DNA from: Balanoglossus misakiensis
Taxonomy: Eukaryota > Animalia > Hemichordata
Length of the DNA: 64,000 nt
NCBI GenBank assembly: GCA_040954595.2
Contig: CM082578.2
Coordinates: 3,640,831-3,704,830 of the forward strand
Direction of reading: 5' to 3'
The notes beneath the pieces are model-generated. The model made no database searches. It was not told the origin of the DNA and worked only from the letters and a program-made list of their open reading frames with translations. Made by a program: the position numbers and the translations under genes. Within the stretch, counting starts at the first letter, position 1, and each line of letters opens with the position of its first letter. Positions 1 through 64,000 of the stretch are shown in pieces.

Positions 1-154
1 AATATACAATGCAGATTCTTATATTATGCAAAATAAACTCTTGCAAAATCAATTAAATCCATATCATGACGTTTAACAATGAAAAATATCAAGTACATGT
101 CCCCTATCTGGCAATATGAAATCCTTGTTTTGTAATTTAAAATGTTGATTCGGT

Positions 155-315
155 ATTATTCCAGCAGCGATGCAGGTCATGCTCATTGTAACACCTATGA
201 CTGACGTTAGAAAGGCCACTTTCACTTCAGCTATGCCCATTCTGACGGCTTTATACACTAAATGGGTCAGGACAATACTTTGTCCTATTAATACCAAGAA
301 TATGTAAAGCATTAG
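155..315 (-). pseudogene. Orphan ~160-bp duplicate of part of SLC16-like exon 3 (TM7-TM8)
   Basis: Matches 5405-5565 with about 4 substitutions by eye; translates MLYIFLVLIGQSIVLTHLVYKAVRMGIAEVKVAFLTSVIGVTMSMTCIAAGII; similarity stops abruptly on both sides. Confidence 0.85.
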
Positions 316-440
316 GGACTGTCCAGAATTTACTTCCAGGGGGGGGGGGCACCCATTTCCCCCAAGAAAATTTAGGGGGGGGGGCAGACATAAAAATCAC
401 AATCTTTAGGGGGGGTCATGTAAAAAACCCTCACAATCTC
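315..440. mobile_element. Possible Harbinger/ISL2EU-type MITE end with G-tracts
   Basis: TTA followed by GGGACTGTCCAGAATTTAC and several poly-G runs, starting exactly where the exon duplicate ends; the matching other end was not identified. Confidence 0.35.
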
Positions 441-807
441 AATATTTGCCCAGAAGTACTGATTTATAAGAAACAAACCACCATGGCTACCTGGATGACA
501 GATGAACTCCACAAGTGTATTAAATAAATCTTCATAAGCTGGCATTTCCGGTAATTTTTACGGTGGTTTATTTTGTATATCTACAACAGTTTCTTGTTCT
601 ACTACTCTGTGAAGCATAATAACATGTCCAACATATTTGGCCTGCCAGCACAGACCATATATGTACAATGAACAGTCAGTGTTGTTACTGTTGATAACTG
701 AGCTCAATTCAAATCCAGACAAGTTTAAAGAATTAGACTTTTTTGACAATCTATTTACTTTTCTATGACAAAAGATACCAGCAGCTAGTGATAAATTAAT
801 TCTACAT

Positions 808-2060
808 TTTTAGCTCACGTGAAAATCACGTGAGCTTATGGTTTAGCGATGTCTGTGTGTGTGTGTGTGTGGCTGTCTGTATACCCGATATCTCCAGAAC
901 CGCTGAACCGATTTCAACCAAATTTAGTACACAGGTTCAGATATCATATGCAAGAACTGAAAAGGTTTTGGTGGGTGTGGCTTTGATATTAATGAAGTTA
1001 TTAAAGTTTTAATTTTTCTATTACATGGTTGTCTATGAGAGCTTTCGTTTAAGGTGGCATTGCATGAAAAGTTGTGATTTTTGCCAAATTTTACTTTTTT
1101 ACATAAATCGGTAGGCCTAATACTGACCCACACCCTGACCAATACGTCTTGGCGGAAATGCTGCATAATCACCCCAAAATAGCACTTTTCTGAATGAGTT
1201 CACAGCTTAACAAATAGGTGTCAACAATGCAAATGGCCGTTTTTCTCAGTTTGCATTTTCGCTGCTCTTGACAACTTCTGACGAAAATAGCTTCGCTCTG
1301 CGTTGGCCGAATTTGCTCAAATTTTAACTGGGGATTGCGTACGACCCATCCAACAAAACGGTATTTTTGTTAGTCGATAAAGTGTCCCTGGCGGGAATAA
1401 ACTCTGATTCAATACAACTCACCGTGAATTTAATCAAATTTTACTAAAAATCTAACTTTCAAACGCTGTTACTCCTCAATGGAAGCAGATAACGCAAAAC
1501 AAAATTACCTTTTTTTGCACGTGTACTCTAGTTTCGAATGACATATTAAGATGCATGATGCATGGTCAACTTTTTTACCTATTTTAAATTTCATGACATA
1601 ATATCAAAAAATGATTTTCACCCAAAATCGCCACCATTTCCAGGGATCAATAATATTTGCAACTCAAACAAAAGTTTGAAATCTCAGCTTCCAGAATATA
1701 TATGGTTTATGGGGGTTTTAACGTTGTCTTTGATGAGAAATAGGCCTCTGAAAAAGTCTCGGCGGTTTCATGCAATGCCACCTTAATGCCGCATATATGA
1801 CCAGTGGAAACGATAGTTTGAGGAGATCGACTGTTTGAGGGCGCTGTGAAATGAGAAAGTCCAGTTTGGCTGTAGCTAGCTTGGGCTGTAGCTGTGTAAT
1901 AGTATATAGCTCTGTGCTCAGACAGTGTACTCGTCGTTACAGTTACACAGTTTCAGGATCTACATGTAAATGGCAAGAACTGGAAAGGTTTTGGTAGGTG
2001 TGGCTTGGATAGTAATGAAATTATCAAATTTTTAATTTGTGAAATGAGACATTCCTGGCG
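808..2060 (+). mobile_element. HINE/DINE-like non-autonomous Helentron relic, interrupted by a Kolobok MITE
   Basis: TTTTAGCTCACGTGAAAATCACGTGAGC palindrome, then (GT)n/(GTCT) microsatellite, then CCGATTTCAACCAAATTT; the internal block GCAAGAACTG..AAAGGTTTTGGT.GGTGTGGCTT occurs at ~950 and ~1972. Right boundary uncertain. Confidence 0.55.
1053..1782 (+). mobile_element. Non-autonomous Kolobok-like DNA transposon, copy 1
   Basis: TTAA TSDs at 1049-1052 and 1783-1786; perfect 17-bp TIR GGTGGCATTGCATGAAA/TTTCATGCAATGCCACC; RR..YY termini with TTAA fit Kolobok rather than piggyBac; inverted second copy at 15293-16024. Confidence 0.85.
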
Positions 2061-2904
2061 ATATTGCCGTGGTTCTGCATGCTCAGACGCTGTACCCGTC
2101 GTTACGAATAACTTCCCTACGTGAATCCACAAGGAAGCTAACGTTGTTTAGTTGCTTCATAGAGCGGAAATTGTTAATGTACAGGACCGTCAGACGAAGT
2201 CAGGTATGTGTTTTACTCTTTTCAAATGAAGTTTGAAACTACTTACGAGTAAGTTAGTGGTTGGCGTGCAGCCGAATCCGCGTTATGACTATGACGTGAC
2301 CCATTCATCAAGACAAACCGTAAATGATTCACGCATATTGTGGTCCTCACGCAGTCAATCTCAAAATGTCACCAGGCTTTCTATTTGTCTATTGTTCAGA
2401 GAAAAATTACATGGCGGTTGATCACACTCAACAGTAAAATCCGTTTTGTGTGTTTATAGACAGTCTGTTATCGCCAATACTATATAGCGATTGCTAGATG
2501 GCCTACCCAATATGTGATCGAGCGAGAATGATAACATTGAATGTCTGTTCAGATCTCATTCCGTACGTCATACGTCAACATTTCGATTTCGATTTAATCC
2601 ATTCATAAAGAATTTAGAGAAAGTCGTCTTGAATTGTGACCCCGACTATCAATTTTACGATGATTTTTTGGCGACGGAATACACGAGACGCCATTGCATA
2701 ACTACGTCAGCTGGACTTCCAAGGTTACCATTTTGTGTGTATGGAATCTTATCACAGAGACTACGTACTTTGACAATATGCCATGCTATATCAATGACGC
2801 CCCAGAAAATTTGTCGAAAAATGAATTTGTCTTCTCATGGTGGTGCAATATATTTTAATGTCTATTTTGAGGTTGATTTTGGTTTTTGGCTAACATGTAT
2901 ATCA

Positions 2905-3720
2905 ATGTCAGCTTATAGCATAAGTTGGTGTCCGTCGTCTATGTATGTCTGTATGTGTGCCTCATACAGAATTATGTATTTTGTGAATGGATCAGTTTCG
3001 TCTAAATGTATTGATGTATGTATGTGTATGTCCATCAACATCAAAAACTTGAAACTACTGATATTTAGTGTGTACATAGAAATTGTTATTGCGAAAAAAT
3101 GCATACTGGTATTAACTGGAAAAATGTTCAAATAGTCAAAATTGAAAAACTTAATAACAGCGGATCAGATTCAGTTAAAAATTGGCGTGCATTGGTGTGC
3201 AAGTACTTTGGGAAGACCTCGTATGATTTTGTTCAGGTGGAGTCAGTATCTGGCGTTTGCTATTTTTAAAGAATTTTTTGGGGAATTTTCTGCAGTTTTG
3301 TTTAAAAAAATTCTTCTCTGAAATTACATGTCCAATTGATTGGAAACTTGGTATGGAGGTTCATAGGGCTTACCTGAATCACATTTGTGCAAACGGTGGT
3401 GAAATTTGCAAAAATGCATTTTTGGGCAATATTTCCTGTTTTTGTCAAAAAATCAAATCCTGTGAAACTGTAAGTGCAATTGTTTTGATACTTTGTATTT
3501 GGGTTTCTAGGGGTGATCTCAGTCAGATATGATCAAATTGTAATGAAATTTGCATAATTGTATTTTTGGGGAATTTCTGCAGGGTTTGGCCAAATAGTCT
3601 TCAGTAAAACCACAAGTCCAATTGATTGGAAACTTTGAATGGGAATTCATATATGTGATATCAGTCAGATTTGTCTGAATTTCCTGTTGTTTGCCAAAAT
3701 GTCTTCCTTATTGAAACTTG
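2905..3720 (+). mobile_element. Second HINE-like relic with internal subrepeats
   Basis: GTCCGTCGTCTATGTATGTCTGTATG microsatellite near the start; repeated GTCCAATTGATTGGAAACTT blocks at ~3330 and ~3616. Boundaries approximate. Confidence 0.45.
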
Positions 3721-5239
3721 TTAAAGAGGTTCTTAGGCATGAACAGAAATCAAGACCTGATGTAAACTCAGAATTGAAAAGAAATGTTTTCATTCAAATA
3801 TTGTCGAAATATCAATATGTGTGATGGTGTACTTTTCTATCCTGGTTATGGTTTAAATATGGAGTTGTCACAATAATGAAATAATAAGAGGCACTGATCA
3901 GTATTCAACAATTAGGTTACAAGGGGGAGTGCAGGGGTTTCAAGCTAAACTTATTTTTTGTTATTTGACATCGTCCCTAACCCCTTACAAAAATTGACAA
4001 GGCAACAATTCCACAAACATGTTTACATTTCACAATGGTGCAACACACAACCCTTACACCATATACACTATAAACCAAAATGGTTTAACACTGGTTTTTC
4101 TAATCTTGTTATTCTGTCAACCAATCACAGTACTGCACGTGAGCATATTCAGTTAATATCTGGTTTAGAATAAATCATAGTACGCCTAAAGTATTTTGTG
4201 GGGTGACTGTGAATAAAGTAAGACATAATAAATCACATTTAATTTACTTGCTAAAATAGTGGTACCCAGGTAAGAATCCAGATTTAAAGCCCTACTAGCC
4301 GTAACTCTAGTTAACTCTTAAGATTTGTTGACCTCAAAGTGTTTGTCGACGTCGATTTCTTTTCTATTTTGTTCAAAAGTGCACAATGTATGGGCAAGAA
4401 TTCTGATTCCTACAAACTAAAATAATACACAATGTTTATTTTTAAAATGTCTTTTTGTTCTTCAGTCTGAATCGTGCTTGTATACAGTTTTTGTGAGGCT
4501 CAACACAGTCGAATTTGCAATTTCTGTCTCATTGAAAAGATATTAATGGCACCCTGCTTTCTAGTAATATTAAATTTAAAGAGACATTAGCTTTAACTTT
4601 TGTCAATTTTTATCTGTATGTGTTAGTCTTCTGTGTCAAGTGCACTTTCTTGGTCTACTCCTCAGAGTATGTTCATGTGTAACAGCAAATATTCTGCCAG
4701 TGATGTACCTATTGTTTTGATTATAGTACAAACACATAAAATTATATTGTTTTGTGCCAGCCAAAATTGTTTTAAAAAAAATTTAAAAACCATAAAATTG
4801 TGCATGACTACATTATTTTTTAATTTACCCATTGAAAAACAAGAAACATTTTATCTATGTTTTTGACAAAACTTGCAGAATATTTTGAAAATACTGTACA
4901 GGACACAACCTCATGTTTGATTTGAATTTTCTAAAAAAATACTTGATTGTTGATTGTAAAAAGGAGAAAGTAAAATGTGAAATTATTAAACAATTTACTA
5001 CAATGTTCAGAATACTAGCAACAAACGTCAAACTAGCAACACCGTTTTTCTTTGCTGGGCCCGACACGTTATCTCTAAAATTGTAATAACGTCACAATTT
5101 AGTAGACAAAGAGGCGCCCCCCCCCCATCCCAATTGCGCAGTAGAAGTACGTGCGTGTTGAGAGAGACGTGTCGACTCGAACTCGGACGACGAGAGTTGT
5201 TTAGCGTGTCGAACACTGCTCTACGAAGCTCGTAGTTAC

Positions 5240-6242
5240 CTTCTGACCGGGACATGACCACGCAGTACCCCAATGATGACAACTGCTGTCATCAGCAGCG
5301 TGTATGTGTTGGCAGCCGGAACCATAAGAGCAGTAATCCCATAGACAGTGTGGCACAAGCAATGCATGTATAGGCGGTTTTCGGCTATACCGGCACAATC
5401 GATGATTATTCCAGCAGCGATGCAGGTCATGCTCATTGCAACACCTATGACTGACATTAGAAAGGCCACTTTCACTTCAGCTATGCCCATTCTGACGGCT
5501 TTATCCACTAAATGGGTCAGGACAATACTTTGTCCCATTAATACCAAGAATATGTAAAGCATTAGTAGTCGTATCCGTGGAATATCTTTACATAAGGTAA
5601 ACAAGAAACATTGCATCCAATTTGTCTTTGCTGCTCCGGTCGGTGACTTTGCTATGTTTACTTTCATGTTTGGAGGGCATTGGTCATGTTCATCACTCAA
5701 GTTGGTGTTTCTGGTTGTTGTTTCGCGGCACTGAATACTAACACTTTCCCGGAGTGGTATCGCTGACTGAGTTTCTCTTCTTCTATGAAATTTTAATTTG
5801 ACATTGGCGCACGTACTCTTGCTACTTGAATTACGATGATTTATTTCATTTCCACCATCACAACCACCATCCTTACCAACGTCGCCATCATCCTCCTCCT
5901 CCTCCTCCTCCTCCTCCTCCTCATCATCATCATCATCATCATCTTTACTGATAACATTGATTTCGGCAAAAACATTCGTGTTTTCTGCACTGGAGTCTAA
6001 CGCCAGATGTATTGGTCTAAGCAGTGCTACACAAACACATAGATTGGCCGCCATTCCCGACAGTACCATCAAAGCCCCTCGCCAACCATATTTTTCAATA
6101 AAGATTGCGCAGAGTGGAGGAATGGCAAAATATCCCAACCCGGTTCCTGCGAATATAGTCCCGTTTGCTGTGTTGACACGTTTATTGAAATATTCACCGA
6201 GAGTTACAAAAGATACTACCTGATATATCCCATACGATGCAC
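5240..6242 (-). CDS. SLC16/monocarboxylate transporter-like (MFS) gene, coding exon 3 (TM4-TM10)
   Basis: Acceptor TTTATCGTCAG ending at 6243; in frame with ORF 5236..6138; motifs GEYFNKR, ANG..FAGTGLG, EKYGWRGALMVLSG..ANLCVC..LLRP; ends at possible donor AG|GTAACT (5240/5239) or at stop TAA 5236-5238. Confidence 0.85.
5886..5943. repeat. Coding microsatellite (TCC)n(TCA)n encoding a poly-Asp/poly-Glu tract
   Basis: DDDDDDDEEEEEEEEEEDD in the large cytoplasmic loop of the transporter. Confidence 0.95.
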
Positions 6243-6814
6243 CTGACGATAAAAGTATAAATAAATATTATTTGAGAATGGTGTGGCAGTTGCTCAAGGC
6301 CAACGGATGACAAGATTTCTCATTCTCGTTGTTGTGTATTCAGCTGTACTAATACTGGTGCACATGCAACATTCGTAGATGCAACAATATGTGTAAAGAT
6401 ATAATAATGGTAAGTGAAGTACAATTCGCTGCTCATTGGACACGTTACTTTTGTGCGAAATGAGACAGCATTGGTTCAGTTTCTTGGTCATTCGCACACT
6501 GTATTGCCAAAATTAGTTAAATGATGCAAAAATCATTAATATTGAGTTTCCTAGATACGGTGACGAAAAAATTGTTAAATGTTGGGCCAATGCCTACAAG
6601 TTGCCTTATTTGCGTTTGTGAATTTCACCATGAAAACAGTTTTATATACATAATTACACAATAGACTGTGGCTATATTTTCCAGCCTGCAAAGAATTTGT
6701 TGATTGCTTTGATGCTGAATAATACTTATGGATATATTATGAAATTAGCTTGGAGTCCGGGTTGCCCGTGGCTCAGTTAGAGGAAAGTGTTACAAGTATG
6801 GAGTTCTCGATTAC

Positions 6815-6955
6815 CTGTGACTCCAAGACTGAGACAAAGATTTATGGGACTTGTTGCAGACGCACTTGCGATAAAGGAAACGTAGGACAACACACCACCA
6901 ACCATTGCGACACGTCGGTCGCTGTATCTCTTGCAAAGAAAGCCAGCAAAAGGAG
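6815..6955 (-). CDS. SLC16-like gene, coding exon 2 (141 nt, phase 1-1)
   Basis: Acceptor TATACAG at 6956, donor G|GTAATC at 6814; translates APFAGFLCKRYSDRRVAMVGGVLSYVSFIASASATSPINLCLSLGVTG, the MFS TM2-TM3 loop motif. Confidence 0.85.
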
Positions 6956-7437
6956 CTGTATACAATCGAAAGACATAAATGACCATAATATCTGCCTGAA
7001 AAATTCTACACCTTATAATTACAGTACTCTGTCAGCGCGTCCACTTTATTTTGTTAAGATCTTTGTTTCATTTTACAGGATTGGGTTCGTCACACTGTTG
7101 GTTGCTTTGAAATTATCATATATTGCAAGTATACCACACGATTTGTGCCAAGAATGTTTTAACAGAAGAAGCCACGGGGATGTACTGATCAGATTTTGTC
7201 GTTCCATAACTTGGTAGCCATTTCTAATACCTATATTGGTGAGATATGTTTTTCCATGGAGTTCTGAGTCCACACATGAGCTTTCATATTTAAAAGTCTT
7301 ATCAGATTGTTATGCAGCAAAACAGAGTTACATCTGAGGCTGAACACCATAACATCAGATGCAATAGTAGTGAACAGTTGTCTTGTAATAAATGAATGTT
7401 GCGAGAACAGTAAATAAACATATAAAAGTCTGCGTAC

Positions 7438-7684
7438 CTATCACATTAGTAGCTGCCGCGTGTGTAGATATGATCCACAAAGTTGTAGTGACAGTCGAAT
7501 CGAAATTATGCAGAAAACTAACAAATAGTACCGTCATGGAACTACTTATACCACGCATGATAATTAAAGACAGCAAGTTTGCAGCCATAACTACCCATGC
7601 CCAGCCAACATCCTGTGATTGTTCTAATCGCCGTGTCTTCGCTTCTCCGCCCGGGAGCCGTGTGATTTCACCGACAGACGCCAT
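7438..7684 (-). CDS. SLC16-like gene, coding exon 1
   Basis: ATG at 7684; DVGWAWVV is the SLC16 DGGWGWVV signature; donor G|GTACGC at 7437, phase 1, joins exon 2 in frame. Confidence 0.85.
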
Positions 7685-7885
7685 TTCTTTATGATGGGGT
7701 ATTCAGATGTTGGTGGTCTAAGTTCCAATGTCCAGACTATTCTCCTTCAAGAGTTGACGTGAAGTGGGTGCTTCTCATTGGTTAATTCTTCGGCAACTCA
7801 CGTTTCCAAATAGTGCACATCAGGTTCATAACAAAAAGTTTATAGTCAGGTTCACACAGGGAAAAATTTGAGACACTGTTTGCCT

Positions 7886-8150
7886 ATGGTAAACACAGAG
7901 CATTAATCCTTTATGTCGCGTTGTGTCCACACACACAACGTTTATGTATAGGCGCTGAGGCTCGGCCCCATAGACAATGGGTTGCGGAGAGGTGTTAATC
8001 CATACACCGGCTCAGATCTGGCTGGCAAAGCCGTATCGAATCTAAGCCGTTTCAGAACCACTATGCACTGTCTGCACGTGTTTTTAAGCTGGTTTCTGAT
8101 CTGAGACGCTTCAGAACCGTCTTAATGGTGAATGTGTGTGACCCCCATAG
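7886..8150 (+). mobile_element. Interspersed repeat of unclassified family, directly upstream of the SLC16-like start
   Basis: Diverged inverted copy at 62215-62417 plus 62864-62915 (e.g. CCCATAGACAATGGGTT, TCTGATCTGAGACGCTTCAGA, TGGTAAACACAGAGCATTAATCCTTT). Confidence 0.75.
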
Positions 8151-9169
8151 AACTCAGCAATTAGCCATGTAAGCATTGTATCAATGCCTTCCTTGAAACG
8201 AACTGGGCCACTGAAGGATTATTCAGTCAGAGTTATCAGTAATAGTTAACAGGTAATGAATATGTCACTATCGCCGAATTGTTCTTTAACGGGTACTTAA
8301 AATGGGGGCGTTGCAGTTGCATTATCGAACGTAAACAGTATTGACGACTGACCGTGTGATCGGCTTCAAGCAATCAGTTGTGCTGTCATGCAAGTAGTCA
8401 TAAATATCCACGCAGTGTCAACTAAAGGTCACTTATACAAGGTCGACAAGATCACACGATAACATTCAAACCAACAACAATTTGCTTAGCGCTATGTACT
8501 GTAACCAATATTGGTAACTTTTGTATTAAAATAATAAATAATAGAGTCAAAAATAGTCGTACTTTAAAATTTCGATCAAAACAATAACACCGCTAGTTCC
8601 GATCATTGGGTCCTATGGTAATGTATTGGAGATCATTTACTTCCAAGTGCCAGGTCATCCTTTCAGCAAATTAGTAATTGAATAAGTTATTTCAAATTGG
8701 CCATATTTACGACATTTAATTTAATGCGGCTTGTGTGAGAAATACAATCCAATGTCCTTTGGAGTGTGAGATTCTATTAATCCACGGCTATAGAAGTTGG
8801 CTGCTTTGGTAGCTAACCTCCATTCCTTTGTTGGCCGAAAGCTACCTTTTGATCAGTTTGCCTTACTCACGCACCTAAACAGCAAAAAGTATGGCTATGA
8901 ATTTTGTTCAATTCAATGCAAGCTGCAGCTGTCCAAATATCTGCAAAGATTGGAAACAGTATTTACAAGGGCGGATCGAAGGGGTCATGTACATAAAAAT
9001 CCTTTCATAAAAGAAAATCCTTTGGGGATGAATGACAGCTAGGCCTCAAATTGTTGTTAAAATGGCATGTTGTGCAGTTAAAAGCTGCAGAACAGAACTG
9101 ATGTGACTGTTATCGAGAGACCAACTTTTCTCATGAAATTAAAACTCATATTATAACATATGTAGTACA

Positions 9170-9745
9170 AGCATTGATTATATGCATTGTGCAAAGCTAG
9201 TTGTTACCAAATTTCTTCTCATACTTTGGTTCTCATCATCATGCACTTTCAGCTCACACCTTTTATCAACATTTGTTGATTTGACTGATAATTGCCTGAA
9301 AAAATCAACCTACCTATATATTACCAGCTTACCAAGGTCAATTAATGAGCATTTGAAATATTGGAAAGCTTCTGAACTGCGAGCATGGCTATTTTTCTAT
9401 TCTCTGCCCATACTTGTTGACATAAGGTCTGAATTTTCCTTGTAACATAACTTACTATTCCGAAGCAGCTGGTCTGGCTTCTTTCTCAAAATTCTGTTTC
9501 TGAAGATGATTTGAACCAAAGTCAACGGTTAAGTACTTTGATTAAATGCTTAAGCCCTTGTATGGCAGCAGATAGTTGACCCTCAATGTACACTCCCAGC
9601 TGCATTTACCAAAGTGTGTTAAAGACCGAGAGCCATTATGGGCACATTCCTGTGTTCCCTTTTGAAGACGCAAATAGAGAACTCTTAAAACTATTTCACT
9701 GTACACAAGCCATGGATATTCAAATCAAATGTTCTGTCAGCAGTA
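9170..9745 (+). pseudogene. Decayed CMC-superfamily (CACTA/EnSpm/Mirage-like) transposase fragment
   Basis: Broken frames read IDYMHC, LPRSINEHLKYWKASELRAWLFFYSLPIL and LNVHSQLHLPKCV..EPLWAHSC.PFEDAN, in the order typical of these transposases; contains stops and frameshifts. Confidence 0.75.
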
Positions 9746-9779
9746 TTCAAATGTTGCCATGCCAATACGTGCTGAATCA

Positions 9780-10015
9780 CATGCTAGTGTTTTGGAGAAG
9801 GCAGTTGCAGCTGAGCTTCATCGGCATCTGAAAGCAAACAGCTTGTATACAAAGATGCAGTCTGCATATCGTAAACATCATAGTACGGAAAAGGCAATTG
9901 TTCGCGTTTATAAAATTCTTCGAGCCATGAATGGACAACAAGAAGTCATCCTTGTACTTTTAGACCTAATCTTCTGCATTTGAAACAATTGACCACCAAA
10001 TTTTACTTGATTAGA
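9780..10015 (+). mobile_element. L2/CR1-clade LINE reverse transcriptase fragment
   Basis: LEKAVAAELHRHLKANSLYTKMQSAYRKHHSTEKAIVRV..VILVLLDL then (frameshift) SAFETIDHQILL. Confidence 0.85.
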
Positions 10016-10274
10016 CCATGAGCCAGTATAGGTTTACCTCCCCACGGGAGAATTTTTGAGACAATGTTTTTCTGAAAGCCCATCATATACTGAGTAAAAT
10101 TCACTTTTTTGCCATCTGGGCACCGGGGCGTTTTCGAGTTATTGGCTTCTAAATTATATTGGGTAACGTATGCAGGAAACCCTAAAAGTGCATATAAATT
10201 GACGTGGGGGGAAAAATTACAATTTCAGAAAATGCTAGAGCCACCAGTTATACGGACTCTTGATTGTAGGATCT

Positions 10275-10545
10275 TCTAGTGTTGTGCCATTGAGCAAGGC
10301 ACTTTACTTCTCATTACTTCTCCCCACCCAGGAGGAATGGGTACCGGGTAGGACAGAGATTGCAATGTGTGTGTTTAGCTCTGCTGTGCTTATGGCTGCA
10401 CATGTGTGCTGTTGTTTGCTCTCTGCGGAGTTAAATGGAATTAATTCAAGTCTAATGACTACGGGTAATAATTGTTATAAAGCGCCTTGAGCACAAAACA
10501 TTGTGGGTATGTGCTCTGTATAAGAACTATTATTATTATATTTAT
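10275..10545 (+). mobile_element. 5'-truncated CORE-type SINE with L2-like 3' tail
   Basis: TTGTGCCATTGAGCAAGGCACTTTAC resembles the CORE domain; tail AAAGCGCCTTGAGCAC...TATAAGAAC(TAT)n. Confidence 0.6.
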
Positions 10546-11433
10546 TAACTTTTATTTTTTTTAATACTTTGACGAAATTTTGGCGTGGGGAGGTTCACCT
10601 ATTTTTTTACCACGGAACACACTCAAAACCAGCATCTCTCTTGTTTGAAACATACCCTTTTATATATAAACGTACATCATCAAAGTCATTATAAAATCCT
10701 AACTGAAAACTAGTAAAACTGTAATTTTGCTTCAGCAAAATTGTGACGATATATATCTTTCCATAAACCGTCTTATCTGAATTAGTGTATCTTTCCCAAT
10801 TAGCCTTGTCAACAAATCATTGCTCCGATTTTCAGATAACTTTAGACTAGTATTTCACAATAACAGAAGCGTTTTTCAGTTCATACGGTATAGCCATTGA
10901 TCTGTGTACTCTGGAAGCCATTGTGATCATTTGGGATTCATTTGAGAGTCGTAAACTGCAAACAATTCCAAATTCGCCGGCTCGACTTGTTACCCAGGAA
11001 GAAAAGAAGTGACAATATCACTCGAATCGTTCGTGACATTCATTGGCTCTCTGTTGAGCATCTAATCGAATTCAAACTTCTTTGAATCAGTTTCAAAGTT
11101 CTACGCGGTCTTGCATCAGTACATGCAGTAAGCTTACAGGATGCACGGTCGCATTCAAAAATGGTGATATAAATTAACATCAACCCATCAGTACGTCACA
11201 CTGCCTTTTTATGGTGACAGGGCCTTTTCCGTCTGCCAGGTGAACCTATATAGGTAGTGGAATGGCAAGTACTGTTACTACTTCTACATTTGATGATTTT
11301 GAAGAAGGGTTAATAAAACCTACCTTATAAAATCATCTTATACGTAATTGCCCGTTTGTTGACCTTTATTTAACCACACTTTTGATTTTTTTTTCTCTTT
11401 TCTTCACTGTTGTCACTTTTAGTTTTTACTTTA

Positions 11434-11495
11434 TTGTAAAGCGCATTGAGATAACTTATTATGTAAAGCGCTAAGAAATAAAATTATTAATAAAA
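11434..11495 (+). mobile_element. L2-type LINE/SINE 3' tail remnant
   Basis: TTGTAAAGCGCATTGAGA...AAAGCGCT..AAATAAAATTATT stem-loop tail. Confidence 0.5.
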
Positions 11496-11591
11496 TAAAA
11501 TATTAAATAGATAGTCAAGGTTGTAACACTATAGCAGTTCGGTAAAAGTTACTATTATTAAGGCTTTTAAGGCGGCTTCGCTAATCAACAG

Positions 11592-11675
11592 AAGAAAATG
11601 GACACAGATCGTTGTAAAAAGCGTGTGATACATAAGAAAATGGACACAGATCGTTGTAAAAAGCGTGTGATACAT
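11592..11675. repeat. Perfect 42-bp tandem duplication
   Basis: AAGAAAATGGACACAGATCGTTGTAAAAAGCGTGTGATACAT twice. Confidence 0.95.
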
Positions 11676-14516
11676 AACCTGACTGTAAAGGTCATTGCAG
11701 GAGTTGCCTGATCAGTGTGCAGTTCCAGGTTTGACACAATACATCACTAACCAGTTTTACATGGGTTCAAATAATAGAAAACCATTATGATTGATTAAAG
11801 TTTTCTATATTGTGTAATGCTGTAATACCAAATAATCCAACATGACGTCACCAGCTTTTACTGCTTAATGTATACTAAGGTGAGCATTTAGAAGGGAATT
11901 TTAATTGAGAAACAATGTTTAACGCATGATTTTGAAAGTAATGCACTGCTTTTTAACCATGAATCAACGCGCAGTGGCCTGCCATTATTCGCAAATGTTT
12001 TGATGGAGAACAGTATATCGAGTTTGACATTTACATGTATCCCACGCGTAGATTACAAAGATAGTCATTTTGGAATATAGGTCATTGATAAATTAAAGCC
12101 TCAAGAGCTACCACTTTTTGCATTATCTTCAGGATTTTATTTTCCAACTTAAATTGGTCCATCTAAATAAGCTTACTGATAAGTATACATGACCGCCTTA
12201 TCGATACCCGATTTTGGATGTATGCAGCGATTTGAAAACGCTTTGTATTAAAACTGTGTCTCACCAATTTGATCAGCCTCCATACAAACAGTACACTCAG
12301 CTATATATCGTGGTATATGTCGCGAAGAGATGACAAACTGATGCAAATGTAAGTGATATGGTAAGGATTTTAGAGGATATATATCTGAAGTGTTTTACTG
12401 TTGAAAAATATTTGTGAAATTTTCTAGGCAGCTATAGGGGCTTGAAAACATTTGCTCGAACCTCTCCATCACAGACTTCAACTACTCTAGTGTCACGAGA
12501 ATACCGCATAGTTCCTGCAATTTCGGGACAGCAGACCACGTCAGTCAGTTCAGGTAAATGTCCATTCCATGGGCATGGATGCTGTGTCTGATTTAATTAT
12601 TGAAGAAACGAACGATATAACAAAACATTTTTCGCACTTGACTGCATCGCACATATACCCTTTCTCCCATCTTCATCGGTTCTGGTTATTTCATTATTAT
12701 ATGGATATGAACTTTGTGCAGCTATTTATATCAGAGAAATATTTCTCCCATAACATAGCTGTATACTCCTTAACATTTCCAAATAATAATGGTCTGTAAA
12801 TATACTTGCTCATCCCATTCTCAACACACATTCTACCGTGGGAAATCTTAACCCAGCTAAGGAGTCTTGATATAATAGTGAACGCCGGTAGTCAAATGTA
12901 AGTTCAGCCAGCCACCACGTAAAATTCTTCATGCTGATTTAGGATGGAATTTCTGGCGTTCTCACAACCCCTATCCAATACTAAATTAATGTTCTGACAC
13001 ATGCATAGATGTTTGTCATTTTTTGAACGTTTTGCAGGTGTCACCAAAGTTCGACCTCAATTCTTCCCTTTGTCTGTGTAGTCACCTAGGAATGATGGGA
13101 ATCGTTTCATCTGATTGACGATGCTACGATTAGCACAGGGGCGTCCGGCTGTCCTAAGATATAACAATACCAATCACAGGTTATGGTTTACTGTTCAAAT
13201 GTTTCAATTATTTTAGATGTCTATTTCGATACACATCATTGAAAGCAACCGAATGCTTTTTGTGCCAAATTGTAGGGCGCAGATATGTTTTGTATACATG
13301 GTTCTTTATTGACTCAAGCTATGAAAAATGGAATAGTCTTATAGTGAGACAAGCTATGAGAACAAGTGAAGTGAGAATAGAGGCGCTCTGATGATGACTG
13401 TTATACAAGGCACTCAATGTATTCTTGTAAGATGCTTATAAATATATATATTGCTTGATCGGTGGGGAAGGGTACAATGCATTTGACAATTTTGCATTCC
13501 TCACATAGTGGGAGACGATCGACTTTTGGAATGTTGATATGGGAGGCTTTGTCGTATTTGGGTAAATTTTGCAGATACTTTTGTACCAATGTGCTGAATT
13601 CATATTTGCATATTTCTTCACCAACATATTTCGCAGCAGAAGTAAGTCAATATCTGAATAATGCAAATGTTAAAAGCGGGTGACATGTATTTCTGTAGCT
13701 ACAAAGTTTGAGGAAAAGAAATGTGACCATAAATAAATTAAAACCACTCTCTCAGTATCTACCCCGGAGCCCCTTACCGGTTGGTTAACCTCTGGGAACC
13801 GTGCATTGTAGCGTCATTGGTGTGGACAATGCACGTAAAGCAAGGCATTAAATATGGATATCACATGTACACTCAAGAAAAATGTATATTTGCATGACAA
13901 TAAGCCGGAATTCCATTAGTTGGGTAAAATAGATGTTTTATACATAATCCCCATTGGTTATGACAGGAACACTTTAATGATTAATTCCCCTGTATTCAAT
14001 TTATTCGTTTACCGCACGTCACAATTCTATTCATTCCTTCCTTTTCATTTTGTGACTGTAATAAATACATAAGTAGTAATTTCCCGCATAGCATGCTGTA
14101 CTGGTGCATACTTATTAAGTAGGGAAAACAAATCGCATACATGATTCATCGCTAGACATAAGTTTGCTATTTGCATGTCACTCCACATGTGGTTAAAGGT
14201 CTCCGGCCATAGCAATTCAGGCCAGCCCTGTCAATTAATTCAGCCAATCAATCGTAGATCATGGTGACCTGTGACCTGAGTTGCTGCGGTTTGAGTCCTT
14301 AGACATACAAATAGAATTTCGAAAATGAAGACCAAAATGACAGACACAAGTCTGGATTCTAGACTACCATGTCATAGACCCCTATGCAGTGTGCATTCAA
14401 GGTCTCGCTGTACTGTCATGATATAGGGCCTTCATTCTATCACCTGATCTTTACGCCATTGTGAGGTCACGGTGATCAAGTTTAATATTTCGTGATCGGC
14501 GCTGGTGTTAGGTTGA

Positions 14517-14798
14517 ATATTCCGAATAACAAATTTACCGAAACTTGCTCTGGCCGTTAGACGGTGGTCGACAGTGGCACCGTTCTCCCAAACCAGCAGA
14601 AACGCCGATACGACAGACGACGTCAAGTCGTTTGAGGACATTCCCCGTCCAAGGAAGAAACTCCTCTCGTACATCGATATCTTCCGCAAATACCCCAAGT
14701 GGCGCCGTGAGATCTTTGAATCCATGTGGCGGGAAAAATTCGGGATAGTCAATTGTGTTGTCGTTGCAGATCCCGTCACCGCTGCACTCGAGCTGTAG
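14517..14798 (+). pseudogene. Probable mitochondrial-clan cytochrome P450 first-exon relic
   Basis: Frame reads IFRITNLPKLALAVRRWSTVAPFSQTSRN (Arg/Ser-rich, presequence-like), DVKSFEDIPRP (cf. KPFEEIPGP), MWREKFGIVNCVVVADP (cf. IWREKLG..V.V.DP); bounded by TGA 14514 and TAG 14796; no upstream ATG or later exons seen. Confidence 0.55.
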
Positions 14799-14929
14799 GC
14801 ACATATCAGCGTCGTGTGCCTGCGTGTGCCAATATTATGTAGATAGTGATCTCTTTTAACTGACATGTGACAAAACTTGTACATAGTAGTAATTTGGTTA
14901 TTTTGTTAATACCAATATACCACATTCAT

Positions 14930-15030
14930 TTGCTGCAGTTTTGCAGCCCCTGCGGCCGGCTCCCCTTGACGACTCCCCGCAAAAACAAAAATATTCCAGG
15001 GGAGCCGCAGGGGCTGCAAAACTGCAGCAA
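14930..15030. mobile_element. 101-bp MITE with 9-bp TSD (MULE-like)
   Basis: Perfect 27-bp TIR TTGCTGCAGTTTTGCAGCCCCTGCGGC; direct repeat CACATTCAT at 14921-14929 and 15031-15039. Confidence 0.85.
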
Positions 15031-15292
15031 CACATTCATATGCTCCATACATCCACTGTCATAGGATAGGGTCTTTGATCTCCAAAATTTGTTAAATGCA
15101 AATCACACGCTTTTGCCAAGTAGCTTTAGAAACATTCTTAATGGTCGCTAGCAATTGTTCAATCTGATTAAAATCAGATGTAGGGAACGGCGACGTGTTT
15201 TTATACTGCGTCTCACACTACATCTGACCAACTGCTACTGAAGCTCCCGTTGAAATCGCGCATTCCGACCTGGCCAATTCTGGCTGTCTTAA

Positions 15293-16024
15293 GGTGGCAT
15301 TGCACGAAACCGTCAAGACTTTTTCAGAGGCCTATTTCTCATCAAAGACAACATTAAAACCCCTATAAACCATACATATTCTGGAAGCTGAGTTTTTGAA
15401 CTTTTGTTTGAGTTGCACATTTTATTGACCCCCGGAAATGGTTGCGTTTTGGGGTTAAAAATCATTTTTTTGTATTATGTCATTCAATTGAATTTAGGTA
15501 AAAAAGTTGACCATGCATCATGCATCTTAATATGTCATTCGAAACTAGAGTACACGTTCAAAACAACGAACATTTTGTTTTGCGTTATCTGCTTCAATTG
15601 AGGAGTAACAGCATTTGAAAGTTAGATTTTTTAGAAAATTTGATCAAATTCACGATGAGTTGTATTGAACCAGAGTTTATTCCCGGCGCCAGGAACACTT
15701 TATCGACTAAAAAAAAAAACTTTGTTGGATGGGTCATACACAATCCCCTGTTAAAATTTGAGCAAATTCGGACAACGCAGAGCGAAGCTAAATTCTTCTG
15801 AAGTTGTCAAAAGCAGCGAAAATGCAAACTGAGAAACGAGGCCATTTGCATTGTTGACACCTATTTGTTAAGCTGTGGATTCATTCATAAAAGTGCTATT
15901 TTGGGTGATTATGCACCATTTCCGCCAAGACGCTTTTGTCATAATATGGATCAGTATTAGACCTTCCGCTTTATGTAAAAAAGTAAAGTTTGGCAAAAAT
16001 CACAACTTTTCATGCAATGCCACC
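15293..16024 (-). mobile_element. Non-autonomous Kolobok-like DNA transposon, copy 2 (inverted)
   Basis: TTAA at 15289-15292 and 16025-16028; same TIRs; colinear reverse complement of 1053-1782. Confidence 0.85.
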
Positions 16025-16083
16025 TTAAATAGGTACGGACATTGGAGGCATCCATCTTGTTTATGATCACGTGGTCTGCCCAG

Positions 16084-17115
16084 GGGTGCGTTCGACGTAC
16101 GAAGCGTTCGGTAACGTTCGGAAACGTTTTCATGTCGAACGATCTTTTGTCATCGTTTTTCGCGAACTTTTTGTAACAATGGAAGGCGTAAGACGGAGGT
16201 GACTCGCGGCGAACAACTCATTAATTCAAAATAGCGGACATGTAAGCAGAAGTACGACTCGCAGGGCATATTTTCGAAGAAGTTGCAGAATATTTGTCGA
16301 TTTAGGTAGTGATAGTTTTACCAAGCGAAAGCTTGTATTTTTCCCCATCAATACACCAATTTACATGAATTGTGCCGCTACTGTCTTGTGTAAAACGGTT
16401 TAAAAGGGGTATGCACTTACGGAATCATGTCCTTGTATGCGCACCGGGACGTTCTTGCTTAGGGTGACCCTTTTTTTTTATTTGTTTCTCATCTCCAGAG
16501 GAATAGTCAGGCAGGGCGGGCGGGCGAAATAAAAAAAAAACGTGTACCAAAAAAAAAACCTGTTTCAGTTCCATGTTTTATCCATTACAAACAAATGTGT
16601 AGGCCTATTTGTTTCTGTTCAATGTTCTGGCTGTTCAGTCATTGCAATTTCTTATCTTTCAGTCCAGTGTTTGTGCTCTCTGTCCTTTTAGTCACTATAA
16701 TTTCTTGTCTTTCACTTTAATGCTCTGTCCTTTCATTCTCTACAATTTCTTCCCTTTCCTGCGGCCTCGATGGCTTCAGCCATGGTCCGACACGACCGCC
16801 ATGGTGAATATGACGTCATATTTGCAAAATCTCACAATTAGCCGTTGGGGGCGCTGTTGCTAGGATGATCGCCTCAGGCTCAGAGTCGGCGCAAATAAAA
16901 CAGTTTTTTTTATTTTCATGTCGGAGCTGAAATTTACGGTCGGTCGGGAGATGAGAAACAGAGAAAATAAAAACGTCGCCCTTACGGCCGCTGTCTCTGA
17001 AAAGTCAAAGGTCATTGACGGCGCCCTCTTGAGAGGCAAGCTTAATATCGTTCGACGAAGTACAAAAGCGCCCTGGGCAAGCATTCACAAAACGCTTTGT
17101 GCGTCGAACGCACCC
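16084..17115. mobile_element. PIF/Harbinger-like non-autonomous element (outer)
   Basis: TIR GGGTGCGTTCGACG.AC.AAGCGTT at both ends; 3-bp TSD CAG at 16081-16083 and 17116-17118. Confidence 0.8.
16462..16981. mobile_element. Harbinger-like MITE nested in the element above
   Basis: TTA TSD at 16459-16461 and 16982-16984; imperfect TIR GGGYGAC...TGTTTCTCATCTCC. Confidence 0.7.
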
Positions 17116-18574
17116 CAGGTTTCTTGGCATGATATCAGGCCGTACCTGACCCCTTTCCCTTTAGCGTAGCGCAGCCAGCGGTGGGATTGGGGCAGGGGAC
17201 CAGACTAATACAAATGATGAACTGTCGCTGATCATTCATAAAATCTCCTAAGAAGTCGTCATGTTCGCCCTCGAAGTCATGCCGCCAGTCGGGAAAAATG
17301 ACGTACTTCATGTAAAAGTTTATAAAAAACAAATTCCACTGCCATGCCATGTATCCCAAATCCATTAATGTGACAGGATTTTAAAAATGACGCTAACTTC
17401 GGCTAAGGAAGGTCAAGTCAGGGCAGTCGGTCGGTACGCGTTTCCGCAGAAATACAACGATCGTGGCGACAGAATCTCACCCTGGGACGGCCTTAGGCTG
17501 CATTCACAGACACCTTACGTGTCCCCGTCTCTCCTACATCCCAACCGCCACCCTGACCAGAAAGACTCTACGAATGTATCCCACCATTAAAGGAAGACAC
17601 GATAAGACTATGAAATATTTTTCCTTGTTGTGGTAAGTTACAAAGCTTTTAAAATGTTGCATTCTCTACAATAGTGACAGTCGATCAATTTTTAAATGTA
17701 GATATCTGGGAAAACTTGTGTGAAGAAAGCGTTAAAGGAAATATATTAAACATATATCGAACGTTCATTCAAGATATACTTAATGAAATAGGGGGAAATC
17801 ATCGCGAGATACAAAGCCCGAATCATCAAATTAAACATTAAGCATTTTGAATGCAACTTCGTTCCACGTGGATAAATGTATTTATCATGAGTAGGCCTTT
17901 GTCTAAGTTGCATGTATAATGGCATATTGAAAGTATGCACACGGCAGGACTATATACAGGTGGTCAAATATGCTGTAAAGTGAACATGTATGATTTTAAC
18001 TTTTTGCTGACGTATCAAGAATGCTTTAACTGTTAGCCTCGCGGTCACGTGGGCAGCTAAACCCCAAATGTTGGCATAATTGTGCACTTTGGGTTAAAAG
18101 AATGAAACTTGGTACAGTTATGCATGGACCTTTCAATACGAGTAGCCCTTTTCAAGAGGTCAGTGGTGATCTCCTTACATTGGATAGCAAGGGCACTCAG
18201 ACAACATATCTTCAACGGCTGGCAGCGGTAAAACGGGCCCCTGAACTAGCATGCAGCAGGGAAAATGTGCGGTTAAACCACTGTCGTGTGAGGTTAAACA
18301 AACTACATTGTAAATAAAATAAAAATACTAATTGAATTTACGGACGTTGTATTTTGGAACTGCTCTGGGGGAATATTTGGCATTTTGCATGCGCGCTGCC
18401 TGTCTTGTCACTTTTCGTCGTCTGCTTCATGTTTAATGCTCGATCCCGGCCACTCGTGTTTACATTCAATCATGGTCGCCATGTTGGTTCACGATCGTAA
18501 TTTCTCTTTCTGACGCTGTTTCGTTAAGAAAATGACACTGATATGCCACAAAACCAAAATAGCAATAACCCCCG

Positions 18575-18695
18575 CCTCAGTCGGGTGTACATTCGATTTT
18601 GGTACAATTCGCTGCATTCAGCACTTGGCTAACGGCTCGTGCTATATGTGTCGAATTGTACCCAAATCTCGTGTATACGCGCCTGCGGTGGTTTT
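18575..18695. repeat. Imperfect palindrome, centre resembling Crypton-like non-autonomous elements
   Basis: GATTTTGGTACAATTCG...AGCACTTGGCTAACGGCTCGTGCT...CGAATTGTACCCAAATC; the class assignment is only a resemblance. Confidence 0.4.
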
Positions 18696-19964
18696 TTTTT
18701 TCTTAATACACCGGTGTTGTTAATTCACTTTTGTTAACACCATTTGTTTGCTGTCTCCCACATAAATAATAGTTAGTCCAGTCGCCCCCGTAAATAATGG
18801 TACAGCCCTATACGAAGAATGTAATATGAGACTTCACATGGGCCTAACAGTCGGATCCCGGACTCAGATTTATCCTGAATACCACAGTGAACATCCCAAA
18901 CACTGAATCCTTGGTGGCCAAATCGATTTGGTTTGTGGATGCAAGCGGCGTACACCAAGATTCAACACAGGACTATATTTTATGCTCAGTTGCACAATGC
19001 TTACTTCTCAAACGACGATGAAATTAAATCGTTGCTGAAGTGCGCACGGACCCACAAATCCTCGCATCACGCGAGAACTAAAAAAATACAGACCAGAAAT
19101 GATCGCAGTGTAACAATGACAAACAAAGAATGCAACATTTCAACATGCAGATAATTTAATCTGTCAAGTTCATCTTTGTCAACCCCCCCCCCCTTATGTT
19201 TGTGACTTTTGAAGAATGCGTGCCAGTATGTCTTACATGGCAATGCACACCTAACACTTGTCGGGCACCCTTTATTGAGGGAATTTAAATCTTCGCAATA
19301 CAGAAGACTGTTTTGTAACTTACTTTTAATTTAAGAATTTTAATTGTTCCAGCATGCACTCTAGTAAATTGTTCGTTAAGTCCTTCGGCAGGAGACTTGC
19401 GTACATGGACAAAAGACTTTCTCCTTGTTGTCTCGAAGAAAGTGCAGGGGTTGGGGCAATTGACGCCGCAATGTTACGGTTGACAAATATTGATCCAAAC
19501 AACCCCGGGAGGTAACTGCTAACACATAAATAAAGGAACACGACGTAGCATCTCCATTTGGCTCCTGATCTCTCTCTGCAGTGGTTACAATTCTTTGTAA
19601 AACTCGCATTATTTGTCAAGTAGTTCTTGTATAAAATGATCGCAGATTAGCCGCAAACTCGCAACCATGGCTTGCCGGAGAAGCTGTAAAATGTTACGAG
19701 ATTGTCGTGAAATACCATTGAAGTTAACGCTCGTCGCTTCATTCGTGATGTTGTCGTTGGCATTACTGCAGCAAGCAGGTAAGACACTAATTTTGGGTTT
19801 TGCACGTTCAGAAAGTTTGAAGTTCCTCAAAACATAAATGTTATCATTATTTCTATGGGGTGAGATCCCCGCCAAAACTAAAATAATTCGATTAATGCTT
19901 TTTGCTATTTAGTATTATTGACTATTTTTATAATTATTTGCTAAACATTTTATATTTGCAGAGA

Positions 19965-20300
19965 TAGGTGCTGATTATTAGCAATTATGTGCTCAATTAT
20001 AAGCAGGTAAACGATTTAGCGCTGAATTTTTCAAAGCTTTATAATTAGGTGACGAATTATTAGTAGGTAAAATATTTAATGCTGAATTATTTTAGCAGCG
20101 TTATGATTAGGTGCCGCATTATTAGTAGGTGAAAAATTTGGTGCTGAGTTATTAGCAGCTTTATGATTAGGTGCCACATTATTAGTAGGTGAAAAATTTG
20201 GTGCTGAGTTATTAGCAGCTTTATGATTAGGTGCCGCATTATTAGTAGGTGAAAAATTTGGTGCTGAATTATTAGCAGCTTTATGATTAGGTGCTAAATT
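19965..20300. repeat. Minisatellite: 60-bp unit built from ~20-bp subunits
   Basis: TTATGATTAGGTGCCGCATTATTAGTAGGTGAAAAATTTGGTGCTGAGTTATTAGCAGCT near-perfect at 20101, 20161 and 20221, degenerate upstream. Confidence 0.9.
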
Positions 20301-20421
20301 AAAGTACGTTGATCTTGGCTTGGGCGCGGGCGCAACAAATCTCTGGCGATTTTTTTCCTGAATTGTTTTGATGGGGTGTCGCTATATAGGCCCTAAGGCG
20401 TCTGTGGCCTTACATGACCTT

Positions 20422-20743
20422 TTGGCAAGTGCGTGATAGCCCAGGACCATGTGTTCTGAAGCATGGGGATTTCACCTAACTAAAATCCCACCTAATGTTG
20501 AACCTAAAAAAAGAACTTTTTAACAAAATCGTTCGACCATTTTTCCGTCATTTAATACTTATTTTTTCCGAATGTTTTTATATTTAATTTGAATTTTTAT
20601 TATATTAATACCGATTGAATATTGTTTGCTCATTTTATAGCGCTTTTAGCTATTTTTTTAGGTTCAACATTAGGGGGGATTTTAGTTAGGTTAGATCCCC
20701 ATGCTTTATAACACATGTTCCTGGGCTAGCACTCACTTGCCAA
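20422..20743. mobile_element. Foldback/MITE with ~90-bp imperfect inverted repeats
   Basis: TTGGCAAGTG...AAGCATGGGGAT..CCTAACTAAAATCCC.CCTAATGTTGAACCTAAAAAA mirrored at 20654-20743; no TSD identified. Confidence 0.7.
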
Positions 20744-20806
20744 GAAAATGGCGGACAACACGGGTGTGCCAAGAGATTTCAGCGAAGCCATAAATTCATG
20801 TAAAAA

Positions 20807-23800
20807 TTAAAGCTGCAAGCAGCGTTGGGGGGGCACAAGCGGTTCCCATGGTGACCAGCAAATTCCACGGCTGTATCTGCTGGGGATACCGAGACATGGG
20901 AAAGTAGGTCAAAGGTCACCTGAGGTCACCTCAAATTTGGGCAAAAAAATTGGACCCCATACTAGTCTAGATCCAACAAAAAACCAGACCCCTAGCCCTA
21001 TTGGTTCGCCTGCAATTAGGTATGCACATAATTAATGAGGTCTTGTGTAAGACTCCATTATGTGCTCAATACCCATAAAAGCCAGGGCTCTAACTGCTCT
21101 GGATGCTGAGATATGGGAAAGTAGATCAAAGGTCACCCAAGGTCACCCAAAATTAGGGCATAAAATTTTGACCCCAGACTGGGCCATGTCCAACCAATAC
21201 CAGACCTCTAGCCCTATTGGGTAGCATGGAATTAGATATGCAGAAATAGGTCAAAGGTCATTGCCAAAATTACCAAAATATTTGTGTCATGTCCTGGCAG
21301 CATTGGTACCCATGTCCACAAAATTCATGAATGTGGTGCTTTTACAAGAGGAGGTATGGGGAATATGCATATATAATTAGTTGTTTTAAAACTGGGTCAA
21401 AGGTCATGTGAAAATTGCCACGAAAAATTGTGACAACTTCCGGTCATATGATGACTCATATCCAAAAAAAGAATTTCCGTGCTGTCAACATTTTGGCTAC
21501 AAAACAGAATTTTCATTTTTCAATGGTTTTCCGAAAATCCAACATGGCCGCCATAATGATCGACCAATCACAGTGCGCTTCGCAAACTTGATAGACATAG
21601 GTTAGGTGACCACATATCCCAAATCCCGAGAATCGGTAACCGCTGGTTCTGGAGAAGAAGATTTTTAAAGTTTTAAGTATTTTTTAAGAAAAACAATTGT
21701 AGCAAAAAAACTTTATGTGTGACGTCATGATTTCAATGGGGTAAAATGATGGACAGAAGGTAGGCTACCTGCACACCAAATTTGAACTCGATCGGCCTTG
21801 TAGTTTTTGAGAAGGACTCATTTAACGGTTTTCAGGAAATCCAATATGGCCGCCAGGTCACATGACTAATTAAATATTCACGGGCCACTGCACGTCTACT
21901 CATTGGCCCCTATCACCCTACCAAGTTTCAGCCCCCTAGGTGCTGCGGTTTTCCAGATCTACCTGGCCGAATTTCTCGGAAGAAGAAGAAGAAGAATTAA
22001 AGCTGCAAGCAGCATTGTCCGGGCCCAAGCTCTATTATCTGATCAGATTATTAGATATGCACATAATTAATGAGTAGAAACATAATGCTGTGTTTTATCC
22101 CATGAAATATCAAGGTTATATCTATGTTTGGTGCTGATATAGTGTTAAGTAGGTCAAAGGTCACCCGAGGTCATCCAAAATTTGGGCAAAAATTTTTGAC
22201 CCAATACTGGTCCATGTCCAACAGAAACCAAACCTCTAGGTCTATTGGTTCATCTGTAATTAGGTATGCTAATATTTAATGAGGTCAGCAGAGGTCAAAG
22301 GGGTCATGAAAAGTAGCGAAATTTTTTGATCACATACAAATCCACATACATCAAAAACCAAAATCATAGCCCTATAGGTTAGCCTGTAATTAGATATGCA
22401 GAAAAAAATGATGTGTCAAAAGTAGGTCAAAGGTCATTGCCAGAATTACCAAAATAGTTGGGGTAGGTCCTGGCAGGGATGATACCAATGTGCACAAAAA
22501 TCAGAACTCTGGTACATTTAGAACACGTAGTATGAGCTATATATGCATATATGCAGGTTCTTAAAAATGTAGGTCAAAGGTCATGTGACAATTTCCAAAA
22601 TATTTGCAACATATTCTAGTCATATCACGACTCATATCCATAAAAAGAATTTGTATGCTATCTATTTTTAGACTAGAAAAATGATTTCTTAATTTTCGCT
22701 GGTTTTTACAAAATCCAATATGGCCGCCATAATCTTCGACCAATCACAACGCTCTTCGCAAACTTGATAGACATCAGTTAGGTGATGTCATACCCTAAAT
22801 CCCATGACTCGGTTATTGCCGGTTCTGGAGAAGAAGATTTTTGAAGATTTTACTGTACTTTTTCGAAAATCCAATATGGCGGCCAAAGTCACGTGACCGC
22901 TCAGGATTTTATTGTCAAACTTTGAAGGGCAGATGACATGTGTACCATACACCAAATTTGAACTTGATTGGCCCTGTGGTTTTTGAGAAGAAGCCATTTA
23001 AAGATTTTCAGAAAATCCAATATGGCCGCCAGGTCATGTGACTAATTAAATATTCACAAGCCACTGCACATCTACTCATTGACCTTGACCACTGTAGCAA
23101 GTTTGAGAAGTGTACCTGTAGCCGTTTCAGAGATCTAGGAGAGCAAAGATTGACATAAGAATAAAGAAAGAATTAAAGCTGCAAGCAGCATTGTCGGGCC
23201 CAAGCGCTGATCTTGAATTATATATGCACAGTATGAATGAGAAGAAACAGAATTTTCTATCGCATGTATTATCTCATGACATAACAAGGACTTATGTATT
23301 TTTGCTGCTGAAATAGAGTAAAGTAGGTCAAAGGTCACCTGAGGTCACCCAACATTTGGGCAAAAAAATTTGACCCTTGCTGGGCCATGTCCAACAAAAA
23401 CCAAAACTCTAGCTCTATTGGTTCGTCTGTAATTAGGTATGTGCATATTTAATGAGGTCAGCAGGTGTCACAGGTGACCCAAAAATGTGGCTTTACATTT
23501 TGGTCCCATCCTGCCAAATGCCAAGGCTGTATCTGCTCTGGATGCTAAGATATGCGAAAGTAGGTCAAAGGTCACCAGAGGTCATGCAACATTTGGGCAA
23601 AAAAATTTGACCCCATTCTGGTCCATTTCCAACAAAAACCAAACCACTAGCTTTATTGGTTCGCCTGTAATTAGCGATGCACATAATTAATGAGGTCAAC
23701 AGAGGTCAAAGGGGTCATGAAAAGTAGCAAAATATTTTGATCACACACTAATCCACATGCATCAAAAACCAAACGTCTAGCCCTATAGGTTAGCCAGGAA

Positions 23801-26800
23801 ATAGATATGCAGAAATAATAATGTGTGAAAAGTAGGTCAAAGGTCATGTGAAAAATCGCCAAAAATTTGTAACATATTTTAGTCATATGACGATTGATAT
23901 CCATGAAAAAAATTTGTATGCTATCAATTTTTAGACTAGGAAAAGGAATTTCAAGTTTTCACTGCTTTTTACAAAATCCAATATGGCCGCCATAATCTTC
24001 GACCAATCACAATGCTCTTTGCAAACTGGATAGACATCAGTGTAGTGACCATACTCCCCGAATCTTGCGACTCAGTTATTGCCCGTTCTGGAGAAGAAGA
24101 TTTTTGCAGTTTTACTATGGTTTTTCGAAAATCCAATATGGCCGCCATAATCTTCGACCAATCACAATGCTTCTTATCAAACTTGATAGACATCAGTTAG
24201 GTGACCACATACCCCAAATCCCGCTACTCGGTTATCGCCGGTTCTTGAGAAGAAGATTTTTGAAGTTTTAGTTGGATTTTTCGAAAATCCAATATGGCGG
24301 CCAAAGTCACGTGACCGCTCGAGATTTTATTATCAAACTTTGTTGGGCAGAGGCCATGTGTACTATGTACCAAATTTGAACTTGATTTGCCTTGTAGTTT
24401 TTGAGAAGAAGTCATTTACATTTTTTCAGAAAATCCAATATGGCCGCCAGGTCACGTGACTAATTAAATATTCACGAGCCACTGCACATCTACTCATTGA
24501 CCTTGACCACTGTAGTAAGTTTGAGCGGTGTACCTGCAGTAGTTTCAGAGATTTAGTTGGCCGAAGAATTGACAGGAGAATAAAGAAAGAAAAATTCCAA
24601 CGAAACCAATAGGGCCCAAGCGCTTGCGCGCGCTTGGGCCCTAAAAACTCCAACGAAACCAATACGGGCCCAAGCCTGGCTTGGCTTGGGCCCGTAATAA
24701 TAATAAAGAATTAAAGCTGCAAGCAGCATTGTCCGGGCCCAAGCTTTATTATCTGATCTGATTATTAGATATGCACATAATTAATGAGTAGAAACATAAT
24801 GCTGTGTTTTAGCAAATGAAATATCAAGGTTATATCTATGTTTGGTGCTGATATAGTGTTAAGTAGGTCAAAGGTCATCCAGAGGTCACCCACAATTTGG
24901 GCAGAAAATTTTGACCCATAGTGGTCCATGTCCATCAAAAACCAGACCTCTAGCCCTTTTGGTTAGCCCGGAATTAGGTATGCACATAAATAATGCGTAA
25001 AGCAGGTGTCACAGGTGAGCCAAAACTTTGGCTTTTCATTATGGCCCCATACCTCCAAATGCCCAGACTGTACCTGCTTTGGATGTCGAGATATGCAAAA
25101 ATAGGTCAAAGGTCATCTGAGGTCACCCAAAATTTGGGCAGAAAATTTTGACCCAAAGTAGTCCATGTCCAACAAAAACCAGACCTCTAGCCCTTTTGGT
25201 TAGCCCGGAATTAGGTATGCACATAAATAATGAGTTAAGCAGGTGTCACAGGTGACCCAAAACTTTGGCTTTTCATTATGGCCCCATACCTCCAAACGCC
25301 AAGGCTGTATCTGCTGTGGATGTCGAGATATGCAAAAGTAGGTCAAAGGTCACCCGAGGTCATCCAACATTTGGGCAAAATATTTTGACCCCATACTGAT
25401 CCATGTCCAGAAAAAAACAAACCTCTAGGTCATTTGGTTCATCTGTAATTAGGTATGCGCATATTTAATGAGGTCAGCAGAGGTCAAAGGGGTCATGAAA
25501 AGTAGCAAAAATTTTTGATCACATACAAAACCACATACATCAAAAACCAAACTTATAGCCCTATTGGTTAGCCTGGAATTAGATATGCAGAAAAATGATG
25601 CGTCAAAAGTAGGTCAAAGGTCATTGCCAAAATTACCAAAATATTTATAGCTTATTCTTGTCATATGATGATTCATATCCATAAAAAGAATTTCTGTGCT
25701 ATCAATTTTTAGGCTAGAAACAGAATTTTTACTTTTTAATCGTTGTTCACAAAATCCAATATGGCCGCCAAAATCTTCGACCAATCACAATGATCTTCGC
25801 AAACTTGATAGACATCTGTTTAATGACCACACACACCAAATTTTGTGACTCGGTTATCGCCGGTTCTTGAGAAGAAGATTTTTGAAATTTTACTAGGGTT
25901 TTTCGAAAATCCAATATGGCCGCCATAATCTTCGACCAATCACAATGATCTTCGCAAACTTGATAGACCTCAGTTTGGTGACCACATACCCCAAACCGCG
26001 TGACTCGGTTATCGCCGGTTCTGGAGAAGAAGATTTTTGAAATTTTGACCAGATTTCAGAAAAACAACTGTAGCAAAAAAACTGCAACATTGACAGCAAA
26101 ATATCCAATTACAAAAATGATGGGTAGAAGGTAGACTACCTGCACACCAAGTTTGAAGTCGATCTGACTTGTAGTTTCTGAGATCTGAGATTTGCATTTT
26201 TTCAGAAAATCTAATATGGCCGCCAGGTCACGTGACTAATTAAAAATTCAAGGGTTCAATGCACATCTACTCATTGACCTTGACCACTGTAGCAAGTTTG
26301 AGAAGTGTACCTGCAGTGGTGTCTGAGATCTAGAGCGACAAAGAATTGACACAAGAATAAAGAAAGAAGAAGAAAGAAGAAAGAAGGAAAGACAGAATTA
26401 AAGCTGCAAGCAGCATTGTCCGGGCCCAAGCTCTATTATCTGATCAGATTATTAGATATGCACATAATTAATGAGTAGAAACATAATGCTGTGTTTTATC
26501 CCATGAAATATCAAGGTTATATCTATGTTTGGTGTTGATATAGTGTTAAGTAGGTCAAAGGTCACCCAGAGGTCACCCACAATTTGGGCAGAAAATTTTG
26601 ATCCATAGTGGTCCATGTCCAACAAAAACCAGACCTCTAGCCCTTTTGGTTAGCCCGGAATTAGGTATGCACATAAATAATGAGTTAAGCAGGTGTCAAA
26701 GGTGACCCAAAACTTTGGCTTTTCATTATGGCCCCATACCTCCAAACGCCAAGGTTGTATCTGCTGTGGATGTCGAGATATGTAAAAGTAGGTCAAAGGT

Positions 26801-29800
26801 CACCCGAGGTCACCCAACATTTGGGCAAAATATTTTGACCCCATACTGGTCCATGTATAACAAAAACAAAACCTCTAGGTCTATTGGTTCATCATTAATT
26901 AGGTATGCGCATATTTAATGAGGTCACCAGAGGTCAAAGGGGTCATGAAAAGTAGCAACATTTTTTGATCACATACAAATCCACATACATCAAAAACCAA
27001 ACTTATAGCCCTATTGGTAAGCCTGGAATTAGATATGCAGAAAAATGATGCGTCAAAAGTAGGTCAAAGGTCATTGCCAAAATTACCAAAATATTTATAG
27101 CTTATTCTTGTCATATGATGATTCATATCCATAAAAAGAATTTCTGTGCTATCAATTTTTAGGCTAGAAAAGGAATTTTTACTTTTTAATCGTTTTTCAC
27201 AAAATCCAATATGGCCGCCATAATCTTCGACCAATCACATTCCCCTTTGCAAACTTGATAGACATCTCTTGAATGACCACACACACAAAATCTTGTGACT
27301 CGGTTATCGCCGGTTCTCGAGAAGAAGATTTTTGAAATTTTACTAGGGTTTTTCGAAAATCCAATATGGCCGCCATAATCTTTGACCAATCACAATGATC
27401 TTCGCAAACTTGGTAGACATCAGTTAGGTGACCACATACCCCAAACCGCGTGACTCAGTTATCACCGGTTCTGGAGAAGAAGATTTTTGAAAATTAAGCC
27501 AGATTTCAGAAAAAAAATTGTAGCAAAAAAACTGCAACATTTACAGCAAAATATCCAATTACAAAAATGATGGGTAAAAGGTAGACTACCTGCACACCAA
27601 ATTTGAAGTCGATCTGACTTGTAGTTTCTGAGATCTGAGATTTGCATTTTTTCAGAAAATCCAATATGGCCGCCAGGTCACGTGACTAATTAAAAATTCA
27701 CAGGTTCAATGCACGACTACTCATTGACCTTGACCACTGTAGCAAGTTTCAGAAGTGTACCTGCAGCGGTGTCTGAGATCTAGAGCGACAAAGAATTGAC
27801 ACAAGAATAAAGAAAGAAAGAAAGAAGAAAGAAGGAAAGACAGAAAAACCCCAACGAAACCAATAGGGCCCAAGCGCTGGTATGCGCTTGGGCCCTAAAA
27901 ACCCCAACGAAACCAATAGGGCCCAAGCGCTGGTATGCGCTTGGGCCCTAATTAAAGCTGCAAGCAGCATTGTCCGGGCCCAAGCTCTATTATCTGATCT
28001 GATTATTAGATATGCACATAATTAATGAGTAGAAACATAATGCTGTGTTTTATCCCATGAAATATCAAGATTATATCTATGTTTAGTGCTGATATAGTGT
28101 TAAGTAGGTCAGAGGTCACCCACAGTTTGTGCAGAAAATTTTGACCCATAGTGGTCCATGTCCAACAAAAACCAGACCTCTAACCCTTTGGTTATCCCGG
28201 AATTAGGTATGCACATAAATAATGAGTTAAGCAGGTGTCACAGGTGACCCAAAACTTTGGCTTTTCATTATGGCCCCATACCTTCAAACGCCAAGGCTGT
28301 ATCTGCTGTGGATGCTGAGATTTGCGAAATTAGGTCAAAGGTCACCAGAGGTCACCCAAAATTTGGGTAAAAAATTTTGACCCTATACTTGTCCTGTCCA
28401 ACAAAAACAAAACCTCTAGGTCTATTGGTTCACCTGTAATTAGGTATGCGCATATTTAATGAGGTCAGCAGAGGTCAAAGGGGTCATGAAAAGTACCAAA
28501 ATTTTTTGATCACATACAAATCCACATACATCAAAAACCAAACTTATAGCCCTATTGGTTAGCCTGGAATTAGATATGCAGAAAATTGATGCGTCAAAAG
28601 TAGGTCAAAGGTCATTGCCAAAATTACCAAAATATTTATAGCTTATTCTTGGCATATGATGATTCATATCCATAAAAAGAATGTCTGTGCTATCAATTTT
28701 TAGGCTAGAAAGGGAATTTTTATTTTGTAATCGTTTTTAAGAAAATCCAATATGGCCGCCATAATCTTCGACCAATCACATTCCTCTTCGCAAACTTGAT
28801 AGACATCTGTTGAATGACCACACACACAAAATCTTGTGACTCGGTTATCGCCGGTTCTTGAGAAGAAGATTTTTGAAATTTTACTAGGGTTTTTCGAAAA
28901 TCCAATATGGCCGCCATAATCTTCGACCAATCACAATGATCTTCGCAAACTTGATAGACATCAGTTAGGTGACCACATACCCCAAATCCCATGTCTCGGT
29001 TATCACCGGTTCTGGAGAAGAAGATTTTTGAAATTCAAGCCAGATTTCAGAAAAAAAATTGTAGCAAAAAAACTGCAACATTGACAGCATAATTTCCAAT
29101 TACAAAAATGTTTGACAGAAGGTAGTCTACCTGCACGCCAAATTTGAAGTCGATCTGACTTGTAGTTTCTGAGATCTGAGATTTGCATTTTTTCAGAAAA
29201 TCCAAGATGGCCGCCAGGTCATGTGACTAATTAAAAATTCATGGGTTCAATGCACAACTACTCATTGACCTTGACCACTGTAGCAAGTTTGAGAACTGTA
29301 CCTGCAGTGGTGTCTGAGATCTAGAGCGACAAAGAAATGACAGAAGAATAAAGAAAGAAAGAAAGAAAGAATTAAAGCTGCAAGCAGCATTGTCCGGGCC
29401 CAAGCTCTATTATCTGATCTAATTATTAGATATGCACATAATTAATGAGTAGAGACATAATGCTGTGTCTTATGCCATGAAATGTCAAGGTTATATCTAT
29501 GTTTTGTGGTGATATAGTGTTAAGTAGGTCAAAGGTCACCCAGAGGTCAACCACAATTTGGGCAGAAAATGTTGACCCATAGTGGTCCATGTCCAACAAA
29601 AACCAGACCTCTAGCCCTTTTGGTTATCCCGGAATTAGGTATGCACATAAATAATGAGTTAAGCACGTGTCACAGGTGACCCAAAACTTTGGCTTTTCAT
29701 TATGGCCCCATACCTCCAAACGCCAAGGCTGTATCTGCCGTAGATGTCGAGATATGCAAAAGTAGGTCAAAGGTCACCCGAGGTCACCCAACATTTGGGC

Positions 29801-32800
29801 AAAATATTTTGACCCCATACTGGTCCATGTATAACAAAAACAAAACCTCTAGGTCTATTGGTTCATCATTAATTAGGTATGCGCATATTTAATGAGGTCA
29901 CCAGAGGTCAAAGGGGTCATGAAAAGTAGCAAAATTTTTTGATCACATACAAATCCACATACATCAAAAACCAAACTTATAGCCCTATTGGTTAGCCTGG
30001 AATTAGATATGCAGAAAAATGATGCGTCAAAAGTAGGTCAAAGGTCATTGCCAAAATTACCAAAATATTTATAGCTTATTCTTGTCATATGATGTTTCAT
30101 ATCCGTAAAAAGAATTTCTGTGCTATCAATTTTTAGGCTAGAAAGGGAATTTTTACTTTTTAATCGTTTTTCACAAAATCCAATATGGCCGCCATAATCT
30201 TTGACCAATCACATTCCTCTTCGCAAACTTGATAGACATCTGTTTAATGACCACACACATCAAATCTTGTGACTCAGTTATCGCCGGTTCTTGAGAAGAA
30301 GATTTTTGAAATTTTACTAGGTTTTTTTTTAAATCCAATATGGCCGCCATAATCTTTGACCAATCACAATGATCTTCGCAAACTTGATAGACCTCAGCTT
30401 GGTGACCACATACCCCAAACCGCGTGACTCGGTTATCGCCGGTTCTGGAGAAGAAGATTTTTGAAATTTTGACCAGATTTCAGAAAAACAACTGTAGCAA
30501 AAAAACTGCAACATTGACAGCAAAATATCCAATTACAAAAATGATGGGCAGAAGGTAGACTACCTGCACACCAAATTTGAAGTCGATCTGACTTGTAGTT
30601 TCTGAGATCTGAGATTTGCATTTTTTCAGAAAATCCAATATTGCCGCCATGTCACGTGACTAATTAAGTATTCACAAGTCACTGCACATCTACTCATTGA
30701 CCTTGACCACTGTAGCAAGTTTGAGAACTGTACCTGCAGCGGTGTCTGAGATCTAGAGCGCGAAAGAAATGAACCAAGAATAAAGAAAGAAAGAAAGAAT
30801 TAAAGCTGCGAGCAGCATTGTTGGGCCCAAGCGCTGATCTTGAATTATATATGCACAGTATGAATGAGAAGAAACAGAATTTTCTATCAGATGTATTATC
30901 TCATGACATAACAAGGATGCGTGTATTTTTGCTGCTGAAATAGGGTGAAGTAGGTCAAAGGTCACCTGAGGTCACCCAACATTTGGGCAAAAAATTTTGA
31001 CCCCATACTGGTCCATGTCCAACAAAAACCAAAACTCTAGCTCTATTGGTTCGCCTGTAATTAGGTATGTGCATATTTAATGAGGTCAGCAGGTGTCACA
31101 GGTGACCCAAAAATGTGGCTTTACATTTTGGTCCCATCCTACCAAATGCCATGGCTGTATCTGCTCTGGATGCTGAGATATGCGAAAGTAGGTCAAAGGT
31201 CACCAGAGGTCACCCAACATTTGGGCAAAAAATTTTGATCCCATACTTGTCCATGTCCAACAAAAACCAAACCTCTAGCTCTATTGGTTCGCCTGTAATT
31301 AGCTATGCACATAATTAATGAGGTCAGCAGAGGTCAAAGGGGTCATGAAAAGTAGCAAAATATTTTGATCACACACTAGTCCACAAGCATCAAAAACCAA
31401 ACGTCTAGCCCTATAGGTTAGCCTGGAATTAGATATGCAGAAATAATAACGCGTGATAAGTAGGTCAAAGGTCATGTGAAAAATCGCCAAAAAATTGTTA
31501 CATATTTTAGTCACATGACGATTGATATCCATAAAAAGAATTTGTATGCTATCAATTTTTAGACTAGAAAAAGGAATTTCAATTTTTCACTGCTTTTTAC
31601 AAAATCCAATATGGCCGCCATAATCTTTGACCAATCACAATGCTCTTTGCAAACTTGATAGACATCAGTGTAGTGACCATACTCCCCGAATCTTGTGACT
31701 CAGTCATCGCCCGTTCTGGAGAAGAAGATTTTTGGAGTTTAACTATGGTTTTTCGAAAATCCAATATGGCCGCCATAATCGTCGACCAATCACAATGATC
31801 TTCGCAAACTTGATAGACATCACTTAGGTGACCACATACCCCAAACCCCGTGTCTCAGTTATCATCGGTTCTGGAGAAGAAGATTTTTGAAATTTAAGCC
31901 AGATTTCAGAAAAAAAATTGTAGCAAAAAAACTGCAACATTGACAGCAAAATTTCCAATGACAAAAATGATGGGTAGAAGGTAGTCTACCTGCATGCCAA
32001 ATTTGAAGTCAATCTGACTTGTAGTTTCTGAGATCTGAGATTTGTATTTTTTCAGAGAATCCAATATGGCCGCCAGGTCACGTGACTAATTAAGTATTCA
32101 CATGTCACTGCACATCTACTCATTGACCTTGACCACTGTAGCAAGTTTGAGAAGTGTACCTGCAGTAGTTTCAGAGATCTCGTTGGCCGAAGAATTGACA
32201 CAAGAATAAAGAAAGAAAGAAAGAAAGAAAGAAAGAATTAAAGCTGCAAGCAGCATTGTCGGGCCCAAGCGCTGATCTTTAATTATATATGCACAGTATG
32301 AATGAGAAAAAACAGAATTTTCTATCGTATGTATTATCTGATGACATAACAAGGATGTGTGTAGTTTTGCTGCTGAAATAGGGTGAAGTAGGTCAAAGGT
32401 CACCAGAGGTCACGCAACATTTGGGCAAAAAATGTTGATCCCATACTGGTCCATGTCCAACAAAAAACAAAACTCTAGCTCTATTGGTTCGCCTGTAATT
32501 AGGTATGTGCATATTTAATGAGGTCAGCAGGTGTCACAGGTGACCCAAAAATGTGGCTTTAAATTATGGTCCCATCCTACCAAATGCCATGGCTGTATCT
32601 GCTCTGGATGCTGAGATATGCGAAAGTAGGTCAAAGGTCACCAGAGGTCACCCAACATTTGGGCAAAAAATTTTGATCCCATACTGGTCCATGTCCAACA
32701 AAAACCAAACCTCTAGCTCTATTGGTTCGCCTGTAATTAGCTATGCACATAATTAATGAGGTCAGCAGAGGTCAAAGGGGTCATGAAAAGTAGCAAAATA

Positions 32801-33833
32801 TTTTGATCACACACTAATCCACATGCATCAAAAACCAAACGTCTAGCCCTATAGGTTAGCCTGGAATTAGATATGCAGAAATAATAATGTGTGAAAAGTA
32901 GGTCAAAGGTCATGTGAAAAATCGCCAAAAATTTGTAACATATTGTAGTCATATGACGAATGATATCCATTAAAAGAATTTGTATGCTATCAATTTTTAT
33001 ACTAGAAAAAGGAATTTTAATTTTTCACTGCTTTTTACAAAATCCAATATGGCCGCCATAATCTTCGACCAATCACAATGCTCTTTGCAAACTTGATAGA
33101 CATCAGTGTAGTGACCATACTCCCCGAATCTTGCGACTCAGTCATCGCCCGTTCTGGAGAAGAAGATTTTTGGAGTTTAACTATGGTTTTTCGAAAATCC
33201 AATATGGCCGCCATAATCTTCGACCAATCACAATGATCTTCGCAAACTTGATAGACATCAGTTAGGTGACCACATACCCCAAACCTTGTGTCTCGCTTAT
33301 CACCGGTTCTGGAGAAGAAGATTTTTGAAATTTAAGCTAGATTTCAGAAAAAAAATTGTAGCAAAAAAACTGCAACATTGACAGCAAAATTTCCAATTAC
33401 AAAAATGATGGGTAGAAGGTAGTCTACCGGCATGCCAAATTTGAAGTCGATCTGACTTGTAGTTTCTGAGATCTGAGATTTGATTTTTTTCAGAAAATCC
33501 AATATGGCCGCCAGGTCACGTGACTAATTAAGTATTCACAAGTCACTGCACATCTACTCATTGACCTTGACCACTGTAGCAAGTTTGAGAAGTGTACCTG
33601 CAGCGGTGTCTGAGATCTAGAGCGACAAAGAAATGACACAAGAATAAAGAAAGAAAGAAAGCCGGAAAGAAAAATTCCAACGAAACCAATAGGGCCCAAG
33701 CGCTTGCGTGCGCTTGGGCCCTAAAAACCCCAACGAAACCAATAGGGCCCAAGCGCTTGCGTGCGCTTGGGCCCTAAAAATTCCAACAATAACAATGGGG
33801 GCACAAGCCGCCTGAGGGCGCTTGTGCCCCCAA
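20807..33833. mobile_element. Nested cluster 1 of non-autonomous Helentron/Helitron2 (HINE-like) elements: 9 units inside the boundaries of one outer element
   Basis: Opening end TTAAAGCTGCAAGCAGC (hairpin) plus subterminal IR at 20807, 21997, 23173, 24711, 26398, 27952, 29372, 30800, 32238; closing palindromic ends (GGGCCCAAGC..GCTTGGGCCC-TAA/-GTAA) finishing at 24644, 24697, 27898, 27951, 33724, 33777, and a variant at 33833; no TSDs, insertion in A-runs. Confidence 0.88.
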
Positions 33834-34301
33834 ATATTTACAGAAAATGATTAAATAAAATCTAATTCATGTACAGATAAATATTTATACAACAAGCAGC
33901 TCCATTTTAAATGAGTTTTGTGCGTGCTTTGTATGCATTTATAGAATTCAAATAAAAAGTGCCTTTTATGCATAATACGAGCAAACATGAAAGCAGGGGA
34001 AATGAAATAACCAAATAACGCAGCAAATTTATCAATAAAAATAACCCGAAAAAAGTCAGCTGCAATCAACTGATCAGTGATACTACAAGTCTTAAAACAA
34101 TACTACATGTACTATTATAATGCTTTGTTATTGTACACAGAGTGAGTTTGATAATGTCATACGCTTTTTACGACTGAAGTCACTCAAAGTAAAAATCCTG
34201 AACCATCCAAAGTCTTATCAAACTACACAAGTTGAGTTCATTGCACCACATAACTTGCTTAGGCAAAGCTATCAACCTGAGGGCTGGGGTCCAAATTAAT
34301 A

Positions 34302-37300
34302 TTAAAGCTGCAAGCAGCATTGTCGGGCCCAAGCGCTGATCTTGAATTATATATGCACAGTATGAATGAGAAGAAACAGAATTTTCTATCGGATATATTA
34401 TCTCATGACATAACAAGGATGTGTGTATTTTTGCTGCTGAAATAGGGTGAAGTAGGTCAAAGGTCACCTGAGGTCACCCACAATTTGGGCAATTTTTTTT
34501 ACCCATACTGGTCCATGTCCAACAAAAACCAAAAGTCTAGCTCTATTGGTTCGCCTGTAATTAGGTATGTGCATATTTAATGAGGTCAGCAGGTGTCACA
34601 GGTGACCCAAAAATGTGGCTTTACATTTTGGTCCCATCCTACCAAATGCCATGGCTGTATCTGCTCTGGATGCTGAGATATGCGAAAGTAGGTCAAAGGT
34701 CACCAGAGGTCACCCAACATTTGGGCAAAAAATGTTGATCCCATACTGGTCCATGTCCAACAAAAACCAAACCTCTAGCTCTATTGGTTCGCCTGTAATT
34801 AGCTATGCACATAATTAATGAGGTCAGCAGAGGTCAAAGGGGTCATGAAAAGTAGCAAAATATTTTGATCACACACTAATCCACATTCATCAAAAACCAA
34901 ACGTCTAGCCCTATAGGTTAGCCTGGAATTAAATATGCAGAAATAATAACGCGTGATAACTAGGTCAAAGGTCATGTGAAAAATCGCCAAAAAATTGTAA
35001 CATATTTTAGTCACATGACGATTGATATCCATAAAAAGAATTTGTATGCTATCAATTTTTAGACTAGAAAAAGGAATTTCAATTTTTCACTGCTTTTTAC
35101 AAAATCCAATATGGCCGCCATAATTTTCGACCAATCACAATGTTCTTTGCAAACTTGATAGACATCAGTGTAGTGACCATACTCCACGAATCTTGCGACT
35201 CAGTTATTGCCTGTTCTGGAGAAGAAGATTTTTTGAGCTTTACTATGGTTTTTCGAAAATCCAATATGGCCGCCATAATCTTTGACCAATCACAATGATC
35301 TTCGCAAACTTGATAGACATCAGTTAGGTGACCACATACCACAAACCGCGTGACTCGGTCATCACCGGTTCTGGAGAAGAAGACTTTTGAAATTTTGACC
35401 AGATTTCAGAAAAACAACTGTAGCAAAAAAACTGCAACATTGACAGCAAAATATCCAATTACAAAAATGATGGGTAGAAGGTACACTACCTGCACGCCAA
35501 ATCTGAAGTCGATCTGACTTGTAGTTTCTGAGATCTGAGATTTGCATTTTTTCAGAAAATCCAATATGGCCGCCAGGTCACGTGACTAATTAAGTATTCA
35601 CAAGTCACTGCACATCTACTTATTGACCTTGACCACTGTAGCAAGTTTGAGCAGTGTACCTGCAGTAGTTTCAGAGATCTCGTTGGCCGAAGAATTGACA
35701 CAAGAAAAAAGAAAGAAAGAAAGAAAGAATTAAAGCTGCGAGCAGCATTGTCGGGCCCAAGCGCTGATCTTGAATTATATATGCACAGTATGAATGAGAA
35801 GAAACAGAATTTTTTATCGGATGTATTATCTCATGACATAACAAGGATGTGTGTATTTTTGCTGCTGAAATAGGGTGAAGTAGGTCAAAGGTCACCTGAG
35901 GTCACCCACAATTTGGGCAATTTTTTTTACCCATACTGGTCCATGTCCAACAAAAACCAAAACTCTAGCTCTATTGGTTCGCCTGTAATTAGGTATGTGC
36001 ATATTTAATGAGGTCAGCAGATGTTACAGGTGACCCAAAAATGTGGCTTTACATTTTGGTCCCATCCTACCAAATGCCATGGCTGTATCTGCTCTGGATG
36101 CTGAGATATGCGAAAGTAGGTCAAAGGTCACCAGAGGTCACCCAACATTTGGGCAAAAAATTTTGATCCCATACTGGTCCATGTCCAACAAAAACCAAAC
36201 CTCTAGCTCTATTGGTTCGCCTGTAATTAGCTATGCACATAATTAATGAGGTCAGCTGAGGTCAAAGGGGTCATGAAAAGTAGCAAAATATTTTGATCAC
36301 ACACTAATCCACATTCATCAAAAACCAAACGTCTAGCCCTATAGGTTAGCCTGGAATTAGATATGCAGAAATAATAATGCGTGATAAGTAGGTCAAAGGT
36401 CATGTGAAAAATCGCCAAAAAATTGTATAATATTTTAGTCACATGACGATTGATATCCATAAAAAGAATTTGTATGCTATCAATGTTTAGACTAGAAAAA
36501 GGAATTTCAATTTTTCACTGCTTTTTACCAAATCCAATATGGCCGCCATAATCTTCGACCAATCACAATGCTCTTTGCAAACTTGATAGACATCAGTGTA
36601 GTGACCATACTCCCCGAATCTTGCAACTCAGTCATCTCCCGTTCTGGAGAAGAAGATTTTTGGAGTTTAACTATGGTTTTTCGAAAATCCAATATGGCCG
36701 CCATAATCTTCGACCAATCACAATGATCTTCGCAAACTTGATAGACATCAGTTAGGTGACCACATACCCCAAACCCCGTGTCTCGGTTATCACCGGTTCT
36801 GGAGAAGAAGATTTTTGAAATTTAAGCCAGATTTCAGAAAAAAAATTGTAGCAAAAAAACTGCAACATTGACAGCAAAATTTCCAATTACAAAAATGATG
36901 GGTAGAAGGTAGTCTACCTGCATGCCAAATTTGAAGTCGATCTGACTTGTAGTTTCTGAGATCTGAGATTTGCATTTTTTTCAGAAAATCCAATATGGCC
37001 GCCAGGTCACGTGACTAATTAAGTATTCACAAGTCACTGCACATCTACTCATTGACCTTGACCATTGTAGCAAGTTTGAGAAGTGTACCTGCAGTAGTTT
37101 CAGAGATCTCGTTGGCCGAAGAATTGACACAAGAATAAAGAAAGAAAGAAAGAAAGAAAGAATTAAAGCTGCAAGCAGCATTGTCCGGGCCCAAGCTCTA
37201 TTATCTGATCTGATTATTAGATATGCACATAATTAATGAGTAGAAACAAAATGCTGTGTTTTATCCCATGAAATATCAAGATTATATCTATGTTTAGTGC

Positions 37301-40300
37301 TGATATAGTGTTAAGTAGGTCAGAGGTCACCCACAGTTTGGGCAGAAAATTTTGACCCATAGTGGTCCATGTTCAACAAAAACCAGACCTCTAACCCTTT
37401 TGGTTAGCCCGGAATTAGGTATGCACATAAATAATGAGTTAAGCAGGTGTCACAGGTGACCCAAAACTTTGGCTTTTCATTATGGCCCCATACCTCCAAA
37501 CGCCAAGGCTGTATCTGCTGTGGATGCTGAGATTTGCGAAATTAGGTCAAAGGTCACCAGAGGTCACCCAAAATTTGGGTAAAAAATTTTGACCCTATAC
37601 TTGTCCTGTCCAACAAAAACAAAACCTCTAGGTCTATTGGTTCATCTGTAATTAGGTATGCGCATATTTAATGATGTCAGCAGAGGTCAAAGGGGTCATG
37701 AAAAGAACCAAAATTTTTTGATCACATGCAAATCCACATACATCAAAAACCAAACTTATAGCCCTATTGGTTAGCCTGGAATTAGATATGCAGAAAATTG
37801 ATGCGTCAAAAGTAGGTCAAAGGTCATTGCCAAAATTACCAAAATATTTATAGCTTATTCTTGTTATATGATGATTCATATCCATAAAAAGAATTTCTGT
37901 GCTATCAATTTTTAGGCTAGAAAGGGAATTTTTACTTTTTAATCGTTTTTCACAAAATCCAATATGGCCGCCATAATCTTCGACCAATCACATTCCTCTT
38001 CGCAAACTTGATAGACATCTGTTGAATGACCACACACACAAAATCTTGTGACTCGGTTATCGCCGGTTCTCGAGTAGAAGATTTTTGAAATTTTACTAGG
38101 GTTTTTTGAAAATCCAATATGGCCGCCATAATCTTCAACCAATCACAATGATCTTCGCAAACTTGATAGACATCAGTTAGGTGACCACATACCCCAAACC
38201 CCATGTCTCGGTTATCACCGGTTCTGGAGAAGAAGATTTTTGAAATTTAAGCCAGATTTCAGAAAAAAAATTGTAGCAAAAAAACTGCAACATTGACAGC
38301 ATAATTTCCAATTACAAAAATGTTTGACAGAAGGTAGTCTACCTGCACGCCAAATTTGAAGTCGATCTGACTTGTAGTTTCTGAGATCTGAGATTTGCAT
38401 TTTTTCAGAAAATCCAAGATGGCCGCCAGGTCATGTGACTAATTAAAAATTCATGGGTTCAATGCACGACTACTCATTGACCTTGACCACTGTAGCAAGT
38501 GTGAGAACTGTACCTGCAGTGGTGTCTGAGATCTAGAGCGACAAAGAAATGACAGAAGAATAAAGAAAGAAAGAAAGAAAGATTAAAGCTGCAAGCAGCA
38601 TTGTCCGGGCCCAAGCTTTATTATCTGATCTGATTATTAGATATGCACATAATTAATGAGTAGAAACATAATGCTGTGTTTTAGCAAATGAAATATCAAG
38701 GTTATATCTATGTTTGGTGCTGATATAGTGTTAAGTAGGTCAAAGGTCATCCAGAGGTCACCCACAATTTGGGCAGAAAATTTTGACCCATAGTGGTCCA
38801 TGTCCATCAAAAACCAGACCTCTAGCCCTTTTGGTTAGCCCGGAATTAGGTATGCACATAAATAATGCGTAAAGCAGGTGTCACAGGTGAGCCAAAACTT
38901 TGGCTTTTCATTATGGCCCCATACCTCCAAATGCCCAGACTGTACCTGCTTTGGATGTCGAGATATGCAAAAATAGGTCAAAGGTCATCTGAGGTCACCC
39001 AAAATTTGGGCAGAAAATTTTGACCCAAAGTAGTCCATGTCCAACAAAAACCAGACCTCTAGCCCTTTTGGTTAGCCCGGAATTAGGTATGCACATAAAT
39101 AATGAGTTAAGCAGGTGTCACAGGTGACCCAAAACTTTGGCTTTTCATTATGGCCCCATACCTCCAAACGCCAAGGCTGTATCTGCTGTGGATGTCGAGA
39201 TATGCAAAAGTAGGTCAAAGGTCACCCGAGGTCATCCAACATTTGGGCAAAATATTTTGACCCCATACTGATCCATGTCCAGAAAAAAACAAACCTCTAG
39301 GTCATTTGGTTCATCTGTAATTAGGTATGCGCATATTTAATGAGGTCAGCAGAGGTCAAAGGGGTCATGAAAAGTAGCAAAAATTTTTGATCACATACAA
39401 AACCACATACATCAAAAACCAAACTTATAGCCCTATTGGTTAGCCTGGAATTAGATATGCAGAAAAATGATGCGTCAAAAGTAGGTCAAAGGTCATTGCC
39501 AAAATTACCAAAATATTTATAGCTTATTCTTGTCATATGATGATTCATATCCATAAAAAGAATTTCTGTGCTATCAATTTTTAGGCTAGAAACAGAATTT
39601 TTACTTTTTAATCGTTGTTCACAAAATCCAATATGGCCGCCAAAATCTTCGACCAATCACAATGATCTTCGCAAACTTGATAGACATCTGTTTAATGACC
39701 ACACACACCAAATTTTGTGACTCGGTTATCGCCGGTTCTTGAGAAGAAGATTTTTGAAATTTTACTAGGGTTTTTCGAAAATCCAATATGGCCGCCATAA
39801 TCTTCGACCAATCACAATGATCTTCGCAAACTTGATAGACCTCAGTTTGGTGACCACATACCCCAAACCGCGTGACTCGGTTATCGCCGGTTCTGGAGAA
39901 GAAGATTTTTGAAATTTTGACCAGATTTCAGAAAAACAACTGTAGCAAAAAAACTGCAACATTGACAGCAAAATATCCAATTACAAAAATGATGGGTAGA
40001 AGGTAGACTACCTGCACACCAAGTTTGAAGTCGATCTGACTTGTAGTTTCTGAGATCTGAGATTTGCATTTTTTCAGAAAATCTAATATGGCCGCCAGGT
40101 CACGTGACTAATTAAAAATTCAAGGGTTCAATGCACATCTACTCATTGACCTTGACCACTGTAGCAAGTTTGAGAAGTGTACCTGCAGTGGTGTCTGAGA
40201 TCTAGAGCGACAAAGAATTGACACAAGAATAAAGAAAGAAGAAGAAAGAAGAATTAAAGCTGCAAGCAGCATTGTCCGGGCCCAAGCTCTATTATCTGAT

Positions 40301-43300
40301 CTGATATTAGATATGCACATAATTAATGAGTAGAAACATAATGCTGTTTTATCCCATGAAATATCAAGGTTATATGTATGTTTGGTGCTGTTAAAGTGTT
40401 AAGTAGGTCAAAGGTCACCCAACATTTGGGCAGAAAATTTTGACCCATAGTGGTCCATGTCCAACAAAAACCAGACCTCTAGCCCTTTTGGTTAGCCTGG
40501 AATTAGGTATGCACATACATAATGTGTAAAGCAGGTGTCACAGGTGACCCAAAACTTTGGCTTTTCATTATGGCCCCATACCTCCAAATGACAAGGCTGT
40601 ACCTGCTTTGGATGCCGAGATATGCAAAAGTACGTCAAAGGTCATCTGAGGTCATCCAAAATTTGGGCAGAAAATTTTGACCCATAGTTGTCCATGTCCA
40701 TCAAAAAACAGACCTCTAGCCCTTTTGGTTAGCCTAGAATTAGGTATGCACATAATTAATGAGTTAAGCAGGTGTCACAGGTGACCCAAAACTTTGGCTT
40801 TTCATTATGGCCCCATACCTCCAAACGCCAAGGCTGTATCTGCTGTGGATGTCAAGATATGCAAAAGTAGGTCAAAGGTCATCTGAGGTCATCCAAAATT
40901 TGGGCAGAAAATTTTGACCCATAGTGGTCCATGTCCATCAAAAAACAGACCTCTAGCCCTTTAGGTTAGCCTAGAATTAGGTATGCACATAATTAATGAG
41001 TTAAGCAGGTATCACAGGTGACCCAAAACTTTGGCTTTTCATTATTGCCCCATACCTCCAAACGCCAAGGCTGTATCTGCTGTGGATGTCAAGATATGCA
41101 AAAGTAGGTCAAAGGTCACCCGAGGTCACCCAAAATTTGGGCAAAATATTTTGACCCCATACTGGTCCATGTATAACAAAAACAAAACTTCTAGGTCTAT
41201 TGGTTCATCTGTAATTAGGTATGTGCATATTTAATGAGGTCACCAGAGGTCAAAGGGGTCATGAAAAGTAGCAAAATTTTTTGATCACATACAAATCCAC
41301 ATACATCAAAAACCAAACTTATAGCCCTATTGGTTAGCCTGGAATTAGATATGCAGAAAAATCATGCGTCAAAAGTAGGTCAAAGGTCATTGCCAAAATT
41401 ACCAAAATATTTATAGCTTATTCTTGGCATATGATGATTCATATCCGTAAAAAGAATTTCTGTGCTATCAATTTTAAGGCTAGAAAGGGAATTTTTACTT
41501 TTTAATCGTTTTTCACAAAATCCAATATGGCCGCCATAATCTTCGACCAATCACATTCCTCTTCGCAAACTTGATAGACATCTGTTTAATGACCACACAC
41601 ACCAAATCTTGTGACTCAGTTATCGCCGGTTCTTGAGAAGAAGATTTTTGAAATTTTACTATGGTTTTTCGAAAATCCAATATGGCTGCCATAATCTTCA
41701 ACCAATCACAATGATCTTCGCAAACTTGATAGACATCAGTTAGGTGACCACATACCCCAAACCGCGTGACTCGGTTATCACTGGTTCTGGAGAAGAAGAT
41801 TTTTGAAATTTAAGCCAGATTTCAGAATAAAAATTGTAGCAAAAAATTGCAACTTTGTCAGTATAATTTCCAATTACAAAAATGATTGCAAGAAGGTAGT
41901 CTACCAGCATGCCAAATTTGAAGTCGATCTGACTTGTAGTTTCTGAGATCTGAGATTTGCATTTTTTCAGAAAATCCAAGATGGCCGCCAGGTCATGTGA
42001 CTAATTAAAAATTCAAGGGTTCAATGCACGACTACTCATTGACCTTGACCACTGTAGCAAGTTTCAGAAGTGTACCTGCAGCGGTGTCTGAGATCTCGTG
42101 GGTCAAAGAATTGACACAAGAATAAAGAAAGAAAGAAAGTATTAAAGCTGCAAGCAGCCTTGTCCGGGCCCAAGCTCTATTATCTGATCTGATATTAGAT
42201 ATGCACATAATTAATGAGTAGAAACATAATGCTGTTCTATCCCATGAAATATCAAGGTTATATCTATGTTTGGTGCTGATAAAGTGTTAAGTAGGTCAAA
42301 GGTCACCCAGAGGTCACCCAACATTTGGGCAGAAAATTTTAACCCATAGTGGTCCATGTCCAACAAAAACCAGACCTCTAGCCCTTTTGGTTAGCCTGGA
42401 ATTAGGTATGCACATAAATAATGTGTAAAGCAGGTGTCACAGGTGACCCAAAACTTTGGCTTTAGCTTTTCATTATGGCCCCATACCTCCAAATGCCAAG
42501 GCTGTACCTGCTTTGGATGCCGAGATATGCAAAAGTAGGTCAAAGGTCATCTGAGGTCATCCAAAATTTGGGCAGAAAATTTTGACCCATAGTGGTCCAT
42601 GTCCAACAAAAACCAGACCTCTAGCCCTTTTGGTTAGCCTATAATTAGGTATGCACATAATTAATGAGTTAAGCAGGTGTCACAGGTGACCCAAAACTTT
42701 GGCTTTTCATTATGGCCCCATACCTCCAAACGCCAAGGCTGTATCTGCTGTGGATGTCGAGATATGCAAAAGTAGGTCAAAGGTCACCTGAGGTCACCCA
42801 ACATTTGGGCAAAATATTTTGACCCCATACTGGTCCATGTATAACAAAAACAAAACCTCTAGGTCTATTGGTTCATCTGTAATTAGGTATGTACATATTT
42901 AATGAGGTCAGCAGAGGTCAAAGGGGTCATGAAAAGTAGCAAAATTTTTGGATCACATACAAATCGACATACATCAAAAACCAAACTTATAGCCCTATTG
43001 GTTAGCCTGGAATTAGATATGCAGAAAAATCATGCGTCAAAAGTAGGTCAAAGGTCATTGCCAAAATTACCAAAATATTTATAGCTTATTCTTGTCATAT
43101 GATGATTCATATCCATAAAAAGAATTTCTGTGCTATCAATTTTTAGGCTAGAAAGGGAATTTTTACTTTTAATCGTTTTTCACAAAATCCAATATGGCCG
43201 CCATAATCTTCGACCAATCACATTCCTCTTCGCAAACTTGATAGACATCTGTTTAGTGACCACACACACCAAATCTTGTGACTCGGTTATCGCCGGTTCT

Positions 43301-46300
43301 TGAGAAGAAGATTTTTGAAATTTTACTAGGGTTTTTAGAAAATCCAATATGGCCGCCATAATCTTCAACCAATCACAATGATCTTCGCAAACTTGATAGA
43401 CATCAGTTAGGTGACCACATACCCCAAACCGCATGACTCGGTTATCACCGGATCTGGAGAAGAAGATTTTTGAAATTTAAGCCAGATTTCAGAAAAAAAA
43501 TTGTAGCAAAAAAACTGCAACATTGTCAGCATAATTTCCAATTACAAAAATGATTGGCAGAAGGTAGTCTACCAGCATGCCAAATTTGAAGTTGATCTGA
43601 CTTGTAGTTTCTGAGATCTGAGATTTGCATTTTTTTAGAAAATCCAAGATGGCCGCCAGGTCACGTGACTAATTAAAAATTCACAGGTTCAATGCACGAC
43701 TACTCATTGACCTTGACCACTGTAGCAAGTTTCAGAAGTGTACCTGCAGCGGTGTCTGAGATCTAGAGCGACAAAGAATTGACACAAGAATAAAGAAAGA
43801 AGAAGAAAGAAGAAAGAAGGAAAGACAGAAAAACCCCAACGAAACCAATAGGGCCCAAGCGCTGGTATGCGCTTGGGCCCTAAAAATTCCAACGAAACCA
43901 ATACGGGCCCAAGCCTGGCTTGGCTTGGGCCCGTAATTAAAGCTGCAAGCAGCATTGTCCGGGCCCAAGCTCTATTATCTGATCTGATTATCAGATATGC
44001 ACATAATTAATGAGTAGGAACATAATGCTGTGTTTTATCCCATGAAATATCAAGGTTATATCTATGTTTGGTGTTGATATAGTGTTAAGTAGGTCAAAGG
44101 TCACCCAGAGGTCACCCACAATTTGGGCAGAAAATTTTGACCCATAGTGGTCCATGTCCAACAAAAACCAGATCTCTAGCCCTTTTGGTTAGCCCGAAAT
44201 TAGGTATGCACATAAATAATGAGTTAAGCAGGTGTCAGAGGTGACCCAAAACTTTGGCTTTTCATTATGGTCCCATACCTCCAAACGCCAACGCTGTATC
44301 TGCTATGGATGTCAAGATATGCAAAAGTAGGTCAAAGGTCACCCAAGTCACCCAACATTTGGGTAAAAACATTTGACCCCATACTGGTCCTGTCCAACAA
44401 AAACAAAATCTCTAGGTCTATTGGTTCGCCTATAATTAGCTATGCACATAATTAATGAGGTCAGCAGGGGTCAAAGGGGTCGTGAAAAGTAGCAAAATAT
44501 TTTGATCACACACTAATCCACATACATCAAAAACCAAACTTATAGCCCTATTGGTTAGCCTGGAATAAGATATGCAGAAAAATGATGCGTCAAAAGTAGG
44601 TCAAAGGTCATTGCCAAAATTACCAAAATATTTATAGCACATTGTTGTCATATGATGATTCATATCCATAAAAAGAATTTCTGTGCTATCAATTTTTAGG
44701 CTAGAAAGGGAATTTTTACTTTTTAATCGTTTTTCGCAAAATCCAATATGGCCGCCATAATCTTCGACCAATCACAATGCTCTTTGCAAACTTGATAGAC
44801 ATCAGTATAGTGACCATACTGCCCAAATCTTGTGACTCAATTATCGCCGGTTCTTGAGAAGAAGATTTTTGAAGTTTTACTATGGTTTTTCGAAAATCCA
44901 ATATGGCCGCCATAATCTTCGACCAATCACAATGATCTTCGCAAACTTGATAGACATCAGTTAGGTGACCACATACTTCAAACCCCGTGTCTCGGTTATC
45001 ACCGGTTCAGGAGAAGAAGATTTTTGAAATTTAAGCCAGATTTCAGAAATAAAATTGTAGCAAAAAAACTGCAACATTGTCAGCATAATTTCCAATTACA
45101 AAAATGATGGGCAGAAGGTAGTCTACCAGCATGCCAAATTTGAAGTTGATCTGACTTGTAGTTTCTGAGATCTGAGATTTGCATTTTTTCAGAAAATCCA
45201 AGATGGCCGCCAGGTCACGTGACTAATTAAAAATTCACAGGTTCAATGCACGACTACTCATTGACCTTGACCACTGTAGCAAGTTTCAGAAGTGTACCTG
45301 CAGCGGTGTCTGAGATCTAGAGCGACAAAGAATTGACACAAGAATAAAGAAAGAATTAAAGCTGCAAGCAGCATTGTCCGGGCCCAAGCTCTATTATCTG
45401 ATCAGATTATTAGATATGCACATAATTAATGAGTAGAAACATAATGCTGTGTTTTATCCCATGAAATATCAAGGTTATATCTATGTTTGGTGCTGATACA
45501 GTGTTAAGTAGGTCAAAGGTCACCCAGGGGTCACCCACAATTTGGGCAGAATATTTTGACCTATAGTGGTCCATGTCCAACAAAAACCACACCTCTAGCC
45601 CTTTTGTTTAGCCTGGAATTAGGTATGCACATAATTAATGAGTTAAGCAGGTGTCACAGGTGACCCAAAACTTTGGCTTTTCATTATGGCCCCATACCTC
45701 AAAACGCCAAGGCTGTATCTGCTGTGGATGCTGAGATATGCGAAAGTAGGTCAAAGGTCACCAGAGGTCACCCAACATTTGGGTAAAAAATTTTGACCCC
45801 ATTCTTGTCCTGTCCAACAAAAACAAAACATCTAGGTCTATTGGTTCATCATTAATTAGGTATGTGCATATTTAATGAGGTCAGCAGAGGTCAAAGGGGT
45901 CATGAAAAGTAGCAAAATTTTTGATCGCATACAAATCCACATACATCAAAAACCAAACTTATAGCCCTATTGGTTAGCCTGGAATTAGATATGCAGAAAA
46001 ATGATGCGTCAAAAGTAGGTCAAAGGTCATTGCCAAAATTACCAAAATATTTATAGCTTATTCTTGGCATATGATGATTCATATCCATAAAAAGAATTTC
46101 TGTGCTATCAATTTTTAGGCTAGAAAGGGAATTTTTACTTTTTAATCGTTTTTCACAAAATCCAATATGGCCGCCATAATCTTCGACCAATCACATTCAC
46201 CTTCGCAAACTTGATAGACATCTGTTTAATGACCACACACACCAAATCTTGTGACTCAGTTATCGCTGGTTCTTGAGAAGAAGATTTTTGAAATTTTACT

Positions 46301-47240
46301 AGGGTTTTTCGAAAATCCAATATGGCCGCCATAATCTTCGACCAATCACAATGATCTTCGCAAACTTGATAGACCTCAGTTTGGTCACCACATACCCCAA
46401 ACCCCGTGTCTCGGTTATCACCGGTTCTGGAGAAGAAGATTTTTGAAATTTAAGCCAGATTTCAGAAAACAACTGTAGCAAAAAAACTGCAACATTGACA
46501 GCAAAATATCCAATTACAAAAATGATGGGCAGAAGGTAAACTACCAGCACACCAAATCTGAAGTAAATCTGACTTGTAGTTTCTGAGATCTGAGATTTGC
46601 ATTTTTTCAGAAAATCCAATATGGCCGCCATGTCACGGTCAAAAATCATTGCCAAAATTACCAAAATATTTGGGGTAGGTCCTGGCAGGGGTGATACCAA
46701 TGTGCACAAAAATCAGAACTCTGGTGCATTTAGAACAGGTAGAATGAGCTATATATGCATCCCTATAGGTTAGCCTGGAAATAGATATGCAGAAATAATA
46801 ATGTGTGAAAAGTAGGTCAAAGGTCAGGTGAAAAATCGCCAAAAATTTGTAACATATTTTAGTCATATGACGATTGATATCCATAAAAAGAATTTGCATG
46901 CTATCAATGTTTAGACTAGAAAAAGGAATTTCAATTTTTCACTGCTTTTTACAAACTCCAATATGGCCGCCATATTTTTCGACCAATCACAATGCTCTTT
47001 GCAAACCTGATAGACATCAGTGTAATGACCATACTCCCCGAATCTTGCGACTCAGTTATCTCCAGTTCTGGAGAAGATTGTTAGAGTTTTACTATGGTTT
47101 TTCGAAAATCCAATATGGCCGCCATAATCTTCGACCAATCACAATGTTCTACGCAAACTTAGTAAAAATTGTGGCAAAAAAACTGGAACATGGACAGCAT
47201 AATGTCCAATTACAAAAATGATGGGTAAAAGGTAGACTAC
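34302..47240. mobile_element. Cluster 2 of the same HINE-like family: 8 units plus a rearranged tail
   Basis: Opening ends at 34302, 35730, 37163, 38583, 40254, 42142, 43937, 45356; only two closing ends (43883, 43936); last unit breaks at ~46636 into a patchwork of internal modules ending ~47240. Confidence 0.88.
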
Positions 47241-47574
47241 AAACTATTATGATTACACACTAATCCACATGCATCATTACACATGCAGTAGTTGAGGGCG
47301 AAATACAAAGTTAGAATGGACACATTATGTGATTGGTTAATTAGTCACAAGTGATGTGTGGATTGGTTGTAAATAGTTGAAAATTTTCATCTGAATCAGT
47401 GAAAGTTTTGACAGAGGTATTTGTTTGGCTATAAACATATCTTTAATTAAGTGAACAGATCTGTATATTACATTCGTTAACTGTGAAGAGGATGTAGTAT
47501 AGATATACCAATATATTGAGCTGTATAAACAGAGTGTTAACCCAACACGTCTTTGGGGTATGAATCTGAAAGCA

Positions 47575-47646
47575 ACTTCATCCTACGCACTTGAATCCGA
47601 AAACGAATCTGACTCCAGCAGAGGCGTTGACCTGAATCCGGTGAGT
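47575..47646 (+). promoter_or_regulatory. Putative first non-coding exon and splice donor of the Helentron transcript
   Basis: Consensus donor CCG|GTGAGT at 47640/47641 in a CpG-containing stretch, downstream of two ATTGG (reverse CCAAT) boxes at ~47333 and ~47362; exon start unknown. Confidence 0.4.
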
Positions 47647-48823
47647 AACACGTATACAATTACATGCAGTTTTTAAATGTGGTTCGAATGAGAGAATCGG
47701 TGGTTTGAACGTATAATACTTGGTGATGTTGGTTATGAAGTTGTTGTTTAACCAATGGTAGTGTGATTTTGTTTGTTTGTGAGACGATGGCAGTTTTGTA
47801 AGATGTTTTGTATTTTCGTCTCGAGCGAATTCCAATATGGCGGCTATCGTAACGTGTCGAGATTGCTTTAATACTGTATGTAAAGAATCCATGATACCGT
47901 AAGCATGCATGTTTTGGCAAATGTTATATATGTTGAGATGGTGGAGTTTGCTGGATTAAATAGAACAATTAGAGGCTGGGTAAATCAGAGTTTCTAGTGC
48001 GTTCCATTCAAGTTGAAATTACGAGATAAGCTTCTTTTTGCAGTCAATGTACAAATGATTATTTAGACAGGAAAGGGTTTAGGCAAGCGAATCTCGTGAC
48101 CGGAAGTGTTGAATTCGGGCGATCGGTGTGTCATGCGTATGTTACGTACAAGCGTTGGTAAAGTATTATTTCTGGGATGTGTATTTGTAAAAAAAAATAA
48201 ACTGTGTGATATTTATGGATTGGCTTTTCCAAATACGTAAATACTGCATTTATTTCTGTGAATATTGTATGTTTATGTGATCAAAAGCCCAGGGGTTATC
48301 ATTGTAATTTTTATCAGTTAAATCGATTTGTTTTTTGATAATTGAAAGGAATTTTGCTTCAAATATTGAACAATCTGTGTGAGTACAAAACAGAAACATT
48401 GCTGGATTATTTGACGTTTTAGTTGTTTGTAAAAATGTGGGGACAAGCGGAGAATTGGCCAAATATTTTTGGTGACCACTGTCTTTAGTGTGTATGCTTT
48501 CTGGTGGTGACAGGTGTGCCAAAACATAGACAATGGAATCTGGCAGGAGCATGAAAAGAACAGTTGACTTGTAAACATATTTTGATGCCATGAAACTATG
48601 TTGTGGGCAAGACAAGTTATGTTATCAATCTGTGGTAACCTGTATGTGCCATTTGTATGGAAACTGTGATCAAGATATGAATTTCTGAATATCAAAAGCT
48701 TGGCAGTGAATTCATTGTTAATTGTTATCCTGTTTGTAGGCAATTGTATATTTTCATGTACTAGTTTAAATATACATTTATAGTTAATTAGTTATTAATT
48801 ATTATTTATTATTTTCTTGACAG

Positions 48824-48849
48824 ATTTTGGCTACCAAAGAGTTTTCAAG
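48824..48849 (+). other. Putative 26-nt non-coding leader exon
   Basis: Acceptor TATTTTCTTGACAG| and donor CAAG|GTGAGT flank ATTTTGGCTACCAAAGAGTTTTCAAG. Confidence 0.55.
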
Positions 48850-49355
48850 GTGAGTGTTGGTGCCCAACAGTGCATAGTATCATAGATTAACACACTCAGG
48901 TGTGCATTGTGTCAAATGTGAATTAGTCTTTTAAATCATTTGCGGAGGAATTGCTTAGTTCTACTATCAGTCACACTATGGTTTAATATCAGATATGATG
49001 ATTGTCCACTTCCATGCACCGTCTGTTAACATGTAAAAGCACTAGCCCATTTCTTTGAATTTGTTATTCAGGGGTGACGGAAGAAAAAACATATTGTAAT
49101 AGTTCATAGAAATGGTGTTTATTGAATACATCAGAAAGGAAGGGACTTGTATGTGCAGAACAATCGTTGTGCTATGTGGTGTTAAGACCATTGGATAGTG
49201 CCATTTCTTACAATAGTGGCTTCAATAAAACATTGGTATGATGTATGTTTCTTGATATCCCTGCCTTGTTATTGAACTTGTATATTAAATTGTTAAGTGT
49301 AAATCAGGTCTATAACAATCGTTTGTGATTTGTATGAGTACATAATGAAAATGAG

Positions 49356-51450
49356 AAAATGTCGGGTCATTCAGGGTCAGGTCTGAAGCCTTATTTGATT
49401 GTACACGGTGGATGTTGGGGTGTCCGTGTATTTGTTTATGTGTGTGCAAATTCATACATGTATGCCTATCGTACTTGGACTTGATATTGCTAACTGGTGG
49501 AAATGGTTTTGAAGTGAAATTTTATTCAGATTTGGCTGAGTACATTGCAACGTAAATGGGAAAATGTCGGGTCATTCAGGGTCAGGTCTGAAGCCTTATT
49601 TGGTTGTACACGGTTGATGTTGGGGTGTCCGTGTATTTGTTTATGTCTATGCAAATTCATACATGTATGCCTATCGTACTTGGACTTGATATTGCTAAAT
49701 AGTGGAAATGATTTTGAAGTGAAATTTTATTCACATTTGTCTGAGTACATTGCAACGTAAATGGGAAAATGTCGGGTCATTCAGGGTCAGGTCTGAAGCC
49801 TTATTTGATTGTACATGGTGGATGTTGGGGTGTCCGTGTATTTGTTTATGTGTGTGCAAATTCATACATGTATGCCTATCGTACTTGGACTTGATATTGC
49901 TAACTGGTAGAAATGGTTTTGAAGTGAAATTTTATTCAAATTTGTCTGAGTACATTGCAACGTAAATGGGAAAATGTCGGGTCATTCAGGGTCAGGTCTG
50001 AAGCCTTATTTGGTTGTACACGGTTGATGTTGGGGTGTCTGTGTATTTGTTTATGTCTATGCAAATTCATACATGTATGCCTATCGTACTTGGACTTGAT
50101 ATTGCTAAATAGTGGAAATGGTTTTGAAGTGAAATTTTATTCAGATTTGGCTGAGTACATTGCAACGTAAATGGGAAAATGTCGGGTCATTCAGGGTCAG
50201 GTCTGAAGCCTTATTTGGTTGTACACAGTGGATGTTGGGGTGTCCGTGTATTTGTTTATGTGTGTGCAAATTCATACATGTATGCCTATCGTACTTGGAC
50301 TTGATATTGCTAAATAGTGGAAATGATTTTGAAGTGAAATTTTATTCAAATTTGTCTGAGTACATTGCAACGTAAATGGGAAAATGTCGGGTCATTCAGG
50401 GTCAGGTCTGAAGCCTTATTTGGTTGTACACAGTGGATGTTGGGGTGTCCGTGTATTTGTTTATGTGTGTGCAAATTCATACATGTATGCCTATCGTACT
50501 TGGACTTGATATTGCTAACTGGTGGAAATGGTTTTGAAGTGAAATTTTATTCACATTTGTCTGAGTACATTGCAACGTAAATGGGAAAATGTCGGGTCAT
50601 TCAGGGTCAGGTCTGAAGCCTTATTTGGTTGTACACAGTTGATGTTGGGGTATCCGTGTATTTGTTTATGTCTATGCAAATTCATACATGTATGCCTATC
50701 GTACTTGGACTTGAAATTGCTAAATAGTGGAAATGATTTTGAAGTGAAATTTTATTCAGATTTGGCTGAGTACATTGCAGCGTAAATGGGAAAATGTCGG
50801 GTCATTCAGGGTCAGGTCTGAAGCCTTATTTGGTTGTACACGGTGGATGTTGGGGTGTCCGTGTATTTGTGTATGTCTGTGCAAATTCATACATGTATGC
50901 CTATCGTACTTAGACTTAATATTGCTAAATAGTGGAAATGATTTTGAAGTGAAATTTTATTCAGATTTGGCTGAGTACATTGCAACGTAAATGGGAAAAT
51001 GTCCGGGTCATTCAGGGTCAGGTCTGAAGCCTTATTTGGTTGTACACGGTGGATGTTGGGGTGTCCGTGTATTTGTGTATGTCTGTGCAAATTCATACAT
51101 GTATGCCTATCGTACTTAGACTTGATATTGCTAAATAGTGGAAATGATTTTGAAGTGAAATTTTATTCAGATTTGGTTGATTGCAACGTAAATGGGAAAA
51201 TGTCGGGTCATTAAGGGTCAGGTCTGAAGCCTTATTTGGTTGTACACAGTAGATGTTGGGGTGTCCGTGTATTTGTGTATGTCTGTGCAAATTCATTCAT
51301 GTATGCCTATCGTACTTGGACTTGATATTGCTAAATAGTGGAAATGATTTTTAAAGAAAATTTCACTCAGATCTGAGATTTGTCTGAGCACATTCTAATG
51401 TGAATGCCAGAATGTTAGGTCATACAGGGGTCAGGATTTAAGCCTTATCC
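49356..51450. repeat. 205-bp tandem satellite, about 10 copies plus a degenerate partial copy
   Basis: Unit starts GAAAATGTCGGGTCATTCAGGGTCAGGTCTGAAGCC; the ORF track repeats at 205-bp spacing (49545, 49750, 49955 ... 50775). Confidence 0.97.
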
Positions 51451-51720
51451 TGTTTTCCAGCAGAAAAAAAGTGTCTCTGTGATAGTTTGTGTGTATATGT
51501 GTCTATTTGTATACAAGCATGGGGATATGTGTGTATTATGTGTGGCTGTTGAATTACAACTTTGTTCGGACTTAGTTTCTATAAATCACTTCTGTCTGTT
51601 AAAAGTTCCACTACTTTTTACTGGTTATAATCACTAGTGATGTGATTTGATGAGAAGGTTATCTGAAGTCTGGTGGTGAAAGTAAAAACCTAACTAGACA
51701 GTATATTTGCTTTGTTCCAG

Positions 51721-54700
51721 ATGCCACGCAGTAGATACTGGAGGAAGAAGAGGAGTCAGAAGAATGAAGATGCTGTTGTGTCTGAGGATCCTGTCCTCTT
51801 GAAAAACAGGATAGCTATAGAGCACAAAGAGGGGCCTGCCCTCTCTAAAAACAGGAATAGAAATGAATACAAAGAGGGGCCTGCCCTCTCTAAAAACAGG
51901 AATAGAAATGAATTCAAAGAGGGGCCTGCCCTCTCTAAAAACAGGAATAGAAATGAATACAAAGAGGGGCCTGCCCTCTCTAAAAACAGGAATAATAATG
52001 AATTCAAAGAGGGGCCTGCCCTCTCTAAAAACAGGAATAGAAATGAATACAAAGAGGGGCCTGCCCTCTCTAAAAACAGGAATAGAAATGAATTCAAAGA
52101 GGGGCCTGCCCTCTCTAAAAACAGGAATATGGATAAAATCAGAAAAAGTGACAGAGAAAATGAAAGTACTAAAGTCAACAATGAGATATTTGAGACCGAA
52201 AATCAAAGTGTTGATAAGACTGAAGGAAGTAATGAAATTCTGCAACAACATAGTCTTGACAATGATTCATCGGAAGACCTATATATTGGTAGTGGAACAG
52301 AGGACAGTGTTTATTCATTCTCTCCACTTACTTCTGATGTATGTGAACAGCTGTGTTGCAAATTTGATATTGTAGATAAAAATAAAATTGATGTTTTAAA
52401 TAAACTTGGAAGTGTTACAATTGGAGACCCATGTAATTACAAGTCAATAATTGGTGATGGTAACTGTTTTTTTAGGTCCTTGTCATATTGTATAAGTGGG
52501 ACTGAGCGAAATCACGGAGTTATTCGAACGGCCATTGTGAATCACTTGAAAGCCAATGAGGAAGTATATTCAGGCTGGGTAAGGTTAGATGGATATACAT
52601 CAGTTGCTGATTATATTGAGAAGTCCAGAATGGATCATCTAGGCACATGGGCTACAGAAACGGAAATCCTTGCCACTACAAATCTCTTCAATGTAAATAT
52701 TTTTGTGTACAGTTTTGATAGTTGGTGGAAACATTCTTGTAATTTAATCAATAAAAATAATGTTGATAGAGGTGTTGGTATATACCTGAACCATCGCAAT
52801 AGAAACCATTATGAAGTTGTAGAGTGTGTGAAGACACCACAGTTGGAAACCTGTCATTGTACACACATTGATTGCAATGATGTTGTCCCTATAGAATATG
52901 AAACTGGTGTATACATGGATGTGACAGACAATGAGTGTTCAAAACAGATTGGTTTGAAACAAGAGTTCCATTTGGATGAAGTATTTGCAACACATGAAGA
53001 ACTTCCGTGTCTTGCACCAGTAAGAGGTGAGAAACGTGGAAGAGCCATGGGTGAACGGCTAAAAAAGAAACTCAGGCGTGAAAAGTATGAAAGTGAAAGA
53101 GGTAAATTGAATCAATTAAATGTACCCAGTAGTCTGAAGAGCTCTAAAGCAGCTAAACAATATGAACGTTATCAGACTAATTGTGAATATAGAGACAATA
53201 TAAAATCGGTTAGAAGAAAGAGATATCATGAAGATGTACTGTACAGAGAGAACAAAAAACGTAGACTTGCAGGAAGATACGATCATGACCTAGTATTTCG
53301 TGAAGTACAGAAAACTGTATGTGCAGAACAATGTTTGGCAAAATATGAAAAAGTTCCACTATACAGAGAGCACAAGAAGAGTGAGAGTGCAGCACAATGT
53401 GTTGACAAGTACAAAAAAGATCAGATGTTCCGAGAACAAAAGAAGAGACAATGCGTTGATAAGTACAACAAAGATCTGGAGTTTCGAGAACAAAAGAAGA
53501 GACAGAGTGCAGCAGTATTTGCTGACAAGTTCCACAACGATCAGAAGTTCCGAGAACACAAAAAAAGTCAGAATGCAGCACAATTTCTTGACAAGTATAA
53601 CAGAGATGAAGAGTTTCAAAACCGGACAAAAAAAAAGTGTTTGGAACGTTACCAACAGGATCACGTTTATAAACAAACTGTACTGGAGAGAAGACGTACT
53701 GAGAGGAAAGTGACAAAGATTGAAAAGGAAAATATACAGCGTGTTATAATTGATTTCCGGAATCAGATTTCAGTTGGGCCAAATTGTGTATGTTCAGTTT
53801 GTCATCGGAGACTTTTTAGAAAGCAGGTTCTTGTTTGTAAGATGGATAACTATATCTCTAAGGGAGGTCTCTGTGAAATGAATGCCAACAAATGCATAAC
53901 ACAAGATTATATACACAACTGTACTGAATTATGTATTATTGATTGTCCCCTTAAGAGCAGTGCAGCCAGTAAATTATGGATTTGTCACACATGCCATAGC
54001 AAACTCTTGCGTGCAGAGATGCCTGTTCAAGCTGCTGCAAACAATCTTGATGTCAAACCAATACCTAATGAATTAAAATGCCTGAATTCGTTAGAGCAAC
54101 ATTTAATTGCACTGCATATTCCTTTCATGAAAATGATGGCACTACCAAGAGGTGGACAGAATGGTGTTCATGGGCCTGTTGTGTGTGTCCCGTCTAATAT
54201 AGAAAAGGCCACAAGTATTTTGCCTAGAGGTGAATTGGAGGACCAGATGATAAAGGTGAAATTGAAGCGGAAATTAAGTTATAAAGGTTGTTATCAGTAT
54301 CAATTTGTAAACAAAGGACACATTCAAAATGCACTGGAATACCTACAGAAAAATAACAAGTGGTATAATGATGTCAAATTCAATCTCACTTGGGAAAATA
54401 CTCTTGAAAAGACTGAAGAAAAATCTGATGGTGAAAGTAATGGAAACACTGAGGAAAAATTGTTAGATACTGAAGGCAATGATGTAGCATCAGACACAGA
54501 AGATGGAAATGAACATGATAGAGATACAAATGGAATATTCATGGACACATGCTTTCAACCAGTTGACATTGGTCAGGATATTCTTGATTATCACTTTGAT
54601 GATATTGCTTGTGTTGCACCTGGTGAGGATAATAAACCTGTTAGAGTGTTGATGGAAAAGTTCAATGAAGCTAAGTGCTTTCCTGTGATATTCCCAACTG

Positions 54701-57700
54701 GATCACCAACATTTCACGATGACCGAGAGGTTAAGATAACAATAGGGCGATACCTGCAAAGTCGTTTAATGAATGCAAGTAACAGGTTTGCCAGAAGCAC
54801 AGACTATATATTTTATGCACAATACCGTTCAGAACTTGACCAGGTTGTATCAAATGTGTCAATTGCTTTGAGAAAAGGAACTGCCAACGCTTGTGGCAAA
54901 AAGGTGACATCTGATGTTCTGACTGATGGGGATTCTTTGAGAGAGATATTGAAGTGTGATGAAGGCTACAAGTTTCTAAAACCAGTACGAGGAACTCCTC
55001 CTTATTGGCAATCAACACAGAAAGATTTGTTTGCAATGATCAGACAGTTAGGTATACCGACATGGTTCTGCTCATTTTCTGCTGCTGACTTAAGATGGAA
55101 AGAAGTAATTGAAACTATCCTACGTGAAGAAGGTGATACACGTAATGCTGAGGATCTCGATTGGTCTGAGAAATGTGGTATCTTGAGGCGAAATCCCGTC
55201 ACAGCAGCAAGAATGTTTGATAATAGATTCCATTGTTTCTTGAATGAGGTAATAATGTCACCAGCTAGTCCTATTGGGAAGATCAAAGATTATTTTTATC
55301 GAGTTGAGTTTCAGCAGCGTGGATCACCACACACTCACTGTTTGTTTTGGGTTGAAAATGCCCCAAAAGTGGACAAAGATTCTGATGAAGATGTTGTTGA
55401 GTTTGTTGACAGATATGTAACATGTGAAATGCCTTCTATTGAAGAGGATGAGGTACTGCATGAGATTGTGAAAACAGTCCAGAAACACAGCTCAAGGCAT
55501 TCAAAATCTTGCAAGAAAAAGGGTACTACATGTCGATTCAACTTTCCTCGACCTCCTTCAAACAAAACCTTTATATGCCACCCTTCTGTCAGCATAGATA
55601 CCGGTATAGAGGTAACAGATGACGATCAGTGTAAGGATGATCAAATGACTACATCACTGGAAAGTGAATTTGAAAATAGTTTGCCTGAGTTTGATGATAC
55701 AGTATTGGGTCAGAAGAAGGCTAGACAAATTTTAGAACGAGTGTGGACATGCCTGTGTGACAAAGAGAAACAAATTGATACTATTGATGATTTGTTCAAT
55801 GCAGTTGGCATATCTCAGGAGATGTTTGAACAAGCAAATGCAATTTTGGCAAAGAAGACAAGTGTAGTTCTAAAACGTGAGCCAAGTGATGTTTGGGTAA
55901 ATCCATATAATGCCAACCTCCTTCTTTGCTGGAATGCAAATATGGACATTCAGTTTGTTGTGGATGCATATGCCTGTGTTGTGTACATTGTGTCATACAT
56001 CTCTAAGGCAGAAAGAGAAATGGGTTTACTCTTGGAACATGCACAGAAAGAGGCTAACAAAGAAGGAAATATGGATGCAAAGTCGGCCATGAAAGAATTA
56101 GGTGGTGTATATCTGCACAACAGGGAAATAAGTGCCCAGGAAGCTGTGTATAGGGTATGTGGTTTGAAACTGAAACAATCATCACGAAAAGTTCAGTTTA
56201 TTCCAACAGGAGAAAATCAAATTAAAATGAGTCTGCCATTAGCTGCAATACAGAAGAAAATGAAAGGTGATGATTTAGACGAGGAAGAGATATGGATGAA
56301 CAGCATTGTAGACAGGTACAAGAACAGACCAAATGGGGTAGATTTTGACAACATGTGTCTTGCAGCATTTTGTTCTGAATACAGAGTGGTTTCAAAATCA
56401 GAAATGAAAAATGTGAGTAATGAAAAACGCCACAGTCCAATAGTGAAGTTGAAAAATGATGTTGGTTACATGCAGAAAAGATCTCAAAGTGATGGGGCTG
56501 TTGTTAGATATGCTAGATTTTCTGTTACCAAATGTCCAGAAAAGCACTATGGCAGTATATTACAACTGTTTCTCCCATATCGTACTGAATCACAACTGAA
56601 ACCTAGTGGATTTGAATCGTTTGAGGATTTTTATTGTCTTGGTGCAGTGAAATGTGGCTCTGCTTCTTTAGAAAAGGTAAAAATGATCGTAGATGCCAAC
56701 AAAGCATTATTTGAAACAGAGGCTGATGCTATTGATGCAGCTGGACAATTTCTTGATGAGAATGGCCATCTTGAAGATGCATGGGCACAAATATGTCCAG
56801 AAAATGAATTGGAACGGTTGGAATGCATTGAAGAAGGTAAAAAGTGCAGTGGTGATGATCCCGTAGATGACGATGATATTCCAGATTTGGTTCAGAAACC
56901 CAAAGGTGATGACTACCATTTAGAAATTTCGAATTCAATAAGGAAATATGAGGTTGAAGCAATGTGTAGATCATTGAACAAGAAACAAGCAGAAGTGTTT
57001 TACACTGTCAGGAAGTGGTGTTTGGACAAAAGCAATGGCAATAATCCAGAACCATTTTGTTTGTTTGTCACTGGTGGTGCTGGTACTGGGAAAAGTCACT
57101 TAATCAAAGCCATATATCATGAAGCTAAACGAATTCTAGCTCGGGCAATGCCAGATATTGATGGAATTTCTATTGCTTTAACTGCACCGACAGGAGTTGC
57201 GGCATTTAATATACAAGGAACAACTCTCCATCATATATTCTCCATAGCAGTTGACTCAAAGCTACCATATCAGCCACTGCGTGAAGAAAAGCTGAATACT
57301 CTTCGTTGCAAGTTTGGACACCTTCAAATTTTGATAATAGATGAGATTTCTATGGTAGACAAAAAGTTATTGTACTACGTTCACGGAAGACTACGACAAA
57401 TCAAACAGTCATCGGCTGAGTCACCATTTGGGAATGTTTGTGTTATTGCTGTAGGTGACTTTTATCAACTTCCACCTGTGAAAGCAAGTCCACTGTGCAT
57501 AGACCGTGAATCCGTCAATCTGTGGAAAGATAATTTCAGTATCATAGAACTAACGGAAATAATGAGACAGAAAGACTGTGCATTTGCAGAGGCATTAAAT
57601 CGGGTAAGAGTTCACAAAAAAGGGGACACAATGAATGCTGGTGATGTGGCAATGTTTCAAAAGTGTGTTACTGGTGAAACGTCTGAGGCAATGCATATTT

Positions 57701-59055
57701 TTGCTACAAATGCAGAGGTTAATAGCTGTAATGTTGAAATGCTTCATTCTCAATGTTCTGATCCTGTGTGTATTGAAGCAGAAGATTTTAGCAGGAATCC
57801 TACAAGTGGAAGACTAGAAAAAAAGGAAGGTCACCACGTCAAAGTGTACAGGACAACTTTGCCAAAGACTCTTACTCTAGCTGTTGGTGCACGAGTCCAA
57901 TTGACACATAATATTGATGTGGCTGATGGTTTGGTGAATGGCGTATTTGGCACAGTATGTCACATTGCAGTTAAACCAAATGTAAAATTCCCAGCTGCCA
58001 TTTATGTTGTATTTGATAATGAGAAAGTTGGCCAAGGATTGCGTAAAAAGAAGCCTATAACTATATCTAACCTTCCAGTAAACAGTACCCTTATAGAACC
58101 CCAGGAAATGTCAGTTGCAAGTAATGGTGGTATTAGGAGGCAATTTCCTTTAAAACTAGCTTGGGCATGTACAGTGCATAAGGTGCAGGGATTGACAGTT
58201 GAAAAAGCTGTTGTTAATTTGAAGAAGATGTTTGCACCAGGACAGGCATATGTGGCATTGAGTCGAGTGACATCATTAGATGGTCTCATTATTAATGACT
58301 TTAACAAATCATCCATATATTGCAATGAAAAAGTCCAAGAAGCCCTGGAAACAATGCCAAAGTTTCTTCCCAAGTGTACTCAGAGAGAACACAGTAATTA
58401 TACATGCTCATTTGTATTGCATAATGTGGAGGGACTTGTCAATCACATTAAAGATATTTGCAATGACAGTGAATATTTGGAAGCAGACTTCATTTGTTTG
58501 ACGGAGACATGGTTATCTGAAAAAGGAAAACATTGTAATTTACAATTGAGCGGATTTGAATTCAATCACCAACCACGATCTCAATCCTACAATCAATTTG
58601 ATACAAATACATCAAGTCTACAATTGCAACAGCGGGGTGGTGTTGGAGTCTATAGCAAACTATGTAGTGATTTTGAAATTTTGCATTTGGGTGTGTGTAA
58701 TTTGGAATGTATTTCATTTTATGTTGCTAAAATCAATGTTACAGTAGCTGTAGTTTACAGACCACCATCATACAAAGCAGAGGTATTCATAAGTAGTTTG
58801 GTTTGTTTGGTGAAAGCAATGGATAAATACCCAGGAGGCAAACTGATCATGGGTGATTTCAATGAAGATATCTTGTCCCGGTCATCACTTGTAAAGTTCA
58901 TGAAAGATCATGGTTTCAGACAATCTGTAAGTGAACCAACTACAGAAGCTAATACATTGATTGACCATGTGTATGTGAAAGGCATAAAAAATGTGACAGT
59001 AAATGTTGTACCAAAATACTTCAGCTTTCATGAAGCAATAAGCATCAAAATATAA
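51721..59055 (+). CDS. Helentron (Helitron2-type) RepHel protein, 2444 aa: OTU protease + Cys-rich/DUF6570-like region + HUH Rep + Pif1 helicase + APE/EEP endonuclease
   Basis: Uninterrupted ORF with ATG directly after acceptor TTTGTTCCAG. OTU IIGDGNCFFRSLS (52447) and HYE (52807); Rep WFCSFSAAD (55063), YRVEFQQRGSPHTH (~55297), YIVSYISK (55984); helicase GGAGTGKS (57073), IIDEISM, GDFYQLPPV, IMRQ, RQFPLKLAWACTVHKVQGLT, GQAYVALSRV; endonuclease HNVEGL, LTETW, VYRPP, GDFN, IDHVY. Confidence 0.97.
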   Translation: MPRSRYWRKKRSQKNEDAVVSEDPVLLKNRIAIEHKEGPALSKNRNRNEYKEGPALSKNRNRNEFKEGPALSKNRNRNEYKEGPALSKNRNNNEFKEGPALSKNRNRNEYKEGPALSKNRNRNEFKEGPALSKNRNMDKIRKSDRENESTKVNNEIFETENQSVDKTEGSNEILQQHSLDNDSSEDLYIGSGTEDSVYSFSPLTSDVCEQLCCKFDIVDKNKIDVLNKLGSVTIGDPCNYKSIIGDGNCFFRSLSYCISGTERNHGVIRTAIVNHLKANEEVYSGWVRLDGYTSVADYIEKSRMDHLGTWATETEILATTNLFNVNIFVYSFDSWWKHSCNLINKNNVDRGVGIYLNHRNRNHYEVVECVKTPQLETCHCTHIDCNDVVPIEYETGVYMDVTDNECSKQIGLKQEFHLDEVFATHEELPCLAPVRGEKRGRAMGERLKKKLRREKYESERGKLNQLNVPSSLKSSKAAKQYERYQTNCEYRDNIKSVRRKRYHEDVLYRENKKRRLAGRYDHDLVFREVQKTVCAEQCLAKYEKVPLYREHKKSESAAQCVDKYKKDQMFREQKKRQCVDKYNKDLEFREQKKRQSAAVFADKFHNDQKFREHKKSQNAAQFLDKYNRDEEFQNRTKKKCLERYQQDHVYKQTVLERRRTERKVTKIEKENIQRVIIDFRNQISVGPNCVCSVCHRRLFRKQVLVCKMDNYISKGGLCEMNANKCITQDYIHNCTELCIIDCPLKSSAASKLWICHTCHSKLLRAEMPVQAAANNLDVKPIPNELKCLNSLEQHLIALHIPFMKMMALPRGGQNGVHGPVVCVPSNIEKATSILPRGELEDQMIKVKLKRKLSYKGCYQYQFVNKGHIQNALEYLQKNNKWYNDVKFNLTWENTLEKTEEKSDGESNGNTEEKLLDTEGNDVASDTEDGNEHDRDTNGIFMDTCFQPVDIGQDILDYHFDDIACVAPGEDNKPVRVLMEKFNEAKCFPVIFPTGSPTFHDDREVKITIGRYLQSRLMNASNRFARSTDYIFYAQYRSELDQVVSNVSIALRKGTANACGKKVTSDVLTDGDSLREILKCDEGYKFLKPVRGTPPYWQSTQKDLFAMIRQLGIPTWFCSFSAADLRWKEVIETILREEGDTRNAEDLDWSEKCGILRRNPVTAARMFDNRFHCFLNEVIMSPASPIGKIKDYFYRVEFQQRGSPHTHCLFWVENAPKVDKDSDEDVVEFVDRYVTCEMPSIEEDEVLHEIVKTVQKHSSRHSKSCKKKGTTCRFNFPRPPSNKTFICHPSVSIDTGIEVTDDDQCKDDQMTTSLESEFENSLPEFDDTVLGQKKARQILERVWTCLCDKEKQIDTIDDLFNAVGISQEMFEQANAILAKKTSVVLKREPSDVWVNPYNANLLLCWNANMDIQFVVDAYACVVYIVSYISKAEREMGLLLEHAQKEANKEGNMDAKSAMKELGGVYLHNREISAQEAVYRVCGLKLKQSSRKVQFIPTGENQIKMSLPLAAIQKKMKGDDLDEEEIWMNSIVDRYKNRPNGVDFDNMCLAAFCSEYRVVSKSEMKNVSNEKRHSPIVKLKNDVGYMQKRSQSDGAVVRYARFSVTKCPEKHYGSILQLFLPYRTESQLKPSGFESFEDFYCLGAVKCGSASLEKVKMIVDANKALFETEADAIDAAGQFLDENGHLEDAWAQICPENELERLECIEEGKKCSGDDPVDDDDIPDLVQKPKGDDYHLEISNSIRKYEVEAMCRSLNKKQAEVFYTVRKWCLDKSNGNNPEPFCLFVTGGAGTGKSHLIKAIYHEAKRILARAMPDIDGISIALTAPTGVAAFNIQGTTLHHIFSIAVDSKLPYQPLREEKLNTLRCKFGHLQILIIDEISMVDKKLLYYVHGRLRQIKQSSAESPFGNVCVIAVGDFYQLPPVKASPLCIDRESVNLWKDNFSIIELTEIMRQKDCAFAEALNRVRVHKKGDTMNAGDVAMFQKCVTGETSEAMHIFATNAEVNSCNVEMLHSQCSDPVCIEAEDFSRNPTSGRLEKKEGHHVKVYRTTLPKTLTLAVGARVQLTHNIDVADGLVNGVFGTVCHIAVKPNVKFPAAIYVVFDNEKVGQGLRKKKPITISNLPVNSTLIEPQEMSVASNGGIRRQFPLKLAWACTVHKVQGLTVEKAVVNLKKMFAPGQAYVALSRVTSLDGLIINDFNKSSIYCNEKVQEALETMPKFLPKCTQREHSNYTCSFVLHNVEGLVNHIKDICNDSEYLEADFICLTETWLSEKGKHCNLQLSGFEFNHQPRSQSYNQFDTNTSSLQLQQRGGVGVYSKLCSDFEILHLGVCNLECISFYVAKINVTVAVVYRPPSYKAEVFISSLVCLVKAMDKYPGGKLIMGDFNEDILSRSSLVKFMKDHGFRQSVSEPTTEANTLIDHVYVKGIKNVTVNVVPKYFSFHEAISIKI
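51826..52128 (+). repeat. Coding 45-bp minisatellite x7 (KEGPALSKNRNRNE[Y/F])
   Basis: Units at 51826, 51871, 51916, 51961, 52006, 52051, 52096; strict Y/F alternation. Confidence 0.97.
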
Positions 59056-61202
59056 TAATTTAGACTTGTGTTTTGAAATAAAATCAGTATTATTAGAAAA
59101 ATAAAGATATAATCCAACGCGAGGAATAACCTCATTCAGGTACATGATTCAAGAATGGCCTTTGTAACGAAAAAGCTGAGTAATGGTACCAGATCTTGTT
59201 GCTTCACCAAGGCAAAGTGTTTGCCTCTGGTGGTAGGACATGACTGGGCAAGTGATCTGATTTGGCGGGTGACTTGTGCTTCAACAGTCGCTGCGCTCCT
59301 TGCCCGGTCATACTGCCAGAAGCACACTATGGTGAACAGCAATGAGGTCTGGGAGTGAGACTAGATAAAAGCAAAACTACACAGCAAGAGGTTAAATGTT
59401 CTTATACTGGCTCCTACGGTAAATCAATTCAAATACTTAATTCTCAACAATAGTTGTGAAAATTGTCTTCAGGCTCATCAATCAGTTATAAATTCAAGAT
59501 AAATGACATTTTGATAATAATGTAAATACACAGACACAAAAAAGACAACATGATGAAAATCACATCTGTTGCACTGGATAAAACTAAAAAAGGATGAAAC
59601 TCGAATTTAAAATAGATATAGCTGTTGGGAAAATTGTTTTCCAAAGGAATTGTTTCCTGATAAATTAAACTCTGTAGCATGTCCATAATTGAGAATTTGA
59701 AAGATATTTTAAAGTTGGTGTACAGGATCTGTAGAAATATTATGTGCATATCGTACAACTGCCTTATGATACTTATTTGCCAAAGAATTTTGACAGTAGC
59801 CAATAACTTTCCCTGCAATACTCATAATATGAGAAAGCTGAAATCAACATTTACCTTTATTTACCTTTCCGGAAAATAATATTGACCACCAGATTGCTTT
59901 TGATAAGGTAACGATAAAGTAGCGATACACCAACTGCAAATAATTTCAAGCGTATTAACTACAGAAGCTAATACATTGATTGATCATGTGTCTGTGAAAG
60001 GAATAGAAAGTGTGATGGTAAATGTTTTAAAAAAGACTTTACATTTTAGCTTTCATGAAGCTATAGCATCAAAATATAATTTAGACTTGTGTTTTGAAAT
60101 AAAATAAGTATGGTGAGAAAATTAAAGAAGTAACCCGCCACGAGGAAAAACCTCATTCACGTACATGATTTAATAATGGCCTTGTTACGGAAAAGCTGAG
60201 TGATGGTACCAGATCTTGTTGCTTCACCAAAGCAAAGTGTTTGCCTCTGGTGGTAGGACATGACCTGGCAAGTGATCTGATTTGGCGGGCGACTTGTGCT
60301 TGTCGCTGCGCTCCTTGCCTGGTCATACTGCCAGTTGCACACTAGGGTGCACAGCGATGAGGTCTGGGAGTAAGACTAGATAAAAGCAAAACAACCAAGC
60401 AAGAGTTACAAGTTTCAAAAAAAGCCTTTGTTACAGAAAAGCTGAGTGATGGTACCAGATCTTGTTGCTTCACCAAGGCAAAGTGTTTGCCTCTGGTGGT
60501 AGGACATGACTGGGCAAGTGATCTGATTTGGCGGGTGACTTGTGCTTCAACAGTCGCTGCGCTCCTTGCCCGGTCATACTGCCAGAAGCACACTAGGGTG
60601 CACAACAATGAGGTCTGGGAGTGAGACTAGATAAAAGCAAAACTACACAGCAAGAGGTTAAATGTTCTTATACTTGCTCCTACGGTAAATCAATTCAAAT
60701 ACTTAATTGTCAACAATAGTTGTGAAAATTGTCTTCAGGCTCATCAATCAGTTATAAATTCAGGATAAATGACATGTTGATAAACAATGTAAATACACAG
60801 ACACAAAAAAGACAACATGATGAAAATCACATCTGCAGCACTGGATAAAACTAAAAAAGGATGAAACTAGAATTTAAAATAGATACAGCTGTTTTCCAAT
60901 GGATTTGTTTCCTGATAAATTGAACTCTGTAGCATGTCCATAATTGGAGATTTTGAAAGATATTTTAAAGTGGGTGTTCAGGATCTGTAGAAATATTATG
61001 TGCATATCGTACAACTGCCTTATGATACTTATTTGCCAAAGAATTTTGACAGCAGCCAATAACTTTCCCTGCAATACTCATAATATGTGAAAGCTGAAAT
61101 CAACATTTACCTTTATTTACCTTTCTGGAAAATAATATTGACCACCAGATTGCTTTCGATAAGGTAACGATAAGGTAGCGATACACCAACCGCAAATAAT
61201 TT
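58938..61202 (+). repeat. Compound tandem duplication of the ORF end and 3' region (A-B-C / A'-B' / B''-C'')
   Basis: 58938-59946 is echoed by 59957-60410 (diverged copy of the ORF's last ~39 codons plus block B) and 60424-61202; block B occurs at ~59158, ~60178 and ~60424. Confidence 0.92.
59077..59082 (+). terminator. Candidate polyadenylation signal of the RepHel mRNA
   Basis: AATAAA about 22 nt after the stop codon; a second at ~59100. Confidence 0.4.
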
Positions 61203-61297
61203 GTCAAACACGATGTGATTTAACTTTCAGAAAAAGATATAAACTCTGGAGCAGGACAGGGTAATTAAGACAGGTTGTCTACTTGCCTTTAATGAGT

Positions 61298-61525
61298 TAT
61301 TATTTATTATTATTATTATTAACAATTGTTTAAAATGCGCTACACATACGTCTCAGCGCATTGTACATAGCTAAAAGAGTAGATTAAAAATACAAGGCTG
61401 GTAAAAATAGTTAAAAGGACACAATCGAACACGTTACACATAAAACCGAGTAAAAAGGTAAGTTTTCAAATTACGCTTAAAAATATTGACACTTCTGGCG
61501 GTTTTTGATATCAAGGGGTAAATTG
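61298..61525 (-). mobile_element. L2-clade LINE 3' end
   Basis: Minus strand reads NLPLDIK/TARSVNIFKRNLKTYLF (L2 ORF2 C-terminus, one frameshift), then a GCGC..GCGC stem-loop tail and (TAA)n. Confidence 0.7.
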
Positions 61526-61544
61526 TTAGTTGTTAGAGTTAGTT

Positions 61545-61650
61545 GTCTATCTGTCTGTCTGTCTGTCTGTGTCATGCATGCAGGCATGTATGTATGTATG
61601 TATGTATGTATGTATGTATGTATGTGTGTATGTATGTATGTATGTATGTG
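61545..61650. repeat. (TCTG)n and (TATG)n microsatellites
   Basis: Read directly from the sequence. Confidence 0.95.
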
Positions 61651-62214
61651 TAGTCATTTTCTATGTATATATACAATCGTTAAATATATAAAGTATTTTA
61701 GAAAAATTTACATTCTTGCTTGGTATGATATAATTACAATTTAACAATGTTATTGCTACATCATGGGGTATTCACTTTTGTGTGTACATTTGTTTGTATG
61801 ATCATATACTATGCAATATTGAGTACATGTACATAATTCAACTGCCTTTAATACTGTGTGGTATAGTGTATATATTGGATTTTGTAAAAAGATACATCAA
61901 ATACTGTATTGTGAACAACTTATTGTACTGGATGATTTTTTATTACAGTAAAGATATTTGCCTGCATTATGAGAGTAATAGAAATAATTTAATTTGTACT
62001 TTTTATTCTGAAATAAGTTTCTTGATGTTTAGTATACCATGCAAATAACCAATTTTGAGTCGAGGTAGCCATTTTATAACATGATTTGATATTTTTTAAA
62101 TTGTCATTTGTGTTATCAAGCATGTTTTTTATCAAATAATTACGTATTTTCATTTTGTGTCAATTTAGTATTCAAAACTGGACCTGTTGTTTGACTTCTT
62201 GAAACATGGTGAAC

Positions 62215-62915
62215 TGTATGGGGTCATAATTACACACCATTAAGACGGCTCTGAAGCGTCTCAGATCAGATACCATCTTAAAAAATCATGAGTGTATAGT
62301 GGTTCTGAAACAGCTTAGATTTGAGACGGCTTTGCCGGTCAGACCTGAGCCGGTGTAAAGAATTACTGTAACACCTCTTCGTAACCCATTGTCTATGGGA
62401 CTAAGCCTCAGCGCCCTTAAGTGGGTTCACATCTTGGCCCATGGCCAGGCACAACTAATCCATATGATTGTGACAAGATAAGCTAATCTTTAGTCCCTGT
62501 TCATATTGAGTTTGGCACAGTCCTGCCCAGCGGTGTCTTGCCAACCTTTGACCTTATAAAGCACAACCATGTTGGTCCTCTTATGGATGTTTATACGATT
62601 TTCACCATTGTCAAACGATAGACTACACTGATTTGTCAATTGTAAAAGGTGTCAACTTGGACCAGAGTCGGACAAAACGTGTCCACACACATCTTGCTGC
62701 GACCAGAGTAGGACCAGAGTAGGATACAAACCACCCCATTCAACTGGTACAAAAATTGTCCGGACAAAAATCGGCCAGACCCGTTCACACCTGTTTTTGT
62801 GCTCGTCCACGGACCTTACTAGGAAAAGGTCCTAGCCTTTTTTTAGTATTGTGAACGGCCTAATAAACTGTGTGCGTGTGCAGCGACTCAAAGGATTAAT
62901 GCTCTGTGTTTACCA
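62215..62915 (-). mobile_element. Second copy of the 7886-8150 repeat, split by a MITE
   Basis: Reverse-complement similarity to 7886-8150 on both sides of the 62421-62860 insert. Confidence 0.75.
62421..62860. mobile_element. Harbinger-like MITE (440 bp)
   Basis: TAA TSD at 62418-62420 and 62861-62863; imperfect TIR GTGGGTTCACA / TGTGAACGGCC; absent from the other copy of the host repeat. Confidence 0.65.
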
Positions 62916-64000
62916 GTACAGTACTGTACTGGTGAACTATGCTTGTATATCAAAATACAAGATTGAACATTCAGATAAATAATTTATGATGTCCACCCAG
63001 TTTTTCACTGTTAGCTAAACTTTTATCCATGTATTTGAATATATAGCCAGTGTTGCAAACTATTTAGACCACATGGATCTTGGCATGAGATCTCAGAGTG
63101 TAGTAATTTCTTTTATGTATAGCTGCCATGTACACTGCTATGGCAATGTTATTTGTCAAAAGGAAACACACTTTGGTACAGGTAGTTCATTTCATGTCAC
63201 ACACAAAATCACAACTTTGCATACAGCAAAGGGGTATTTACTGACCCCTTTTTAGGTTATGCACTGACAGCATATTGCACAGTGAGTGACTTTATGCAGG
63301 TATTCTATGTATTCTTGAATGATATCAAAAAGGGCAAACAAAAGCTACTGTGTCCCTTTAACAAATGATCTGCAATTAAGGCTTGTAGACAATCAAGTTG
63401 TCAGATTATGTTTAATGACTATTTCTGTCAATGCAGTATGTCCCGATTTTCTAAAATTGTGCGCAACAAGAAATGTCTTAAAGGATATGCTGAACTGTAT
63501 TTTAAAATTCAAGTAGACTTTTGTCAAGGTCAGATTTGTTGTGTTTTATGTTAGATATGTCCTCATAATAAATATATGTTCTTAAGTATTTGTCGTGTTA
63601 AATATGCACTGTATCGAATGGATGTTCAAACAATTTAGAAAGATGCTAACTTAATTTCAGTAATCCTCTTTTTCAGAAATTAAATGGTGTCTGAACTTAT
63701 TTAGTGATTATTATACTTGGCCATTGTCAGCTGGATATAATTGCTTAAAACTGTGAACAATTCTAATCTGTGTTTTTAGTTTCTTGCATAACAAAAATAA
63801 ACCTCAACTGATGTCAACCGTTTGTTTTACGTGCTTCAGATAAACCTGTAAGTTGAATCATTGCTTTTTAACAGAAGCATTTTACTGTAGTCATATCTTT
63901 ATTTTAGTCTACATTATAGGTCGCTGACCAGTTAAAACAAAATGTCCACGTCTCACTTTCGTGTCTCTCTGTACTCTGTACAATATATCTGGTTTGGTAG

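What the first reader, a model, noticed from the sequence alone, without database searches (positions are those of the whole stretch)
20807..33833. Russian-doll Helentron nest: the outer element's two ends are 13 kb apart and inner ends close like brackets
Seen: only unit 1 has the variant subterminal IR GGGGGCACAAGC (20829-20840), and the only matching closing palindrome GGGGGCACAAGC..GCTTGTGCCCCC is at 33797-33831, after eight other units. Inner ends also pair last-in-first-out by subtype. Units opening GGGCCCAAGCGCTGATC (23173; 30800, 32238) are closed first by GCGCTTGCGYGCGC-loop ends (24644; 33724, 33777). Units 21997, 24711 and 26398 are closed by other loop types (24697, 27951, 27898). 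Inference: the array grew by repeated insertion of elements into earlier copies, not by plain tandem amplification, and it records insertion order. Units 27952 and 29372 lack closing ends, so deletion or unequal exchange also acted. Nested Helitrons are known in general; whether this ordered form is described I cannot check.
Basis: partly seen in the sequence, partly recalled or inferred. Interest (0 to 1): 0.85.

Follow-up and report, generated by a model that had tools for sequence, protein, structure and literature searches.

The report
Transposons landing in their own microsatellite
Nine small non-coding mobile elements fill 13 kb, most of them sitting one inside another just behind an earlier copy's hairpin end, likely because each copy carries a T-rich microsatellite that is its own family's favourite landing site; related elements in other animals show the same stacking, so satellite-like arrays can likely grow by repeated self-insertion.

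Summary
The brackets are real. The variant repeat occurs only at unit 1's two ends. All five stacked heads sit in one register, and no body is interrupted. Nesting by self-insertion is the best reading. New here: relatives in other animals' DNA share this 3' end, and show head-to-tail joins (14 of 100 ends), insertions into another copy's microsatellite and stacked heads. A target profile from 73 independent flanks ranks the used sites in each element's top 1%. Weaker than claimed: two heads are missing, bodies are mosaic and there is no age gradient with depth. An allele without the head at 33833 does not continue into 20806. Insertion order is therefore only partly recorded. Self-insertion was proposed for fungal Helitron2s in 2016, and this scan noted at least seven such nests elsewhere in this genome. 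New variant of a known kind.

The parts
20807..21996 (-). Unit 1 (outermost): 3' end with short hairpin and variant 3' ATIR (20829-20840), plus body up to its microsatellite
   Evidence: distinct subtype, 66-73% identical to the other units
21997..23172 (-). Unit 2 body, inserted in unit 1's microsatellite
23173..24644 (-). Unit 3, complete element, inserted 53 nt inside unit 2's 5' end
24645..24697 (-). Displaced 5' head of unit 2 (CTGG-type loop)
   Evidence: the pairing is inferred
24698..24710 (-). 13-bp remnant of unit 1's microsatellite between two insertion sites
   Evidence: inferred from the restored microsatellite
24711..26397 (-). Unit 4 body; identical over 1671 bp to unit 38583 of the second array
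26398..27898 (-). Unit 5, complete element, inserted 53 nt inside unit 4's 5' end
27899..27951 (-). Displaced 5' head of unit 4 (GGTAT loop); joined head-to-tail to unit 6
   Evidence: rejoined flank equals the intact tail of units 26398 and 42142
27952..29371 (-). Unit 6 body, no head assigned; 98.3% identical to 37163
29372..30799 (-). Unit 7 body, no head assigned
30800..32237 (-). Unit 8 body
32238..33724 (-). Unit 9, complete element (innermost)
33725..33777 (-). Displaced 5' head assigned to unit 8 by position and loop type
33778..33833 (-). 5' head of unit-1 type with the variant ATIR hairpin (33797-33831)
33834..34301 (.). 468-bp low-copy spacer between the two arrays; contigs exist that lack the element ends on both sides
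34302..47276 (-). Second array of the same family: 8 3' ends, 2 heads (ending 43883, 43936), scrambled from about 46630
51694..59055 (+). Uninterrupted Helentron (HLE2) transposase frame, 2453 aa stop to stop: OTU, DUF6570, Rep, PIF1 helicase, endonuclease. Candidate mobiliser only; link not shown
   Evidence: no family ends found near it

Best explanation
This is a nest of non-coding Helitron2/HINE-type elements, all on one strand, that likely grew because new copies were pasted again and again into the T-rich microsatellite just behind the 5' hairpin of earlier copies. Shown: the anatomy, the clean T|T joins without target duplication, and that every internal join lies in the microsatellite or beside a head. 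Inferred: a RepHel transposase supplied in trans copies an element as a single strand and pastes it at a TT that begins a roughly 15-20 nt T-rich tract. The element's own (TTTC)n tract is its best such site, most often the T5 run 53 nt from the 5' end. Each arrival pushes the host's 53-nt head outward and brings a new site. The old site also stays usable, which gives head-to-tail joins in which the left unit (plus strand) would be the later one. Headless units likely come from copying that starts at a 3' end and stops early or at the first head met, or from later unequal exchange. The array therefore keeps a partial order only.
For: 13 of 17 3' ends in the window follow another copy's microsatellite, 2 follow a head and 2 follow outside flank. 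No end motif lies within 22.5 kb of bodies. 5 of 5 stacked heads are in one register; a plain T5 preference gives about 2e-4. Flanks rejoin to the intact word in 4 of 5. The 3 GGTAT heads match the 3 bodies ending in the same distinctive tail. All 8 inner heads are compatible with the A/B type of their last-in-first-out partner (1/56 if random; see the limit in the Against line). A profile from 73 independent flanks of related elements puts all 12 used sites scored in the top 1% of positions of their unit. Contigs of one sample show stacked-head and head-to-tail joints at depth 250-6100, against about 60-250 on the spacer. In other hosts' DNA, 14 of 100 3' ends (9 of 92 distinct flanks) abut a head, 3 lie in another copy's microsatellite, and L013 and L034 have stacked heads. 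Literature: T|T or TTTT|T/C targets, and 3'-initiated, 5'-truncated Helitron2 copies (PMC3627910).
Against: Two heads are missing in array 1 and six in array 2. Bodies are mosaic: trees of the two ends of the units disagree. Loop type follows the far end of the body, not the adjacent part. The CTGG loop has no intact example in the window, and like types are neighbours, so 1/56 overstates the test. No trend of private differences with depth. The profile gives the microsatellite zone only 4-61% (median 31%) of a unit's weight, so sequence alone does not explain 13 of 13; it uses one flank and other hosts' families. The allele without the head at 33833 does not continue into 20806. No transposase is tied to these ends. 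No reads span the array.
Confidence: 0.72

Rival explanations
1. Same nesting, but the site is chosen mainly by the transposase binding a resident 5' hairpin/ATIR and cutting at the nearest T-run on either side of it; the microsatellite only supplies the T's. This can act together with the best explanation.
For: 5 of 5 stacked heads use one position 20 nt from the hairpin although the microsatellite offers several equally scoring sites. The profile leaves most weight outside the zone. Joins occur on both sides of the hairpin. In other hosts two inverted insertions lie just inside a head (L042, L050), and 9 of 92 distinct flanks abut a head, more than re-use of one T-rich site among very many would suggest.
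Against: Three insertions in the window lie further into the microsatellite (hosts 20807, 38583). All 17 copies face one way, as the strand-specific T-tract predicts. Composite copying could multiply a few joins.
Confidence: 0.35
2. One or a few nests formed once; the array then grew mainly by unequal exchange, conversion and slippage among bodies and among 53-bp heads, so the brackets balance only roughly and order is not recorded.
For: Two heads are 100% identical in tandem (27844-27951). Mosaic bodies. More 3' ends than heads (17 to 9). Empty-site mismatch.
Against: 3 of 5 stacks join heads of different type. The 24711/38583 identity block starts exactly at the element's 3' end, not at a random point. 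Neighbouring bodies are 66-97% identical and no two-unit block is repeated. The same joins occur in other hosts.
Confidence: 0.12
3. Rolling-circle concatemers: one element copied several times round a circle and inserted as a head-to-tail array.
For: Exact head-to-tail joins at 27951/27952 and 43936/43937. Helitron1 circles with joined ends are shown in PMC4778049 (passages).
Against: Only 2 of 15 internal joins are head-to-tail, neighbours are not identical, and concatemers cannot put heads in stacks apart from their bodies.
Confidence: 0.04
4. Assembly artefact from collapsed or shuffled repeats.
For: No contig spans the array. One 1.67-kb block is identical between the arrays. The left flank does not match the empty allele.
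Against: Units differ by 2-34% apart from that pair. Each join type is seen in independent contigs and in other hosts.
Confidence: 0.03

Closest known systems
HINE / DINE-1 non-autonomous Helentrons (Thomas et al. 2014, PMC4067079: passages and section 6; oyster Cg_HINE, PMC7492417: passages and section 9)
   Same: 5' subTIR with adjacent inverted repeat, microsatellite behind it, central tandem repeats (155 and 237 bp), 3' subTIR and short palindrome, T|T insertion in T-rich DNA, no target duplication.
   Different: The passages read describe dispersed copies, clusters and tandem arrays, not deep nests at one position inside the element's own microsatellite.
Helitron2 (Bao and Jurka 2013, PMC3627910: passages) = HLE2 (HELIANO, PMC11417382: passages)
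   Same: Asymmetric TIRs, hairpins at both ends, insertion after a T-run, excess of 3' ends as in CRe-1/2/3.
   Different: No nesting reported in the passages read ('nested' 0 hits in PMC3627910). The target duplications reported for truncated copies cannot be seen inside a microsatellite.
FoHeli elements of Fusarium oxysporum (Chellapan et al. 2016, PMC5148889: passages and section 10)
   Same: Multiple short 5' termini (31-85 nt) explained by self-insertion near the 5' end; a three-copy case in Metarhizium acridum.
   Different: There: several positions, and extra 5' ends with one 3' end. Here: matched pairs of ends, one dominant position, up to five levels if the headless units count, and an excess of 3' ends (17 to 9), which fits copying from the 3' end rather than their 5'-start model.
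Zepp LINE clusters of Coccomyxa (PMC3446292: passages)
   Same: Clusters of nested copies of one element, 1.5-42 kb.
   Different: Retrotransposon, one cluster per chromosome; unrelated chemistry.

Membership tests
HINE / non-autonomous HLE2 (Helitron2-Helentron) | Asymmetric subterminal inverted repeats of about 8-15 bp | tested here: met
   10-12 bp ATIR at both ends, with a co-varying variant in unit 1
HINE / non-autonomous HLE2 (Helitron2-Helentron) | 5' ATIR pairs with downstream bases into a hairpin | tested here: met
   4 of 4 heads folded, z -6.2 to -7.6
HINE / non-autonomous HLE2 (Helitron2-Helentron) | Short palindrome between 3' ATIR and 3' end | tested here: inconclusive
   A 5-bp-stem palindrome is present by inspection and the same motif is found in other hosts (it was the search pattern), but it folds no better than shuffles (z 0.05 and 1.40)
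HINE / non-autonomous HLE2 (Helitron2-Helentron) | Insertion between T and T in T-rich DNA, no target duplication | tested here: met
   Inner joins rejoin to the intact word in 4 of 5; 82 of 100 related ends flanked by TT on the element strand. The outer empty site was not recovered
HINE / non-autonomous HLE2 (Helitron2-Helentron) | Microsatellite behind the 5' module and central tandem repeats | tested here: met
   (TTTC)n tracts, 155- and 237-bp repeats
HINE / non-autonomous HLE2 (Helitron2-Helentron) | Non-coding, dispersed, high copy | tested here: met
   No frame of 120 aa or more in 20807-33833; contig depth far above the spacer's and loose ends into other flanks
Helentron proper (endonuclease-encoding) | An autonomous partner with the same ends that encodes Rep, helicase and endonuclease | tested here: inconclusive
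   Such an ORF lies at 51694-59055 but no family ends were found around it; no genome held; two searches found nothing
Canonical Helitron1 | 5'-TC and CTRR-3' ends, A|T insertion, no inverted repeats | tested here: not met
   Ends are 5'-TTAGGG and TTTAA-3' with ATIRs
Rolling-circle mobility of this family | Single-strand or circular intermediate made by RepHel | not testable with these tools
   Needs a transposition assay; head-to-tail joins in contigs do not show circles

The most novel reading that the evidence does not exclude
A clade of animal Helitron2/Helentron elements is built to target itself. The transposase is drawn to resident 5' hairpins and pastes into a landing tract that the element carries. 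Nests then travel as composite units copied from an outer 3' end, sometimes through a head and on into host DNA (which would explain the 468-bp spacer whose original flanks are absent here). Satellite-like blocks in many animal genomes would be insertion stacks with a readable partial chronology.
Probability: 0.3. Interest if true: 0.72.

Novelty: new variant of a known kind. Interest (0 to 1): 0.5.

Why it matters
HINE/DINE-1-like elements are said in the papers read to prefer TT in T-rich DNA and to cluster, and self-insertion was proposed from leftover 5' ends in fungi. Here both ends survive in place. That shows the intermediate, and points to a simple cause: the conserved microsatellite of these elements may be their own landing pad. 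It also bears on which end starts replication in HLE2s (excess of 3' ends). It gives a route from transposon to satellite-like array that differs from unequal crossing-over, and it warns that repeat annotation will read such stacks as tandem repeats. The intact transposase frame nearby and the defined target make the idea testable.

Tried and rejected
No genome is held for this window, so solo copies could not be collected. Empty-site test: contigs of runs X1-X3 (one sample, holding 54%, 46% and 12% of the words of 14000-21900, so probably another haplotype) lack the head at 33833 and the 3' end at 34302. Neither loose flank is in the window (local alignment no better than shuffles). The 57 bp at 33956-34012 are skipped by contigs in all three runs. 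No reads or contigs span the array. Age gradient: private differences 0.56-1.47% at depth 2, 0.63-3.96% at depth 3, 0.84% at depth 4 and 1.13% at depth 5 (unit 21997, 14.7%, set aside as a subtype effect; unit 1 not scored), so no trend. Unit 1's divergence reflects a high-copy subtype, not shown age. Ends for the transposase ORF: none found. Exact family end in metagenome contigs: 0 hits; relaxed pattern in viral contigs: 0; transposase in viral contigs: none. Of 13 hits in prokaryote genomes, 12 look like chance matches and one (L124) like animal DNA. My first hairpin scans in the loci were too strict and were replaced by named motifs, which find only the types already seen. A functional ATIR constraint on body/head pairing was considered and dropped: all inner heads pair equally with A and B 3' ends (inspection). 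Look-ups of earlier findings by sequence and by nearby place gave nothing.

Full report
Observation. A motif scan of both strands found 17 copies of one end (starting TTAAAGCTGC on the plus strand) and, with the ninth read from the sequence, 9 hairpin ends, all in one orientation and all between 20807 and 47276. The variant repeat GGGGGCACAAGC occurs only at 20829, 33797 and (inverted) 33820; 0.16 matches are expected and 0 of 100 shuffles reach three. The four hairpin ends folded are strong (z -6.2 to -7.6). The small palindrome at the other end is not better than shuffles.

What the units are. On the minus strand each unit reads: 5'-TT, inverted repeat folded into a hairpin, a 20-nt spacer, (TTTC)n microsatellite, a body with 155- and 237-bp repeats, the second inverted repeat, a short palindrome, TTTAA-3'. 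This is the HINE/Helitron2 plan in PMC4067079 (passages; section 6), PMC3627910 (passages) and PMC7492417 (passages; section 9). No frame of 120 aa or more lies in array 1. The host is an animal by inference from the transposase's relatives.

Evidence for nesting. Of 17 3' ends, 13 follow another copy's microsatellite, 2 follow a head and 2 follow outside flank. No end lies in 22.5 kb of bodies (16 units counted, 45356 left out as broken). All 5 head-head joins are in one register, 53 nt from the 5' end. Rejoining the flanks gives the intact word GAAAAAnnCCAAC in 4 of 5, with one mismatch in the fifth and no duplicated target. Three of the five stacks join heads of different type, so slippage of one head does not explain them. 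Unit 1's microsatellite is restored across two sites by the 13-bp remnant at 24698-24710. The three GGTAT heads match the three bodies that end in the same distinctive tail. The parse is 1[2[3]. 4[5] 6 7 8[9]], with 6 and 7 headless.

Independent DNA. Contigs of one sample (X1-X3) show CTGG heads followed by another head's spacer at depth 250-6100 (short sides of 21-23 letters, tables cut). They also show a unit-1-type head followed directly by a 3' end at depth 1259. The spacer itself lies at about 60-250. Depth is no copy number, but these joins are clearly common elsewhere in the genome. 100 element-like ends passed a filter; they look like animal DNA from several sources. Fourteen (9 of 92 distinct flanks) abut another copy's head. 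Three lie in another copy's microsatellite (L051, L081, L103). L013 and L034 have two stacked heads, and L042 and L050 are inverted insertions just inside a head. These loci were chosen for their 3' ends and are short, so rates are rough.

Why that site. From 73 distinct flanks of those relatives (self-joins and (TAA)n flanks left out) I built a 20-nt profile: 57% A on the plus strand, i.e. a T-rich tract beyond the 3' end. All 12 used sites scored fall in the top 1% of positions of their unit, both orientations (0-26 better sites of 2192-3616). But the microsatellite zone holds only 4-61% (median 31%) of the weight, against 3.9% for a bare TT rule. So the element carries its own best target, and something more, either the unscored other flank or binding at the hairpin, likely sharpens the choice. 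Since an insertion leaves the T-rich tract next to the new 3' end, a second hit gives a head-to-tail join with the newcomer on the left. That would make 24711 later than 27952 (inferred), in line with 24711 having an identical twin.

Evidence against a full chronology. Heads are fewer than 3' ends (7 of 9; 2 of 8 in the second array, which is broken at about 46630). Trees of the two ends of the units disagree, so bodies are mosaics, and private differences do not grow outward. Units 24711 and 38583 are identical over 1671 bp from the 3' end into the microsatellite. 38583 and 42142 share a tail, so head 43836 could belong to either. Headless units fit copying from the 3' end with early stop, as reported for CRe elements (PMC3627910), copying of a composite up to the first head, or unequal exchange; I cannot separate these.

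Empty site. Contigs in all three runs lack the head at 33833 and the 3' end at 34302; one 720-bp contig in X3 lacks both. So both ends are polymorphic or paralogous insertions. Neither loose flank is in the window, and the window's left flank is itself repeated DNA. The predicted join of 20806 to 33834 was therefore not seen. A deletion between two unit-1-type copies, or transport of nest plus spacer as a composite, would explain this. X1 shows three versions of the spacer, which fits a paralog or a pooled sample. One sample and filtered contigs limit the test.

Transposase. 51694-59055 is an uninterrupted 2453-aa frame with OTU, DUF6570, Helitron_like_N, PIF1 and endonuclease domains. HUH-like, tyrosine and Walker A motifs are visible in the translation (motif identity from my own knowledge). 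Its best relatives are 67-70% identical over residues 950-1500, in Haliotis and Saccoglossus, then fishes. DUF6570 marks HLE2 (PMC11417382, passages). No ends of this family flank it, so it is a candidate only.

Prior knowledge. PMC5148889 (passages; section 10) reports FoHelis with repeated 31-85-nt 5' termini and proposes self-insertion, with a three-copy case in Metarhizium. PMC4067079 mentions tandem and adjacent Helitrons. PMC4778049 (passages) shows circles with joined ends and no local hopping for a Helitron1. Nested Zepp clusters are described in PMC3446292 (passages). Eight searches (listings only for the papers not named) showed no title or abstract start on deep position-specific HINE nests or on the microsatellite as a self-carried target. 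Subscription journals and Repbase are not covered. I opened no supplements; Table S6 and Figures S11-S13 of PMC5148889 may bear on novelty. This scan's notes list seven similar nests in this genome; they are unreviewed and gave me leads to three papers.

Verdict. A real nest of non-autonomous HLE2 elements, best explained by repeated self-insertion into the element's own microsatellite (0.72). The order is only partly readable. New variant of a known kind; interest 0.5.

Noticed in passing
window 34302-47276: Second array of the same family with 8 3' ends and 2 heads; scrambled body fragments from about 46630; no right flank matching the empty allele within the window.
   Followed up: partly
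window 51694-59055 (+): Intact Helentron transposase frame, preceded by a 205-bp tandem array (49349-51372) and followed by partial duplications of its 3' region (58938-61202); its ends were not found.
   Followed up: partly
window 24711-26381 and 38583-40253: Two units identical over 1671 bp, starting exactly at the element's 3' end, in different arrays with different neighbours.
   Followed up: yes
window 33956-34012: 57 bp of the spacer skipped by contigs in all three runs; at least three versions of the spacer in run X1.
   Followed up: partly
window 5236-6267 (-): Single long frame with an MFS_1 transporter domain, containing an acidic low-complexity stretch.
   Followed up: no
window 1048-1786 and 15289-16029: 740-bp inverted duplicate, 90% identical; probably two copies of another repeat.
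   Followed up: no
window 19967-20743: 30/60-bp minisatellite and a 320-bp fold-back sequence just left of the nest; repeated elsewhere by contig depth.
   Followed up: no
L031:540-660 and L104: Element from another host whose head spacer is nearly the same as unit 1's, joined head-to-tail to a 3' end.
   Followed up: partly
L091:230-330: A lone 5' head with no body behind it, followed by a 3' end.
   Followed up: no
L124:5001-5026 (-): An element-like 3' end in a contig of a bacterial MAG; looks like animal DNA in the bin.
   Followed up: no
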